DNA of 64,000 nucleotides from an uncultured Bacteroidota bacterium (GTDB taxonomy: Bacteria; Bacteroidota; Ignavibacteria; Ignavibacteriales; Ignavibacteriaceae): contig CAVZQU010000007.1 of the NCBI GenBank assembly GCA_963777515.1, forward strand, positions 736,763 through 800,762, in the 5' to 3' direction. The notes under the pieces are model-generated. The model had not been told where the DNA came from, did not search any database, and worked only from the letters and a program-made list of their open reading frames with translations. How positions within the stretch are numbered: the first letter of the stretch is position 1; the number at the start of each line of letters is the position of its first letter. The position numbers and the translations under genes are program-made. This document shows, piece by piece, positions 1-64,000 of the stretch.

Positions 1-654
1 AGATCCTTGAGTGTGACAGCTAAAGCAGTTACTTATTTTATGCCCTCCAATCAGCGGGAAAAAACTATGATCAAAATTTGTATTGCCCCAGGTAAAGTTA
101 GTCATGCTATGACAATCTTCGCAGTTAGTTGAAAAATTTGCTTGAACATGATTTGGCGCCGTTGTTGAATAGTATTGCTTAGCATGACAGCTAAAACACG
201 AAACACTTTGAGGCGGAAATAATAAATTTTCATAACCGTTGTGACAACTTCTGCAGTCTACATTTAAATGAACTCCTACCAATGGGAAACGACTGTTTTG
301 ATGTATTTGAATAATATTAGATACAATCCAGGTTTCCGTAACATGACATTTTTCACATTCAGGCCCAAGAGTATTTTGATGAACATCTTTATGACATGAA
401 ATACATTCAGATTTTACTTCCGAAAAAATCAAACTTTTATGACATGATTGACAATCAACCGAAGCATGCTGCCCGGATAATTCAAAAGATGTTTCTTTGT
501 TGTGATTAAATTTTATGTTTTTAGGAATAGTCTTCCAGTTTGTTGATTCATGGCAGTTCGCACAGTCAATTTTTAAATCTTTCCCATGCGGTGATTGAGG
601 AAAAATAAAGATAGTTCCTATTGCAAAAAATATTATGAATGACAGGAAGCGCAT
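1..654 (-). CDS. multiheme c-type cytochrome, N-terminal 218 aa (gene runs off the window start)
   Basis: Not in the ORF track because it leaves the window. Reverse-strand ATG at 654-652 gives the signal peptide MRFLSFIIFFAIGTIFIFPQ and stays open to base 1. I read 8 CXXCH motifs (CANCH, CQSCH, CISCH, CEKCH, CRSCH, CFSCH, CEDCH, CFSCH). Confidence 0.85.
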   Translation of the reverse strand, partial: MRFLSFIIFFAIGTIFIFPQSPHGKDLKIDCANCHESTNWKTIPKNIKFNHNKETSFELSGQHASVDCQSCHKSLIFSEVKSECISCHKDVHQNTLGPECEKCHVTETWIVSNIIQIHQNSRFPLVGVHLNVDCRSCHNGYENLLFPPQSVSCFSCHAKQYYSTTAPNHVQANFSTNCEDCHSMTNFTWGNTNFDHSFFPLIGGHKISNCFSCHTQGS

Positions 655-2248
655 TTAAAATCTCTTAATTTATATTTGATGAATTCATTTCCATTCTCAG
701 TTACTTTTTTATGACACGAAATACACAATAATTTTTCATGGGCACCTTTTAACGAGAAAGCTGTTTTTTCATGATCAAATTTTTCCGGTTTCCAGCTATT
801 GAATCCATGACAGTTTTCACATACTGGGTTAATTCCATCTTGTTCAGAATTAAATTGTCCAAAGTGAATATCTTTATGACATGTTTGACAATCTAGATTT
901 TAAAGAAACAAACTTGAATTCAATTTTACCGATAACAGTTTCAAATTCATGGCAATCTTTGCATTTAACTGACTTGATGTTTCCCTTCAAGCTTAAAATT
1001 TGTTAGATCATGATTAAATGAAATCTTCGCCCAATCCTCTGTTGAATGGCATGAAGTGCAATCATTATTTTGCATAAACTTTTCTCTAATTTCAAAACCA
1101 TGAACATTTTTATGACAATCAATACACTTCAATCCTATATTCTTAAAATGCCATTGATTGATATCATTTTTATAATGACATGATTGGCATGGAATTGCTA
1201 AATGAGCTCCGGTTAATTCAAATTTTAATTTACTATGATCAGCAATAGTAAAATTTGTAACTTTGAAACTTTCCACTGAATGACAATCCTTACAATCTTT
1301 TAAATATTTTATCATGCAGTAAATTCACCAAAGTGTGCATCCTTATGGCAATCAGTGCACTTGTCAAATTTTGGTTTTGAAAGTGAATTATTTCCATGAC
1401 AATCTGAGCATTTAACATTTGCATGAGCACCTTTTAAAGGAAATCTAGTTTTATTATGATCAAATGTATTTCCGTTTAAAACTTTAAATGAATTTGTGTT
1501 ATGACATTTGGTACAGTTATCTCCAAACTTTCCGTTATGTATATCTTTATGACATGGTGTACAGTTTGTAAATTCTAACCCGGTAAATTTTTGAAAATCT
1601 TTTCCGTTTCTTTTTTCTTTTACATGACATTTAATACAATCAACATTTTTGTGTGCACCTGTTAATTGAAACTTTGCATTGTCATGATTAAAATTAACTG
1701 CCGGTTTAAAAGAATCATTTCCATGACATGATTGACATTTATCGCCTAAAGTTTTTTGATGCACATCTTCATGACATGAAATACAAGTTGTTTCTAATCC
1801 TAAATAAGTTCCTTTCCTTTTTTTATTTGAGTCATACTTAATAAATTTATCTTGATGGCACTCTTCACATTTAAGCTTAGCATGTTTTCCTTTTAACTCG
1901 AATTTTGCTTTTATATGATCAAAACCTTTGGGTTGAAAGTTTATAATCCTGAAATCTCTTCCATTATGTTCGCTATGACAGTTTTTACATTCTTTTTTCC
2001 TGAACTTCATCACTTGAATGATAACCTCTATGTTGATCGATTAAAGTTTTAATTTCAGTATGGCAATCAAGGCATTTAGAATCCTGAACTTTTTCTCCTA
2101 ACACATGGCATTTTGTACAATTACTCATTCCCTCAAACTTTGCATGAGCAGTTGTAAGATCTCCGGGAGAAATTTGCGCTAATAAATGAGTTTGCAGAAT
2201 CAGTAAAAGAAATACAATAGATTGAATACAAAAATTCCTGTTCAACAA
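633..2248 (-). pseudogene. large multiheme c-type cytochrome (about 20 CXXCH) split into at least 5 reading-frame pieces
   Basis: ORF-track pieces 1985..2248 (signal peptide + 2 CXXCH), 1312..2013 (9 CXXCH) and 965..1315 (4 CXXCH), plus two untracked pieces 633..964 (5 CXXCH, ending CASCHS-stop at 633-635). The paired-CXXCH repeat (FNHD..F.L.G.H..V.C..CH...CH.D.H.G.FG) continues straight across each break. Breaks sit at runs T6 1993-1998 and T4 898-901. Only the first piece has a signal peptide. Confidence 0.8.
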
Positions 2249-2282
2249 ATTATTCCTGGTATCTCTAAAAATGAAATTTGAG

Positions 2283-3617
2283 TTAATGCTTTAAAACTAT
2301 TTCACCGAACTTTTTGGTTATTTTAATTCCAATCTTTTCAAGGAATTGTGTTGGTAATTCACCACCGGCAAAAATATAAACCAGATCATTTTTTATTATT
2401 TTTTCTGAATTCGTATCATTATTAATAAGAACAACTTCGTTATCTTTTATCTCTTTAACTTTGGAATTAAAAATCACTTTTATTTTCTTTGTTTGAATTG
2501 CTTCGTTGATTCGTTCTAAATTTTTTGGTTTCAGCCTGCTGAATGCTTCACCCCTATATGATATAGAAACTTGATTATCTTCATCAGCAAGCAGCAAAGC
2601 TGATTCTATAGCAGAATCTCCTCCACCTACAATAAGAATATTGAATTTATGTATTAGTTCAGGTTCAATTAACTTATAATAAACTTTTTGTTTTTCTTCA
2701 CCGGGAACATTTAATTTTCTTGGAGAACCCCTTCTGCCTATTGAAAGTAGTACTGAGCTTGAAGTGTAGGTCCCTTTGTTTGTTTTAATTGTAAAATACT
2801 GATCTAATTTTTCTATCGATTCAACTTTTTCCTGTTCATTAATTGTGATGTTATTATTCTCCAGCACTTCTGTCCATAATTCAAGCAATTCTGATTTTGA
2901 TGTTTCAGCCAATTTAACTTTTCCATAAAGAGGTAAATCCATTGGAGAAGTCATTATTATTTTAGCACGCGGGAAATTGAAAACAGTACCTCCTAAACTC
3001 TCCTGTTCAATGGTCAAAAATTTTAAATTATTTTTAGCAGCAGTTAATGTAGCTGATATACCAGCCGGTCCTGCACCCACAATAATCAAATCATATTTAG
3101 CCTGAGCAACTCTCTTTATCTTTTTATTAATGAAATCAACTGCCTGCTTACCCTGAGCAACAGCATTTTTAATTAATCCCATTCCACCTAATTCACCGGC
3201 AATAAACAACCCAGGAATATTGGTCTCAAATTCGGGGCTAATATGCGGCAGATCAACTCCTCTTTTTTCTGTTCCAATTACCAAAGAAATTGCACCCATA
3301 GGACAAGCATGAAAACATGCGCCATGGCCAACGCATCTTGAGGCATTTATAGTTTTTGCATGTCCACTAACAATTCCAAGAATATCTTTTTCAGGGCACG
3401 CTGCAACGCAAGCTCCGCTACCAATACATTTTTCCGGGTCAATAACTGGGTGTAAGGTAACCGGTTCGTGAAACCCAAGTTCAATCGCTTTCTCAATTTT
3501 TTGAGATACTACTTTAGAACTTTTATGTTTTTTTAGAAGATAGTATAAAAGGATTGAACCAAAAATAATCAGAACAATACCGTAAGTAATAATATTCTCT
3601 AGTACTATTTCCATCAC
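2283..3617 (-). CDS. membrane-anchored 2x[4Fe-4S] ferredoxin-domain / FAD-dependent pyridine nucleotide-disulfide oxidoreductase (thioredoxin-reductase-like)
   Basis: N-terminal TM helix (IITYGIVLIIFGSILLYYLL). Two Cys clusters, CIGSGACVAACP and CVGHGACFHACP. Two Rossmann motifs, IIVGAGPAGISA and ILIVGGGDSAIESA. Confidence 0.8.
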   Translation of the reverse strand: MMEIVLENIITYGIVLIIFGSILLYYLLKKHKSSKVVSQKIEKAIELGFHEPVTLHPVIDPEKCIGSGACVAACPEKDILGIVSGHAKTINASRCVGHGACFHACPMGAISLVIGTEKRGVDLPHISPEFETNIPGLFIAGELGGMGLIKNAVAQGKQAVDFINKKIKRVAQAKYDLIIVGAGPAGISATLTAAKNNLKFLTIEQESLGGTVFNFPRAKIIMTSPMDLPLYGKVKLAETSKSELLELWTEVLENNNITINEQEKVESIEKLDQYFTIKTNKGTYTSSSVLLSIGRRGSPRKLNVPGEEKQKVYYKLIEPELIHKFNILIVGGGDSAIESALLLADEDNQVSISYRGEAFSRLKPKNLERINEAIQTKKIKVIFNSKVKEIKDNEVVLINNDTNSEKIIKNDLVYIFAGGELPTQFLEKIGIKITKKFGEIVLKH

Positions 3618-3655
3618 AATGAATATTGATTTATTATATCTTAAGACATTAATTG

Positions 3656-3669
3656 TTGCTAATTAGCAA
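3656..3669. promoter_or_regulatory. perfect 14-bp palindrome TTGCTAATTAGCAA (Crp/Fnr-like geometry) upstream of the flavoprotein/cytochrome operon
   Basis: TTGCT-N4-AGCAA read directly, 39 bp upstream of the start codon at 3617. The 5-4-5 geometry matches the Fnr/Crp-family site TTGAT-N4-ATCAA. No binding evidence. Confidence 0.3.
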
Positions 3670-3792
3670 TAATGAAGCCATTATTAAAATGAATTTATTG
3701 ATTATTTTTTTTCGTGTCTAAACACGTAATTAGTAAAAATGGTAAGTTTAAACGAAAATAATTCGCTCCAATATTGGTTATGTAGAATAATT

Positions 3793-4401
3793 TTACAGCT
3801 TTTCTAATGAGGTCTTAGCTTGATTTGCTGCTTCTGAATTGGGAAAATCTTTTATGAGTTTTTCCCAAATCGTTCTACATTCTTTCTTATTGCCTTTAGC
3901 AAAGGCAATTGCTCCCAAATTATACAATGCTTGCTTGTCTTGTGGATACAGATCAAGAACTTTTTTTGTGAGGTCTTCTGCTTTATCAAAATTTTTTTCA
4001 CTGTAATAAATGAAAGTTAAAGCAAAGTAGATATCCCTTCTCTTAGGGTCAATTTTTAAAATTCTATTATAATATTGAATGGCGTCTTGTCCCCTATGAC
4101 CGGCTGTTATTAAATCGGCAAATTGTCTTAATTTTAAAGTGTCATTGGGATGTTCTTTAATTTCTTTTTCAAGCATTTCAACTTGATGTTTATAATTTTC
4201 GTTTACATTAGCCTTGCTGGGAGATGAACCTACAGGGGCTTGCATATCTTTATGAATGTCGTCTTTAGGCATTTGTTCGTTCGCAGATACATTTGTGGAT
4301 GTTGTTTCAGTAGTAGAACTATTCTGTTGAGAAACAATCACTAAAAAAACAATTGCAATTATTGCAAGCGGTAAATAAATATAAATTGGTTTAATTTTCA
4401 T
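3793..4401 (-). CDS. TPR-repeat protein with N-terminal membrane anchor (NrfG/CcmI-like apocytochrome chaperone candidate)
   Basis: TM helix IYIYLPLAIIAIVFLVIV, then about 3 TPR units (AIQYYNRILKIDP, ALTFIYYSEKNFDKAEDL, ALYNLGAIAFAKGN). The chaperone role is inferred only from its position next to the cytochrome genes. Confidence 0.5.
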   Translation of the reverse strand: MKIKPIYIYLPLAIIAIVFLVIVSQQNSSTTETTSTNVSANEQMPKDDIHKDMQAPVGSSPSKANVNENYKHQVEMLEKEIKEHPNDTLKLRQFADLITAGHRGQDAIQYYNRILKIDPKRRDIYFALTFIYYSEKNFDKAEDLTKKVLDLYPQDKQALYNLGAIAFAKGNKKECRTIWEKLIKDFPNSEAANQAKTSLEKL

Positions 4402-4414
4402 TTAGCAACAACTT

Positions 4415-5296
4415 TTAAAAAATCCATCTATATCCGAATGCTATGGTTACACCTATATGAATTAACATAATAATAAACATGGTAATTGCAAATGGCAAAT
4501 GTACTATATGCCAATATTTGAAAAGTTTTTGCATTACTCTTAGCTGCCCAATTTTCCTGCTTAATATTAATTTAGATTTGGAAATTTTGATTATCTCTTT
4601 CATCTGTGATTTTGAGTAACCTAATATTTTCATATTGCTTTTCAATACATTTAGAACTGACTGCATGGCAAAAGTATCCTTAAAAACAAGAATAAAGCTT
4701 TGGGCTAAGGTTACATTTTTATATTTATGGAATGATTGCAGTTCCTCTATTTTGGAAAGAACATTATCACCAACTTTATAATCCTGTCTTAATTTATTTG
4801 TTAAATCTTCGCTCATGGCATCAAGTTCTTTTATGCTTAAAACTTTTCCTTGAATTGTGTGCGGTATTTGAACATAAAGAAATCTTCCAACAACCCCACT
4901 CAATACCACTGCCACCATACTCCAAAAGCTTACAGCAACAATTCCGCCGAATTTAAAAGCTGTATGATAAAGAACTAATATCGGCCCAACTGTACAAAGA
5001 AAAATATGAAATTCAAGCCAGTGTTTTAAGAAGCCAAAATTCATAAACCTTGTTCTCTTCCTTATCATATAAATAGCCACGCCGAAAATCATCATTAGCG
5101 AACCAATTATACCAAATCCATGTCCCCACAATCCGCTCGGTTTTAATGCAGTATGTTGTGCTAAGAAAACCCTTTCGCCAATAGGTGCACTGTAATATTG
5201 ATAACCGTTTATACCAAGCAGCAAAGTAGTGCCAATGCCGACTATAAAAAATAATATAATATAAATACGATGAAGAGATTTGTTCATTAGATACAA
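4415..5296 (-). CDS. integral membrane protein with conserved intramembrane histidines (possible b-type heme binding)
   Basis: At least 5 hydrophobic helices. His residues lie in or near helices (WLEFHIFLC, LVLYHTAF, WHIVHLPFAI, MLIHIGV). No family recognised by eye. Confidence 0.4.
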   Translation of the reverse strand: MYLMNKSLHRIYIILFFIVGIGTTLLLGINGYQYYSAPIGERVFLAQHTALKPSGLWGHGFGIIGSLMMIFGVAIYMIRKRTRFMNFGFLKHWLEFHIFLCTVGPILVLYHTAFKFGGIVAVSFWSMVAVVLSGVVGRFLYVQIPHTIQGKVLSIKELDAMSEDLTNKLRQDYKVGDNVLSKIEELQSFHKYKNVTLAQSFILVFKDTFAMQSVLNVLKSNMKILGYSKSQMKEIIKISKSKLILSRKIGQLRVMQKLFKYWHIVHLPFAITMFIIMLIHIGVTIAFGYRWIF

Positions 5297-5361
5297 TTGA
5301 TAAATCTAAATTCCAATTATTATATATTCACCATTAATTCAATGAACTAAATTAGTGCCGA

Positions 5362-5664
5362 TTATTCTACAGATTCTATTAGCGTAGTATACCGGGATGA
5401 ATTATCTATCGTCATTTCACTAATTTTATTTATAAGTATGTTTATTCTCTCATTTTGATTATCATCAAAATTTTCATAAGCTTCTTCAGAATTAAATAAG
5501 TAAACTTCCTGAAAATGATTTTTTTTACCTTTAACTTCATAGATTGAATAATTTTCCAGACCTTCCGCTTTTAAAAGAGTTTTTAACTCTTTTGCTGTGG
5601 AAAGATATTCATCTCTTTTTTCACCATTTATTTCATATTGTATTGAAAAGATTACTTTAGCCAT
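5362..5664 (-). CDS. hypothetical 100-aa protein
   Basis: Clean ORF between neighbours on the same strand. No recognisable motif. Confidence 0.5.
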   Translation of the reverse strand: MAKVIFSIQYEINGEKRDEYLSTAKELKTLLKAEGLENYSIYEVKGKKNHFQEVYLFNSEEAYENFDDNQNERINILINKISEMTIDNSSRYTTLIESVE

Positions 5665-5678
5665 TTGTTCTCCGTTAA

Positions 5679-6545
5679 TTATAGAAACTTGTTTATAAAA
5701 AATTCTCCGTTATAAATTGATTTTGCAGGGCCTATCAATGACATGCCTGCTACTTCATTATCAACTATTTTAAAATTAACTAATAATTCATCTCCGCCTC
5801 TTGTTTTCAATGATATTGGCGGCTTTAAATTATAATTTAGATAACTTATATAAGCTGCGGCAACCGAGCCTGTACCGCAGGCAAGGGTTTCATCTTCTAC
5901 ACCTCTTTCATATGTCCTTATATAAATTTTATCATCTTTAATCTGAATAAAATTTACATTAGTCCCTAAAGGCGCTAAATCCTTATGATATCTAATTTCT
6001 CTCCCTAAGTTAAAAACCGGGAATTCATCTATGTCATTATAAACTGAGGATGGATTTTTAACATCATGCAGCACATCTTCAATTTTAATTATAACATGAG
6101 GTGAACCGGTATTTATAAAAGAAGAATTTATTAATTGCCCGCCTGCTTTAATTTTAAAGTTGTTTTTTAATTGTTTAGGCGGACTTAAACAAAATCTTAT
6201 CTGCTCTTCTGAAATTACATCTCCAAGATAATCTTCGCCATTGGAAATAAACTTTGCTTTTCCGGTATTTAACCGGTTTGTATCGTTAGCAAATTTTATT
6301 GCACAGCGGGCACCATTACCACATAGGCTTCCGGTAGAACCATCTGCATTATAATATTCCATAACAAAGTCATACTTATCCGAATCATAAATTGCAATCA
6401 CTCCGTCGGCACCAATACCGTTTCTCCTGTGACATAAATTTCTAATTTCGACAGGATTAATTTCAAATTCAACGTTTTGATTTCTATCGATTACGATAAA
6501 ATCGTTTCCTGCCCCGCTCATTTTTGTGAAATAAATTTTTTTCAT
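5679..6545 (-). CDS. dapF: diaminopimelate epimerase
   Basis: FTKMSGAGNDFIVID N-terminus and both catalytic-Cys motifs (SLCGNGARC and LACGTGSVAAA). Length 288 aa is typical. Confidence 0.9.
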   Translation of the reverse strand: MKKIYFTKMSGAGNDFIVIDRNQNVEFEINPVEIRNLCHRRNGIGADGVIAIYDSDKYDFVMEYYNADGSTGSLCGNGARCAIKFANDTNRLNTGKAKFISNGEDYLGDVISEEQIRFCLSPPKQLKNNFKIKAGGQLINSSFINTGSPHVIIKIEDVLHDVKNPSSVYNDIDEFPVFNLGREIRYHKDLAPLGTNVNFIQIKDDKIYIRTYERGVEDETLACGTGSVAAAYISYLNYNLKPPISLKTRGGDELLVNFKIVDNEVAGMSLIGPAKSIYNGEFFINKFL

Positions 6546-6802
6546 TAGGATTCTAATTTAGGTGAATACCGGATTGATTTCAATAAGAATTTTAGAATAT
6601 ATGCGAGTTAATTATGAAATTATAGTTTTAATAATCCAATTTATAAAGTTCATAAATTTGCTAAAAGCACTATTTTTACAGTATTTAGCGTTGACATAAT
6701 AATTGAGCAAAGTATACATATTAATAGATTGGAAGAAATGATGCAGTATTTCAAATGAATGATTTCTTGAAGAAAAGTTATTTCCCTTGAGTTTGGATAG
6801 TA

Positions 6803-7447
6803 TTAAGCGGTTTTCTCTACATGGCTATCACAAGTACAAGCTAAATTACCGGACTTAACTTTCTCGAATGCTTCCTTCCCTTCCTTAAAAGCATAATATG
6901 CAATTCCCAGTGAACCTAAAATATCAAAGTACCCGATTTTAAAAATCTCATATAGCCCACTAGCACCTAAAAGAATGAAAGAAAGATAAAAGCAAGTTTT
7001 TGTACAATGAGCATCGGAAATTATTGCATCGGATTTAAGTGCTTCACCAACTTTAAGCTTTGCATTCATTAAATAATACATCGTGAATATTGAAATTACA
7101 GAAATGATTATACCGGCAAGTGTTGTTTCTGGTTTTACGTTATAAATAATATTTAGAATTGAACCGATTATTAATCCAACTGTTAAAATATAAAAACTAA
7201 ATCCTGTAATTCTTAAAGCTGTTTTTTCAAATTTATCCCTCTCTATCACATTGGAATTCTTCATTCTTAAAACCATGTGAAGTATTCCTAACCCGGAAAT
7301 TACTTCCACAAAGCTGTCTACACCAAATCCAAACAAAGCTAGAGTCTCATCAGAATAGCCAAATGAAACTGAAACTATTCCTTCTACAATGTTGTAACCT
7401 ACAGTAATGATTGCAAGAATTAAAGCGGTTCTTAATAAGTTTTTCAA
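6803..7447 (-). CDS. cation-efflux-like membrane protein (CDF transmembrane domain only)
   Basis: 6 predicted TM helices. Acidic/His motifs in helices (FGFGVDSFVEVISG, SDAIISDAHCTKT) resemble CDF metal sites. Cys/His-rich tail CTCDSH. Confidence 0.45.
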   Translation of the reverse strand: MKNLLRTALILAIITVGYNIVEGIVSVSFGYSDETLALFGFGVDSFVEVISGLGILHMVLRMKNSNVIERDKFEKTALRITGFSFYILTVGLIIGSILNIIYNVKPETTLAGIIISVISIFTMYYLMNAKLKVGEALKSDAIISDAHCTKTCFYLSFILLGASGLYEIFKIGYFDILGSLGIAYYAFKEGKEAFEKVKSGNLACTCDSHVEKTA

Positions 7448-7537
7448 AAATTTCCTTTTTTAATTATTGTATAATCAAAACAGTTTTTTAATATAAAAAA
7501 AAATAATGATAACTGAATGATAAGATTTAATTAATGC

Positions 7538-8101
7538 CTATTCAATAAATTGGTCAATGCCAAAACCATATTTTTTATTTTTCTCTGTCATTTTTAAAAA
7601 ATAGTCTAACCGTTTACGAAAAAAATCCGGCCTATTCCTAGAACCATCAACAAAACCTATTCTAATTCTTTGATATGCCTCAGGAAACTTTTGAAAATTT
7701 TCCCAGGCTTTTTTATTAGCTTTTAATTCTTTTAAGATGTCTTTTGGGATTATGAATTTATCATCGAGGATATTTCCTAAAGAATCTTTGACTTCTTTAA
7801 TAACTTTTTTCTTTTTAATCAATATTCGTAATCTTTCCTTATTCGCTTGCGAGTAGCTGCTTTTAGGATTTCTTGGAGTAAATTTCTGTGCAAACTTTTT
7901 ATCATCAATTCTTTTGGTTGTACTGTCAATCCATCCAAAACATAAAGCTTCTTCAACGGCATCATTATATGGAATCCTTGGTTTGCCAGAATCTATTTTA
8001 TAATAAATTAACCAAATTTTCTTTTCTTTTTTGTAATTGGCTTTTAACCAGGAACGCCAATCTTTACTGTTAGTAACATATAATGTTTTTGTAATTTCCA
8101 T
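7538..8101 (-). CDS. YdeI/OmpD-associated family protein
   Basis: Matches the family signature: WRSWLKANYKKEKKIWLIYYK...PRIPYNDAVEEALCFGWIDS...F.PRNPKS.YS..N. Confidence 0.75.
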   Translation of the reverse strand: MEITKTLYVTNSKDWRSWLKANYKKEKKIWLIYYKIDSGKPRIPYNDAVEEALCFGWIDSTTKRIDDKKFAQKFTPRNPKSSYSQANKERLRILIKKKKVIKEVKDSLGNILDDKFIIPKDILKELKANKKAWENFQKFPEAYQRIRIGFVDGSRNRPDFFRKRLDYFLKMTEKNKKYGFGIDQFIE

Positions 8102-8201
8102 AAAATTAAAATTATATTATAGCAATGTTAATAAACACGATTAGTTTAGAAATTAAGTTTGGTTACATCTAAATATCTGATATTGCCAAAAGTTAGTATT
8201 T

Positions 8202-8237
8202 AAAATAAAGAAACCGTTACACTTAATGCAACGGTTT
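8202..8237 (-). terminator. rho-independent terminator (minus strand)
   Basis: The minus strand reads AAACCGTT-GCATTAAGTGT-AACGGTTT followed by CTTTATTTT. It lies downstream of the non-coding stretch 8238-8610 and about 100 bp upstream of the ydeI-like start. Confidence 0.55.
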
Positions 8238-8611
8238 AAATAACAACTAAAATAAAACAGCTAAGTGAATGGGGCGTGCTGATTTTTCATTCAAACTTTG
8301 CCTAGCTACCCCCTGGCTAATATATGCAAATGAATTTGCAGATCGTCCACGCCCTCCAACACCAAACGATGAAAGGCTAAATGAAGAGATTATGATTCAT
8401 TTCATGAATTTTATTACAAGATGCTTCTTACTTCATCTGCAAAAACTTCCCTTCAATAATATTAATATTTATTTTATATAACTTTCAGAGAACAATTAAA
8501 ACTAGCGCCCACTTGCTAAATCATAAGCTTTCCAACTGAATTCGAATAACATTCATATTTAAGCAGAATTGTTAATTCAAATTCTGTGGTTAATTATAAA
8601 TAAAAGTGTTT

Positions 8612-8634
8612 AAAAAAAAATCAGTATAATTACT
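8612..8634 (-). promoter_or_regulatory. conserved box copy 1 (inverted): AGTAATTATACTGATTTTTTTTT
   Basis: Reverse complement of 8612-8634. Shares 18 of 21 invariant positions with the three plus-strand copies. Points into the ORF-free region 8238-8610. Confidence 0.5.
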
Positions 8635-8660
8635 GAAAGTTATCCACATTTTTAAAATTA

Positions 8661-8681
8661 GGTAGTTATACTGATTTTTTT
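8661..8681 (+). promoter_or_regulatory. conserved box copy 2: GGTAGTTATACTGATTTTTTT
   Basis: 42 nt upstream of the ATG at 8724, which has a strong RBS (AAGGAGGAGG). Contains the -10-like TATACT. Confidence 0.5.
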
Positions 8682-8723
8682 AAAAGTATTTTGTTATAAA
8701 TTTGGATAAAAAAAGGAGGAGGT

Positions 8724-8969
8724 ATGGATTACAACAAATTAAAAGATATTTTAGATGATATTTTATTGTCCGATTATATTGATATTAGTGAATACCAGGA
8801 TAAATATTTTTTTATCAAGAGATTAAAAAATGAACTTCCTGGAACTAATGAAAATATTCTATTTAAAAGCCTGGATTCTACAAATAAAATACTGCAAATT
8901 CCTAGGAAAAAGAAAGATTTTATATCATCTTATATTAATGAAATAAAAAAACAATTTAACTTTGTTTAG
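8724..8969 (+). CDS. hypothetical 81-aa protein, first gene of the two-component operon
   Basis: Strong RBS AAGGAGGAGGT before the ATG. Its stop overlaps the kinase GTG start (TAGTG). No recognisable family. Confidence 0.6.
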   Translation: MDYNKLKDILDDILLSDYIDISEYQDKYFFIKRLKNELPGTNENILFKSLDSTNKILQIPRKKKDFISSYINEIKKQFNFV

Positions 8970-10183
8970 TGTACAGCAGCGGAAACGACATATCTGTATT
9001 CAAGGATCTTATTTTAAATCCTAACAACCCCATTTTTTATTCGCTAGCAATAACGATAATAATCTTCGCCGTAGTTTTTATCTTCTTTAAATACGTAATA
9101 TATCCTTTGAATAAAAAACACATCCTAGAAAAGAAAGAGCTTGAATTAAAGCAAGTTCGACTTTTGGCGCTTTTCGCTGATCTTGATCCGGATCCAGTTA
9201 TAAGAATTAATAGTAAAGGTGAATTAATTTATTTAAACGAGGCGGCAAAACTACAAAAGGATTTCGTAGAGCTAAATAACGAAAACCTGTTTCAATTATT
9301 GCCCGAACTTAAAATGAATTTATCAAAATGGATTGAACACAATGAACTGGTATCGCAGGAATCATATTTTAAAGGAAGGTATTACCTAATTTCAATAAGG
9401 GGTAATTCTAATATGGAAATTGCTCAAATTTATTTTCATAACATTAGCAAAAGAAAAATATTTGAAGATAAATTAAAAAAAACATCAAACCGGCTTAGAA
9501 AATTATCCATTCACCTTAATAATAAACTGGAAGAAGAACGTAACAGAATTGCAAGGGAACTGCATGACGGTATCGGGCAAAATATGTTATTCGTAAAATT
9601 AAAATTGCAAAAGTATCTGGATTCAAAAAATGACGAAATTAAAAGTGATGAAGCCCGAATAATTGAAGATTTGTTTGACGGCACAATTAAAGATTTAAAA
9701 AGAGTAATATATGATTTAAAGCCCAAGATTTTAGATGAAGTAGGATTAGAGCCTGCATTGAATTATTTATGCAAATCAGTTTCTTCCGAAAGCGGAATTG
9801 ACGGAACTATTGATATAACCGGATTAAAAGAAAGGTTAAATCCTAAATTAGAGATATATATTTATCGAATAATTCAAGAAGCTATAAACAATATAATAAA
9901 ACATTCTCAAGCGAAAAATTTTAATATACAGTTAATCGAATCATATGCTAATGTTAAAATAATGGTATCCGATGATGGTATCGGGTTTAATATAAAATCA
10001 ACAGAAAATAAAGCCAATGGTAAAACTGGATATGGGTTATTCAACCTTAAAGAAAGAGTTGAAAATTTAGGCGGGAAAACTAAAATTGATTCTTCCTTAA
10101 ACAATGGAACAATACTTTATATTCAACTTCCAAAAATGAATGATTACAATGACAGAACAAAACATCTCAATAATCTTAGCTGA
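8969..10183 (+). CDS. sensor histidine kinase, NarL-partner (HisKA_3) type, with one TM helix and a PAS-like segment
   Basis: TM helix FYSLAITIIIFAVVFIFFKYVIY. H-box ERNRIARELHDGIGQ. ATPase boxes IIQEAINNIIKHS, VSDDGIGF and GYGLFNLKERV. Confidence 0.9.
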   Translation: MYSSGNDISVFKDLILNPNNPIFYSLAITIIIFAVVFIFFKYVIYPLNKKHILEKKELELKQVRLLALFADLDPDPVIRINSKGELIYLNEAAKLQKDFVELNNENLFQLLPELKMNLSKWIEHNELVSQESYFKGRYYLISIRGNSNMEIAQIYFHNISKRKIFEDKLKKTSNRLRKLSIHLNNKLEEERNRIARELHDGIGQNMLFVKLKLQKYLDSKNDEIKSDEARIIEDLFDGTIKDLKRVIYDLKPKILDEVGLEPALNYLCKSVSSESGIDGTIDITGLKERLNPKLEIYIYRIIQEAINNIIKHSQAKNFNIQLIESYANVKIMVSDDGIGFNIKSTENKANGKTGYGLFNLKERVENLGGKTKIDSSLNNGTILYIQLPKMNDYNDRTKHLNNLS

Positions 10184-10817
10184 TGATCATAAGTTGTTTA
10201 GAAGCGGGATTATTGAAATTATCCGGGGTTCAGAAAAATTTAGTGTAGCAGCAGAAGCTGAAAACGGCGAAGAGCTTATAGAGCAATTCAAAAAACTTAA
10301 CCCGGATATTATGCTGGTTGATATATCCATGCCGAAAGTATCAGGGATTCAAGCTGCACAAATAATCACAAAATTAAACCCGGCTGCTAAAATATTATTT
10401 CTATCAATGTATGAAAATGAAGAATATATATATGCTTGTTATAAAGCGGGAGGACTAGGACTTATCAATAAAAATATAAATAGTTTGGAATTATTTAATG
10501 CATTAGATAAAGTTTATCTTAGACAAACAGCTTTCAGTTTAAACGACGAAGAGATCGTTCAGTTAATTAAAAAGTTTCAAAACAAAAAAAGGACATATTC
10601 TAATCTTTCAACTAGTTTGACTAAAAGAGAGCGGGCAATTTTACTAATGTTGAGCGATGGAATGACTAGTTATGAAATGGCTGAAAAATTACACCTTAGC
10701 AAAAGAACGATCGATACACACAGGGCAAATTTAATAAGTAAGCTTAACTTAAAGTCTTTACCAGAATTAATTAGATACGCTGTAGAATATTCCAGGTTAA
10801 AAGCAGCTTCTCAATAG
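10140..10817 (+). CDS. response regulator, NarL/LuxR (REC + GerE HTH) family
   Basis: REC motifs ILADDH, DIMLVDISMP and KILFLS. HTH LTKRERAILLMLSDGMTSYEMAEKLHLSKRTIDTHRANLISKL. The true start may be the ATG at 10149 (MTEQNIS). Confidence 0.9.
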   Translation: MITMTEQNISIILADDHKLFRSGIIEIIRGSEKFSVAAEAENGEELIEQFKKLNPDIMLVDISMPKVSGIQAAQIITKLNPAAKILFLSMYENEEYIYACYKAGGLGLINKNINSLELFNALDKVYLRQTAFSLNDEEIVQLIKKFQNKKRTYSNLSTSLTKRERAILLMLSDGMTSYEMAEKLHLSKRTIDTHRANLISKLNLKSLPELIRYAVEYSRLKAASQ

Positions 10818-10830
10818 TTTTTTAAAACTA

Positions 10831-10852
10831 CGTACTTATACTGATTTTTTTT
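10831..10852 (+). promoter_or_regulatory. conserved box copy 3: CGTACTTATACTGATTTTTTTT
   Basis: 47 nt upstream of the ATG at 10900. Confidence 0.5.
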
Positions 10853-10899
10853 AATAAAATTGTTCTTAACTTCTCACCCAAAAAAGAAAGGGCGAGAAA

Positions 10900-11349
10900 A
10901 TGAAAACCAAATCTTTTTACTTTTCATTCTTTTATTTCGCAATATTTTGTTTACTTCCATACAATACTATTTTTGCAACAGGTAAAATTTTTACTAAAAG
11001 CGATGCAGATTCACTTTATGGACCGGTTAAAATCTCAAAAGAAATTAAAACCGAACAATTGAAGGGATATTGCCAACAGACCAGTAAAAATTTGATGTTT
11101 TCTATTATTGACGGCAAATTGTATATTTTAGGTGATAATAGAAAACCTTTATTCCCTGAAGATTCAGAAATAAAACCCGAACAAGTTTTTCAATTATATA
11201 GTTTGTCAATTGTAGAGGAATTACTAAATAAAGGCGGTAACGATATAACAATGATAGAACAAAGGGATAAAGTACTAACTATAACAAACGGAGATTTTAC
11301 GTTAGAGGAGAGCACAGGCTGCCCTCCGGTATGTTCCCCTAATGAATGA
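10900..11349 (+). CDS. hypothetical secreted 149-aa protein
   Basis: Signal peptide FYFSFFYFAIFCLLPYNTIFA. C-terminal Cys/Pro tail GCPPVCSPNE. No family recognised. Confidence 0.6.
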   Translation: MKTKSFYFSFFYFAIFCLLPYNTIFATGKIFTKSDADSLYGPVKISKEIKTEQLKGYCQQTSKNLMFSIIDGKLYILGDNRKPLFPEDSEIKPEQVFQLYSLSIVEELLNKGGNDITMIEQRDKVLTITNGDFTLEESTGCPPVCSPNE

Positions 11350-11926
11350 TAATACACTATACTTTATTATTTATTTAAATATTTTTTTCTGGTTATTACC
11401 ACCATTTAGACAATATTCTACTAAGTATTTTTATTTCTTCTTAATTATGGGTTTGACAGATCCAGCCGCAAATATTATTTATAAGTTATTTCATTTAAAT
11501 GCAGGTTATTTCTATGTATTTGTCAATATCTTATTAGTGTATACAATAATATTCGAAAAGAAGAATGTCATTAATTTACTTTTCATTGTAACTATAGATA
11601 TCATAACCTTTGCAAGTTTAATTATATTAAAGAGCAGTTTTCTGATAAACAACATAATTATAATAATTACCCTTATTATAGTTTTTTCTAAATTATTAAA
11701 AGAATTTATAGTAACCATATTTAATTCTTCAGAATTAAATACATTTTATTTAGTCTTCATTTTATACTTGCTTTCTTTAATTATAAAATTTTTATTTTAC
11801 ACGGCAGATATTAAAGTTGGATATTTATATTTCTATTTGACATCTATTTTTGAAATCCTAATAGCAGTTTACTTTACTTTTTTTAATGTAAATAATAGTA
11901 AAATAATAAAACTAAAAAGTTTATAA
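11342..11926 (+). CDS. hypothetical polytopic membrane protein (about 6 TM, 194 aa)
   Basis: Its ATG overlaps the upstream stop (ATGAATGA). Extremely hydrophobic and Ile/Phe/Leu-rich. No family recognised. Confidence 0.55.
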   Translation: MNDNTLYFIIYLNIFFWLLPPFRQYSTKYFYFFLIMGLTDPAANIIYKLFHLNAGYFYVFVNILLVYTIIFEKKNVINLLFIVTIDIITFASLIILKSSFLINNIIIIITLIIVFSKLLKEFIVTIFNSSELNTFYLVFILYLLSLIIKFLFYTADIKVGYLYFYLTSIFEILIAVYFTFFNVNNSKIIKLKSL

Positions 11927-11960
11927 ATCCTTCTATTTAACATTCCACTCGAAAATTAAT

Positions 11961-11981
11961 AGTAATTGTACTGATTTTTTT
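11961..11981 (+). promoter_or_regulatory. conserved box copy 4: AGTAATTGTACTGATTTTTTT
   Basis: 48 nt upstream of the ATG at 12030. Confidence 0.5.
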
Positions 11982-12029
11982 AACCTGTTTATTACTTATA
12001 TATAAGAAATTAGTTCCAAAATAATAACC

Positions 12030-12272
12030 ATGGAGATAAAAATGGGATGGAATAATCTGGAGGATGAATTCATTGAAGATTCTAATAAAACAACGGAAGC
12101 AAAATTCTTTAATAATGAATTCATAATTAATGCAATAAAAGCAGAATTCCCCTATATGGATATATTTTTAATTGAATATGCAGTGAGAAGTTGTAGAGCT
12201 CATTTCAAAGAAGGAGGTTCTAACTCTGAATTTATTCGATGTTTGAAAAGCAAGTTGGATGGATTTGAATAA
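12030..12272 (+). CDS. hypothetical 80-aa cytoplasmic protein
   Basis: ORF preceded by box copy 4. No signal peptide and no family recognised. An alternative start exists at 12042. Confidence 0.45.
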   Translation: MEIKMGWNNLEDEFIEDSNKTTEAKFFNNEFIINAIKAEFPYMDIFLIEYAVRSCRAHFKEGGSNSEFIRCLKSKLDGFE

Positions 12273-12374
12273 CTCTATATGTCTGAATCAAATATCTTTT
12301 AAAAATGGTATGAATCGCAACCTTACACTAATCCTATTATAAAATAATAATTTAATACTTGCTTAATAATTCTT

Positions 12375-14436
12375 CTAATACAGCTCATAAATACAATATA
12401 AATACCACCCTGCCGCCCACATAAATTGCGGCTTGTCTATTTTGCCGTATTCTTTAGGATTATTAAAATTGCTGTCTCTATATTCATACATTGCCGGCTG
12501 ACCATTTGGACTGTTAATTATTCCACTCAGTGTCATTGTTCGTTTAATAAAATTAATTGCTTTTTCTTTTTGTCCGGTTTTAATTAAATCCAAAGCATAC
12601 CAGGCGTTTCCATGCATCCAAATTCCTCCATTTGCATATTTAAAAGGCTCACCAGCTTCGTTTCCAGCAAATTTCATTTTATCTATCAGCTTATTAAAAT
12701 CCATCGGGAATAAAGTATAAATGCCGAGTTTTTCATCCAACAATTTTTCTTCAGCTGTTTTAACAAGTTCTTTACTTCTTTCAGTATTTAAAAGATTAAA
12801 ATAAACAGCTAACAATGAACCCATATAATAATGTTTATCAATACTTCCGTCTTCGTAATAATTTATTATATATTTTTGCTCATCACTCCATAATTTTTTG
12901 TTAAGATTTTTCTGCATGCTGTCTGCAAGATTTGTGTAATAAGAAAAATTAATATTTTTATTTAAAGTTTTAGAAATCTCCACATAATCCCTTAATGATT
13001 TTATTGAAAGAATTGTCATATAAGCTCGTGGTCCAAAGTTATGCCCAATATCCCACCAATCAGGGCGATAAGCCCATATCAATCCATCTCTTTCATTCTT
13101 TTAAAGTTTCGCTTATACTTTTTTGGATATATGGGTATAATATTTCTAAAAAAGACTTGTCATCAGAATGCTTTAAATAACTTGCAGAAAGAATTGTAAA
13201 CCAGAAGTGATTCCAATTATCCGGAGTAGCATATTCAGTTTTAAATGTTGAATCTTTCCAATAATATGCATGAGGTATTATTTTATTTTGATCAGCATGA
13301 TCGATTATAAATTGAAGATTATTCTTCACTCTCTCTAAATCAAAATTAACCGCGGCAAGATCTGTTAGTAAGACATCATGAGTAAAATAAAAATTATATT
13401 CAGCAGGGCAAGGCATCGGCTGAATGCTTCCATCAATGTAATGCTGATTAACTGCAAGCATCGCTCGTGACCAAACAATAGTTTTATCTAAAACTTTATC
13501 TCCTGTTAAAAATAAATTTTTATTTACTTCTTCTAAAACATAATCCTCATATTCATTAATTTCCTTCTTGAAATTATTTTTAAGATCATCAATTAACTCA
13601 ACTGCCTCACCTTTTTTTGCAGATCCAATTATCTGCACAATCTTCATCGATTCATTCGGGACTAAAGTTTTTTTATAAAGAAATCTTGCAGCAGGAACAT
13701 CTAAATTATTTTTTGAATTTACATCGCCATTTAAATAATAATCTGCATATTTCCACCAATTTTTGTTATTAAAATCTTTAACATTGCTTTTACCACTATA
13801 GTTTAGGGGTGCGACAGCGGCATTGCAGACAAATATTCGCGTAAACTGTGTTTCGGAATCCTCAAAATTAGTGATTAAAGAATTATTTTCTTTATCGAAG
13901 CTTGTCCACGCTTTATTCTTGAAATTATAAGTGTGTGAAGTTTTTAATGAAGTTTCGAGATCAGTATAAAAACTAAAATCTTTATCTTTCTTAGAAATAT
14001 TTTTTAACTCGATTGTTAAAACCATTGCGGGGTTATCATTACAGAACTCATAAGTTATTTTTATTGACTTAGCTGAATCTGATTTAAAAAACGAAACTGA
14101 GTATGGTGTTAAATCATATTCAAAAGATTCCGAATTCAACCATTCAATGTTTTTATTATCCTCCTTCAAACCCAAAGCCATAATAAATGTTGAATCTCTC
14201 TTCCAATAATCAGTACTTAAATCGATGCTGTTAGCGACAGGATAATAAAAGCTTATCCGCTGAGGAACTGGAAAACTATGATGGAATTCAACTCCCACAT
14301 AATGATTTCCAACTTCAATCTGAGAATCGCCTTTAAAGTGAACTTCAATATCTTTTCGTACAATTTGTTTTTGCGAAATAATATTTTGATTAAAGAATAA
14401 TAGTAAGGTTGCAGTGAAAAGTATAATCTTTTTCAA
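12375..14436 (-). pseudogene. secreted six-hairpin (alpha/alpha)6 glycoside-hydrolase-like protein (GDE_C/trehalase-like C-terminal domain), one frameshift
   Basis: ORFs 13093..14436 (signal peptide KKIILFTATLLLFF) and 12375..13082. The frames rejoin at run T4 13099-13102 (...SETLK / NERDGLIWAYRPDWWD). C-terminal motifs GGIWMHGNAWY and QFMWAAGWYL. Confidence 0.6.
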
Positions 14437-14446
14437 ATTGAAAATC

Positions 14447-15910
14447 CTAAATTTTATTTTTCGATGAAGTTAATTCCGCAAGCAAATCATTCAGATTAAC
14501 TTTTGCAATGCTGCTTGCATGATCAGACATAGCGTACGGGATAATAAGCTCGTCTCCATGAATTGCACCTCCGCAGCTGTAAACAACATTTGGTACATAG
14601 CCTTCTCTTTCAATTTCATTGGCTGTTAGAAGTGGTTCTTCTAAACGGCCGATTACTATTGACGGATCATTTTTGTCTAATAGAAATGCCCCCATAGTAT
14701 ATTCGCGCATAGCTCCCACGCCATGGCTTAAAACCAGCCAGCCTGCTTCAGTTTCAATTGGCGAACCACAATTACCAAGCTGCACAAATTCCCATGGATA
14801 TGTTGGCTTTAGAATTATTTGTTTTGTATACCAAAAGTGAAGCTGATCGGAATACATTAAAAATATATTCTCATTATCCTGGCGCGATATCATTGCATAG
14901 AGGCCATTAATTTTTCTTGGGAAAAGCGCCATCCCTTTATTCTTAACTTCTGGGCCATTTAATGTACTGATTTTAAAATGAAGGAAATCTTTTGTTTCAA
15001 GTATCTGTGGAAAAATAACTTTTCCATCGTAAGCTGTATAAGTAGCATAATATATTTGTTGTCCGTCTTCGCCCCTAAACTCAACAAAACGGGCATCTTC
15101 AATTCCATTAATTTCCGAAGGAGAGTGTGGGAATATAATTCTCTCAGAAAGTCTTTGTTCAGGATTATACTGAATTTCATAATTTGAAAGTGCAAGAGAT
15201 AAAATTGCTTTTGCTGTTAATTCGTGATCAACAACTTTATTTCTAAAAGGACGAACTAAAACATTTATACAATCTTCTAAATCAGAAATTGTAAAATTTT
15301 CATCAAGACTGCGTAATATTTGTTTTGCAAAATCATTTAGCAAATCAAGTTCAATTAGTTTTTTTTCAATAAGCTTTTTTTCATATACAGGATTAGTAAT
15401 ATTGTCTGATGTAGAAACAAAGCGAGTCGGCTCAGTTATAGTTATTTTGTTTTCTTTATCAATAACTCCCGACCTAAAAGTTATAGATGAAATATGTCCT
15501 TCACCCGTTGCCCGCAAACTTAAAATAAAACGGCGGCTTCCTTCCGGCAAATCTGATTGGTCAGGATGCCATACCATTGAAGGATTAAAAAGAGCAGCAG
15601 ACTCCACTGAATATTCCTGCGTAAAATATGCTCCGATTAATAATTTTCTCTCATAACTTAATTGCTGGTCGGTTATCAAATACTTTTTCATTTGCTCAAA
15701 TCTTTTAAGATAAAAATCGCGAAGCCTTTGATGTCTTTCCTCAAATTCTGACATAACCTGCTTAAGTTCTTTTTTAACTTCTTTTTCAGAGAGAGTTAAA
15801 ATCCTCCCAATAATTTTAATTATTCTTTCTTCAGAAAGAATTGTAAATGGCCTGTATAATACTCTTTTGGAATCAGGTTTAATAACTATCCTTGTTCTAA
15901 TTGCTTTCAT
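14447..15910 (-). CDS. GH130-like glycosidase/phosphorylase with a roughly 270-aa N-terminal extension (cytoplasmic)
   Basis: C-terminal beta-propeller motifs GIEDARFVEF, YYATYTAYDG, NKGMALFPRKINGLYAM and GYVPNVVYSCG. Likely start is MKAIRT at 15910 (ATG overlaps the upstream stop). No signal peptide. Confidence 0.7.
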   Translation of the reverse strand: MKAIRTRIVIKPDSKRVLYRPFTILSEERIIKIIGRILTLSEKEVKKELKQVMSEFEERHQRLRDFYLKRFEQMKKYLITDQQLSYERKLLIGAYFTQEYSVESAALFNPSMVWHPDQSDLPEGSRRFILSLRATGEGHISSITFRSGVIDKENKITITEPTRFVSTSDNITNPVYEKKLIEKKLIELDLLNDFAKQILRSLDENFTISDLEDCINVLVRPFRNKVVDHELTAKAILSLALSNYEIQYNPEQRLSERIIFPHSPSEINGIEDARFVEFRGEDGQQIYYATYTAYDGKVIFPQILETKDFLHFKISTLNGPEVKNKGMALFPRKINGLYAMISRQDNENIFLMYSDQLHFWYTKQIILKPTYPWEFVQLGNCGSPIETEAGWLVLSHGVGAMREYTMGAFLLDKNDPSIVIGRLEEPLLTANEIEREGYVPNVVYSCGGAIHGDELIIPYAMSDHASSIAKVNLNDLLAELTSSKNKI

Positions 15911-16986
15911 GTTCTTCCATAATTTTATTTTCAGTAATAGTTGTATGATGTTCAATCCCTTTAAGCCGTTCAAATGTGCGGAATGAATTTTCCATTATGT
16001 TCATTTCTACAAGTGAAAGTAAAAAAGCGAGCGTTGATTCGCCGCCCTGGTTTTGATTTATTCTATCAACATGAAGTGCATCATGGCATCCGCCGGTTTT
16101 AGTATTATAAAGTGGAATCCCTAGATCGTTTCTGCCTAAGAACCATTCAAAAATCATTCTTGCAGATTCAAGCCAGAACTTATCATCTGTAGCTCTTGAA
16201 GCTTCAAGGCAGGCTGATAACATTGAGAAAGCTTCTATAGGCTGCTGATCAAATTTTGCCCGGTAGCCGTCTTTGATATAAAATCCGTTTGAGCCGATTG
16301 GCCTGAAATATCCTCCCTCAGAGGTTTGGATTTTTAAAAGCCATCTTAAAGATTTTAATCCGATTTCAAAAGCTTTTTCGTTTCCGGTCCATTGTCCGCT
16401 AACAATTAAAGCACGAGGAATTACTGCGTTATCATAAGATAAAATTTCCTCAAACCAGAACCACTTTTCTTCAGCAACAGAATCATAAAGATGAGTAAGG
16501 CGATTAGTAAGTTCATCACGGATTTGATTTGCAACTGTATCACCGCTCATTCTTTTAAAGTATTCATTTATTCCAAGTAATGTAAAAGCCCAGGCTCTTG
16601 GCGAGGTTAATTCGAGCTGCTATTGGAATAATCTGATTAAATAATTGAGTTCCCCACATATGAAAATTAGGATACTTGGATCTGCCGGCACAAGTCCCTA
16701 ATGCCCAGATTGATCTCCCTTGACAATCATCAGAGCCAACATCTTCTATCCATTTTCTATCATAACTCATAAAATTTCTGAAATATTTTTTCTCTTTGCT
16801 GAAAGCATAATTAACAAAAGCAGAATAACGGCTGGAGAGTTCCTGAATTTTTGCTGTGTCTTCATATACTTCTTCAAGTAGGACGGTGAGCAGCAGTGCA
16901 CGTGCATTATCATCGGTGCAATAACCTTCATTATAATTTGGAATTGATCCGATTGCATGATGATATAAACCTGTTGAATCAGTCAT
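15897..16986 (-). pseudogene. cytoplasmic six-hairpin (alpha/alpha)6-like protein, one frameshift
   Basis: ORFs 16564..16986 and 15897..16550. Motifs GYCTDDNARALLL, GRSIWALG and NQGGESTLAFLLSLVEM. Paralogous to the secreted copy at 24918-26221. Confidence 0.55.
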
Positions 16987-18235
16987 CCTTAATTAAGTGA
17001 TTTAATTTTATTTCAGGAAGCTCCGCTCTTTTTTCTTCAAGAGTTTTAACAGCAAATATTCTCGGATATTTTTCAATTTTAGGAAGTCTTGCTTTTTGAA
17101 AAGATTCAACATATCGATGTGCAATTTCACTCCATATCATATCACGCCCCAGCATGTAAGCTTTTTTTCTCATGGCATGACGACGGTTTTCATCCTTAAG
17201 CAAGGATAATAATTCTCTAGCAATAGCATTTGAATCAGCGAAAGGAACAAGAACACCTCTGTCATCAGCTAAAAGTTCTTCGGCATGCCAGTAAGGAGTT
17301 GAAACAACTGCCTTGCCGCACCCAAAAGCATATGCCAATGTTCCGGATGTTATTTGTGCTTTGTTTATATATGGAGTTATGTATATATCACACATTCCGA
17401 TAAAAGCTTTTAACTCTTCAATCTCAACGAACCTGTTATAAAAAATTACATTCTTTTTTATTCCAAGATCCGCTGCCATTCTTTCAAGGCTCATCCTGTA
17501 TGTCTCACCTTGTTCTTTAATGAGGTTGGGATGTGTGGCACCAAGAATTACGTAAACTACATTTGGAAATTCTTTTAACACTGCAGGCAAAGCTTTTAAA
17601 ACATTTTCAATTCCTTTTTGCGGAGAGAGTAGTCCGAAGGTTAAAAGAACTTGTTTCCCTTCAACACCAAACTGATCTTTATAAAAATTCGGATCTACAA
17701 ATGACATATCCGGTATTCCGTGTGGAATAACATCTATTTTTTCAGCCGGTGCTTTATATATTTCTGTAAGAAAAGTTTTACCTTTTTCTGTCATTGAAAC
17801 AAGACGGGCAGAAAGTTTTATTAGCTCATTCATTACTAAGAATTGTTCGGAGGTCGGCTGTTCCAATATTGTATGTAACGTAGTAACAATAGGTAAATGA
17901 AGATCTCTTAAAAGTGCTAAAATGTGACTGCCTGAAAGTCCGCCATAAATTCCAAACTCATGCTGAAGAGATACAACTTCGGTATTATTGAAATTCAAAA
18001 AATCTGCTGCTCGCTGATATGAAGCAAGTTTTTGTTCTTCAATTTCAAATCTTACTTCTTGAGGATAATCATAACCTTCTTTAACATCATTAACTGAAAC
18101 AACAAAGCAATCGCTTTTAGGATATTGTGTAGAAATTGTCGTGTAAATATCAGAAGTAAAGGTTGCTATACCACATTTACGCGGTAGATAATCACCAATG
18201 AATGCTATTTTATTCGGGACTTCTTTTTTATACAT
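16979..18235 (-). CDS. glycosyltransferase family 4 (GT-B, group 1)
   Basis: 418 aa. N-terminus IAFIGDYLPRKCGIATF. C-terminal GT1 core (LLTFGLLSPQKGIE, YITPY...SGTLAYAFGCGKAVVST, EELL.D.RGVLVPF). Confidence 0.85.
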   Translation of the reverse strand: MYKKEVPNKIAFIGDYLPRKCGIATFTSDIYTTISTQYPKSDCFVVSVNDVKEGYDYPQEVRFEIEEQKLASYQRAADFLNFNNTEVVSLQHEFGIYGGLSGSHILALLRDLHLPIVTTLHTILEQPTSEQFLVMNELIKLSARLVSMTEKGKTFLTEIYKAPAEKIDVIPHGIPDMSFVDPNFYKDQFGVEGKQVLLTFGLLSPQKGIENVLKALPAVLKEFPNVVYVILGATHPNLIKEQGETYRMSLERMAADLGIKKNVIFYNRFVEIEELKAFIGMCDIYITPYINKAQITSGTLAYAFGCGKAVVSTPYWHAEELLADDRGVLVPFADSNAIARELLSLLKDENRRHAMRKKAYMLGRDMIWSEIAHRYVESFQKARLPKIEKYPRIFAVKTLEEKRAELPEIKLNHLIKDD

Positions 18236-18280
18236 CTCTTCTTCTTTCCGGATCTTTTTAGATTCAGAGTATAAGTTAGG

Positions 18281-21200
18281 TTAAATTAACGAGACAAAGG
18301 GTGATATAAAATTGGTTCTCACTATTGAAGTAAAATCATTTTGCGACTTTTTAAATACCATGAAGTTTTTAATTCGTATATATATATACCCTGAAGCAAC
18401 CTTGTCGCCTTTGTCATTTCTTCCATTCCATGTAATTGTATGAAAGCCTTTTTGCATTTCGTTATGAATTAGATTTTTAATTCTTTTCCCAAGTATATTA
18501 TAAATTTCAAGATTTACATTACCGCTTTGTACGAGATTAAATTTTATTACCGATTCACCGTTAAAAGGATTTGGATAATTCTGATATAAAAAATTTTCTT
18601 TGGGAATATTAACATTATTTTCTTCTGCAACATCAGTATTAATATCATATAATTTTTGAATATCAGAATATGAAATTGCGTAATCATAAATTCTTATGTC
18701 ATCCAGAATACCTTTAAAATTATATTGAGTATTTCCCGGCAAAACTTGTCCTATCATTAAATCAATATTTGTTGTTAATAACTGTCCGCTGTATGTTGTA
18801 AAAGCATCAAACTCACCATTAATATAAATTTCAAAATCACTTCCGCTATATATTGCCGTAACATTATATAATGAATCTAACTTAAGTTCTGTTTCAGAAT
18901 CTAAATCTTTAGTGCCGGTTGTTGTTTTAATCGTCCATCTAATTTTTTTATTTGTGATGGAAATTTTCCATCTGATTTTCCCAATTGCCGTGTGAAATTG
19001 GATATTGTTCTCTATCATAAAACTCTCCAACTTTCATCCAAAAATTTACTGTAATTGAATTTTGAAAATTTAAAGATGAACTATTTGTTACCTGGATATT
19101 ATCATTAACGCCATCAAACGAATAAGCACTATTAGGAATCTTAAATCGATCCGCTGTTAGAGATGCTTGAAATACAGTCCCGTTATTTCCGTTTCCACTT
19201 TCATCATTTGCATTGCCGTTAAAAGGATAATACGCGACAAGATTACCCGATTGTACTATTGATAAATCTCTGACCGATACTTCGATACTGTCTTCAGTCA
19301 TCCTCCTTTACCATCATCAACTTTACATTTAATAAAATAATTTCCGGAAGTTGTAGGAGCTGTCCATGTAATTTGATTGCCTTCTCCATTTATTGTCCCA
19401 AATTCTGAAGACCATGTAAAACTAAGTGTATCGTTTTCAGGATCACTTGCATAACAAATAATATTGCTCTCTTTCCCTAAATCAATTTTTCTGGGAGAGG
19501 CTTTAATTTTATTAATGATAGGATTACTATTAAATGATTCAACCACTTTAATAGTTACTTGGGCAGAATCTTCTCCACCATTGCCGTCATCAATTTTACA
19601 TTTTATGATATATAAACCAGGATTACCTGGCGCTGTATATTTAATTTGCTGGCCGCTTCCTGTTATTAATCCTTGATCAGAAGTCCAATTAAAATTAATT
19701 GTATTATTATCTTGATCTACAGCAGTACAATAAATTGTTGTTGAAGAATCAATTAAAATTTCATTTGGCTTTGCTGCTAAACTTTTAATTCTCGGCGGAT
19801 AATTTGTAACTGTTAATCCTGAGTTATAATCAATAACAATATTGTTAACTAAAGTTTTATTTAATTCGTAAGTAGTTGTTCCGCTAGAAGGAGTAATAAC
19901 ACAAATCAAAGCTTGATCTGCAGGAATTTCAATTGACGTATTATTTGAAACGTTACTTTTAATAAATGTATTTGATACAGCATCATAAATATTGTAAGAA
20001 CCGGAACCAACATTGATAGCAAATAGTTTTAAAGAATCATAAGGATTATAAATTAAATAAGATGGGATAAGCATCTTTATGAAAATAATCAGTCTTTAAT
20101 AAATCAAGTTTTAAAATTCCTTCAACGTTTGTTGTATCAATTATGCCGCCTAAAATCCCAACATGCGATGAACCGTAAAGAGCTAAATTAGTTGCACCCC
20201 AGCCGCCGCTAATAGCATCTCCCGTTGCATAAGGAGAGACTGCATTTTGTGATTCGCGAAGAGCTTCGTGTGCAATATAAGAATTAGGATCATATTGATG
20301 AGCCCAGCCTTCACTATCTTGCTTATTATCCGGTAAATAATTTGTGTAAAATAATCTTGCTGCATTAGAGGCATTTAAAACCCATTTGCCAATTGCACGT
20401 GCAAATCTATCATCATAACGAACTAATGGAACTAAAGCACCAATTTGTTCAAAAGTATTCATTGTAAAAGCATAATCATTATCAATCGATTCGCCAATTA
20501 ATCCATCAACATCATACCCTCCCCAAGTTCCAACAATTGCTCCCCATTGCCTAAGTGGACCAATATTAAAACACCAATTAATTAATTTCTGTATGTCATA
20601 ATTAGTTCCAAGTTCAGCATTCATTCTTGCAGCGGCATAAACTCCATAAGATAATTGTAATTCATAAGATGGATTTGAAGTTAAACCATTTAAAAATTCC
20701 ATTGCCTGTTCAGCACCGATTCGATATTTTTCATTTCCTGTTTCAGTAAATGCATTATAAAGTATCCAAGCAATTGCACCTGCTGCTTCCGGTTCAAGAA
20801 CCCCCGTTGATAAGGGTTTCATGGTGAGTAAGTTAAATGCTCTGTAATTCATATATGGATCTTTCCATGGAGTAGTACTGCCTCCCATTGAATTAACTGC
20901 CTGCAGCCATCTATCCGCAATAGTAGAAAATTGATAATTAAAATCACCGGTATTTGGATAGAGATTATAAAGCTGATAGAAAAATACATTGGGCATGGTT
21001 TCATACCACCAATCATCTCCGGTTATTGCATCAGGATGATTTAAATAAACAAGTTCGCCATTATTTTTATTGAACCATTCTTCCGCCATCAAAGCATAGT
21101 TGTTACTATTTTGATTTGATTTGTCTATCCCAACTAAGCTTGCACCAATTATTGCCGGCAGACAATTAATTGCTTCTGCTGAATTTGGGTCAACAGTTCC

Positions 21201-21476
21201 AACCACAGTATGCAATCCAAAACTATTGTGTGTAGGATAATTTATTGTGTTATTGTTTATCCAAACTAATGGAAGATACTGACCGGTAAGATTAAAATTA
21301 AAAACAAGCGAATCATAACCAAGTGCAACTTTCTTCCAATCTCGCATTAAATATGGAGAAGGTTTATTCGGCATTTGTTCAATTCTACTAATATTAATTT
21401 GCTGCGAATAAGTAAAGTTGATTGAACAAACAAATACAAATATTAAAGGAAGAATATGAATAATAATTTTTTTCAA
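18281..21476 (-). pseudogene. large T9SS-sorted surface protein (unknown alpha-rich N-domain, 2 PKD/Ig-like repeats, LamG lectin domain, T9SS CTD), at least 4 frameshifts
   Basis: ORFs 20046..21539, 19298..20074, 18948..19301 and 18281..19030. Probable TTG start at 21476 (LKKIIIHILPLIFVFVCSINF). Two roughly 95-aa Ig repeats (IYCTAVDQDNN..YTAPGNPGLYIIKCKIDDGNGG / IICYASDPENDT..WTAPTTSGNYFIKCKVDDGKGG). LamG motif LVAYYPFNGNANDESGNGNNG. CTD motif QNYPNPFNGESVIKF. A frame change in an A5 run restores a canonical CTD end KSRKMILLQ-stop at 18322. Confidence 0.7.
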
Positions 21477-21480
21477 TCTA

Positions 21481-22449
21481 TCACCAAGCGTAATATTGCG
21501 GCGCAATACCTGCCGGAGGAAATATTTCATCCAACTCATTCAGCATTTTATCATCTAAATTAATCTCAACAGCACGAAATGAATTATTTAATTGCTCTAA
21601 TGTTCTTGGCCCAATGATGGGAGCTGTTACTGCAGTCTGATGCAGCAGCCAGGCTAATGCCGTATCGGCAGGCCTTTCACCAATTTTATTGCAAAACTTT
21701 TCCCATTTTTCAATCTGAGCATAATTAGCTTTTAATTTGTTTTTTATTTCGTCAGTATTTCTTCGATTTTTTTTAGATGATTTTATAACTCCACCAAGTA
21801 ACCCAGCTTCCAGAGGACTCCATGGAATAATTCCGACTCCATAATATTGGCATGCCGGCACAACTTCTCTTTCGATAAAACGATTAAATAAATTATACTT
21901 GCTTTGTTCACTGACAAGTCCCAATAAGTTTTTCTTTGAAGCGGTCTCACAGGCTGTGGCAATATCCCAACCGGCAAAATTACTGCTTCCGACATAAATA
22001 ACTTTTCCCGCTGTAATAAGTTGTTCCATCGCCTGCCAGATTTCATCCCAGGGAGTATTTCTTTCAACATGATGCATTTGATATAAATCGATATGATCAG
22101 TCTTGAGTCGAGTTAAGCTATCCTCACAAGCTTTTTTAATGTGATAAGCAGAAAGTCTTCTGTCATTTATTCCGTCACCCATTTCGCCATAAACTTTTGT
22201 AGCAAGCACAATCTTATCACGATTGCCTTTGTTTTTCGAAAGCCATTTGCCGATTATATTTTCTGTTACGCCTTTTCCTTTTTTCCTTCCGTAAACATTT
22301 GCAGTATCGAAAAAATTAATTCCTTCTTCTAAAGCTTTACTCATTATTTTATTGGCTTCGGCTTCCGGCGTAATTGGACCAAAATTCATTGTCCCTAAAC
22401 AAAGGCGGCTAACTTGTAATCCGGTTTTTCCTAAATAAGTGTACTCCAT
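21481..22449 (-). CDS. aldo/keto reductase
   Basis: N-terminus MEYTYLGKTGLQVSRLCLGTMNFG, then FFDTANVYG and DHIDLYQMH. 322 aa. Confidence 0.9.
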   Translation of the reverse strand: MEYTYLGKTGLQVSRLCLGTMNFGPITPEAEANKIMSKALEEGINFFDTANVYGRKKGKGVTENIIGKWLSKNKGNRDKIVLATKVYGEMGDGINDRRLSAYHIKKACEDSLTRLKTDHIDLYQMHHVERNTPWDEIWQAMEQLITAGKVIYVGSSNFAGWDIATACETASKKNLLGLVSEQSKYNLFNRFIEREVVPACQYYGVGIIPWSPLEAGLLGGVIKSSKKNRRNTDEIKNKLKANYAQIEKWEKFCNKIGERPADTALAWLLHQTAVTAPIIGPRTLEQLNNSFRAVEINLDDKMLNELDEIFPPAGIAPQYYAW

Positions 22450-22475
22450 TAATCTCCCTTTAATTTAATTTCTGA

Positions 22476-24910
22476 TTAATCAATTAGATAATTATTTAAT
22501 GTAGATATTTTAATATCGTTTATATTGATTGACTGATTACTGCCAATAATTTGTAAAATTTTTTCTTCATCCCGGCAAAAGAATAAATCCTCTGTCAGAA
22601 AATTCTAAATCCGGATGAAAAAGATCTACAAAATATGCAGGTTTATTTGTTGAAAGCTTAAGTGTATTTGTTTCCCGTTCAATTTTAATCTCAGCCGAAT
22701 TCAGAGTTTTAAACTTCCATTTTTCATCAGTATAATAATTCCTAAAACCAATTGATTGTCTTCATCATATAAAGAAAGAATAAAAATCCAATTTTTATTT
22801 TCCGGTCAAAGATTGAATTGGAATTTTCTTGAAGACTTTTTTTGTATCTCCTGTAATCAAATCTTTAATCGAAAATTCATTTATTAATGAACCTGAATTT
22901 TCATAAATATTGACTTTCAATTTGAATTTAAAATCTTCAGAACTGTTATTTACAATTTGAATCTTCAAATCTTCATTATCTTTAATTATACTCGCTATCT
23001 GCTGATTAAAAATATTTTTAACAAAGTGATAGGCAATCTTCGGGTTTAGTTCAGAATCAATAATTGCCCAACTTGTTACCGGCCAGCAATCATTTATTTG
23101 CCAGATGATACTCCCATTTGTAACAGGCCAATTTTGCCGCCAATGTTCAAGACATGTTTTTAATGCAAAGCCTTGATTGAGCTGAGCTAAATAAATAAAA
23201 TCGTCCCATTCTGTCTTTAATGGTAAATGAGATGATAAAAATTTAATAACTCTTTCAGGGCCTTCAATTTGTTTATTGTGAAATTCAAAAACCGGGTTAT
23301 TAATATTTCTATTTTCTTCAGATAAATATTTCTCAAAAGTTTTTTTGTTTGCCGGCCCTTGAAATCCAAACTCAGTTACAAATAAACTTTGATCATCTTT
23401 TACTGTTTCATAATCCTTCCACATACTCCAAATTCCCCATTCATGCCGATTACCGCTTGTATGTGAGTTTGGATCCTTGTCAAAACTAAATGGTGATGAT
23501 GGCCAGTAAGGTCGAGTCGGATCAATTTCTTTAATTACATTAGGTATAAGCTCATGATAAATTTTATAACCGGGCATATGTTTATATGATGTCTTTTGCT
23601 GTTGAGTCCAAATCCATTCGTTTTCATTGTTACCGCACCAAACGGCAATACAAGGATGATACTGAAGCCTTTCTACATTTTGAGTAATTTCATTTTTAAC
23701 ATTTTTCAAAAACGCTTTTTGTTCAGGATATGCTGCGCATGCAAACATAAAATCCTGCCAAACTAGTAGTCCTAATTCATCACACAATTCATAGAAAATA
23801 TCATTCTCATAAAAACCGCCTCCCCAAACTCTAACTATATTCATGTGGGCATCTTTAGCATACTTTAAAAGTGTCTCATACTTTTCTTTTGTCACTCGAG
23901 GAAGAAACGAATCTGCTGGAATCCAATTTACTCCTTTTGCAAATATTGGTTTATTATTAATGATAAATCTAAAAGTAGTTATCATTATTATTTTTAAGCT
24001 GCAATGAAATTGTTCTTATTCCCACCTTCTTATTTTTTTCATCGAGCTTAATTCCGGATTCATCAAGTAATGAAATATTTAAATCATATAAATTTTGTTC
24101 TCCCTCATTGTTTGGCCACCAGAGTTTGGGATTTTCAATTTTTAATTTTAATGTAACATCTTTATTTGAATCTAAAACTTTTTCACCTTCAAACTTCTGA
24201 TTATTATTAGAGAGACTTACGCTAATTTTATATTTTCTCTTTGGCTTCCGATTAAAATTTATCTTTACTTCAACAATAGCTTTTTTAGCTGTGATTTTTT
24301 TCGTTGTGAAAGTAAAACTCTTAATAGAAACTTTGCTTTTTTGCAGCAAATAAACCGGACGCCAAATCCCCATGGTTGGAAATGAAGGCCCCCAATCCCA
24401 GCCGAATGAATATTGAGCTTTTCTTATATAAACTCTGCTTGAATCTAAAGCAACCGAAAGCTTGCCATATTTTTTCTCTAAAGATTTAGCATATTTTATA
24501 GGTGAAGAAAATCTAACTTCTAATTCATTGTTTTTATCTTTAATAAGAGATGAAATTTCAAATTCATATTTAACAAACATGTTATCTGATTTACCGAGCA
24601 GCTTCTTATTGAAATATATTTCTGAAACTGTATCCAATCCTTCAAAAACTAAATAACTTGATAAGTGCTTATCAAAATCTTTTGGTGGATCAAAAGTAGT
24701 TTTATAATTCCAATCGTTTTCGCAAATCCAGAATAATTTTAATTCATTGTCATCATAAAATGGTTCATCAATTAATTTATTTTTTAGTAAATCAGTGTGT
24801 ACAGTTCCTGGAATTGCGGCATTCCGCCATTTTTTAAAGTTATTTTTGTTTGATAACTTTGAATTAATTTTAAATTGCCAATTATCTTTTAAATCAAATC
24901 TATTAGTCAT
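22476..24910 (-). pseudogene. GH2 beta-mannosidase, at least 4 frameshifts
   Basis: ORFs 23969..24958 (start probably MTNRFDLKDNWQF at 24910) and 22795..23985, plus C-terminal remnants down to the stop at 22476-22478. Motifs WGGGFYENDIFYELCDELGLLVWQDFMFACA, CGNNENEW (acid/base region) and FVTEFGFQG (nucleophile region). One break is at run A4 23971-23974. Confidence 0.8.
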
Positions 24911-24917
24911 TTTAATT

Positions 24918-26221
24918 TTAATTGTTTTCTTTTTTCGATTGATACATTTCAACTTCATTCATTGCTCTTGGATTTTTACTTATCTCCAGCAATGATAACA
25001 ATGCTTCAATAGTTGATTCAGCACCTGAATTTTTATTTATTTCTTCTTTACTGTTTATTCCATCATAACAGATCCCCGTTTTAGGAAAATACATTTGTTG
25101 GTCCACTATATTTTTTCCAAAGAACCAACCCACCTGCCACTCCAGCCATTACAGAATATTTATCACTATTTGTAACTTTATATGCTTCTAAACAGGAAAA
25201 GACAATCGGTCGAATTAAATATGCAATTTGAGAAAATTGTTTTGTTTCTCTTGGAAGAATTTTGCCGTCTATTTTATCGAAAATAATTTCAGAATAATAA
25301 CTTTGATCTATTAAATAAGTATAAAAATTATCAATTTCTTTTAACGCAGCAGTTTTTGCAGGTTCATATTTACTAACTTCATAAAATTTCAATAATGAAT
25401 ATGACTGAAGATTTCCCCAGCCATGCCAAACATTTTCCCAGCTTAGTATTGCACCAAAAGGATAAATATGTTTATCGCCTTCCTGCATTAGAATAATACC
25501 GTCAGCCAAATTTTTGCAATAATCATAAATCTCTTTCTTTCCGGTATTTTGATAATATGTAGTTAGTCCTAAAAGAAGTATTGCTGCTTGATCAGATGCA
25601 CTTTCAATTGGAAGCCAAGTTGGCCGTTTAAATCCATTAATCTCTTTTGTAATTAATTTTTGTGGAATATCTTTTTCAATTTTATTAACAGTCAGTTTCA
25701 ACTTTTTTTAATATTTCTTTTGCAAATGCACTATCCTTCTGTTTAAATATTTCATAACCTTCCATTAAAGCCCATACAGCACGCCAACTCCACCAATTTG
25801 GTTCTGCAACACTTGTTTTAAATGTTTTATTAATTGAATGATCCGGCCAAATGAAATTGTAAAAATATCCATTCTCGGCCTGCATGAACAATAAAAACTG
25901 AAGAAGGCTTTTAGCTTTTCTTAAACTTTCATTATCATTTTTAAATTGATAATACTTTAAATAAAAAACTGCTGCTCTTGCAGCATCATCAACACAAGCA
26001 ATTCCTTCATCATCATCTCCAATCCATTTGTAATCAGGAAAGTCACTGTAAATATGAATTATTCCCATTGACTTGTTTCCAATAGTAATATCTTCATAAA
26101 GAGAATCTAGATGTGAAGAATTAATTAGAGCTAATTGCTTTTCATTCGTCTGAGCACAACTCAAATTTGAGATAGTGAGAAGGATTAAAAATATGCTTAT
26201 GGGAAATATTTTTTTTATCAT
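24918..26221 (-). pseudogene. secreted six-hairpin (alpha/alpha)6-like protein, two frameshifts
   Basis: ORFs 25685..26266 (likely start MIKKIFPISIFLILLTISNLSCAQ at 26221), 25081..25701 and 24918..25133. Motifs ACVDDAARAAVFYL, WSWRAVWAL and NSGAESTIEALLSLLEI parallel the cytoplasmic paralog at 15897-16986. Confidence 0.55.
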
Positions 26222-26237
26222 TAAATTAATCTTAATA

Positions 26238-27141
26238 TTATTTGCAAAGTGATAAAAGATATTCAACCGATGTAGTGGCTAAACTGATATTTGTATCTGC
26301 ACCGGAATAATAAATTTTTACTTCGCCATTATCTTCAATGATCCAGCCATTTGAAAAAACTACGTTTCCAACATCACCAATTCTTTCATAATCCTAATTC
26401 AGGTGAAAGGATTGGTTCTTTACTTCTGCCTTTAATAATCCATGGTTTTTCCAAATCGAGCAGCATAACACCAAGTTTATACAAAGAGCTAATACCAAAG
26501 CCTCGTACGCCATGATAAAGCATTAACCAGCCCTCTTTAGTTTTAATAGGCGGAGTTGAGTTGCCGATCTTATCATTTTCCCAGGTACCATGAATAGGTT
26601 CTGCAAACATTTCATGCTCTCCCCAATGAATTAAATCTTTACTCTTACTTATCCAAATATCATGTCTTTGATCAGCAGATGGGCGATCAACTTTCCAGTA
26701 ATATCCGTTTATCTTTTCAGGGAATAAAGAGCAATCTTTATTTGAAGGTAGCGAGATTAGGCCCAAAGGATTAAAGTTTTTAAAATCTTTTGTCTCGGTT
26801 AAAACAACTACCGGCATAAACTTAGAGTAACCTGTATAAGTCAAATAATATTTATCATCAATATGAACAACCCGTGAGTCTTCAATTCCCCATTCAACAT
26901 ATTTGAATATATTTTTATGATCTTCAGGAATTAAACATGGTTTTGGATCAACTTTAAATTTTATTCCATCCTCACTCCACGCTAATACAAAAGATGAACG
27001 CCCATTCGGCATTTCAACCCTGCAGACAAGCAAATATTTATTTTCAAATTTTGTCGCACCGGCATTAAAAATACTATTGACCTTAAAAGGTACATCTTCT
27101 TTTGTAATGATCGGATTTTTTCCATGTCTAATTATTTTCAT
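26238..27141 (-). pseudogene. GH130 beta-mannoside phosphorylase/hydrolase, one frameshift near 26390
   Basis: ORF 26386..27141 (NPIITKEDVPF, FNAGATKF, WGIEDSRVVHIDDKYYLTYTGYS). After a frame change the C-terminus continues as DYERIGDVGNVVFSNGWIIEDNGEVKIYYSGADT... to the stop at 26238-26240. Confidence 0.8.
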
Positions 27142-27189
27142 TTTACTCCCAATAAATTTTATTCAGTAACAACATTAAATTTAATTATC

Positions 27190-28008
27190 TTATTCCTTCA
27201 TCCCTGTAGATGCCATGCTTTGAATGAAATACTTTTGAAAAAACAAATATGCGATTACAATAGGCAGAGCTAATAATGTAGCTGAAGCAAGCTTAACACC
27301 AAGCTGGGATTCGGCTCTTCCGCCAACCACAAACAAAGTTACGAGTTGAGGCATAGTCATTAAGTGATCATCACGGATTACAATTAATGGCCACAATACT
27401 TCATTCCATGATGACATAAAAGTTATTATTCCAACCGTAATTATTGCAGGTAAAGAATTCGGCCAAAGTATGCGGAATAAAATTCTTAGTTCACCGCATC
27501 CATCAATTTTTGCGGCATCGATTAAGTCCTGCGGAATACTTTTAAAATACTGCCTGAACATTATTATGCTTAAAGCATTCATTAAGTATGGAATTATCAG
27601 CGCGTAATATGTATCAACCCATCCAAACTTCACCATAATTATATACTGTGGAATTAGAGTAATTTGGAAAGGAAGCGTCATCGTAAAAATTATAATATAA
27701 AAAATTAAATTTCTTCCTTTAAATTCCATCCTTGATAAAGCATAGCCGACCATTGAACCAAAAACTAAAACTCCTAAAGTTACCATCGACGCAACAAAAA
27801 TGCTGTTGACAAAGGATCTGCCAATTGGAACTTTGCTTAATAACTGTGTATAACTATTTAGTGAAACTGAAGACGGTAATAAATTCAAATTTGCAATTTC
27901 ATTTTCCGGTGCCAATGAAGCCATGATCATCCAATAAAAAGGATAAAGAAATGTTAGTCCTCCAATTAAAAGAATGATATAAGTAAATAACTTCTTAGCT
28001 AATTTCAT
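27190..28008 (-). CDS. carbohydrate ABC transporter permease (MalG-like)
   Basis: 6 TM helices. EAA loop DLIDAAKIDGCGELRILFRILWPNSLPA. Confidence 0.85.
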   Translation of the reverse strand: MKLAKKLFTYIILLIGGLTFLYPFYWMIMASLAPENEIANLNLLPSSVSLNSYTQLLSKVPIGRSFVNSIFVASMVTLGVLVFGSMVGYALSRMEFKGRNLIFYIIIFTMTLPFQITLIPQYIIMVKFGWVDTYYALIIPYLMNALSIIMFRQYFKSIPQDLIDAAKIDGCGELRILFRILWPNSLPAIITVGIITFMSSWNEVLWPLIVIRDDHLMTMPQLVTLFVVGGRAESQLGVKLASATLLALPIVIAYLFFQKYFIQSMASTGMKE

Positions 28009-28863
28009 TTTTCTTTTTCAATAAATTTCTTTTGAATCATTACCACACCTAAAATCAATGCTGCAAAAAATAATCCTAATGTAGCGGCATAACCCATGTG
28101 GTAGTAGAAAAATCCTTGCTTATAAATATACAGCACTGCTGAAAGTGTACTATTTAAAGGACCGCCGCCAGTCATTACATAAGGTTCAATAAAAAGTGAA
28201 AAACCACCGATAGTGGAAAGAATTACAACCATAAAAATTGTCGGGTTGATCATCGGGATTGTAATCTTAAAAAACTTTTGCCAATGAGTTGCACCTTCTA
28301 AATCTGCAGCTTCATAATAATGAACAGGTACTGTTTGAAGTCCAACTAAAAATAAAATAATATATAAACCAACATTTTTCCAGGTCGCCATAATTGCAAT
28401 AGAAGGCATTGCCACATTGGGGTCAACTAACCATCCGACTTTACTAAGCCCAACACTTGTCAGTATGCGATTAAATAATCCAGTATCAAATCCATAAAGC
28501 TGCTGCCACAAAATGGTGACTACAACTCCGGAAACAATAACCGGAAGAAAAAATGCTGCTCTAAAAAATCCCCGAAATTTTATTTTCTGATTTAATACTT
28601 CAGCAATAAAAAGTGCAATTATAATTTGGAGATGGAATGTGAATAAGTAAAAAGATAATTGTGTTCCAAAGCGATCTAAAAAAAAATTGATCGTTTACCA
28701 ATCTTTTAAAATTGCCTAAACCAATATATTCCATTGGAGAAATAATATTCCATTTGTGAAATGTTAAAACAATTGAGAAAATAACCGGGAAAGCTATGAA
28801 TACAAAAAAATGTACTATGTACGGCATTACAAATAAATATGGTACTAATTTTTTGTTTTTCAT
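28005..28863 (-). pseudogene. carbohydrate ABC transporter permease (MalF-like), one frameshift near 28625
   Basis: ORFs 28600..28863 and 28005..28511. The third frame reads through the gap as FHLQIIIALFIAEVLNQKIKFRGFFRAAFFLPVIVSGVVVTILWQQ. EAA loop YYEAADLEGATHWQKFFKITIP. Confidence 0.8.
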
Positions 28864-28869
28864 TTTGAG

Positions 28870-30178
28870 TTATTTAATGTAAAGCAAGTTAACAGCTTTC
28901 TCAGCATCGCTTAATGCTTCTTCAGGAGTTTTTTTACCATAAACAACACAAGCTTCATACTCCTGGGAAATAAGATCAAAAACTTCCTTTAGGTAAAGAA
29001 CTTCATCGGTACCTCTAACAAACTTTGATTGTTTTGCAAAAGGAATCATCTTCGGATTATCCTTAAAATATTCTTCAAAGTATGGATCGGTATCAAGATT
29101 TTTTCTTCTCGGCAATTGATTAGATATCTTTAAAAATTCCAAGTCACTCTTTTTTAGTAATCATCGTTTTGATGAATTGCCAGGCTAATTCAGGATCGGG
29201 ACAAGTTTTAAAGATTACTATATTCTTAGGATCACCATAAGTATATATTGGCCCTTTATGATTATCCGGAACTGGTAAATGAGTAAAATTATATTCAAAT
29301 CCTTTGGGTTTAAATTTTTCAGTATGAGCAATATCCCATGGCCCGGTAAACCGTGAAGCAATTATACCGGAAAGAAATACATCCTGTCTTTGATCGAGGC
29401 GTTCTCGTGAAAAATATTTTTTATCATAAAGAGTTTTTAAAAACCTAAATACTTCAAGTCCATATTTATTATTAAAATCAGCTTTATTATTTTTTATTAA
29501 TGGTGCTCCACCCGAAGCTCCTAAGTAAAGGGGATAAAAATCAAATAATCTTTGCCACCAAGTTGGGATAACCTCTCTGTAGCTGAACCAATGATCATAA
29601 TATCCATCTCCGTCTTCATCTTTAGTAAATTTTTTACAGGCATCAAAAAACTGACTGTAATCTGTTGGCGGATTTTCAAATCCAATTTCATCCACTATTT
29701 TTACATTATACAATAACATAATTGGATTTATTTTCCATGGGATTTGATATATATGTCCATCCTGCGAAGTTATTTCTTTTACAACTTCAGAATCGCATCT
29801 ATCATATATAAAATCAGTAAATCCTTTTAAAGTATCCAATGCAACAAGAACTCCAGCTTTTGCATAAGATTCTACGTCCCCTTGCCACATGTTTGAATAA
29901 ATATCAGGAGTAGTTTTTCCAACAACTGCTGCAAGAATTATCTCTTCACTGGATTGCCCTTCCGGTACAGGCTGAAATGATACTTTTTTCTCAGGATTAT
30001 TTTTATTCCAATCATCTACCATTTCTTTAGCAAACGCAATTTCTTCAGTATTATTGGATGACCAGTAAAGAATAGAATTAGTATTTCTTGACTCTTCGCT
30101 ATTGCACGAAATGCTACTAAATGAGACAAATAAAAATAAAATTGTTAAAGCAAAATATTTCATTGCCAGTTTCGCCAA
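28870..30178 (-). pseudogene. sugar ABC transporter extracellular solute-binding lipoprotein, one frameshift
   Basis: ORFs 29144..30178 (lipobox LFVSFSSISC) and 28870..29142. The break is at run T6 29150-29155; removing one base gives ...MITKKSDLEFLKISNQLP. Confidence 0.8.
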
Positions 30179-31714
30179 AGCATATCAATAGTGGGATAGG
30201 CAGGATGAGGAAATATTCCTCCTTTTTTTACCATATAAAGATCAATAGTCTTAGGATTATTGCTGTCTTCAACATAAATCTTGTTTAAGAGTTCTTCATT
30301 AATTTTTATTTTGATTTTTTGTTTGAGAGCAAGAACTTCATGAAGAATTTTTTTTGTTATTTCCATATCCTTTTTTTCGCTAGGCTTTGGAAGTTTGCTA
30401 GTTTTGTTTTCACTATTATCCAACTTTATTGAATTGATGATTTTATCTCTCATAACAGCGTAAACAATTTTATCTTTCCACCATTGTAATTGCTGTTTAA
30501 CAGTTTCCTTATTTTGATATCCTCTCGCATAAGCCTGTTTCATTAATAAATTATCGCGTACCATTTGCCAAATATTGCTTTCAATTGAAGCTGAAAATTT
30601 ATTAAAGTTCTCTTTATCTAATTTTATAAATTGACTTCTCATCCTATACCAATTTATAAAATCATCAATATTTAAAGTTGTATCTTTTAAAGCAACAAGT
30701 GGCAGCCTACCATACTCATTTTTTTTGATATTCAATTTTTTGATTTGTTCTTGAAGTCTGCTATCAAGATTCCATTCGTCATATTTTTCTTTTGATAATT
30801 CATAACCGCCTAAATAGGACCTCACAATTGCAAATGCATTCCCTTTTATTACAGGCATTTCCGATTTTAATAATTTCTTTACATAGATATCAGATTCATG
30901 ATCCATTTTTTCTTTTTTAATAACTTCCTCTGCATCAGCTTTATCCTCTGCCAAGCTCAGTTTGAGTAGTAACCATATTTTTCCAAATATCGTCAAGCTT
31001 AAAAATATAAAAGCCGTCACCAGCTTTTACTATTTTAGATATATCACCGGCTTTCATTGTATCAATAATATTAGATAGTTCGGGATTCTTATCCTTCAAT
31101 TTAAACTTGTCAATTTCCATTGATCTCTCATCTTTAAAAACTGAATCGTTTAATTGAAGAGTAAATAACGAATCGAATTTAATACCTTTTTTAAGTTCTG
31201 AAACAAAGAAAGAAAGTGAGTCTTCAGTCGGAGAAAATAGCCATTTAATATTATAATTAATTTGTTTCTCGGCTGAAGCCTTAGCTAATTCTTGCTTTGT
31301 AACTTTTATATTTTTTAGAATATCATCTTTGTACATTTCTCCGGTTGATAAATCGCCCTTAATTGCATCAAGTAATTCAGTGACATGAATTGAATCATCA
31401 AAACCTAAAGAGTAACCTTTTAAAGCAATTAACTTTTCGTTAATCATATAATCTAGAAAATGTTTTTTAGAATTTTTTATTTTCTTGGGAAATGCCGGTC
31501 CAAATTCGTAGCTTGCTAAAAATTCTCTGACAGTAATACTTCTGTCACCTACTTGCGCAATGATTTTATTTCCAATTTTATTGTTAAATGCCTCTTTAAA
31601 ATTTATAGCAGCTGAGTCTTCTTTATCTTTCGGATTTATGAAAGATGCAGCTATTAATATAGCCGGCAAAATCAAAAATAGCGTTCGAAAATTATATTTA
31701 TTTTTTACAAACAT
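30160..31714 (-). pseudogene. SurA/PpiC-like periplasmic chaperone (parvulin-type PPIase segment), one frameshift near 30950
   Basis: ORFs 30941..31714 (signal peptide, parvulin-like GDISKIVKAGDGFYIFKLDD) and 30160..31020. The family call rests on weak motif evidence. Confidence 0.45.
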
Positions 31715-31739
31715 TGTTCAAATCTAAACTAACTGCATT

Positions 31740-32777
31740 CTAAAATTTAATTCCTACGGAAAAAGAATGAACTCCATTAAGCCTTCCAAAATCACGATAG
31801 GCATAATCAAACCGGAATAGATCATTTGAAAAAAGGAATTTTGAATTTATCCCAACACCAAATGTTAAACCGCCTTCCTTATCCGTTAAGAATAGCGATT
31901 GATATCCACCTCTAATGGAAATAAAATCTTTGAAACAAAATTCAGCTCCTGTATTAACACTTTCATAATTATCATTCGGGTGCAATGCATCGACAGCTAA
32001 AGTCAATCTGTAATCATCTGTATTTAATGCATTGGTAGAAACTCCAATTCTAAATAGCAGCGGCAAATCCCATGAATCGAGATCAATTACATATGGTATT
32101 CTATCATTAGAGCCAAGTTTTGTAGGATCGACACTTTCATAAGTTCTTGTATCGCTGCCTGACAATTGCATCTTTGTACCAAAATTTGAAAGTGAAGCAC
32201 CAATAGTAAGTCCGCCAATTAAATCAGTTTGAAAGAGTGTCCCAACATCAATAGCAAAAGCGTTGCTAGACATATGCCAAATAGTTTCTTGAATATATTT
32301 TGCAGTAAAACCAATTGAAAATCTTTCTGTTAAACTTCTTGCATAAGAAACACCTACTGCAATATCTGAAGCACTAAAATATTCTCCGGTTCCTTCGGGC
32401 AGTTCAACTGTTCTAACTTTTTCATCACCCATTGATAATGAAGTAAAACTGAACCCAATGTTTCCTAACTCCCCTAAAGGGATAACTAATGCTGCATAAT
32501 CTAGACTTGTTGAGGCAAGCCAGTTTATATGATTAATTGAAACTTCATTTTGAGTAAGATTCGCTATCCCTGCAGAGTTCCAGTATAAAGCAGTTGCATC
32601 ATTTGCTAAACTGACAAAAGCTCCACCCATACCGCTGGATGGCCCTACACCAATTTCCAAAAAAGTACCTGCTGTGGTTCCGGCTTTGGAAACATTCTTA
32701 CTTCCATTTTGAGGAAATATCATTAGAGCAGGTACGCTAAATAAGAATGTTAACAATAGTAAAAATTTATTTTTCAT
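31740..32777 (-). CDS. PorV/PorQ-family outer-membrane beta-barrel
   Basis: N-terminus AGTTAGTFLEIGVGPSSGMGGAFVSLANDATALYWNSAGIANL matches the PorV-family signature. Alternating beta-strand pattern and C-terminal aromatic residue (SVGIKF). Confidence 0.7.
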   Translation of the reverse strand: MKNKFLLLLTFLFSVPALMIFPQNGSKNVSKAGTTAGTFLEIGVGPSSGMGGAFVSLANDATALYWNSAGIANLTQNEVSINHINWLASTSLDYAALVIPLGELGNIGFSFTSLSMGDEKVRTVELPEGTGEYFSASDIAVGVSYARSLTERFSIGFTAKYIQETIWHMSSNAFAIDVGTLFQTDLIGGLTIGASLSNFGTKMQLSGSDTRTYESVDPTKLGSNDRIPYVIDLDSWDLPLLFRIGVSTNALNTDDYRLTLAVDALHPNDNYESVNTGAEFCFKDFISIRGGYQSLFLTDKEGGLTFGVGINSKFLFSNDLFRFDYAYRDFGRLNGVHSFSVGIKF

Positions 32778-32806
32778 AAATACCTCAAATGATCGCAGAG
32801 ATTATC

Positions 32807-35800
32807 TTATTTAATAACTGCAAATTTTCCAATTTTTTCTCCCTCATCAGCTTGCACGTGAAATATGTAAACGCCAAAAGCTATATCCATTCCATCTTTT
32901 GAAACCAAATTCCATGGTTCTTGTCCATTGGTTAAATTGCTTTCATGATATATAGTCTGAACTAAGCTGCCGCTAATAGTATAGATTCTAATAGTACATT
33001 TAAGTGGAAGATGTATAAAATAAACTCTCCGTTCACCTCTTCCCACTTCAGTTGTTGAAGGTTCCCATGAAGCCGCTCCAGTATAAGGATTAGGAACAAC
33101 TGCAATATCATTCATATCTGATTTAACTTTATTCTTATTAAAGTATGCTGACTTTGTAGTGAATTGATAACTCTCTCCGGTCCTAAATGGTTTTGTAGTT
33201 AGAACTTTGAAGACATCTCCTACTTGTGGAGAGATTTGGTTCGCTTCAGCTATGGTTGTATCTTTAAATAAAGAAATAGACCATCCAACATGCAAGTTTG
33301 AAAAGCTGGTTGCTTTTTTATTAATTGAATCTCCGCAAACAACAAATATCGCATCTCCGTTAGTAAACAAATTATTATTATCATTATCTCTAAAGATGAA
33401 TTGAAAATGATCAATTCCGTCAGTTACATCTTTTATAATAATATTTGAAGGTACAGGCTGTGAAAAACTTGAAGACGGATATGAGGTGTCTCCTTTTCCA
33501 GGTTCAGTTAATGTTATTTCAAAATCAGCCGGTAATAAGATTTTTTTACTTTGATATGCAGGGGCATATCGAGAGTCAAATCCAACCGGAACCAGATAAT
33601 TACTATTCCCGACTATCCACCCTGTTTGACTTGAATTAACACCTACAGTTGTATCATTAACCAAATCAACAGAAAATCCGTCTACTACTGATGTTTGAAA
33701 TTCTTTACCATCAATTTGAGTTAAATGAATAAGTGTATCATTGTCAGAATAATTGATCAATCTGAATAGAGGATGGGGATTATCATGAAATATAGAATTG
33801 TCCACAAACTCAACTCTATAAGTATTTAAATCTTTTACCAGTTCAGGATTTAAAATCTGAATTTCTGCATACCCTGTCCCGGGCCCAGTTGAATCAAAAT
33901 TAGTTATATTCGGAGAAACGTACCCTGCCGCTGGTGCAGAAGGAGTAACAACAGCAGTATTTATATCTGTCTTTACTTTACCATTTATATCGACTTTAAT
34001 TATGCTTGTTGTTTCGGAAGGAGGAATACCTTCTATGGTTCCTTTAACATTAGTAGTCACAAAACCTTTATCATAAGCGACAACAGCATAATAATAAGTT
34101 TGTCCATTTTGAACTGTTGTATCTATAAAAGAATGTTTTAACCCGGTATCATCACCAAGGTTAAACATGGCGCCGTTTACTGCTATTGGATGAAGGCCTT
34201 TAACACCATCAATTAGATCATATTGAGCAATTGGTTTTCTGAAAGTAGTTTTGCCGTATGCATCAGTTATAACTTGGTCTTCTATAAAATTTGGCTCAGT
34301 TGAGCGGTAGATTCTATAACCTTCAAAATTATATCTTTGATAAAAAGCATCAAAAGTTTTTTCAGCTCTGTTATCCCAATAAATAGTTACTCTTTGATTT
34401 CCAGGAATAGCAGTTATAGTTGGTTTATCCGGCGGCTTAGCAAATCTATAATTAGCATTATAAATTGATTGAATTGTTTTCTTCCTTCGGAATAAATCGT
34501 CTTTGTCTATTCCATATAATAAGGACATTGAAAATCTTTGAGTTTCACCTGCTTCTTCCTGTTGTCCAGTTTGCATAGAATAAGTATTTCTTCCATTCAT
34601 ATGGAACAAATAACTAGAAAAGAAATTTCCTAAGTTTACACCTTCAAGAGTTTGGCCATGAGGAGACGGAAGTCCGGCAAGCGCTTTCCAGTTCGCTTCA
34701 TCATTATTTAAATCATAAGTGTGCACAGCAAATATTTGGAAACCGGTTAATCCAAGTTGATCTGATTCATCCTTATCAAGAATACCGAAATCAGGCTCGC
34801 CTTGTTCTGGTTTTCCATCACCTTCAGTTCCATTCGCATCCGGCCCCGCATAACCTTCATCAAAAGGCCCGATTCCATCTGTTCCAACATCATCATTCAA
34901 AGGTTCTCCTGAATCCCATTTACCATTTCCATTTACATCATTATAAGTTTTCCAATTTGCATTTTCATCTGCATCCCAATGCTGTTGCCATGAATAATTA
35001 TAAAATTCTTTAAATGTTGTTGTATCAATGGAAGGATTTCGTAAATATGGGTCATTTCCAGGACTTGTAATAAATGTAGTTGCAACATTATCTCTTTTTT
35101 CATCAGTTAAACCGTCATTATCATTATCTTTATTGTCATCAGGAATTCCGGGGCTTTCCAAAAATGCGTAGCCACTGTATCCAACCGGGCTCCAATGTCC
35201 GGGGCTTCCAAAAGAAACTGTTGACCATGCATAAGAAATATCCTGCACTTCGTTATAATCACCCGCGTTGTTAGAAGAGTTATCATGACCTCCAATTCCC
35301 CAGTCAACATACTGTGCAAAAAGTGATTTTGGATAATCAGTTGTAGACATATTAGTAATTTCATAATACCAAAAAATTACGTCTTGAGCTAAGACTTGAG
35401 ACCATTGAAATCCTCTACCCCTAACTTGCATTCCTAAACCACCCCGAGTTGGATCATCTGCATCCGGGAAGAAACCATATTTTGCAATATATTCTCTATC
35501 TTCATTATCATCGAAAACAAAGAATGATTCGAGATCAGCATTTTTTATTCCTTTACCGAAAAATCCGTCCCATTGTCCATCCCAATCTGAATTCCTATCC
35601 GGCCAGGTTGTAGGCCAGGTTGTAGGATCATCACTCCTGGCTACACTGCTCTGATATAAACTTGCATATCCGGGTAAAGCCCACCATCCATAGGTAACTT
35701 TTGTTTGGGGATCCGCCCTTGTATATTCATAGTAATTTGTTTCGAGCGGATGGAAAGTACTTCCATTATAGTTCACTTCCGATTGTACAATTACTGCAAC

Positions 35801-36049
35801 TCCATCAACATATGTATGCCCGGAGCCCTTTGGCCAAACACCACTTAAAGTGGGCTGGTTTTGCCAATCACCAATTTCTCCAAAATTATAGTAAACGGTT
35901 TGAACCAGGTTGCCATCCATAATTCCGGATTTTGTGTTGTTATGGTTTCCTTTATTTTTATCAATAATCCTTTGAGCAGATACATTTATTGAAAAAAATA
36001 AAATTAGTATTGATAAAATTATTTTAGAATAAATTCTACTTCTTTCCAC
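32807..36049 (-). CDS. 1080-aa secreted protein of unknown function with acidic Ca-binding-like loops and a T9SS-type C-terminal beta-sandwich
   Basis: Signal peptide ILSILILFFSINVSAQ. Asp-rich loops DNKDNDNDGLTDEKRDN and DVNGNGKWDSGEPLNDDVGTDG. C-terminus VVPNPYTG...IRIYTISGSLVQTI...GVYIFHVQADEGEKIGKFAVIK. Intact over 3.2 kb. Confidence 0.6.
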   Translation of the reverse strand: MERSRIYSKIILSILILFFSINVSAQRIIDKNKGNHNNTKSGIMDGNLVQTVYYNFGEIGDWQNQPTLSGVWPKGSGHTYVDGVAVIVQSEVNYNGSTFHPLETNYYEYTRADPQTKVTYGWWALPGYASLYQSSVARSDDPTTWPTTWPDRNSDWDGQWDGFFGKGIKNADLESFFVFDDNEDREYIAKYGFFPDADDPTRGGLGMQVRGRGFQWSQVLAQDVIFWYYEITNMSTTDYPKSLFAQYVDWGIGGHDNSSNNAGDYNEVQDISYAWSTVSFGSPGHWSPVGYSGYAFLESPGIPDDNKDNDNDGLTDEKRDNVATTFITSPGNDPYLRNPSIDTTTFKEFYNYSWQQHWDADENANWKTYNDVNGNGKWDSGEPLNDDVGTDGIGPFDEGYAGPDANGTEGDGKPEQGEPDFGILDKDESDQLGLTGFQIFAVHTYDLNNDEANWKALAGLPSPHGQTLEGVNLGNFFSSYLFHMNGRNTYSMQTGQQEEAGETQRFSMSLLYGIDKDDLFRRKKTIQSIYNANYRFAKPPDKPTITAIPGNQRVTIYWDNRAEKTFDAFYQRYNFEGYRIYRSTEPNFIEDQVITDAYGKTTFRKPIAQYDLIDGVKGLHPIAVNGAMFNLGDDTGLKHSFIDTTVQNGQTYYYAVVAYDKGFVTTNVKGTIEGIPPSETTSIIKVDINGKVKTDINTAVVTPSAPAAGYVSPNITNFDSTGPGTGYAEIQILNPELVKDLNTYRVEFVDNSIFHDNPHPLFRLINYSDNDTLIHLTQIDGKEFQTSVVDGFSVDLVNDTTVGVNSSQTGWIVGNSNYLVPVGFDSRYAPAYQSKKILLPADFEITLTEPGKGDTSYPSSSFSQPVPSNIIIKDVTDGIDHFQFIFRDNDNNNLFTNGDAIFVVCGDSINKKATSFSNLHVGWSISLFKDTTIAEANQISPQVGDVFKVLTTKPFRTGESYQFTTKSAYFNKNKVKSDMNDIAVVPNPYTGAASWEPSTTEVGRGERRVYFIHLPLKCTIRIYTISGSLVQTIYHESNLTNGQEPWNLVSKDGMDIAFGVYIFHVQADEGEKIGKFAVIK

Positions 36050-36073
36050 AGCTTTACCTTAAAAAATTCTTTG

Positions 36074-38812
36074 TTAAAAATCTATTGAAGCACCAAGAAT
36101 AATTTGCCTTGGCGAAGAGTAAAAGTCCGGTCTGGTAAAAAATTGTGCTAACGTGTTTACTCCACGCGGCGCAGATTGAGCCCTTGTTAATTCTAAAGTG
36201 TATCCAGCTCTGCCGGTATCTGTAAAAACATCGAGTTCATTTGCAGTATCAAATAAATTATAAACCTTTAAGAATACAGATAGGTTAATCCCGGTTATTG
36301 AGACATATTTTGTTAAGTATAAATCGACATTAAAAAATGTTGGTTTATTAGAACTATTCTCTAAACCTGTTCTTTGATTTTGAAAAGATGGAGTATATGG
36401 CAGTCCTGATCCTAATTTGCCAACAGCACTTGCAATAAAATTGTTTGGATCTCCAAGAGTAAGCGTAAAATTAAGAGAATGCCTTCTATCCCAATTTAAG
36501 GGGACTAATACTTTGTTTTGTTCAATCGGCGGTGAAGTTTGAGCTTTATCAAAAGCAGCGTTAGGATCAGATGCACTGCCTTTAGCAACTTGATATGTAT
36601 AATCTATACTTGCTCCTAATCCATTTATAAATCTTTTTTCTAGTGAAAGAGTTATGCCGCTTACAGAGCCATAATCTCTATTTACATATTTAGCAAACTT
36701 TTTGAAATTATTTTTTATATGAATTTCAACACCAAGAAGATTTCTAATATCTTTATAGTAAGTGGTAACATTTACTCCAAGTTCAGGAGTTAATTCCTGT
36801 TGTAACCCAAGTTCATACATTACCGTTTGCTGCGGTTTTAAATCCGGGTTTCCAATTACATTGCCTATTAGTTCAGGCAAATCACCACTAAGTGCAATTC
36901 TATAATTTGGATTCTTATATAAATATTCGAAAGGAGGAACTTGAAAAAAATGGCCATAAGAAATATGCACAGCACCATTCTCACTTATTGGATATGAAAT
37001 TCCAATCCTCGGGCTAATCTGTTTTTGTGAAGATGCTTTCTTAAAATATTGGGAAGGGAAAGGAGGAATTAAGTTATCTAAAACAGCAATGCTATCCGGA
37101 TTTAAAAGTACTTCTCCGTCCGGTTGAAAATAATCAAAACGCACACCAACGTTTACAATTAAATAATCTAATTCAATTTTATCTTGTAAATATCCTGCTA
37201 ATTGATAAGGGTGATTTTTATAAATATTATAATCAAATGATCCAGGCTGAGGAAGATGCGGGATATATCCATTAGATGGTTCAACAAGCACTTCAAAATC
37301 TGTATAATTCAAAGTATGAAATTTTGCTTCAATGCCGGTTTTAATTTCATTTGAATTATTAATCTGATCAGTAAAATCTAATTTTCCTGAATATGATACA
37401 GTATTATGATAAAACTGCCAGTTCTCAGTCCCGCCGGTTAAAAATGAGTTGCCGCTTACATCTCTCATTCTTTCAGGATTCACATATCTTGGATCCGGAT
37501 GAAGACCACTTATATTATCTCCCGAATGAAAGTTTACTGAATTTCCGGAAGCATTAAGCAGCGGATAAACATACTGCTGGAAATCGGAGTAATACATTGA
37601 ACCAAGGACATCAAGAAAAGCTGAGTTACTAAAAACATGAGTATAGCTGGCGCTTCCTAAAAAACTGGTTTGAAATTTTTTATAATCACCATCCGGATTA
37701 AGCTTAAATATATGATCATAATCTTTGTACTTATGGTCTTGATAAAGTCCTTCAAAGACAATTCCTTTACCGGAACCAACTTTGAATGCTAACTTCCCTT
37801 GAAGAGTTAACTGCCTTGAAAAATTCATTGGAACATTTGCACCATCTCCGGTTGCACCAACGTACCAATTTTTAGGATTATTATCTGAGAAATTAGAAGA
37901 ATCTGAAGGGTTGAACTCTCTCTTACCGTATAAATAACCATCATCACTTAAATATCTACCGGAAGCAAAGAATTTTACAAATCCATTTGTTCCGGGGATT
38001 GGACCACTTAAGTTACCTTGCAAATTATAAGTTCTTGCTGCATTAAATTTGCCCATATATAAATATAAATCGCTTGTTCTTTTCGTGGCATAATCACCTG
38101 AGTATGCCGAAAAAGCTCCATGATATTCGTCGCCGGCAATTTTTGTAATTTGGTTCACTACACCGGATAAAGCTTCACCGTATTCGGCGTTGAAAGTTCC
38201 GGTAATTACCTGCAATTCTTGAATACTGTTAACATCCGCCTGCATAGTTGATTGGCCGGAATAAACATCATTAACAGCAACCCCATCAATCATATATTTA
38301 ACTTCACCCAATCTGCCGCCTCTGAAATGTCCATCTACAACACCTGCTTGTAAGTTGATAACGGATTGAACATCTTCGACCGGAAGCATAGCGATATCTT
38401 TACCGCTAACATTTTCTTGGGTTGATGTCAGATCTTTCTGAACAAGTGGTTTTGATGCTGTTACTACAACATTATTAATTTCAACTGCTTCAACACCCAT
38501 TTGAAAATCTATCTTAGTGGTTTGATCGACAGAAATTTTAACATTATCAAATGTTATTGTTGAATATCCTACCAACGAAGCTTTTACTTTATATGTTCCA
38601 GGAGGAATATTTAGTATATAATAACTTCCGTCTAAATCTGTCGCGGAGCCATTATTAGTTCCTAATAATATGATGTTAACGCCAATTAAAGGATCTCCAG
38701 TTGCTTTGTCCGTAACTTTGCCTGCCAATTTTCCTGTTGTTCCGGCAAATAAAAATACTGGGAATAAAAGAAGAGATAAGCTTATAAAAATTAATTGTAA
38801 CTTTTTAATCAT
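36074..38812 (-). CDS. TonB-dependent receptor with N-terminal carboxypeptidase-regulatory-like domain
   Basis: GKLAGKVTDKATGDPLIGVNIILLGTNNGSATDLDGSYYILNIPPGTYKVKASLVGYS, then a plug (ISGKDIAMLP, QVITGTFNAEYG) and a long barrel ending ILGASIDF. Confidence 0.9.
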   Translation of the reverse strand: MIKKLQLIFISLSLLLFPVFLFAGTTGKLAGKVTDKATGDPLIGVNIILLGTNNGSATDLDGSYYILNIPPGTYKVKASLVGYSTITFDNVKISVDQTTKIDFQMGVEAVEINNVVVTASKPLVQKDLTSTQENVSGKDIAMLPVEDVQSVINLQAGVVDGHFRGGRLGEVKYMIDGVAVNDVYSGQSTMQADVNSIQELQVITGTFNAEYGEALSGVVNQITKIAGDEYHGAFSAYSGDYATKRTSDLYLYMGKFNAARTYNLQGNLSGPIPGTNGFVKFFASGRYLSDDGYLYGKREFNPSDSSNFSDNNPKNWYVGATGDGANVPMNFSRQLTLQGKLAFKVGSGKGIVFEGLYQDHKYKDYDHIFKLNPDGDYKKFQTSFLGSASYTHVFSNSAFLDVLGSMYYSDFQQYVYPLLNASGNSVNFHSGDNISGLHPDPRYVNPERMRDVSGNSFLTGGTENWQFYHNTVSYSGKLDFTDQINNSNEIKTGIEAKFHTLNYTDFEVLVEPSNGYIPHLPQPGSFDYNIYKNHPYQLAGYLQDKIELDYLIVNVGVRFDYFQPDGEVLLNPDSIAVLDNLIPPFPSQYFKKASSQKQISPRIGISYPISENGAVHISYGHFFQVPPFEYLYKNPNYRIALSGDLPELIGNVIGNPDLKPQQTVMYELGLQQELTPELGVNVTTYYKDIRNLLGVEIHIKNNFKKFAKYVNRDYGSVSGITLSLEKRFINGLGASIDYTYQVAKGSASDPNAAFDKAQTSPPIEQNKVLVPLNWDRRHSLNFTLTLGDPNNFIASAVGKLGSGLPYTPSFQNQRTGLENSSNKPTFFNVDLYLTKYVSITGINLSVFLKVYNLFDTANELDVFTDTGRAGYTLELTRAQSAPRGVNTLAQFFTRPDFYSSPRQIILGASIDF

Positions 38813-38934
38813 ACTTATTTCTTCCTCTCATTCAAAGAAAATATTACTATGCACATTACGATTTTCTTTTCTAAGTCTTAAATGATTTGGATTCACTATA
38901 TCTAACAAATCCTGATAACAAAAAAATTAAAAAC

Positions 38935-38968
38935 ATTTTCTACAAAGGAGCGGTAAATGTACCGCCCC
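38935..38968 (-). terminator. rho-independent terminator after the CBM-like gene
   Basis: The minus strand reads GGGGCGGTA-CATT-TACCGCTCC followed by TTTGTAG...TTTTT. The single non-Watson-Crick position is a G-U only in the minus-strand RNA. Confidence 0.55.
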
Positions 38969-38998
38969 TTTGAGAATTTAGGGTTCGTTTGAGCTACA

Positions 38999-41623
38999 CT
39001 ATTTCATTAATATCATTTTCTTTGTTTGGATGTAATTACCAGCAACAACTCTGTAAATATAAATTCCACTGGAAACTTTGCTGCCGTAATTATTCTCTCC
39101 ATTCCATATCTTGTTGTAAACACCTGGAACTTGTTCGGAGCTTACAAGTGTTCTAACTTCTCTCCCAAGTATATCGTATACCTTAAGAGTAACGAATGCA
39201 CTTTGAGGTATAGAATAACTTATAGTAGTAGACGGATTGAACGGATTAGGATAATTCTGGGACACTTCAAATTTAGATGGTATAAGTTTACCATCAGTTA
39301 CATCTGTCGTGGATCCAACTTTTACTACTTCCAAATCATCAAAATAAATTGTTCCGGTAAACCTTGAGTAAATATGTATTCTTGCAGATAAAGCTATCGC
39401 TTTAGGATCATCAGGAACCGTTACATCTACATAATATTTTGTCCAATCAAATGATGTAACATTCGGAAATTGGAATACTAAATCCTGAGCGCCTATTTCA
39501 TCATAAGGTGAATTGTTCATATATCCGCTATGGAATATGGGGGTTATTCCTACAGACCATGTTCCAGGGTATTTTGCTGCTGAATCAGGAACAAGATTGC
39601 TTGCTTTTACCCACACACTAATTCTTATAACATCTCCTGCCTCAATATTAGTTAACGTACTGATATCGTGACTACTATTATTAGAAACTATTTTCTTCAT
39701 TCCCTGGTTATCTAAAGGATATCTTCTTGTTCCTATCCATCCATCATGCGGTTCTCTGTTAAACGGCAGTACAAGCTTCAATGAATGTGTGCCTGTATAT
39801 GCGGCTTCTGTACTTACTACTGTATTCTCAAACCCATTCGATAACTCGCCGTCATTGCCTCCTACCGGCGGCAGCCAGTAGTTCCAGCCTGTCGGCATAC
39901 CTACCTGCGTGTTCCAATCCTGGCCTGCCCAGCCTCCGTTTCTGCCTATCAGCATAAAGTCATCTGCCCATACTGTTCCGGTAGCATTCTTTCCCGCTAC
40001 AAATTTTATGATTGTCTTCCAGGAATCTTTTGGCAATATTGTTTCTCCTACTCCATTCGTATCTGCCATCCAACCGCTGCTTGTGGCTGTACTTTGATCT
40101 ATTGGCATCTTTGTCTCGCCTATCAGCGCTCCGGCACTGTCATAAAAACTATACGATATCCACCATCTCTCATCATCATTTGCCGGATTTGTGTTTACAT
40201 TCATTGTCTTTACATACGCACCTATCTTTATATCTACATCTTTGTAATTCTGTGGTGACCATAAGTCCGTCATGTTCTCTGATATCCAGCTGGCTGAATC
40301 TCCTACGGCTGTCTTCTCTATTTTCAATGAATGGCCCATTGACCTGTATTCATCCGTAGCCCAGCTTAAACTGTTCTCGCCCGGATTATTGCCCATCGTC
40401 CAATATGATGGTAAATTCCCTTCAAAACTACCTACACCGCTTATCTGTGGGATATCCAGTTTTTCTACATTTAATTCATCAAAATATATTGTTCCCGTAA
40501 ATCTTGAATATATATGTATCCTTGCTGAGAATGCTGTTGCTTTAGGATCATCCGGTACTGTTACATCTACGTAATATTTCGTCCACCCGAATGATGTTAC
40601 ACTTGGAAATTGGAATACTAAATCTTGTGCACCTATTTCATCATAAGGTGAATTGTTCATATACCCGCTATGGAATATGGGGGTTATTCCTACAGACCAT
40701 GTTCCCGGGTATTTTGCTGCTGAATCCGGTACTAAATCACTGGCTTTTATCCATACACTTACACGCAGCACATCGCCGGCTTTTATGTTTTGATCTATAC
40801 TATTCAATGGGGCTCTTCTTGTTCCTATCCATCCATCATGCGGTTCTCTGTTAAACGGCAGTACAAGCTTCAATGAATGTGTGCCTGTATATGCGGCTTC
40901 TGTACTTACTACTGTATTCTCAAACCCATTCGATAACTCGCCGTCATTGCCTCCTACCGGTGGCAGCCAGTAGTTCCAGCCTGTCGGCATACCTACCTGC
41001 GTGTTCCAATCCTGGCCTGCCCAGCCTCCGTTTCTGCCTATCAGCATAAAGTCATCTGCCCATACTGTTCCGGTAGCATTCTTTCCCGCTACAAATTTTA
41101 TGATTGTCTTCCAGGAATCTTTTGGCAATATTGTTTCTCCTACTCCATTCGTATCTGCCATCCAACCGCTGCTTGTGGCTGTACTTTGATCTATAGGCAT
41201 CTTTGTCTCGCCTATCAGCGCTCCGGCACTGTCATAAAAACTATACGATATCCACCATCTCTCATCATCATTTGCCGGATTTGTGTTTACATTCATTGTC
41301 TTTACATACGCACCTATCTTTATATCTACATCTTTGTAATTCTGTGGTGACCATAAGTCCGTCATGTTCTCTGATATCCAGCTGGCTGAATCCCCTACGG
41401 CTGTCTTCTCTATTTTCAATGAATGGCCCATTGACCTGTATTCATCCGTAGCCCAGCTTAAACTGTTCTCGCCCGGATTATTGCCCATCGTCCAATATGA
41501 TGGTAAATTCCCTTCAAAACTGCCGTTCTCATTTATTCCACTTTGACCAAACAAAAAATTTGGCGTCAGTGCTAACAAAATAAGCCACAGCCATATAAAA
41601 GATCTGTTAGAAAAATTTCTCAT
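38999..41623 (-). CDS. T9SS-sorted surface protein with two tandem roughly 364-aa CBM-like (jelly-roll) modules
   Basis: Signal peptide. The module starting NGSFEGNLPSYWTMGNN occurs twice. CTD motif QNYPNPFNPSTTISYSIP...GIYIYRVVAGNYIQTKKMILMK. The carbohydrate-binding assignment rests only on the NG.FE...W motif and the locus context. Confidence 0.75.
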   Translation of the reverse strand: MRNFSNRSFIWLWLILLALTPNFLFGQSGINENGSFEGNLPSYWTMGNNPGENSLSWATDEYRSMGHSLKIEKTAVGDSASWISENMTDLWSPQNYKDVDIKIGAYVKTMNVNTNPANDDERWWISYSFYDSAGALIGETKMPIDQSTATSSGWMADTNGVGETILPKDSWKTIIKFVAGKNATGTVWADDFMLIGRNGGWAGQDWNTQVGMPTGWNYWLPPVGGNDGELSNGFENTVVSTEAAYTGTHSLKLVLPFNREPHDGWIGTRRAPLNSIDQNIKAGDVLRVSVWIKASDLVPDSAAKYPGTWSVGITPIFHSGYMNNSPYDEIGAQDLVFQFPSVTSFGWTKYYVDVTVPDDPKATAFSARIHIYSRFTGTIYFDELNVEKLDIPQISGVGSFEGNLPSYWTMGNNPGENSLSWATDEYRSMGHSLKIEKTAVGDSASWISENMTDLWSPQNYKDVDIKIGAYVKTMNVNTNPANDDERWWISYSFYDSAGALIGETKMPIDQSTATSSGWMADTNGVGETILPKDSWKTIIKFVAGKNATGTVWADDFMLIGRNGGWAGQDWNTQVGMPTGWNYWLPPVGGNDGELSNGFENTVVSTEAAYTGTHSLKLVLPFNREPHDGWIGTRRYPLDNQGMKKIVSNNSSHDISTLTNIEAGDVIRISVWVKASNLVPDSAAKYPGTWSVGITPIFHSGYMNNSPYDEIGAQDLVFQFPNVTSFDWTKYYVDVTVPDDPKAIALSARIHIYSRFTGTIYFDDLEVVKVGSTTDVTDGKLIPSKFEVSQNYPNPFNPSTTISYSIPQSAFVTLKVYDILGREVRTLVSSEQVPGVYNKIWNGENNYGSKVSSGIYIYRVVAGNYIQTKKMILMK
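39293..41524 (-). repeat. intragenic tandem duplication, period 1092 bp, with near-identical cores 39722-40430 and 40814-41522
   Basis: Identical antisense ORFs 39909..40097 and 41001..41189 in the ORF track are offset by exactly 1092 bp. I found only 3 differences in the roughly 709-bp cores, all synonymous. The remaining third of each unit is clearly diverged, and the downstream copy carries a 16-aa insertion. Confidence 0.9.
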
Positions 41624-41674
41624 GTTACCTCCTAAATAGGTTTATTTAATGTACTTTGAATTATTCATAATGTA

Positions 41675-42697
41675 TTAATTATTCGGAAAAACCATGTACT
41701 TAATCACATCTTTGGATCTTGGAGAATTAAATATTTTATTTATGTCGCTTTCAGTTAAATTCATTTTTGTTGGATTAAATAAATCCACATTAATTTTTGA
41801 TGAAGTTAAAAGTTCAACTGCTGTTTGGAAAGTAAATGGATTTAATAGTGAAGTTTTTAAAGTGATTTCTTTATGAAAGAATTTTTGTAGATATAGTTTT
41901 ATATACTCGTCATCGCCTGATAATCCAAAAATTAAAACATTCCCACCTTTTCTAACAATCCTTATTGCAGTTTCCACAGCATTTGAGTTTCCTACACATT
42001 CAATGGCTACGTCTACTCCTCCAGAAGTAATATCTATTATTTCTTCCAGAAGATTTGGATTGGTTACATTAAATGTTTTTGCAGCATTTAGTTTGGTCGC
42101 AAAAATTAATTTCTCTGATGAGACATCTAGCGCGAAAACTTTTGAAGCACCTTTTAGAATAGCTAGCTGTAACATTAACAAGCCAATTGTTCCACAACCA
42201 ACAATCGCTACGGTATCATTTAATTTTATCTCTGCTTGATTAATTCCATGCACACAGCAAGAAAGCGGTTCAGCAAATGCTGCTGACTGTATAGAGAAAT
42301 CATTTGGAATTAAATATGCTTGAGAAATTGGTACAACTGAATATTCTGCTAAGCCGCCATTTTGAGTAACACCTAATGCTTTTAAATTTTCACATAAATT
42401 TATTTTGCCAGCCTTACAAAACTTACAATAGCCGCAATGTATATTAGGATTGACAGCAACTTTATCGCCGATAGCAATTTCATTTACATCTTCACCTATT
42501 TCAACTACTTCACCAGCGTATTCGTGTCCCAAAATTATTTGCCTTGCTGCTGGTGCTTCACCGTTGAATATATGAAAATCAGTTCCGCATACTCCGCACG
42601 CCATAACTTTTACCAGAACACTTGCTTTATCTAGCTTAGATATTTTTGTATCAGTTATTTTTATTTGTTTTATATTTTCAAAAACAGCCGATAACAT
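41675..42697 (-). CDS. Zn-dependent medium-chain dehydrogenase (sorbitol/threonine dehydrogenase-like)
   Basis: ACGVCGTDFHIF, GHEYAGEVVEIG, structural-Zn Cys cluster CGYCKFCKAGKINLC, and Rossmann motif VAIVGCGTIG. Confidence 0.85.
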   Translation of the reverse strand: MLSAVFENIKQIKITDTKISKLDKASVLVKVMACGVCGTDFHIFNGEAPAARQIILGHEYAGEVVEIGEDVNEIAIGDKVAVNPNIHCGYCKFCKAGKINLCENLKALGVTQNGGLAEYSVVPISQAYLIPNDFSIQSAAFAEPLSCCVHGINQAEIKLNDTVAIVGCGTIGLLMLQLAILKGASKVFALDVSSEKLIFATKLNAAKTFNVTNPNLLEEIIDITSGGVDVAIECVGNSNAVETAIRIVRKGGNVLIFGLSGDDEYIKLYLQKFFHKEITLKTSLLNPFTFQTAVELLTSSKINVDLFNPTKMNLTESDINKIFNSPRSKDVIKYMVFPNN

Positions 42698-42707
42698 AAA
42701 GTCAGCT

Positions 42708-43727
42708 TTATTTAATTTTTGTGGTTGATTTTCTAATAACTAACTCGACCGGGACTAATACTTTTTTAGGAGATTTAGTTTTATTTTTCAAAATATCAGT
42801 CATAAGTCTCATCGCTTCAATACCCATCTCAATCTTAGGTACTTTAACCGTTGTAAGCGGGGGATCTAAAGATAAATCTGCTTCAACATCATCAAACCCA
42901 ATAAGCGAAATATCATCAGGAACCTTTAAGTTTTTCTCCTTTAAATATTGCATTACACCAATTGCCATAGCATCGTTAGAAGCAAAGATTGCTGTTATAT
43001 TTTTATTTTTTTTCAATAATTTTTTTGCAGCATTGTATCCATTTTCCCTGGCGGGATAGGTTTCATCTGTCACATAATAATTTGGATCATATTTAATATG
43101 AGCATTTTCAAGGGCCATCTTATATCCAAGGAACCTATTAGAAATGCTTGGATGATCTATATCTCCTGCTATAAATCCAATTTTTTTATGTCCAATATTT
43201 ATTAAATGTTGAGTAGCTAACATTCCCCCCGAAATATTATCTATCATAACTACCGGATATTTTTTGTTAAGAGGCAAATAATCAACAAAAGCAACTGGCA
43301 AATCAAATTTTTCAAGTTTAGCTATTAATTCATTTGGAACTTTGCCAGCTATAATTATTCCTGAGACATTTCGCTCCAAAACAAATCTTGGAAGGCGATC
43401 CTCATTTGTAAAGTCAGATGGTATTGTAGTTAACAAGATATAATGTTCATTTTGTCTTGCTTCGAATTCCGAACCCAGAAATATTCTTGTATAAAAAGGT
43501 TCTGATCTTAAGAAATGGTCTTCAGTTAAAATGAAACCAATGTTACCTGTATTTTTTGATACTAGTCCTCTAGCTGCACGTGATGGATAGTAGTTTAACT
43601 CCTTGATTGCCTTGTTAACTTTTGTCTTGGTTTGCTTTGAAATGCGCTTGTGGTTATTAACAACCAACGAAACGGTTGCTACGGAAACGTTTGCTTTTTT
43701 TGCCACATCTTTAATTGTAATTGACAT
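42708..43727 (-). CDS. LacI-family transcriptional regulator
   Basis: HTH MSITIKDVAKKANVSVATVSLVVNN followed by a periplasmic-binding-fold sugar domain. 339 aa. Confidence 0.9.
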   Translation of the reverse strand: MSITIKDVAKKANVSVATVSLVVNNHKRISKQTKTKVNKAIKELNYYPSRAARGLVSKNTGNIGFILTEDHFLRSEPFYTRIFLGSEFEARQNEHYILLTTIPSDFTNEDRLPRFVLERNVSGIIIAGKVPNELIAKLEKFDLPVAFVDYLPLNKKYPVVMIDNISGGMLATQHLINIGHKKIGFIAGDIDHPSISNRFLGYKMALENAHIKYDPNYYVTDETYPARENGYNAAKKLLKKNKNITAIFASNDAMAIGVMQYLKEKNLKVPDDISLIGFDDVEADLSLDPPLTTVKVPKIEMGIEAMRLMTDILKNKTKSPKKVLVPVELVIRKSTTKIK

Positions 43728-43753
43728 TCGATAGGCTTTATTAATTGAAATTA

Positions 43754-43767
43754 GTTAAACGTTTAAC
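43754..43767. promoter_or_regulatory. candidate LacI-family operator, perfect palindrome GTTAAACGTTTAAC
   Basis: 14-bp perfect palindrome with a central CG, 27 bp upstream of the lacI-family start. A weaker second palindrome, GTTAAC-TGTT-TTTAAC, lies at 43772-43787. Confidence 0.6.
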
Positions 43768-44077
43768 CTAAGTTAACTGTTTTTAACTAAGTTGTCAAAT
43801 TAATTTTATATGAGGGAATAAAATAACTTTGAGATTAGATATAAAAAATATGAAATTTTTATTTATATAAATTGATTTGGTAAGATTATGGAAGAGTTTC
43901 GTTTTACCAATTAGCCCTATAGCAATATTAAACGTTATTTGTAAATGTGCTGAATTATTTCGCATTTCAATTTCTTAATGATAATTTCACATATTATAAA
44001 AAAATCCTTTGCAGTTAAACAAATTTTAGATAGCCGTTATTTATGTTTATTAGAAGGAAAGTTTAAATAAGATTTTG

Positions 44078-44436
44078 TGGAGGTGGCGAGAGTCGAACTC
44101 GCGTCCGAAGTTAAGATCCAAAGAACGTCTACACACATAGTTTGCTTTTATTTTTAACTTAAAGTTAAGAAACAAACCAAAATCACTTTAAGCGTGCCTG
44201 CTTAAATTTCATCTCATCAGCACAGACAACTGATTCGACTATCGTACCTAAACGTCGTTCATCCTTATACCGGTACGAGAACATAAAGTGAACGAGCTGT
44301 TAAGAGTTTACTTAAGCAGCTAAGGCGTAATTATATTCGCCAGTTATTGTTTTGTTCCCAACGTTTTACGTGTATTCGGGGAACACGATGCGCAGTTCAA
44401 TGTCTCTTCAACCCCGTCGAAACCAAATTCACCCCC
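44078..44436 (-). ncRNA. ssrA: tmRNA
   Basis: 5' GGGGGTGAATTTGGTTTCGACGGGG. 3' GGACGCGAGTTCGACTCTCGCCACCTCCA. The acceptor stem GGGGGUG/CACCUCC includes the G3:U70 pair. Tag ORF GGC GAA TAT AAT TAC GCC TTA GCT GCT TAA encodes GEYNYALAA. The terminal CCA is not fully encoded. Confidence 0.95.
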
Positions 44437-44473
44437 GGTAAGGAGTATTAAGTCTACAGTCAGCAGCAAATAA

Positions 44474-45029
44474 TTATTTACTGCTCCAGGTAATATCAGG
44501 ATGATTTGAGACTTTATTTTCATAACGTGAAAGAACGAAAAACAAATCTGAAAGTCGGTTTAAGGAATATAATGATGTTGTCGCCAATATTCACTGTACT
44601 ATTTAATGCCACAACTTCTCTTTCAGCACTGTCTAACAATTGTTCGGCAAACATGGCAAAAGCGCTGCTGCTTTTGAACCTCCTGGAAGAATAAAATTTT
44701 TCAAAGGTTCAAGTTTTGCTTCATATTTATCAATTTCATTTTCTAAATCTAAATGAAAACTTTCCGGTGTTCTAGTAATATTTAGTTTTTTATTTTTCTC
44801 AGTATCCGGAGTTGCTAAATCCGAACCGACAGCGAATAATCTGATTTTGAATTTTATTTAACAGCAATTTAACTTTTTCACTTTTAATTTCAGTAATCGC
44901 TAATCCTATAAACGAATTTAATTCATCAATTGTTCCATAGGCTTTAATTCGAAGTGAATTTTTTGAAACTCTTTCTCCCCCAAATAATCCAGTATCTCCT
45001 TTGTCGCCGGTCTTTGTATAGATTTTCAT
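44474..45029 (-). pseudogene. PduO-type ATP:cob(I)alamin adenosyltransferase, at least 2 frameshifts
   Basis: ORF 44799..45029 starts MKIYTKTGDKGDTGLFGGERVSK. The other frames continue as LFAVGSDLATP..., LPGGSKAAA... and VALNSTVNIGDNIIIFLNRLSDLFFVLSRYEN..., ending at the stop at 44474-44476. Confidence 0.75.
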
Positions 45030-45077
45030 TTCTTAAATGGTAAATCTTTTACAGTCACATTTATTGTATTACCGTTT

Positions 45078-46130
45078 TCATTTTTTGCAATAAGCTTGTG
45101 TACCTTCTTCAGCAAATGCTTTTTTAATAAAAGCTAATCCAATATATTTATTAAATCTTAATGATTTAACAGAAGAAGTAATTTTGCCGGCTTCATTATT
45201 ATTTTCATCAGTTAAATTGAATGCCCCATTATTTGCAACTTCTCCTTCGAACTCAACTCCCATTAAATATTTTTGAACTTTCTCATAAGTTTCAAGTCTT
45301 GCTATTACTTCCTGCCCAATATAACACCCTTTAGTAAAACTAACCGCGTTCAATTGATTTGTTTCGTGCGGATTAAAATTATCATTCAATTCATTCGGCG
45401 CTGCCGGAATTCCTTGCTCAATTCTATACGCTTCATATGCTTTTTCTCCAATTAAATTAAAATTAAACGGGCCCTTATTATTCAACATGAACTTAATCAA
45501 CTCTGAAGCATGAACAGGATCAGCAATTATTAAAAACTTCTTATTTCCTTTTTTATCCAGCATTTTAACAAGAAAGAAAATTATTCCGTCAGCATTAATC
45601 ATTTTAAAAGAATTTAATTGAATTTCATTTACTACACTTCCGGCAATTAAAGTTAAAAACGAATCCGCTTGAGGCCCTAATACTTCAAACAAAGAATATT
45701 TTCCATTAATATTCGTAAGCTTTACATCATCAGAAATAACATATTTATTTATCCACATCATTACTTTAGACTGATTAGCAAGATTTCCCATTAAAATTTG
45801 ATAATCATCAAAATTAAAAAAAGTTGTATAATCAATTATTCTTCCTTTTTCCGTAGTAAAAATTGTATCAATTATATTTTCTTTCTGTACATTTTTTGTT
45901 TCGTTAGAAGAAATTCTATTTATAAAATCCAAAACATCTTTTCCCCTTAACTCAATCATTCCACGGTTTGAGACATCTTTAACAGCGACACCTTCATAAA
46001 TCGAATTCACTTCTTCTTCAAGAGAAGCGAACTGGTTTATAATTTTTTTACCGTCAACCAATTCTGACTTATAGCCAAGCGTTTCATATAAATCAATTAA
46101 AGGAAATAATTTTTCTTCAGTTTCAGTCAT
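45078..46130 (-). CDS. YgfZ/GcvT-family folate-binding protein
   Basis: 350 aa. Signature FTKGCYIGQEVIARL near the C-terminal third. GcvT-like N-terminal fold motifs. Confidence 0.7.
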   Translation of the reverse strand: MTETEEKLFPLIDLYETLGYKSELVDGKKIINQFASLEEEVNSIYEGVAVKDVSNRGMIELRGKDVLDFINRISSNETKNVQKENIIDTIFTTEKGRIIDYTTFFNFDDYQILMGNLANQSKVMMWINKYVISDDVKLTNINGKYSLFEVLGPQADSFLTLIAGSVVNEIQLNSFKMINADGIIFFLVKMLDKKGNKKFLIIADPVHASELIKFMLNNKGPFNFNLIGEKAYEAYRIEQGIPAAPNELNDNFNPHETNQLNAVSFTKGCYIGQEVIARLETYEKVQKYLMGVEFEGEVANNGAFNLTDENNNEAGKITSSVKSLRFNKYIGLAFIKKAFAEEGTQAYCKK

Positions 46131-46255
46131 TTACTCTCCTAAATATAATTTCGCAGTAATTCCATCTGATATTATGCATAATTAATAAAATATTATTTTT
46201 TGAAACATCTAATTTAAAAAGAATGATTGAAAATACAATCAATTTTATACAGTGA

Positions 46256-47125
46256 TCAGTACTGCCTTGTTTGTTTTCTGTTCCTTGAACTCACATAAAG
46301 ACTGTCTTTAATATTCCAGGTAAAAGCAACTGAATCAACAGCTTTTATTTCCCTGCCCGAATCGTAATAAATATACTCATAAAAATCCGGGAATTTATCA
46401 TTATTGATATTTGTTATTGTTCGTTTAAAATTTATTCCTTTATATGTCATAAGCAAATGCGGCGGAGAAGTTAAACCATCAACTAAAAAATAATTGTAAT
46501 CAATGTGTCCAACACCTTGTGCATAATGAAAATTAACTTTTATATATGGTGTACCATTATATTTCCAATAATGAAGAGAAAAATTATTGAATCCGCCATG
46601 TGAAGGAATTATCGCTTTCCACACTGTATTAAGCTTTCCGTTATCACAATGAAATAGAACTAGATAAAAAAATGCAGTTCCTAATTTAGTGCTATCCAAA
46701 TCAATGTAACTCTCATCATATCCGATAATATTTTTGGGTTCAATTAATCTCTCCCCTGGACGGGATTCAGCAATCACTCCAAAAATATAACTTCTATCAT
46801 TATCAAAATAAATTACAGCCGGTTTAGGAATATTGTATGTAAACGTCTTATCAAAATTTAATAAGTAAGTTCCCTTAGGATAATTATCTAAAACATATTC
46901 CATAACAGATATAGTATCGCAAGCAAATCTTTCCTTTGTTTGTTCTTTTTTTACCTGAAGATTATACTTTTGAATTTCCAAATCTTTTTCCGGTGAATTT
47001 TCAACTGCTTCCTTATTTGCACCCATCGAAGCTAATTTTTCATCCTGACTTTTTCGGCAGCTGGACGCATATAACAAAATTACAACAGATACAAAAGTTA
47101 TCTTTATGATATTACATCCTGCCAT
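46256..47125 (-). CDS. hypothetical lipoprotein
   Basis: Lipobox-like VVILLYASSC. No family recognised. Confidence 0.5.
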   Translation of the reverse strand: MAGCNIIKITFVSVVILLYASSCRKSQDEKLASMGANKEAVENSPEKDLEIQKYNLQVKKEQTKERFACDTISVMEYVLDNYPKGTYLLNFDKTFTYNIPKPAVIYFDNDRSYIFGVIAESRPGERLIEPKNIIGYDESYIDLDSTKLGTAFFYLVLFHCDNGKLNTVWKAIIPSHGGFNNFSLHYWKYNGTPYIKVNFHYAQGVGHIDYNYFLVDGLTSPPHLLMTYKGINFKRTITNINNDKFPDFYEYIYYDSGREIKAVDSVAFTWNIKDSLYVSSRNRKQTRQY

Positions 47126-47137
47126 AATTAGATAAAA

Positions 47138-48511
47138 CTATAAACTGAACTCTTTCAAGAAATATGCAGAACTTAAAATCCCAAGTTCAAAGTTGTTTAG
47201 ATCAAAGTGCTCATTCGGCGAATGAAGATTTTCTGAATTCAATCCTAAGCCCATTAAAACAGCCGGAGCTTTTAATCTTTTTGCAAATGCAGCAACAATT
47301 GGAATCGAGCCTCCTTCTCGTATAAAAACGGTTTTCTTTTTGAAAGCCGTTCCCATTGCTTTTGCAGCAGCTTTTACTGCATTTCCATCCATGGGCACTA
47401 ATATTGGGACAGCGCCATGTAGATTAAGAACTTTTACTTTTACACTTTTAGGGGCGAGCTCTTTGATATATTTTTCAAACTGGACAGCGATTTTTTTAGG
47501 ATCTTGATAAGGAACTAAACGCATGCTGACCTTTGCTGTTGCTTTAGAAGGCAGTACGGTTTTAGCACCTTTACCCGTGAAACCGCCAATGATTCCATTA
47601 CAATCTAATGTTGGCCGCGCCCAAATTCTTTCTAATGTTGAGTAACCTTTCTCTCCTTTTAATTTTGCGACTCCCAAATCTTTAGCAAATTTCTTTTCGG
47701 AAAATTTAAGTGATTCATATATCGCTCTTTCTTTTTTAGAAAGTTTTTTAACATCATCATAAAATTTAGGAATGGTTATTTTTCCATTCTTGTCCTGAAG
47801 TTTAGAAATCATTGAAGCAAGTATGTTGATTGGATTAGCAACAGCACCGCCAAATGAGCCTGAATGCAAATCTCGGTTTGGCCCTGTAACTTCAACCTCC
47901 AGATAACTTAAGCCGCGCAGTCCATAAGTTAATGTTGGAACTCCTTTATCATATAATGCAGTGTCCGAAATCAAAACAGCGTCACATTTCAAAAGCTCTT
48001 TGTTGGTTTTAATAAATGTTTCCAGACTTTCGCTGCCAATTTCTTCTTCGCCTTCAATTATAAATTTTACATTTAACGGAAGACTGCCGGATACTTTAAA
48101 GAATGCTTCTACACTCTTTATGTGCATATACATTTGGCCTTTATCGTCTGTTGCACCGCGAGCATAAATTTTACCATCTCTAATAGTAGGTTCAAAAGGC
48201 GGAGTTTCCCATAATTCTATTGGATCTACAGGCTGCACATCATAGTGACCATAAATAAGCACTGTAGGCTTACCTGGGGCACCAAGCCACTCACCATAAA
48301 CAAGCGGATGGCCTTCTGTTTTGAAAACCTCAACCCTATTCATTCCGGCTTGCTTCAGCTTATCGGCAACAAAGTTAGCAGCTTTTTTGATATCATTCTG
48401 ATTCTCAGCTAATGTACTGATGCTGGGAATTCTTAAGAGTTCCTTGAGCTCTTCAATATAAACGTTTTTATTTTCTTTTATATATTTAACAACTTCATCC
48501 ATAAAACTCAC
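47138..48511 (-). CDS. M20-family dipeptidase
   Basis: Motifs LIYGHYDVQP, ARGATDDKG, IIEGEEEIGS and HSPNEH. 457 aa. Confidence 0.85.
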   Translation of the reverse strand: MSFMDEVVKYIKENKNVYIEELKELLRIPSISTLAENQNDIKKAANFVADKLKQAGMNRVEVFKTEGHPLVYGEWLGAPGKPTVLIYGHYDVQPVDPIELWETPPFEPTIRDGKIYARGATDDKGQMYMHIKSVEAFFKVSGSLPLNVKFIIEGEEEIGSESLETFIKTNKELLKCDAVLISDTALYDKGVPTLTYGLRGLSYLEVEVTGPNRDLHSGSFGGAVANPINILASMISKLQDKNGKITIPKFYDDVKKLSKKERAIYESLKFSEKKFAKDLGVAKLKGEKGYSTLERIWARPTLDCNGIIGGFTGKGAKTVLPSKATAKVSMRLVPYQDPKKIAVQFEKYIKELAPKSVKVKVLNLHGAVPILVPMDGNAVKAAAKAMGTAFKKKTVFIREGGSIPIVAAFAKRLKAPAVLMGLGLNSENLHSPNEHFDLNNFELGILSSAYFLKEFSL

Positions 48512-48520
48512 TCCTTAATT

Positions 48521-49531
48521 TTAAAATGAATATTTGTAAATAACAGGAATAAATTCCTTAAAATTTTCAACTGTTTTCTGATCTAAATGATTTAAAATAT
48601 CCTGAGAAGGAACAAAAAAAGTTTTCCACGGATCGTCAACTAAATAAATATTGTTTTCATTATCGAAGGTTATTGATTCTAAAGAAGCTACATAATCATA
48701 TTGAGGATAGCCCGGAATATTAGATTTCAAACTTTTAGTATAACTATCAATAACATTTAATGAATTATCAATTTCTATATGAAATAATTTTTTGTTATTT
48801 CTATCAATCCCATAAATTGAATTGTTTTTATCTGAATACAAACCGCAAATAGTTCCGATGCCTAATTTTTTTGTGCTGATTGTTTTTTTAATTTCTAAAG
48901 TATTTTTATCAACTACAAAAAGAAGAGTGCTGTCTGCAAAAATATTTTGTTCTGAAAAACCTTCAAGCCCAAGATAAAAATGATTTTCATCTGCAGCCAA
49001 TCCTTCATATCCTATATTATTGGCTACATATTTTGTAAAAAGAGCAGAAGGTGTAATCTTTAATTTTTCCATAGACATAAGATTATTTGAAAGCACATTA
49101 TCATTTTCAAAATTCAATTTGTAAATTCCAACAAATTTTTTAGGATCGGGGTTATTGCCTTCAATTGAAAGATAAACATTTCCGGTATATTTATCATAAA
49201 CAATTTCTTCAAAATCTGCTTTTGGGAAAGTATCAAGATAAGCTACCACTTGAGGAGAAAAAGTTACTGGCTCAAAATTAAAAACAGTATCATTCTCAAT
49301 TGTAAATTGATATATTTTACCAATATCATCAGCAATCAAAAATATCTTTTTATTTTGTTCAGTAGATTTGATAAAAGTTATTCCTGAAGTCTGGTCAGAA
49401 TGGGTTGAATCCGACTGCATCCATCTTGGATAATGATTATCTTCTTTAAGTACGGTCTCTTTTTTTTCTGTCGGCGATTCACAACCATATAGAAATATTA
49501 TTATTAACAGAAATGGCAGTATATTTTTCAT
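48521..49531 (-). CDS. hypothetical beta-propeller-like lipoprotein (SdiA-regulated/phytase-like family candidate)
   Basis: Likely start MKNILPFLLIIIFLYGC at 49531. Repeated ...GYEGLA.../...SGITFI... strand patterns. The family call is weak. Confidence 0.45.
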   Translation of the reverse strand: MKNILPFLLIIIFLYGCESPTEKKETVLKEDNHYPRWMQSDSTHSDQTSGITFIKSTEQNKKIFLIADDIGKIYQFTIENDTVFNFEPVTFSPQVVAYLDTFPKADFEEIVYDKYTGNVYLSIEGNNPDPKKFVGIYKLNFENDNVLSNNLMSMEKLKITPSALFTKYVANNIGYEGLAADENHFYLGLEGFSEQNIFADSTLLFVVDKNTLEIKKTISTKKLGIGTICGLYSDKNNSIYGIDRNNKKLFHIEIDNSLNVIDSYTKSLKSNIPGYPQYDYVASLESITFDNENNIYLVDDPWKTFFVPSQDILNHLDQKTVENFKEFIPVIYKYSF

Positions 49532-49615
49532 AACCCGTAAATTTTTTTTGAGTTTAAAATATAGCAAATATTCCAATGAATCATCAGTATTTTAAGTTTT
49601 CTTGTTAAACTTTTT

Positions 49616-51025
49616 TTGCTTTCATATATTATCATAATGATTTTATATAAATATATACTTCGCAATCATTTTGCGCCTTTTCTATTTTCATTATTCACTT
49701 TATTCTGCATTTTTATTTTGCAGTTCATGATGAAATTTGCCGATAGACTTGTGGGAAAAGGCTTGGACACCTGGATAATTGTAAAACTGATTGTTTTCAA
49801 TTTATCATGGATGGTTGTGCTGGTTGTCCCAATGGCAACTTTAGTAGCAACTTTAATGGCTTTCGGAAATCTTTCTCAAAATAATGAAATAACTATATTA
49901 AAGTCATCGGGAATCAGCTTATACCGTATGATGGTTGCTCCTATTATAGCCAGCATAATTGTATGCTATTTACTTTTTTTATTTGATAATGATGTTCTTC
50001 CTGATGCAAATCACAAAGCTAAAATTTTAATGCAGGATATATCACAGCAAAAGCCAACCCTTTCACTCGAGCCGGGAGTATTTTCTCAAGAAGTTTCAAA
50101 CTATGCCATACTTGTAAGAGGTATAAATCAGAAAACCAATGCGCTAACGGATGTTACAATTTATGATTATACAAATCCAAATACCATAAATGTAGTTACA
50201 GCAAAAAAGGGGAAAATATTTTTTTCAAAAGACAGATCAAAATTAATAATGGATTTAGAGAGCGGTGAAATACATGAATCAAATGTTGCCAACACAAATC
50301 TCTATAGGAAATTGGTATTCACTAAACACAGGATAGCAATGAATGCTGATCAATTTTCTTTGCAGCAGTCTAACCCCAGCGGCTCAAGAGGTGAAAGAGA
50401 ATTAAGTACAGAAGCAATGAGAAGAATAGTTGACAGTCTTTCAGTTATGAAAAGCTCTCAATTAAATATATACCATAAAGAAGTTAACAAATATTTATTT
50501 GCAGACTCATCTATTGCTGCAACCAAATCTTCAAATTCAGTAATAAAACCAATTAACACTGCTATGATTTACGCAAGATTAATTGAAAAGGTTAAAACCG
50601 CAAGAAATGTTATTACATCAAACCAAAAACGATTAGAATTCATTCAAGCGGATATAAATAAATACCAGGTGGAGATTGATAAAAAATATGCCTTGCCGGC
50701 TGCATGTATTATTTTTGTTTTGATAGGGGCACCATTAGGAGTTATGGCAAAAAGAGGCGGATTTGGTATGGCAGCAAGTATAAGTTTATTTTTCTTTGTG
50801 CTGTATTGGGCGTTTTTAATCGGCGGAGAAAAACTTGCTGAGCGAAATTTTATAACCCCATTTATGGGAATGTGGTCTGCCAATATTTTGTTAGGTTTGT
50901 CAGGAGTTATATTAATTTACAGATCAGTTAAGGAAACAGTAACTTTGAATTTTTCATGGCTCATTAAATTCCTTCCTAAACAGTTTCGAGAAATGCAAAC
51001 AAGAAAAGAAGAAAATAATAATTGA
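49616..51025 (+). CDS. LptF/LptG-family (YjgP/YjgQ) permease
   Basis: N-terminus ILYKYILRNHFAPFLFSLFTLFCIFILQ, a large periplasmic loop and 3 C-terminal TM helices. The start may be the ATG at 49637. Confidence 0.8.
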   Translation: MLSYIIIMILYKYILRNHFAPFLFSLFTLFCIFILQFMMKFADRLVGKGLDTWIIVKLIVFNLSWMVVLVVPMATLVATLMAFGNLSQNNEITILKSSGISLYRMMVAPIIASIIVCYLLFLFDNDVLPDANHKAKILMQDISQQKPTLSLEPGVFSQEVSNYAILVRGINQKTNALTDVTIYDYTNPNTINVVTAKKGKIFFSKDRSKLIMDLESGEIHESNVANTNLYRKLVFTKHRIAMNADQFSLQQSNPSGSRGERELSTEAMRRIVDSLSVMKSSQLNIYHKEVNKYLFADSSIAATKSSNSVIKPINTAMIYARLIEKVKTARNVITSNQKRLEFIQADINKYQVEIDKKYALPAACIIFVLIGAPLGVMAKRGGFGMAASISLFFFVLYWAFLIGGEKLAERNFITPFMGMWSANILLGLSGVILIYRSVKETVTLNFSWLIKFLPKQFREMQTRKEENNN

Positions 51026-52104
51026 AAATTTTAGATAGATATTATGTAAAGCAATTTCTTCTTACCGTATTCTTCGGAATAATTGCATTTACCATCATCT
51101 TTGTTGTAATTGATATGATGGAAAACATGGATGATTTTATTGATCAAAAAGCCGGTATTGATATTATTCTTCATTATTATTTTGTTTTTTCTCCGGAGAT
51201 AATAAAGCTGATAACTCCCATAGCCGTTTTATTTTCTGCTTTGTTTACTGCCGGTAAAGCCTCAAGCTTAAGCGAGCTCACGGCTATTAAATCAAGCGGT
51301 GTTAGCATGTACCGTTTTATGCTTCCATTTTTAATTGCTGCTTTTTTTATAAGCATGTTTTCGATTTACTTTACCGGCTATCTTGTCCCGATGGCAAATA
51401 AAACAAAAATCAATATTGAAAGAACCTATTTGAATCGTGGATTTTCATATTCCGGCAGTAATCTTTTTTTCCAGGATTCAAAAGATAGAATTGTAAGCAT
51501 TTCTTTTTTTGATGATTCAAGAAATCAAGCTAATAGAGTGAGTATACAAGATTTTGCCGATAATGACCCTACTAAAATGGTTATGAGAATTGATGCAGCC
51601 AACATTGTTTATGACACACTTAATAATGATTGGGTCGCTCACAATGGTGTTAAAAGAAATTTTACAGATAGTACTGAAACAGCAGAATATTTCAGAACCA
51701 TGACTTTGAGTAATCTAAATTTTACAAATAAAGATTTAATTGACAAGCAGCAAAAGCCGGAGGAAATGAATTTAACGGAATTGAAAAATTTAATTCATTC
51801 AAAGATACAAGCCGGCAATGACCCTACCAGCGCGATGATAGAATATTATTCAAGATATTCTTTCCCTATGGCAAGTCTTATTGTAGTATTATTTGGATTA
51901 CCCTTTTCAGCTAACCAAAGAAAAGGTGGAGTTGCAGTTCAAGTTGGAATTAGCATTTTATTAACCTTTATTTATTTGGTATCTATGAAAATAAGTCAGG
52001 CTTTTGGAAAGAATGGGGCTTTAAATCCATTCCTAACAGCGTGGATTGCTAATTTTATATTCTTAGCCGCGGCATTAATTAATTTACCGAGGATGAAGCA
52101 ATAA
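51022..52104 (+). CDS. LptF/LptG-family (YjgP/YjgQ) permease
   Basis: N-terminus KILDRYYVKQFLLTVFFGIIAF. Same architecture as the upstream gene. Its TTG start overlaps the upstream stop. Confidence 0.8.
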   Translation: MKILDRYYVKQFLLTVFFGIIAFTIIFVVIDMMENMDDFIDQKAGIDIILHYYFVFSPEIIKLITPIAVLFSALFTAGKASSLSELTAIKSSGVSMYRFMLPFLIAAFFISMFSIYFTGYLVPMANKTKINIERTYLNRGFSYSGSNLFFQDSKDRIVSISFFDDSRNQANRVSIQDFADNDPTKMVMRIDAANIVYDTLNNDWVAHNGVKRNFTDSTETAEYFRTMTLSNLNFTNKDLIDKQQKPEEMNLTELKNLIHSKIQAGNDPTSAMIEYYSRYSFPMASLIVVLFGLPFSANQRKGGVAVQVGISILLTFIYLVSMKISQAFGKNGALNPFLTAWIANFIFLAAALINLPRMKQ

Positions 52105-52135
52105 ATATTTACCCAATAAAACATATTTAAAACTT

Positions 52136-52180
52136 GTAAGGGTGTCCAAATGAACACCCTTACTTAATAGATTTTTATTT
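52136..52180. terminator. bidirectional rho-independent terminator between convergent genes
   Basis: Perfect 10-bp stem GTAAGGGTGT / ACACCCTTAC with an 8-nt loop. T-rich on the 3' side and A-rich on the 5' side. Confidence 0.7.
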
Positions 52181-52191
52181 TAGATTTTAAA

Positions 52192-53608
52192 TTATAATTT
52201 CCAGCGCGAACCAAATGCCACAGAAATATATTTTGTTGAATTTGGGGCAACTACTATTTGCATATCTGAAGTCGCAAAATCAAATTCAACAATTCCTGCG
52301 TCAGCACCTAAACCAAATGCCCAGTTAAATCCATCAACACCGCCTACTGATAAACCTGTTCTAATATAAGGAATCCAGTTGCCTGGTTTCCATTCGCTCC
52401 CGACTGAAAATCTTGACCTTAGTGTGTTACCGGGTAATTCGTTGAATCCCTGGTTAAAATCAAATGCTAAAAGCAAAGTACCGGGAATAAAATCATTTTG
52501 GTCATCTAAAATGAGAGAGCTTCCGAATCTAAATGCAGTAGGAAGTGAAGTTGAAAAACTTATTAATATATTGGCCAGAACCTTTTATTTTATTTTGAAG
52601 AGAATCGATTTGATTTTGATCTGAAAAAGAATCTACGTATATACTTCCAAATGAAGAAAACTCAGCAGCATTTTTATTCCAATTAATTTTTCCTATATCG
52701 GTTACTGCAACTGAAAAACTAATTTTTCTATTAAGCTTTAAATTCACATCCAAGGTCGAACCCAATTCCGGAACCAGCCGGTTTAGGAAAAGGAGAAAAA
52801 TTTGAATGAGTTTCAGTTGAATCAAAATCATACTTTACACCAAGCTGCTTGGAAAAAGCAGCATACGCTAACATATCACTGCTTCCTGTTATCTCTGCAT
52901 TTGAATTCGTTTGAAGTGAAGTATTTACTCTTTCAGTACCTACATAAGAATATCCGTGAACTAGCTTAATGGAAATACCAGCAGTTAATCTTTCAAATAA
53001 GGATTGTTTAATGAAATTTACATCTCTTGCATAAGAAAGAGAATAGTTCCTTATCCACCAGGCTTTAACATTAGCATCATCAAGATTATAGATTTTGTCG
53101 ATAGCATTACCTGTTAAAGCAAGATCCGGCAATGCTTGGGGTATATTCATCTTTGCACCGGCAAAATCTGTTATTGAAAATGCAAATGCACCAATGAAAT
53201 TAGATGGTTTAAATTTAAAGCTAAAAATATTTGTTGTAGCATTACCAAATAATAACCCGCCATTTTCAAATAGGCTATTAAAATTTTGTTTATCTGTTTC
53301 GGTAAGAAGTCTTGCTTTTCCGTTTTCGCCGCCGAAATAATAATTAAAATCTTTTATCGAAAGAAAATTGGTTCCGGTTTTTACGGATACATAAGGCAAA
53401 GGCAAAACAGTTGAAAATTCTATATTATTTTCATTCTTCATTAAATTTGCAGGATTAATCCCTATAGCGAGTATCCCTTCTGATATTGCATTATAAGTCT
53501 TAGCCATTCCCATGCTTCTTGCCTCAACTGTTCCTGAAGAACCATATTGGGCAAAAGCGGTAAAGGTAAGAGCTTAAAAAGATTATTGATAGTGAAAAAC
53601 TTTTTCAT
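52192..53608 (-). pseudogene. outer-membrane beta-barrel (PorV/FadL-like), at least 3 frameshifts
   Basis: ORFs 52731..53513, 52529..52831 and 52192..52476, plus an N-terminal remnant from the ATG at 53608 (MKKFFTI..., frame change, then FAQYGSSGTVEARSMGMAKTYNAISEGILAIGINPANL). C-terminus FGSRWKL. Confidence 0.5.
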
Positions 53609-53619
53609 CATTTTATAAA

Positions 53620-55239
53620 TTAATTATTGTTATCGCTGTTTACTCTATATTTTATGTTTCCAAATGATTTCAAATTTATCCAATCAGATGGTTTTACAGT
53701 TACATAAGGAGGATTTTGATTACTATCTAAAGCATCTCTAGTTCTTATACTTGCAGAGATAAAAGCATATTTAGCATTTGCAAGCTGTTTTATTTCATCT
53801 GCATTTAAATTAATTGATTGACTAGTACTTGTAGTCTGAATAACCTCGCCCGTTGTTTGATCAACTGCAGCACCGGTAAATTGAAGTGAATCCACTCCGT
53901 CATTCCCTCTTAAAGTGAATAACGGATTATAATTTGAATCAGCTAATGTAATTTTGAAAAATGCCGTCATAGGAATATGATTATCAACTTCAATTGTTAA
54001 GCTGGCTGATTGCCCTTTATTTATTTGATCCCTATCATCATTACTTATATCAACATCGAGTGTATCTGTTATCGTAGTTTGCCTTAATATTAGAGAACTT
54101 TTCGCAGTAAAATTTGTTTCAAATGCAACTGAGTCTAGTTCGTTAACAGTTCGATATGTTTTGTCATCATCAGGATTTAATACATAATCCGTACTAACTA
54201 TTATTGAATCAGGCATAAACGAAATGAATTCTGTTATATTGCTGTTAGTTTCATCAAATGTTTTTTGTAATTGCCCATTATTAAATCTGAATGAAGGCGA
54301 AAGCGGACTGTTAATATTTTCATAGAATTGCAATTGTTCCTGTTCCCCATTATTTCTCTTTCCCACTATACTCATATTTCTTATTTCAAGGTCAAATGGT
54401 TCTGAAGTATTTGTTTCATAGGATGCATTCACATATAGTACTGCATCCTTTAAAGAAACCTTATCTTTATATCTTTCAATATCAGAGCCAAGGTCTACAG
54501 CATATTTATCTTGATTAACATGAATAACTTTTGTGGGAATATATCCTTTTACAGAAGAAAATTTCATCTGCTTTGCCTTTACATCAAATGATGAGTAAGC
54601 AAAGTTATCTAACGAATTTGCTTTTGCTATTAACCAAATTTGTCCTTTAAATATTGAAACCTGGTTTGCTGGTTCTTGATAACTATGGTCTTGCAATAAG
54701 TAAATAGAACTATCGGTGCTGTTTGCATGAACAATAAAATCTAGGGAAAGTATATTTCCATCAGGCTTAATTACACCAGGAATTTTAATATTAATATTCA
54801 TATCGCTGAAGGTAGAATGATTTACAAATTTGAATTTAATTACACCGGACTTAAATTTCGCATTTTCAATTTGTAAACTATCAGGAAATGGAATATATAC
54901 TTGTAAGCTGTCATTCTCCGTAACCGGGAGAACGTTATCATTACTGGAGGATTCATTGGTCATCTGCATAAATTCTGAAACACCTGTTGAAGATAAATAA
55001 TCATCAGAATGAATTACATACAGGCTGTCAACAGGATCAATAGAAATATTTGGGTCTTTATCGGATTTTACTATATCTTCTAGTACGTAAGATTTTTTTA
55101 ATAAAGGAACATTTAAATCTACATCCCACTGAGGCATTATAACTTCATTTGGAAGATCAACACATCCTGTTGAATTAAGAATTGCGAAAATTCCTCCTAA
55201 TATCAAAAATGAAAAAATTGCTTTCATTAGATTTTTCAT
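53620..55239 (-). CDS. hypothetical 539-aa secreted protein/lipoprotein
   Basis: Signal peptide ending with NSTGC. No family recognised. Intact. Confidence 0.55.
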   Translation of the reverse strand: MKNLMKAIFSFLILGGIFAILNSTGCVDLPNEVIMPQWDVDLNVPLLKKSYVLEDIVKSDKDPNISIDPVDSLYVIHSDDYLSSTGVSEFMQMTNESSSNDNVLPVTENDSLQVYIPFPDSLQIENAKFKSGVIKFKFVNHSTFSDMNINIKIPGVIKPDGNILSLDFIVHANSTDSSIYLLQDHSYQEPANQVSIFKGQIWLIAKANSLDNFAYSSFDVKAKQMKFSSVKGYIPTKVIHVNQDKYAVDLGSDIERYKDKVSLKDAVLYVNASYETNTSEPFDLEIRNMSIVGKRNNGEQEQLQFYENINSPLSPSFRFNNGQLQKTFDETNSNITEFISFMPDSIIVSTDYVLNPDDDKTYRTVNELDSVAFETNFTAKSSLILRQTTITDTLDVDISNDDRDQINKGQSASLTIEVDNHIPMTAFFKITLADSNYNPLFTLRGNDGVDSLQFTGAAVDQTTGEVIQTTSTSQSINLNADEIKQLANAKYAFISASIRTRDALDSNQNPPYVTVKPSDWINLKSFGNIKYRVNSDNNN

Positions 55240-55253
55240 ATCTATTCAAAAAA

Positions 55254-56201
55254 TTATTTAAGATAAATCATTTTCTTAGATGCCGAATAATTGCCGGCTT
55301 TTAATTCGTATATGTAAAACCCAGAAGGAATACCTGCAGCGTTAAATGATATTGTATGAGATCCTGCGTTTTGAAATTCACTTACTATATTTTCTACTTT
55401 TATGCCAAGAATGTTATACACATTGAGTTTAACAAAAGAGTTTTTAGGAATAGAATACTTTATTTTTGTTGAAGGATTAAACGGATTTGGGAAGTTCTGC
55501 TCTAATTTAAAGTTAGCCGGATTTTTACTATCGGAATTTTCTACATTTGTGACGGAAGATTCTTCCATTCCAACTACATTAGAAAAATGTCTTAAATTTA
55601 TTTCATAGAAAGAATTTTCAGTTCCGGCTGAGTCCATTGGCTTGACAGTTACAATGTCATTGCTGATAAAATTATCCTCGGTTTTATAATAAAAATTTAT
55701 TGGAGAGTCAGAATCAATTCCAGAACTGCTTATAAAATCACTTAAGTCTATTGAATTGGGAATTCGAAGAATGCATCTTTTTAAGTTTTTAAAATAAAAT
55801 GGTGAAGGCTGTTCCTGTCCATTAATAATCACAATTAAATTTATATTGAAGAAAAATTTCTCACCATGTTTTCCTTTGAGATATAAACCTGAATTGCAAT
55901 CAACATCTGAAACTATAAAAAGTATAGTTACATCTTTATCTAATGCACCATCTTCAATCTTAAATTCTGTCCCTTTTATTGTGTTCCACAAAGCTTGAGG
56001 AAAAGAAGAGTTGGAAGGCATTGACCAATCTCCAATTTCATAGGTTTCGCCTTCTTTGAAAGTTAGAGTTGGAAGAAAAACAGTACCTGTTCCTTCACAT
56101 TGCAATCCTATTTGAAATGATATTGTATTTTGAACATCTTGAGCGATAATTTGAACTGAAAAAAATGAAATGGCTGCAAATAGTAGAATAATTTTTTTCA
56201 T
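55254..56201 (-). CDS. T9SS C-terminal-target-domain protein (315 aa)
   Basis: Signal peptide. CTD motif EQNFPNPFNPSTKIKYSIP...GFYIYELKAGNYSASKKMIYLK. Confidence 0.75.
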   Translation of the reverse strand: MKKIILLFAAISFFSVQIIAQDVQNTISFQIGLQCEGTGTVFLPTLTFKEGETYEIGDWSMPSNSSFPQALWNTIKGTEFKIEDGALDKDVTILFIVSDVDCNSGLYLKGKHGEKFFFNINLIVIINGQEQPSPFYFKNLKRCILRIPNSIDLSDFISSSGIDSDSPINFYYKTEDNFISNDIVTVKPMDSAGTENSFYEINLRHFSNVVGMEESSVTNVENSDSKNPANFKLEQNFPNPFNPSTKIKYSIPKNSFVKLNVYNILGIKVENIVSEFQNAGSHTISFNAAGIPSGFYIYELKAGNYSASKKMIYLK

Positions 56202-56367
56202 GATAACCTATTTATTAATTATAGTTTGCGATTTATTTGATATTTTTTTCAATTTATAAAAGACATTCAATTACTCAAATCAGGTGATCCCTGAATTTTT
56301 ATAATATATAGTGTTTCTCTTTATAGTCGAAAAAATTTAGAGGGTATTTAGAGGTAATTATTTAGAA

Positions 56368-56401
56368 GAAAAAAAAATAGGCAAACTTTAAGCTTGCCTA
56401 T
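56368..56401 (-). terminator. rho-independent terminator after the DUF3467 gene
   Basis: The minus strand reads ATAGGCAAGC-TTAAAG-TTTGCCTAT followed by T9. Confidence 0.75.
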
Positions 56402-56429
56402 TATATTAGAAAAGAAATAAATGAAAAAT

Positions 56430-56756
56430 TTAGTTCACTTTTTCATCTTTTTTTACCGGGACAAACCCAAAATGCTGGTTAGGTGGAGTATCTGTTTTTA
56501 TCTCCCCGAATCTTGATTCAAATTTATCTATATTATCCTTTAAAGCTTTTAAAAGCATTTTAGCATGTTGGGGTGTGGTAATAATTCTTGCATGCACTTT
56601 AGCTTTTGGAATGCCGGGAACAATTCTTGTAAAATCTATAATAAATTCTGCCGGCGAATGTGTTATAATTGCCAGATTAGAATATATTCCTTCAGCTTCC
56701 TTTTCACCAAGCTCTATATTTATTTGCTGTCCTTGTAATTGATTATCTTGAGCCAT
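56430..56756 (-). CDS. DUF3467-family protein
   Basis: EAEGIYSNLAIITHSPAEFIIDFTRIVPGIPKAKVHARIITTPQHAKMLLKAL matches the DUF3467 core. Confidence 0.7.
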   Translation of the reverse strand: MAQDNQLQGQQINIELGEKEAEGIYSNLAIITHSPAEFIIDFTRIVPGIPKAKVHARIITTPQHAKMLLKALKDNIDKFESRFGEIKTDTPPNQHFGFVPVKKDEKVN

Positions 56757-56773
56757 TATTTACTTTCAAAAAA

Positions 56774-57931
56774 TTATTTTCCTCTTAATGCATCTGCTTT
56801 ATTGAATGCATCCTTTGCTTTATCTTGCATATTTAGGACTGTATAAACTCTACCCAATAATTCAAACATTTGCGGATCATCTGATTTTTTTTCAACTACT
56901 TTTTCAAGATACGGCAAAGCAAGTTTATACTTTTCCTTATATGCCTGATTTTCCATTTCACCTTTATCTTCTGATTCTTTATTTAGCTGTGTTCCCCATT
57001 TTACATAAGTAACAGCTAAATTATAAATAGCATTGTCATAATCGGGCTTAATGTCTATAGCTTTTTTAAACTGATTTTCAGCATCAGGGTAATCGCCTGC
57101 CTGAAGCAATAGTACTCCATAATTATATTTATAATATGGATTATCCGGTTCTGTTTCAATTCCCTTTTTGAATATTTCTTTTGCAACATCAATTTTGCGT
57201 GCAGCTATATAAGAATTGGCTAAGGTTCTAAGAATTTCAGAATCTTTTGGATATAATTTCCTTCCATCTTCCAAAACGTTTATAGCTTTACTAAAATTGT
57301 CCATTGCTGCAAGGCTGTCTTTTCCTTCAAAACTAGCTCCTTTTTCATAATAAATTTCACCAAGATATTTATAACCATCAACAGGTTTTTCCAGATCAAT
57401 AAGTTTTTGTAATGGTGCAATTGCCGAATCGTTTTCACCCTGACTTATATAAACAAATGAAAGATTTTTATAAGCACCTGCAGAATCCGGCTCAATCATA
57501 ATTGCATTCCTAAAGGCTTCAACCGATCTATCCAATAATATTTTAGTGCTGTCCTTATCAGTTATTTTTGTACCATCCTGATATAGCTTTACGCCTCTAT
57601 TAAATTGATTTGCCCAATAATAAGTTTCCGACTTTTTAATATCATCAGCATTTTTATTGCTTATTGCAAGAGACTTATCATAAGCATCAACCATATTCGA
57701 ATAATCGCCCTTTTCTCCGTAAATATAGCCCATTAGATAATAGCCTTCATCACTTTTAGGATTTTTAGCAACTTCTTTTTTAAGTGCGTCAAGTGCTTTA
57801 TCGTATTGCTTTTGTTGAATATATAATCTTGCGCTGGTCAACTCAGTTGAACCGCAATCAAATCCGGTAGTTGCCATTACAATTCCAAATAACAAAACGA
57901 TTGCGATTAGTATTTTTGATTTTTGCATCAT
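56774..57931 (-). CDS. TPR-repeat lipoprotein
   Basis: Signal/lipobox GFDC. At least 7 TPR units (YYLMGYIYGEKGDY, YKNLSFVYISQGE, YNLAVTYVKWG and others). Confidence 0.75.
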   Translation of the reverse strand: MMQKSKILIAIVLLFGIVMATTGFDCGSTELTSARLYIQQKQYDKALDALKKEVAKNPKSDEGYYLMGYIYGEKGDYSNMVDAYDKSLAISNKNADDIKKSETYYWANQFNRGVKLYQDGTKITDKDSTKILLDRSVEAFRNAIMIEPDSAGAYKNLSFVYISQGENDSAIAPLQKLIDLEKPVDGYKYLGEIYYEKGASFEGKDSLAAMDNFSKAINVLEDGRKLYPKDSEILRTLANSYIAARKIDVAKEIFKKGIETEPDNPYYKYNYGVLLLQAGDYPDAENQFKKAIDIKPDYDNAIYNLAVTYVKWGTQLNKESEDKGEMENQAYKEKYKLALPYLEKVVEKKSDDPQMFELLGRVYTVLNMQDKAKDAFNKADALRGK

Positions 57932-58113
57932 TACTCCATTTAATGATCTATTGATTTAACAATTTTGTAGATTCAAAATTACTGTTTTAACCATGTATAG
58001 TCAAGAATTATAAATGCTTATGTAGTCTATTTCACTAATCATTTCAGGCTAATCGAAGAAATGAAAACTTAGATTATTATACAATATTATCTTTAACTTT
58101 TCTTCAGTTAAAT

Positions 58114-58479
58114 TCAATTTTTTAATTTAAAATGGGGATTTTCAATTATTCCAAACACATTACCGAATGGATCCAACACTGTCGCAACCTTTATCCCCTC
58201 CCCAACTTCTTGAACTTCTGTATTCTTTTTAGCACCATTTTTAAGTAGACTTGCGAAAGCTTCTTCAGCATTATCAACTCCCCAGTATGCAACTTCATTA
58301 TTTCCCTTTGTAAGATTTGGACTATTCGGGTCAAGCCCCAATTCATATCCACCTACGTTAAATCCAACATAAAAGGGCTGATCAAAATATGGTTTAAACC
58401 CAAGAATTTTGGTATACCATTCTTTTGCTTTTTCTATATCATCAGCATGATATATTACTGTTCTTAACCCTTTTAACAT
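58114..58479 (-). CDS. VOC/glyoxalase-family protein
   Basis: 121 aa. Motifs VIYHADDIEKAKEWYTKILGF and DPFGNVFGI. Confidence 0.75.
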   Translation of the reverse strand: MLKGLRTVIYHADDIEKAKEWYTKILGFKPYFDQPFYVGFNVGGYELGLDPNSPNLTKGNNEVAYWGVDNAEEAFASLLKNGAKKNTEVQEVGEGIKVATVLDPFGNVFGIIENPHFKLKN

Positions 58480-58549
58480 AATTGACTCCTTTTACAATTA
58501 TTAAATATTTTGAGAGAATTGAATTTCCAAATCTCAATTAAAACTTAAA

Positions 58550-59725
58550 TTGATTTTCCATCTTTTAAAGAATATTTTTGAAGTCAAAAGTGAGGATATT
58601 TTGAACTCAAAACAAATTGTAAATTCACTACCCAAAGTCCTTCTTCATGACCATCTTGACGGCGGATTAAGGCCGCAGACAATTATTGAATTAGCCCAAG
58701 AATTAAAATACAAAAAGCTACCCACAAAGGATCCTGCCGAACTTGGGAAATGGTTTCATCGCGGCGCAAATAAGGGAAACTTAGTTGAATACTTGCAAGG
58801 ATTTGAACATACCTGTGCTGTAATGCAAACAAAAGAATCCCTCGAACGGGTGGCTTACGAAATGATGGAAGATATGAAAAATGACGGTGTATGCTATGTT
58901 GAAACTAGATTTGCCCCGGTTTTTCATACTAACAAAGGTTTATATTATGAAGATATTGTTAGTGCTGTTCTGGAAGGATTGGAAAAAGGGAAAAAAGATT
59001 TTGGAGTTGGTTACGGATTGATTCTTTGCGGTATGCGCAATATGAAAAATACTTTAGACATTGCCGAACTTGCAGTCAATTTCCGAAAACAGGGTGTTAT
59101 TGGTTTTGATCTTGCCGGCGAAGAAGGCGGCTACCCTCCTAAAAGACATATTGAAGCATTCCAGTTTATTCAGCGGGCTAATTTTAATATTACAATTCAT
59201 GCCGGAGAGGCGTTTGGTAAGGAATCTATCTGGCAGGCTATTCAATGGTGTGGTGCTCATAGAATTGGACATGCAACACATCTTGTTGAGGATTTTATTT
59301 TGGACCATCACGGTAATGTTGCTGGTTTCGGAGACTTAGCACAGTATGTTCTCGATAAAAGAATTCCGCTTGAAATATGTTTACTTAGTAATGTGCATAC
59401 CGGAGCAGTAGATAAAATAGAAAAACATCCATTTGGTATTTTCTTTAAGGAAAAATTCAGAGTTACACTTAATACCGATGATAGGTTGATGAGCGATACT
59501 TCGATGACAAAAGAATTTTTAACTGCAATTGAATATTTCAATTTAACTTTAGAAGACCTGGAAAAAATAACTATAAATTCAATGAAGTCAGCTTTTATTC
59601 CTTACAAAGAAAGGCTGAAATATATTTATGATATAATAAAACCGGGTTACCAAAAAATAAAAGAACAATTATTATCATTTAAAAATTATTCGGAACCAGA
59701 TGAAAAAATTATTCACAAACTATAA
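58550..59725 (+). CDS. add: adenosine deaminase
   Basis: Motifs LPKVLLHDHLDGG, YVETRFAP, FDLAGEE, TIHAGE and LNTDDRLMS. The TTG start is uncertain. Confidence 0.85.
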   Translation: MIFHLLKNIFEVKSEDILNSKQIVNSLPKVLLHDHLDGGLRPQTIIELAQELKYKKLPTKDPAELGKWFHRGANKGNLVEYLQGFEHTCAVMQTKESLERVAYEMMEDMKNDGVCYVETRFAPVFHTNKGLYYEDIVSAVLEGLEKGKKDFGVGYGLILCGMRNMKNTLDIAELAVNFRKQGVIGFDLAGEEGGYPPKRHIEAFQFIQRANFNITIHAGEAFGKESIWQAIQWCGAHRIGHATHLVEDFILDHHGNVAGFGDLAQYVLDKRIPLEICLLSNVHTGAVDKIEKHPFGIFFKEKFRVTLNTDDRLMSDTSMTKEFLTAIEYFNLTLEDLEKITINSMKSAFIPYKERLKYIYDIIKPGYQKIKEQLLSFKNYSEPDEKIIHKL

Positions 59726-60035
59726 TTTCACTTTCGATAAAAACGAAAAAAAACTTTTATCTACTTTTTGTAAACAAACCTTAAAACAAGTTCAAGGGGA
59801 TAATAAATTTTTTAGCGAAGAAAGGGCATTCAATTCTATTTTAACAAAACTTGGTGGTAATGAAGAAACCATTAAATTCACAAAAGAAGAAAGAACAAAG
59901 TTAAAATTCCAGCTTGAAAGAAATGTAGAGTTCATAGGAAAAGAAATGAAGAAAAGTTGGTTTATAAAAAAATGGCTTTACCGATCAATGTTAAAGCAAT
60001 ATGAAAATATTCTTGAAAATCATTTTAAGGGGTAG
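59700..60035 (+). CDS. hypothetical 111-aa basic protein
   Basis: ORF overlaps the end of add and is followed 2 nt later by hutU. No family recognised. Confidence 0.45.
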
Positions 60036-60037
60036 TT

Positions 60038-61727
60038 ATGATATCTGAAAAAGAAAAAGTTGAAATAAAAGCACCAAGAGGCTCAAAACTAACATGCAAA
60101 GGATGGCTGCAAGAAGCAGCTATGCGAATGCTGATGAACAATCTTGATCCTGATGTTGCAGAACGCCCTGAAGATTTAATTATATACGGAGGCAGTGGCA
60201 AAGCTGCAAGAAACTGGGAAGCCTATCAAGCAATAATTAATTCTTTGAAAAACCTGGAAGATGATGAAACACTTATAGTACAATCAGGTAAACCTGTGGG
60301 AATATTTAGAACTCATTTAAATGCACCTCGCGTAATTATCTCAAATGCAATGCTTGTTCCCGATTGGGCTACATGGGATGAATTCAGAAGGCTTGAAGGT
60401 CTTGGTTTAACAATGTTTGGCCAGATGACTGCCGGAAGCTGGATTTACATTGGCACCCAAGGAATTCTACAAGGCACTTACGAAACATTTGCCGAATGTG
60501 CAAGAAAATATTTTTCAACTGATGCTGCCAAAACAAATGGTTCACTAAAAGGAAAATTTCTTTTGACTGCCGGACTCGGCGGAATGGGTGGAGCTCAGCC
60601 ATTAGCTGCTACTATGAATGGAGCTGCTTTTTTAGGAATTGATGTTGATGAAGAAAGGATTCAAAAAAGATTAAAAACTGGTTACATTGATAAAATTTCT
60701 TATAATCTTGATGAGGCATTAAACATAGTTTTAAAAGCTAAAGAAAAAGGCGAAGCAATCTCGGTTGGATTAGTTGGAAATGCCGGTGAAGTTTTGCCAA
60801 GAGATTCTTCAGAAAAATATTATTCCTGATGTTCTCACTGATCAAACTTCTGCGCATGATACTTTAAACGGATATGTCCCGATGGGTATGAGTTTAGAAG
60901 AAGCTTTTAAGCTTAGGGAAGCTTCACCAAAAGAATATATAAAAAAATCCCAGGCAACTATTGTAAAGCATGTTCAAGCTATGTTGGAGTTACAGAAAAG
61001 AGGAGCAATTACTTTTGATTATGGAAATAATATCCGTGGTGAAGCAAAAGAAAATGGAGTTGAAAATGCTTTTGATATCCCAGGATTTGTTCCTGAATTT
61101 ATAAGGCCGCTTTTCTGTGATGGCAAGGGGCCTTTTAGATGGGCTGCTTTATCCGGAGATCCAAATGATATTTATGAAACCGATAAAGCAATTAAAGAAA
61201 CTTTCCCTGAAAACAAAGCACTTTGCAACTGGATTGATCTGGCTCAGAAAAAAGTTCACTTCCAGGGTTTACCTGCACGGATTTGCTGGCTTGGCTACGG
61301 CGAACGTGCGAAGATGGGAAAAATATTTAACGATTTAGTTGCCGAAGGAAAAGTTTCTGCGCCAATTGTTATTGGAAGAGATCATCTTGATTGCGGTTCT
61401 GTTGCTTCTCCAAACCGTGAAACTGAGGGAATGAAAGACGGAAGCGATGCAATTGCCGACTGGCCTATTTTAAATGTATTATTAAATGCTATTGGGGGTG
61501 CAAGCTGGGTTTCTGTTCATCATGGCGGCGGGGTTGGAATCGGAAAATCAATTCATGCCGGAATGGTTATAGTTGCTGACGGAACCAAAGAAGCTGAAAA
61601 AAGACTTGAAAGAGTTTTAACTTATGACCCGGGAACAGGAATTATGCGCCATGCAGATGCCGGCTATGAAAGAGCAATTGAAAACTCAAAATTGTTTAAT
61701 ATAAAAATTCCGATGCTGAAAAAATAA
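60038..61727 (+). pseudogene. hutU: urocanate hydratase, one frameshift at about 60799
   Basis: ORFs 60038..60829 and 60774..61727. Motifs [37 protein letters not shown] and TDQTSAHD. Removing one A at 60799-60800 gives [28 protein letters not shown]. Confidence 0.9.
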
Positions 61728-61825
61728 TTTTTGTAACATATTAACCAAAAGTTAATTATGTATCTTGATTTAATTATTAAATAAAAGAATATATTTCAAT
61801 CAATTAAAATTAGATAGGGGTTCTT

Positions 61826-63024
61826 ATGAAAGTATTAGTAGCAGATAAATTTCCTGAGCAATATATTGAAGAGTTTAAGAAACTTAAGTTAGAAGTAACA
61901 AACTCACCTAAACTGGGCGAGAATGACCTTCCCGATGCCGCAAAGGACGCAGATATTTTAATAGTTCGTTCTACAGTTGTAAACGAAACATGCATTAAAA
62001 ATTCTAAAAAGCTTAGCTTGATTATTCGTGCCGGTGCAGGTGTCAACAACATAAATCTTAAAGCTGCAAACGATAAAGGAATATTTGTAGCAAATTGCCC
62101 TGGCAAAAACAGCATTGCAGTTGCGGAACTTGCAATGGGTTTAATTTGTTCAATTGACAGAAAAATTCCTGAAAACGTAATTGATTTCAAAAATGGTAAA
62201 TGGAATAAAGCTGCTTACTCAAAAGCTGATGGATTATTTGGGAAAACAATTGGGGTTGTTGGTGTTGGACAAATCGGGACAGAACTTATCTACCGTGCAC
62301 AAGCATTTGGACTAAATGTTATTGCCTGGTCACGTTCATTAACAGATGAAAAAGCTGAAAGCCTTGGAATTGAAAGAGCAGCTACTTTGGATGAATTATT
62401 TTCTAAAGTCGATATAGTTTCAGTTCATCTTGCACAAAATGCTGACACAAAAAAAATTATTACCAAAGAATTAATTTCCAAGTTAAAAAAAGGTGCATAC
62501 TTTATTAATACGGCCCGTGCCGGTGTTGTAGATGAAGAAGCATTAATTTCTGCAGCAAAAGAAGGTAAAGTATTTTTAGGACTTGATGTTTTTGGCGGCG
62601 AACCTGAAGGTAAAGAGGGAGAATTTAAAAGTGACTTATCAAATATTCCTAACGTTTACGTAACCCATCATATTGGCGCTTCAACAGAGCAGTCCCAGAA
62701 CGCTGTTGCACAGGAAACTGTAAATGTTGTCGCTGATTATATAAATCTTGGTAGTGTCCGAAATTGGGTTAATAGATGCAAACAGACTGCCGCTAAATTT
62801 CAAATCGTGGTTAGGCATTATGATAAGCCAGGAGTGTTGCAAGAGTGTTGCATCTACTCAGTGTAGAAAGAATAAATGCACAGGAAATGCAAAATGTAAT
62901 TTTTGATGATGAAAAAACTGCTTGCTGCACAATCAAGCTTGACTCAAAACCATCTGATAAAATATTAAAAGAAATGCCTGAAAAGGAAGATGAAATAATT
63001 AATGTTTCACTGGTTGAGCTTTAA
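61826..63024 (+). pseudogene. serA: D-3-phosphoglycerate dehydrogenase-like 2-hydroxyacid dehydrogenase with C-terminal ACT-like domain, one frameshift at about 62839
   Basis: ORF 61826..62866 (GVVGVGQIGTE, THHIGAST). The C-terminus continues in another frame (ARVLHLLSVERINAQEMQNVIFDDEKTACCTIKLD...VSLVEL) to the stop at 63022-63024. One G appears to be missing in TTG(G)CA. Confidence 0.7.
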
Positions 63025-63103
63025 TACACTTAATGTCTTTAGTGTCTTGTGTTAAAAAACATTTTACCACTAAGACACTTAGGACACAAAGCCTCACTAA
63101 GTT

Positions 63104-63862
63104 TTACTTCAAAAACTTAATTTCAATCATATCATCTATTACACCATGATAAAAAGGAAGCTGAAGCAAACTCTGGATACCCTCAATATCTTGCTCTTCT
63201 ATAAGTACTGTCATCGAAGAAAGATTTGAGAGTATATAATCTTTAGTTTCTGCAGCGAAATTTTCTAAGGCTTCTATTTTTCCAAAAGTATCATAAATAT
63301 TTTGTGTTGATGAGACTAATTCTGCTTCAACTCGTCTTAGTTTTTCTTCAGAACTCGAAACTAAAATATAATTTACAAAAGGAAGAGTAAGTAAATCTAC
63401 AATTTCTTCAGCAAAGCTGATTCCACTTTTATAAGATTCACTTTCAAAATTTTTATCCCCAATTACAATTAAATTTTTATTTGCGTCTCTGAAGTTATCA
63501 GCAATTAATTTTATCTTCACTTCGGAATTATACATTTCCTTAAATAAAATTTTCCCGATGATAACTTCAATCGAAGATACATCCCCAAACAAGTTTAATT
63601 CATTTACAATATTTTCTTTCTGCTTAAAATAAATATAGTTGTTGCAAAGTGCGCCTTCGAATGAAATTCCAAATTTGTTTGACACAAACAATTCTTTATG
63701 ATTGATTAAATCTGTTGTAGGTACTAATCCTACATTTTCATTATTATTAACAATTTCTTTTGCCAGCAGCGAGGATGAAGAAAATTTAATTTCTTTTTTC
63801 AGTTGTTCAGGCAAATTTAAAACTATCGCTTGAGTAAAAATATTGTTTGGAAAATATATCAT
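63104..63862 (-). CDS. hypothetical protein, weak resemblance to MqnA/periplasmic-binding-fold proteins
   Basis: 252-aa intact ORF. The resemblance rests only on overall pattern (VGLVPTTDLINHKELFV...). Confidence 0.3.
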   Translation of the reverse strand: MIYFPNNIFTQAIVLNLPEQLKKEIKFSSSSLLAKEIVNNNENVGLVPTTDLINHKELFVSNKFGISFEGALCNNYIYFKQKENIVNELNLFGDVSSIEVIIGKILFKEMYNSEVKIKLIADNFRDANKNLIVIGDKNFESESYKSGISFAEEIVDLLTLPFVNYILVSSSEEKLRRVEAELVSSTQNIYDTFGKIEALENFAAETKDYILSNLSSMTVLIEEQDIEGIQSLLQLPFYHGVIDDMIEIKFLK

Positions 63863-64000
63863 CTTAATTTTAATTTTTATTTACATTTAAACTATCAAAG
63901 AATGAATTAAAATAAAAAATTAAAATTAGATGCACTTTATTCTATTGCATATCAGTTATTTTATTCTTGTGTAATGTATTCTCCATCTCAATTCCCAGGT

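What the first reader, a model, noticed from the sequence alone, without database searches (positions are those of the whole stretch)
30160..38812. Four-gene outer-membrane cassette: TonB-dependent receptor, 1080-aa unknown protein, PorV-like barrel and SurA-like chaperone
In Bacteroidota PULs a SusD lipoprotein follows the receptor. Here the receptor (912 aa, CarboxypepD_reg N-domain) is followed 25 bp later by a 1080-aa secreted protein. That protein has Asp-rich Ca-binding-like loops and a T9SS-like C-terminal sandwich.

A PorV/PorQ-family barrel follows (N-terminus AGTTAGTFLEIGVGPSS.MGGAFVSLANDATALYWN), and then a parvulin/SurA-like periplasmic protein.

PorV is known as the shuttle or outer-membrane partner for T9SS cargo. 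A dedicated PorV-like paralog inside a nutrient-uptake operon suggests the 1080-aa protein is held at the surface by this barrel, as a non-SusD glycan-capture partner of the receptor.

I am not aware of a characterised system of this composition.

The three large genes are fully intact, although neighbouring genes carry frameshifts.
Basis: inference. Interest (0 to 1): 0.65.

Follow-up and report, generated by a model that had tools for sequence, protein, structure and literature searches.

The report
SusD-less glycan uptake module using PorV-like barrel
A TonB-dependent outer-membrane transporter, an uncharacterised 1080-residue surface protein with a secretion-tail domain and a dedicated PorV-like barrel form a three-gene unit that is conserved next to sugar-degrading genes in several bacterial phyla lacking SusD, so it may be their counterpart of the Bacteroidota SusC/SusD sugar-import machine.

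Summary
The four genes are at the stated coordinates, on the minus strand. They are a 912-aa TonB-dependent receptor, a 1080-aa protein with no family assignment, a PorV/PorQ-family barrel and a parvulin/SurA-like protein. The last is split by a +1 frameshift in this window. The organism is an Ignavibacteriota relative, not Bacteroidota.

The cassette sits in a 13-gene locus with a LacI regulator that looks mannoside-related. It also encodes a T9SS-tailed repeat protein, an ABC importer, GH130 and GH2.

The receptor, 1080-aa protein and barrel form a conserved core:
- In 80 Ignavibacteria genomes the receptor is adjacent in 71 of 73 testable loci and the barrel in 74 of 76.
- In 32 of 32 diverse metagenome loci with full flanks, both lie nearby on the same strand.
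- The triad also occurs in Calditrichota, KSB1 and Marinimicrobia, beside changing enzyme sets (GH130/GH2, GH94, GH16/GH3, GH26).
- Two modules can share one contig, so these barrels come as paralogs.

The SurA-like gene is an Ignavibacteria-only addition.

The 1080-aa family is large and unnamed, and its model has no solved-structure match. Its most conserved part is a variant T9SS type-A C-terminal domain.

My best reading is a SusD-less, T9SS-dependent TonB-transporter partner tethered by a cognate carrier barrel. The physical complex is inferred, not shown. I found no published description.

The parts
42708..43727 (-). LacI-family transcriptional regulator, first gene of the conserved locus
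   Evidence: Pfam LacI + Peripla_BP_1/3. Syntenic in Ignavibacteria loci. LacI also flanks distant modules L083, L085, L086 and L087.
41675..42697 (-). Zn-dependent alcohol/polyol dehydrogenase-like gene
   Evidence: Pfam ADH_N + ADH_zinc_N. Syntenic in many Ignavibacteria loci.
38999..41623 (-). 874-aa secreted protein with a canonical T9SS type-A C-terminal domain and two ~1.1-kb internal repeats; candidate surface glycan-binding protein
   Evidence: Por_Secre_tail / TIGR04183 4e-10 / FlgD_ig. Repeats are 98% and 86% identical. Orthologs are 855-1251 aa. Equivalent genes in distant modules carry CBM9. The binding role is inferred.
36074..38812 (-). TonB-dependent receptor (912 aa): CarboxypepD_reg N-domain, plug, 22-strand-type barrel; not SusC/RagA
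   Evidence: Pfam. TIGR04056 matches only residues 28-153, 64.8 bits against a 368 cut-off. Adjacent to the 1080-aa gene in 71/73 genome loci. Present in 32/32 full-flank metagenome loci.
32807..36049 (-). 1080-aa uncharacterised protein. Signal peptide 1-25. Large beta-rich N-domain (~26-540) with DxDxDG-type Asp loops. FN3-like domain (~541-700). Variable beta-sandwich region (~720-960). Variant T9SS type-A-like C-terminal domain (~981-1080).
   Evidence: No Pfam, NCBIfam or PDB family. AF2 model pLDDT 89.7. Foldseek finds only FN3/Ig strings, PorZ and PorU, with TM<=0.09. Per-region conservation. CTD homology. Family size 4179 representatives.
31740..32777 (-). PorV/PorQ-family outer-membrane barrel (345 aa), dedicated paralog type
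   Evidence: NF033709 204.8 bits (cut-off 90). PorV, PorQ and PorV2 equivalogs score 73-83 bits against cut-offs of 220-325. Weak match to F. johnsoniae PorV 6h3i_F. Adjacent in 74/76 genome loci. Present in 32/32 metagenome loci.
30160..31714 (-). Parvulin/SurA-like periplasmic protein (~520 aa in orthologs), split here by a +1 insertion near 30950; an Ignavibacteria-specific accessory gene
   Evidence: Weak Rotamase / Rotamase_2 / SurA_N hits. Frameshift located. Next to the barrel in 71/73 Ignavibacteria loci. No homolog in L081-L091.
28870..30178 (-). ABC sugar-binding protein (SBP_bac_1/8), split by a +1 insertion near 29145
   Evidence: Present in 70/70 testable loci.
27190..28863 (-). 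Two ABC permeases (BPD_transp_1); the first is split by a +1 insertion near 28620
26241..27162 (-). GH130 beta-mannoside phosphorylase-family gene, frameshifted near 26415
   Evidence: Pfam Glyco_hydro_130. Frameshift.
24933..26272 (-). Conserved unknown protein (~454 aa in orthologs), two frameshifts here
   Evidence: No Pfam family. Genes of 468-482 aa without Pfam families sit at the same position in Calditrichota and KSB1 loci; their homology to this gene was not tested. Frameshifts.
22795..24958 (-). GH2 glycosidase (beta-mannosidase-like), frameshifted near 23976
   Evidence: Pfam Glyco_hydro_2_N2 / 2 / 2_C. The gene at the corresponding position in L082 carries Mannosidase_ig domains. 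Frameshift.

Best explanation
The receptor, the 1080-aa protein and the PorV-like barrel are the outer-membrane core of a SusD-less polysaccharide-utilisation-type locus.

Proposed sequence of events:
1. LacI de-represses the operon.
2. The 874-aa T9SS-tailed repeat protein, and in other versions T9SS-tailed glycosidases, work on the glycan at the surface.
3. The 1080-aa protein is exported by Sec. It crosses the outer membrane through the type IX translocon by means of its variant type-A C-terminal domain.
4. Instead of being cleaved and released, it stays bound through that domain to its cognate PorV-family carrier barrel. The barrel replaces the lipid anchor of SusD.
5. Its conserved N-terminal and FN3-like parts dock on the TonB-dependent transporter as an extracellular partner, acting as a lid or capture platform. 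Its variable beta-sandwich region (about residues 720-960) may supply ligand specificity.
6. Oligosaccharides pass through the transporter, which TonB energises.
7. The binding protein and ABC permeases take them up.
8. GH130 phosphorylase and GH2 glycosidase degrade them. In this locus they are most likely beta-mannosides.

The SurA/parvulin-like protein is a lineage-specific periplasmic helper.

Shown: gene content, domain families, the strict and phylum-spanning linkage of the three genes, their co-divergence, the glycan-catabolic context, the CTD homology and the paralogy of the modules.

Inferred: T9SS dependence, CTD retention on the barrel, contact with the transporter, and the ligand.
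For: Linkage in close relatives. In 80 Ignavibacteria genome loci the receptor is adjacent in 71/73, the barrel in 74/76 and the ABC binding protein is present in 70/70 testable cases.

Linkage in distant members.
- Members at 40-52% identity from Calditrichota, KSB1, Marinimicrobia and others keep the triad in 10 of 11 contexts. The eleventh retains a barrel remnant.
- In a metagenome sample, 32/32 loci with full flanks carry both partners on the same strand. Gene order is T-U-P in 27, with permutations in the rest.

The three genes evolve as a unit. Their pairwise identities co-vary across modules: Spearman 0.79 for U against the receptor, 0.57 for U against the barrel.

The context is glycan catabolism and it changes between modules.
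- Sets seen: GH130/GH2, GH94 with PF10091, GH26 with GH16, and GH16/GH3/GH5. LacI and ABC, SSF or MFS importers accompany them.
- Among 90 neighbour ORFs, 25 have Por_Secre_tail, 23 GH16, 12 Malectin and 6 GH3.
- No SusD family appeared in any protein scanned or any precomputed gene list.

The C-terminal domain.
- The C-terminal 100 residues are the most conserved part of the family: 65% identity against 18-30% for residues 750-930.
- They are homologous to canonical type-A CTDs: hhalign 95%, E=3e-8.
- Among the Foldseek matches are PorZ and PorU, both CTD proteins that keep their CTD and stay bound to PorQ and PorV (PMC10202324).

The barrel and module copy number.
- The barrel is a full-length PorV/PorQ-family member, but not a PorV, PorQ or PorV2 equivalog.
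- Two modules occur on single contigs (L084, L090).

Published precedent. Carrier barrels bind CTDs and can anchor their cargo, and cognate PorV-like barrels have been proposed to protect CTDs from cleavage (PMC10994853, PMC10202324). Non-SusD lids exist for non-SusC transporters in Bacteroides (bioRxiv 10.1101/2023.03.17.533168).
Against: - No direct evidence exists for any protein-protein contact, surface exposure, CTD retention or ligand binding.
- The N-terminal 500-residue domain is highly conserved across modules with different enzymes, and it has many invariant acidic and aromatic residues. A conserved catalytic or other generic activity is therefore not excluded.
- T9SS core genes are not in the window. 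Their presence in this genome was not tested, and the literature only says it is possible in Ignavibacteriae (PMC5837995).
- The CTD fails the curated TIGR04183 and PF18962 cut-offs. It also carries a roughly 13-residue insertion, so it may not be a T9SS signal at all.
- The upstream 874-aa protein also has a CTD and could be the barrel's real client.
- In this window the downstream importer and enzymes carry frameshifts. If these are real, the locus would be non-functional here.
- In some members, such as the Marinimicrobia locus L089, no glycosidase is nearby.
Confidence: 0.55

Rival explanations
1. The 1080-aa protein is an ordinary T9SS cargo: a surface glycan-binding protein, an adhesin, or an enzyme of a new family. 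It works independently of the transporter. The PorV-like barrel is only its dedicated carrier or anchor. The genes are co-located because they are co-regulated parts of the same utilisation locus.
For: - CTD homology.
- Carrier and anchor precedents (PMC10994853, PMC10202324).
- The N-domain has many invariant Asp, Glu and Trp residues, as enzymes and lectins do.
- Gene order is sometimes T-P-U or U-P-T. The barrel and the 1080-aa gene therefore always stay next to each other, while the receptor's position varies.
Against: - The receptor is present in 32/32 full-flank loci and co-diverges with the 1080-aa protein more tightly than the barrel does (rho 0.79 against 0.57).
- The conserved parts of the protein do not change with the enzyme set, which is unexpected for a substrate-specific enzyme or lectin.
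- No SusD or other partner for the receptor is encoded in these loci.
Confidence: 0.27
2. The TonB-dependent protein is not an importer. It is the exporter or assembly platform for the 1080-aa protein, as with Myxococcus Oar and the protease PopC. The PorV-like barrel is the surface anchor. The triad would then be a self-contained secretion and anchoring device, independent of a full T9SS.
For: - A TonB-dependent transporter is required for secretion of the protease PopC (PMC6434023).
- The triad is found in phyla where a complete T9SS has not been documented in what I read.
- The CTD is an atypical variant below the curated cut-offs.
- Some modules have no glycosidases nearby.
Against: - Most loci pair the triad with inner-membrane sugar importers, glycosidases and canonical Por_Secre_tail proteins. 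This implies an import route and a working T9SS in the same organisms.
- Passing a folded 1080-aa multidomain protein through a 22-strand barrel is mechanistically demanding.
Confidence: 0.07
3. The three genes are a housekeeping envelope-biogenesis or T9SS-core module. The barrel is the organism's general PorV and the large protein is a structural surface component. It merely sits beside a sugar operon.
For: - Conservation of the 1080-aa protein across Ignavibacteria is unusually high, 65-94% identity.
- A PPIase is a subunit of the T9SS translocon in Flavobacterium (PMC10994853), and a PPIase-like gene is in the cassette.
Against: - Paralogous modules with different enzyme sets occur in the same lineages and even on the same contig.
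- LacI regulators flank them.
- The barrel fails the PorV and PorQ equivalog models.
- The PPIase is absent outside Ignavibacteria.
Confidence: 0.05

Closest known systems
SusC/SusD (RagA/RagB) pairs of Bacteroidota polysaccharide utilisation loci
   Same: A TonB-dependent transporter with a CarboxypepD_reg-type N-domain is followed at once by a gene for a large exported protein. The pair sits in a regulated locus with surface binding proteins, glycosidases and an inner-membrane importer. The unit is modular and is re-used beside different enzyme sets.
   Different: - The transporter is not a SusC/RagA family member.
- The partner is unrelated to SusD, three times larger and not a lipoprotein. 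It carries a T9SS-like C-terminal domain.
- A third obligatory gene, a PorV-family barrel, has no counterpart in Sus systems.
- The lineages are Ignavibacteriota, Calditrichota, KSB1 and Marinimicrobia rather than Bacteroidota.
Alternative lipoprotein lids of non-SusC TonB-dependent transporters in Bacteroides (Price, Deutschbauer & Arkin, bioRxiv 10.1101/2023.03.17.533168)
   Same: [quoted passage not shown] They were recognised through conserved proximity.
   Different: Those lids are lipoproteins. [quoted passage not shown] Here the candidate partner has no lipobox, is about 1080 aa and comes with its own barrel.
Cognate T9SS carrier/anchor barrels: PorV-PorU, PorQ-PorZ, and PorP/SprF with type-B CTD cargo
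   Same: A PorV-family (FadL-like) barrel paired with one particular CTD-bearing protein, often encoded beside it. In the known cases the CTD is not cleaved and tethers the protein to the barrel (PMC10202324, PMC10994853). Foldseek lists PorZ and PorU among the matches.
   Different: - The known pairs serve secretion, attachment or gliding, not nutrient import, and none is linked to a TonB-dependent transporter.
- The barrel here is not a PorV, PorQ or PorV2 equivalog.
- The CTD is a distinct variant with a conserved insertion.
TonB-dependent-receptor carbohydrate utilisation (CUT-type) loci of Proteobacteria (e.g. Xanthomonas; PMC1790865)
   Same: A SusD-less locus with a TonB-dependent receptor.
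   Different: Those loci are not known, as far as I recall, to have a surface partner protein, a PorV-like barrel or a T9SS link. I saw only the abstract of the cited paper.
Oar, the TonB-dependent transporter needed for PopC secretion in Myxococcus (PMC6434023)
   Same: A TonB-dependent transporter functionally tied to one exported protein.
   Different: Oar is linked to export of a protease and has no PorV-like partner. Here the context is sugar import.

Membership tests
TonB-dependent receptor/transporter | Plug domain plus C-terminal TonB-dependent beta-barrel | tested here: met
   PF07715 Plug 24.7 bits (cut-off 23.9). PF00593 barrel 98.4 bits (cut-off 27).
TonB-dependent receptor/transporter | TonB box upstream of the plug | tested here: inconclusive
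   A 'NNVVVTASKP' stretch lies between the CarboxypepD_reg domain and the plug (read). It resembles the SusC-type box from memory. No model was run.
SusC/RagA family (TIGR04056) | Full-length match above the curated cut-off | tested here: not met
   64.8 bits against a 368.25 cut-off. Only residues 28-153 match, the N-terminal domain.
SusD/RagB partner (canonical PUL definition) | SusD-family lipoprotein gene adjacent to the transporter | tested here: not met
   The downstream gene has no Pfam family and no lipobox. No SusD family was found in the window proteins scanned or in the gene lists of 11 related loci.
PUL-like / TonB-receptor carbohydrate utilisation locus (broad sense) | Transporter co-located with regulator, CAZymes and an inner-membrane sugar importer | tested here: met
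   LacI, GH130, GH2, SBP and two permeases in the window. Equivalent sets occur in relatives.
PorV/PorQ family (NF033709) | Full-length match above cut-off | tested here: met
   204.8 bits against a cut-off of 90, profile positions 1-326 of 326. PF19572 PorV 31.7 bits against 27.
PorV proper (NF033710), PorQ (NF033711), PorV2 (NF052325) | Equivalog-level score | tested here: not met
   72.8 against 250, 83.3 against 220 and 74.2 against 325. Caveat: I assume these models were built mainly on Bacteroidota sequences.
T9SS type-A C-terminal sorting domain (TIGR04183 / PF18962) | HMM match above the curated cut-off | tested here: not met
   TIGR04183 16.7 bits against 23, E=0.005. No PF18962 hit. 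Diverse members give only weak FlgD_ig and CHU_C hits.
T9SS type-A C-terminal sorting domain (TIGR04183 / PF18962) | Homology of the beta-sandwich core to bona fide CTDs | tested here: met
   hhalign of 129 family C-termini against 68 canonical CTDs from the same loci: probability 95.1%, E=3.2e-8, 56 columns. The model shows a seven-strand C-terminal sandwich.
T9SS cargo | Organism encodes the T9SS core (SprA/Sov, PorK/L/M/N, PorU) | not tested
   No core gene is in the 64-kb window, and whole-genome scans were not possible. Canonical Por_Secre_tail proteins in the window imply a T9SS. The literature reports only possible occurrence in Ignavibacteriae (PMC5837995).
Parvulin PPIase / SurA-like chaperone | PPIC-type rotamase domain and SurA N-terminal domain above cut-off | tested here: inconclusive
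   Window N-fragment: PF00639 22.4 against 21.7, PF13145 26.4 against 27, SurA_N_2/3 16-17 against 27-28. Intact ortholog L001: 19.8 and 25.4 bits, both below cut-off.

The most novel reading that the evidence does not exclude
Non-Bacteroidota phyla of the FCB group (Ignavibacteriota, Calditrichota, KSB1, Marinimicrobia/SAR406, Fidelibacterota) import glycans through a previously unrecognised three-component outer-membrane machine. It consists of a TonB-dependent transporter, a roughly 1100-residue lid or capture protein with a new fold, and a PorV-type carrier barrel. [quoted passage not shown] This would be a lipoprotein-independent functional equivalent of SusCD. It would also be the first case of T9SS carrier barrels recruited into a nutrient-import complex.
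Probability: 0.4. Interest if true: 0.85.

Novelty: new variant of a known kind. Interest (0 to 1): 0.72.

Why it matters
SusC/SusD explains glycan capture in Bacteroidota. Its sister phyla are abundant in soils, sediments, hot springs and the dark ocean (Marinimicrobia), degrade polysaccharides and have no SusD.

A conserved, modular transporter / 1080-aa protein / PorV-like triad offers a concrete candidate for how they do it. The family has about 4200 representatives at 50% clustering, all unannotated, and sits beside laminarin-, mannan-, beta-glucan- and other glycan-degrading genes.

It would:
- give a genomic marker for finding utilisation loci outside Bacteroidota;
- link type IX secretion to nutrient import;
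- extend the role of PorV-family carrier barrels from secretion to stable assembly of an uptake complex;
- define a large protein family whose N-terminal domain has no match among solved structures.

Cultured relatives (Melioribacter, Ignavibacterium, Rosettibacter, Caldithrix) make it testable.

Tried and rejected
- **Sequence searches of the 1080-aa protein.** Pfam, NCBIfam and PDB sequences gave nothing, both as a single sequence and as a 50-sequence profile. The one exception was a weak CTD hit and a spurious low-complexity match to an HNH nuclease. Scanning 25 diverse members against Pfam gave only weak C-terminal hits.
- **First structure model.** The AlphaFold model from 50 close homologs was poor (pLDDT 54) for residues 20-700. 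I replaced it with a model from 129 diverse sequences.
- **Fold search.** Foldseek of both models against the PDB gave only chains of FN3/Ig domains, with TM<=0.09. The N-domain fold therefore stays unassigned. Sub-domains could not be searched separately.
- **Promoter and terminator scan.** It found fewer sigma-70-like sites than in shuffled sequence and is uninformative for this lineage.
- **Literature.** Searches on Ignavibacteria/PorV/TonB, Melioribacter PULs, T9SS outside Bacteroidota, Ignavibacteriota/SusD, "PorV-like", Melioribacteraceae/T9SS, Marinimicrobia and "PorV2" found no description of this module. The Caldithrix genome paper mentions only vitamin receptors.
- **Rejected: the intact state of the three large genes reflects selection amid pseudogenisation.** All seven breaks are single-base insertions in otherwise well-conserved genes. 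Urocanase elsewhere in the window is also split. The closest public relative, L008 (94% identical for the 1080-aa protein), shows split alignments in this locus, including in the three large genes. Sequencing or assembly error is the simpler reading, though it is not proven.
- **Rejected: the SurA-like gene is a core part of the module.** It is absent from all 11 distant loci.

Full report
**Observation**

The region holds four consecutive minus-strand genes.

- The receptor spans 36074-38812 and is 912 aa. It has CarboxypepD_reg/CarbopepD_reg_2, Plug and TonB_dep_Rec_b-barrel domains.
- It is not a SusC/RagA member. TIGR04056 scores 64.8 bits against a 368 cut-off, over the N-terminal domain only.
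- The next gene starts 24 nt downstream, at 36049 with GTG, and ends at 32807. It encodes 1080 aa with a Sec signal peptide (…SINVSA/QR) and no lipobox cysteine.
- That protein matches no Pfam family. Its only NCBIfam match is a sub-threshold hit of the last 70 residues to the T9SS type-A sorting domain.
- It has no sequence relatives among solved structures.
- The third gene, 31740-32777, encodes 345 aa. It is a full-length PorV/PorQ-family protein (NF033709, 2.5e-60). It scores far below the equivalog cut-offs of PorV, PorQ and PorV2. It matches Flavobacterium PorV only weakly.
- The fourth gene is two overlapping ORFs, 30941-31714 and 30160-31020. Relatives have a single ORF of 507-544 aa. 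A one-base insertion near 30950 splits it here. Its parvulin and SurA_N matches are marginal.

**Surroundings**

The cassette is the middle of a longer co-directional locus. In order, the genes are:

- a LacI regulator (42708-43727);
- a Zn-dehydrogenase (41675-42697);
- an 874-aa protein with a canonical T9SS C-terminal domain and two ~1.1-kb internal repeats (38999-41623);
- the four genes described above;
- a sugar-binding protein and two ABC permeases;
- GH130, a conserved unknown of about 454 aa, and a GH2 glycosidase.

The content points to beta-mannoside or manno-oligosaccharide use. That assignment is an inference from family names.

Every gene from the SurA-like gene to GH2, apart from the second permease, carries one or two +1 insertions relative to L001. 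That makes seven in 9 kb. The 12 kb from LacI to the barrel have none.

Urocanase at about 60.8 kb is also split. The closest public relative, L008 (94% identical for the 1080-aa protein), shows split alignments in this locus, including in the three large genes. I therefore read the frameshifts as probable sequence errors rather than decay, but I cannot prove it.

**Who has it**

- The 1080-aa protein has orthologs at 65-94% identity in more than 120 clusters. All are unnamed and come from Ignavibacteriales, Melioribacteraceae and similar MAGs.
- An exhaustive search of 50%-identity representatives found 4179 relatives at E<=1e-3 and 592 at E<=1e-30.
- Source names place the more distant members in Calditrichota, KSB1, Marinimicrobia/Neomarinimicrobiota, Fidelibacterota, Delongbacteria and 'FCB group' bins.
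- One Marinimicrobia member is indexed in 112 blocks of the collection, and its sources include TARA.

**Synteny**

Across 80 genome loci:

| Feature | Count |
|---|---|
| Receptor directly upstream | 71/73 testable |
| Barrel directly downstream | 74/76 |
| SurA-like gene next | 71/73 |
| Binding protein present | 70/70 |

The few misses include loci where frameshifts fragment the genes (L007, L008).

Eleven contexts of members only 40-52% identical keep the order receptor / 1080-aa protein / barrel in ten cases. The eleventh keeps a 54-residue barrel remnant.

None of these has a SurA-like homolog. One contig has an unrelated weak SurA_N gene near a second module.

A metagenome scan with a profile of distant members gave 80 more loci.

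- In all 32 with at least 4.2 kb on both sides, both a receptor and a PorV-like gene lie on the same strand within 4.5 kb.
- Gene order is T-U-P in 27, T-P-U in 3, U-P-T in 1, and one locus has an extra T-P pair.
- Two modules occur on one contig in L084 and L090.

Pairwise identities of the three proteins across ten modules co-vary: rho 0.79 for U against the receptor and 0.57 for U against the barrel.

The conserved unit is thus three genes, it evolves as a unit, and it exists as paralogs.

**Context varies with the module**

The enzyme sets seen beside the triad are:

- GH130/GH2 with an ABC importer (the window, L081, L082, L085);
- GH94 plus PF10091 glycoamylase-type enzymes (L083, L087);
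- GH26 plus GH16 (L086);
- GH16/GH3/GH5 with SSF symporters (L088);
- kinase and phosphoesterase genes (L084);
- no glycosidase nearby (L089).

I scanned 90 neighbouring ORFs from the metagenome loci. Of these, 25 have Por_Secre_tail, 23 GH16, 12 Malectin, 6 GH3, and several have CBM9, CBM48, SSF or MFS.

A T9SS-tailed protein usually precedes the receptor, sometimes with CBM9. No SusD appears anywhere. This is the logic of a polysaccharide utilisation locus with a different outer-membrane core.

**The 1080-aa protein**

With 129 diverse sequences, AlphaFold gives pLDDT 89.7 and pTM 0.82. The model shows:

- a large beta-rich N-terminal domain (about 26-540), interrupted by Asp-rich loops with invariant DxDxDG-type motifs;
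- an FN3-like domain (541-700);
- further beta-sandwiches (700-980);
- a C-terminal seven-strand sandwich.

Foldseek finds no global match, with TM<=0.09. It lists only FN3/Ig strings, an S-layer protein, and the T9SS surface proteins PorZ and PorU.

Among 111 distant members, conservation differs by region:

| Region | Identity to the window protein |
|---|---|
| C-terminal domain | 65% |
| FN3-like domain | 60% |
| First 275 residues of the N-domain | 53% |
| Residues 750-930 | 18-30% |

The C-terminal signature VVPNPY-x5-WE-x7-GRGxR-x-F-x-LP-x2-CTIRIYT…GKFAxIK is kept in every module.

A profile of these C-termini aligns to canonical type-A CTDs from the same loci with 95% probability and E=3e-8. 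It is therefore a variant T9SS-type domain carrying a conserved insertion.

**Mechanism**

Published work establishes the following.

- T9SS substrates bind through the CTD to the loops of a carrier barrel at the translocon.
- Type-A cargo uses PorV. Type-B cargo leaves on alternative carriers that then anchor it (PMC10994853).
- PorU and PorZ keep their CTDs and stay on PorV and PorQ.
- Cognate PorV-like barrels have been proposed to protect CTDs from cleavage (PMC10202324).

The simplest model that fits the data has four parts:

1. The 1080-aa protein is a T9SS cargo.
2. It remains tethered by its variant CTD to the barrel encoded beside it.
3. It works with the adjacent TonB-dependent transporter as its extracellular partner.
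4. The conserved scaffold provides docking, and the variable sandwiches provide specificity.

All of these steps are inferred. What is shown is the linkage, the co-divergence, the context and the domain homologies.

Rivals:

- The protein is an independent surface binder or enzyme that needs its own carrier.
- The transporter exports the protein, as Oar does for PopC (PMC6434023).
- The module is housekeeping. This is disfavoured by paralogy, LacI regulation and the changing enzyme sets.

**Comparison and novelty**

- The module works like SusCD but fails both SusC and SusD membership.
- It resembles the alternative lids proposed for Bacteroides transporters (bioRxiv 10.1101/2023.03.17.533168), but the candidate partner is not a lipoprotein.
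- It resembles the cognate carrier/cargo pairs of the T9SS, but none of those is tied to a transporter.
- Eight literature searches found no description. The library is incomplete, so this is absence of evidence only.

I classify it as a new variant of known kinds. It is built around an uncharacterised, very widespread protein family.

**Verdict**

Comparative evidence is strong that this is a dedicated, modular uptake-associated triad. The physical tethering and the partner role remain untested.
- The SurA-like gene is not part of the core.

Noticed in passing
window 38999-41623 (minus strand); loci L001-L080: The 874-aa T9SS-tailed protein upstream of the receptor contains two ~1.1-kb direct repeats, with 300-nt blocks 98% and 86% identical. 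Orthologs range from 855 to 1251 aa, apparently with two or three repeat units. Of 44 public genome contigs that stop short upstream, 37 end 2.9-6.9 kb upstream of the 1080-aa gene, about where this gene lies. The repeat probably breaks short-read assemblies, and the copy number here may be collapsed.
   Followed up: partly
window 22795-31714, and 60038-61727: Seven single-base insertions relative to L001 split the SurA-like gene, the binding protein, permease 1, GH130, the 454-aa unknown (twice) and GH2. Urocanase is also split, between 60038-60829 and 60774-61727. All mapped breaks are +1 insertions in otherwise well-conserved genes, several at short homopolymers. This suggests assembly error rather than decay.
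   Followed up: partly
window 52731-56201 (minus strand): A second possible cargo/barrel set. It comprises a 315-aa Por_Secre_tail protein (55254-56201), a 539-aa protein with no family (53620-55239) and a 260-aa DUF5723/TraF_2-like protein that looks truncated (52731-53513; profile positions 8-223 of 376).
   Followed up: no
window 12375-22449 (minus strand): A second carbohydrate cluster directly downstream of the locus. It has fragments resembling GH94/GDE_C, a 508-aa GH130-containing protein, a GT4 glycosyltransferase, a LamG protein with a T9SS tail, a PKD/Big_9 protein and an aldo-keto reductase. Several genes appear split.
   Followed up: no
window 24933-26272; L081 11570-12976; L082 10911-12359: An unknown protein of about 450-480 aa without any Pfam family sits next to the ABC permeases and GH130 in the Ignavibacteria loci (62 loci with matches to its two halves). 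Unannotated genes of similar size sit at the same position in the Calditrichota and KSB1 loci. It is a candidate missing enzyme of the mannoside pathway.
   Followed up: no
L030, L058, L065, L073; P0458: Contigs or proteins carrying this Ignavibacteria-type locus are labelled Acidobacteriota, Syntrophomonadaceae, Bacillota, Chitinophagales or Methanosarcinaceae in their MAG records. These are probably binning or labelling errors.
   Followed up: no
L090 1-13853; L112, L113, L115, L150; P0141 and relatives: Variants of the module exist. Some are tandem modules. Some have the gene order receptor-barrel-large protein. In Marinimicrobia-type loci, ~1600-aa versions of the large protein carry a Reg_prop (PF07494) propeller region.
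   Followed up: partly
window 49616-52104 (plus strand): An adjacent LptF/LptG pair (LPS export permeases) lies 6 kb from the locus. Apart from the DUF5723-like protein noted above, this is the only other envelope-biogenesis function recognised in the window. No T9SS core gene was found.
   Followed up: no
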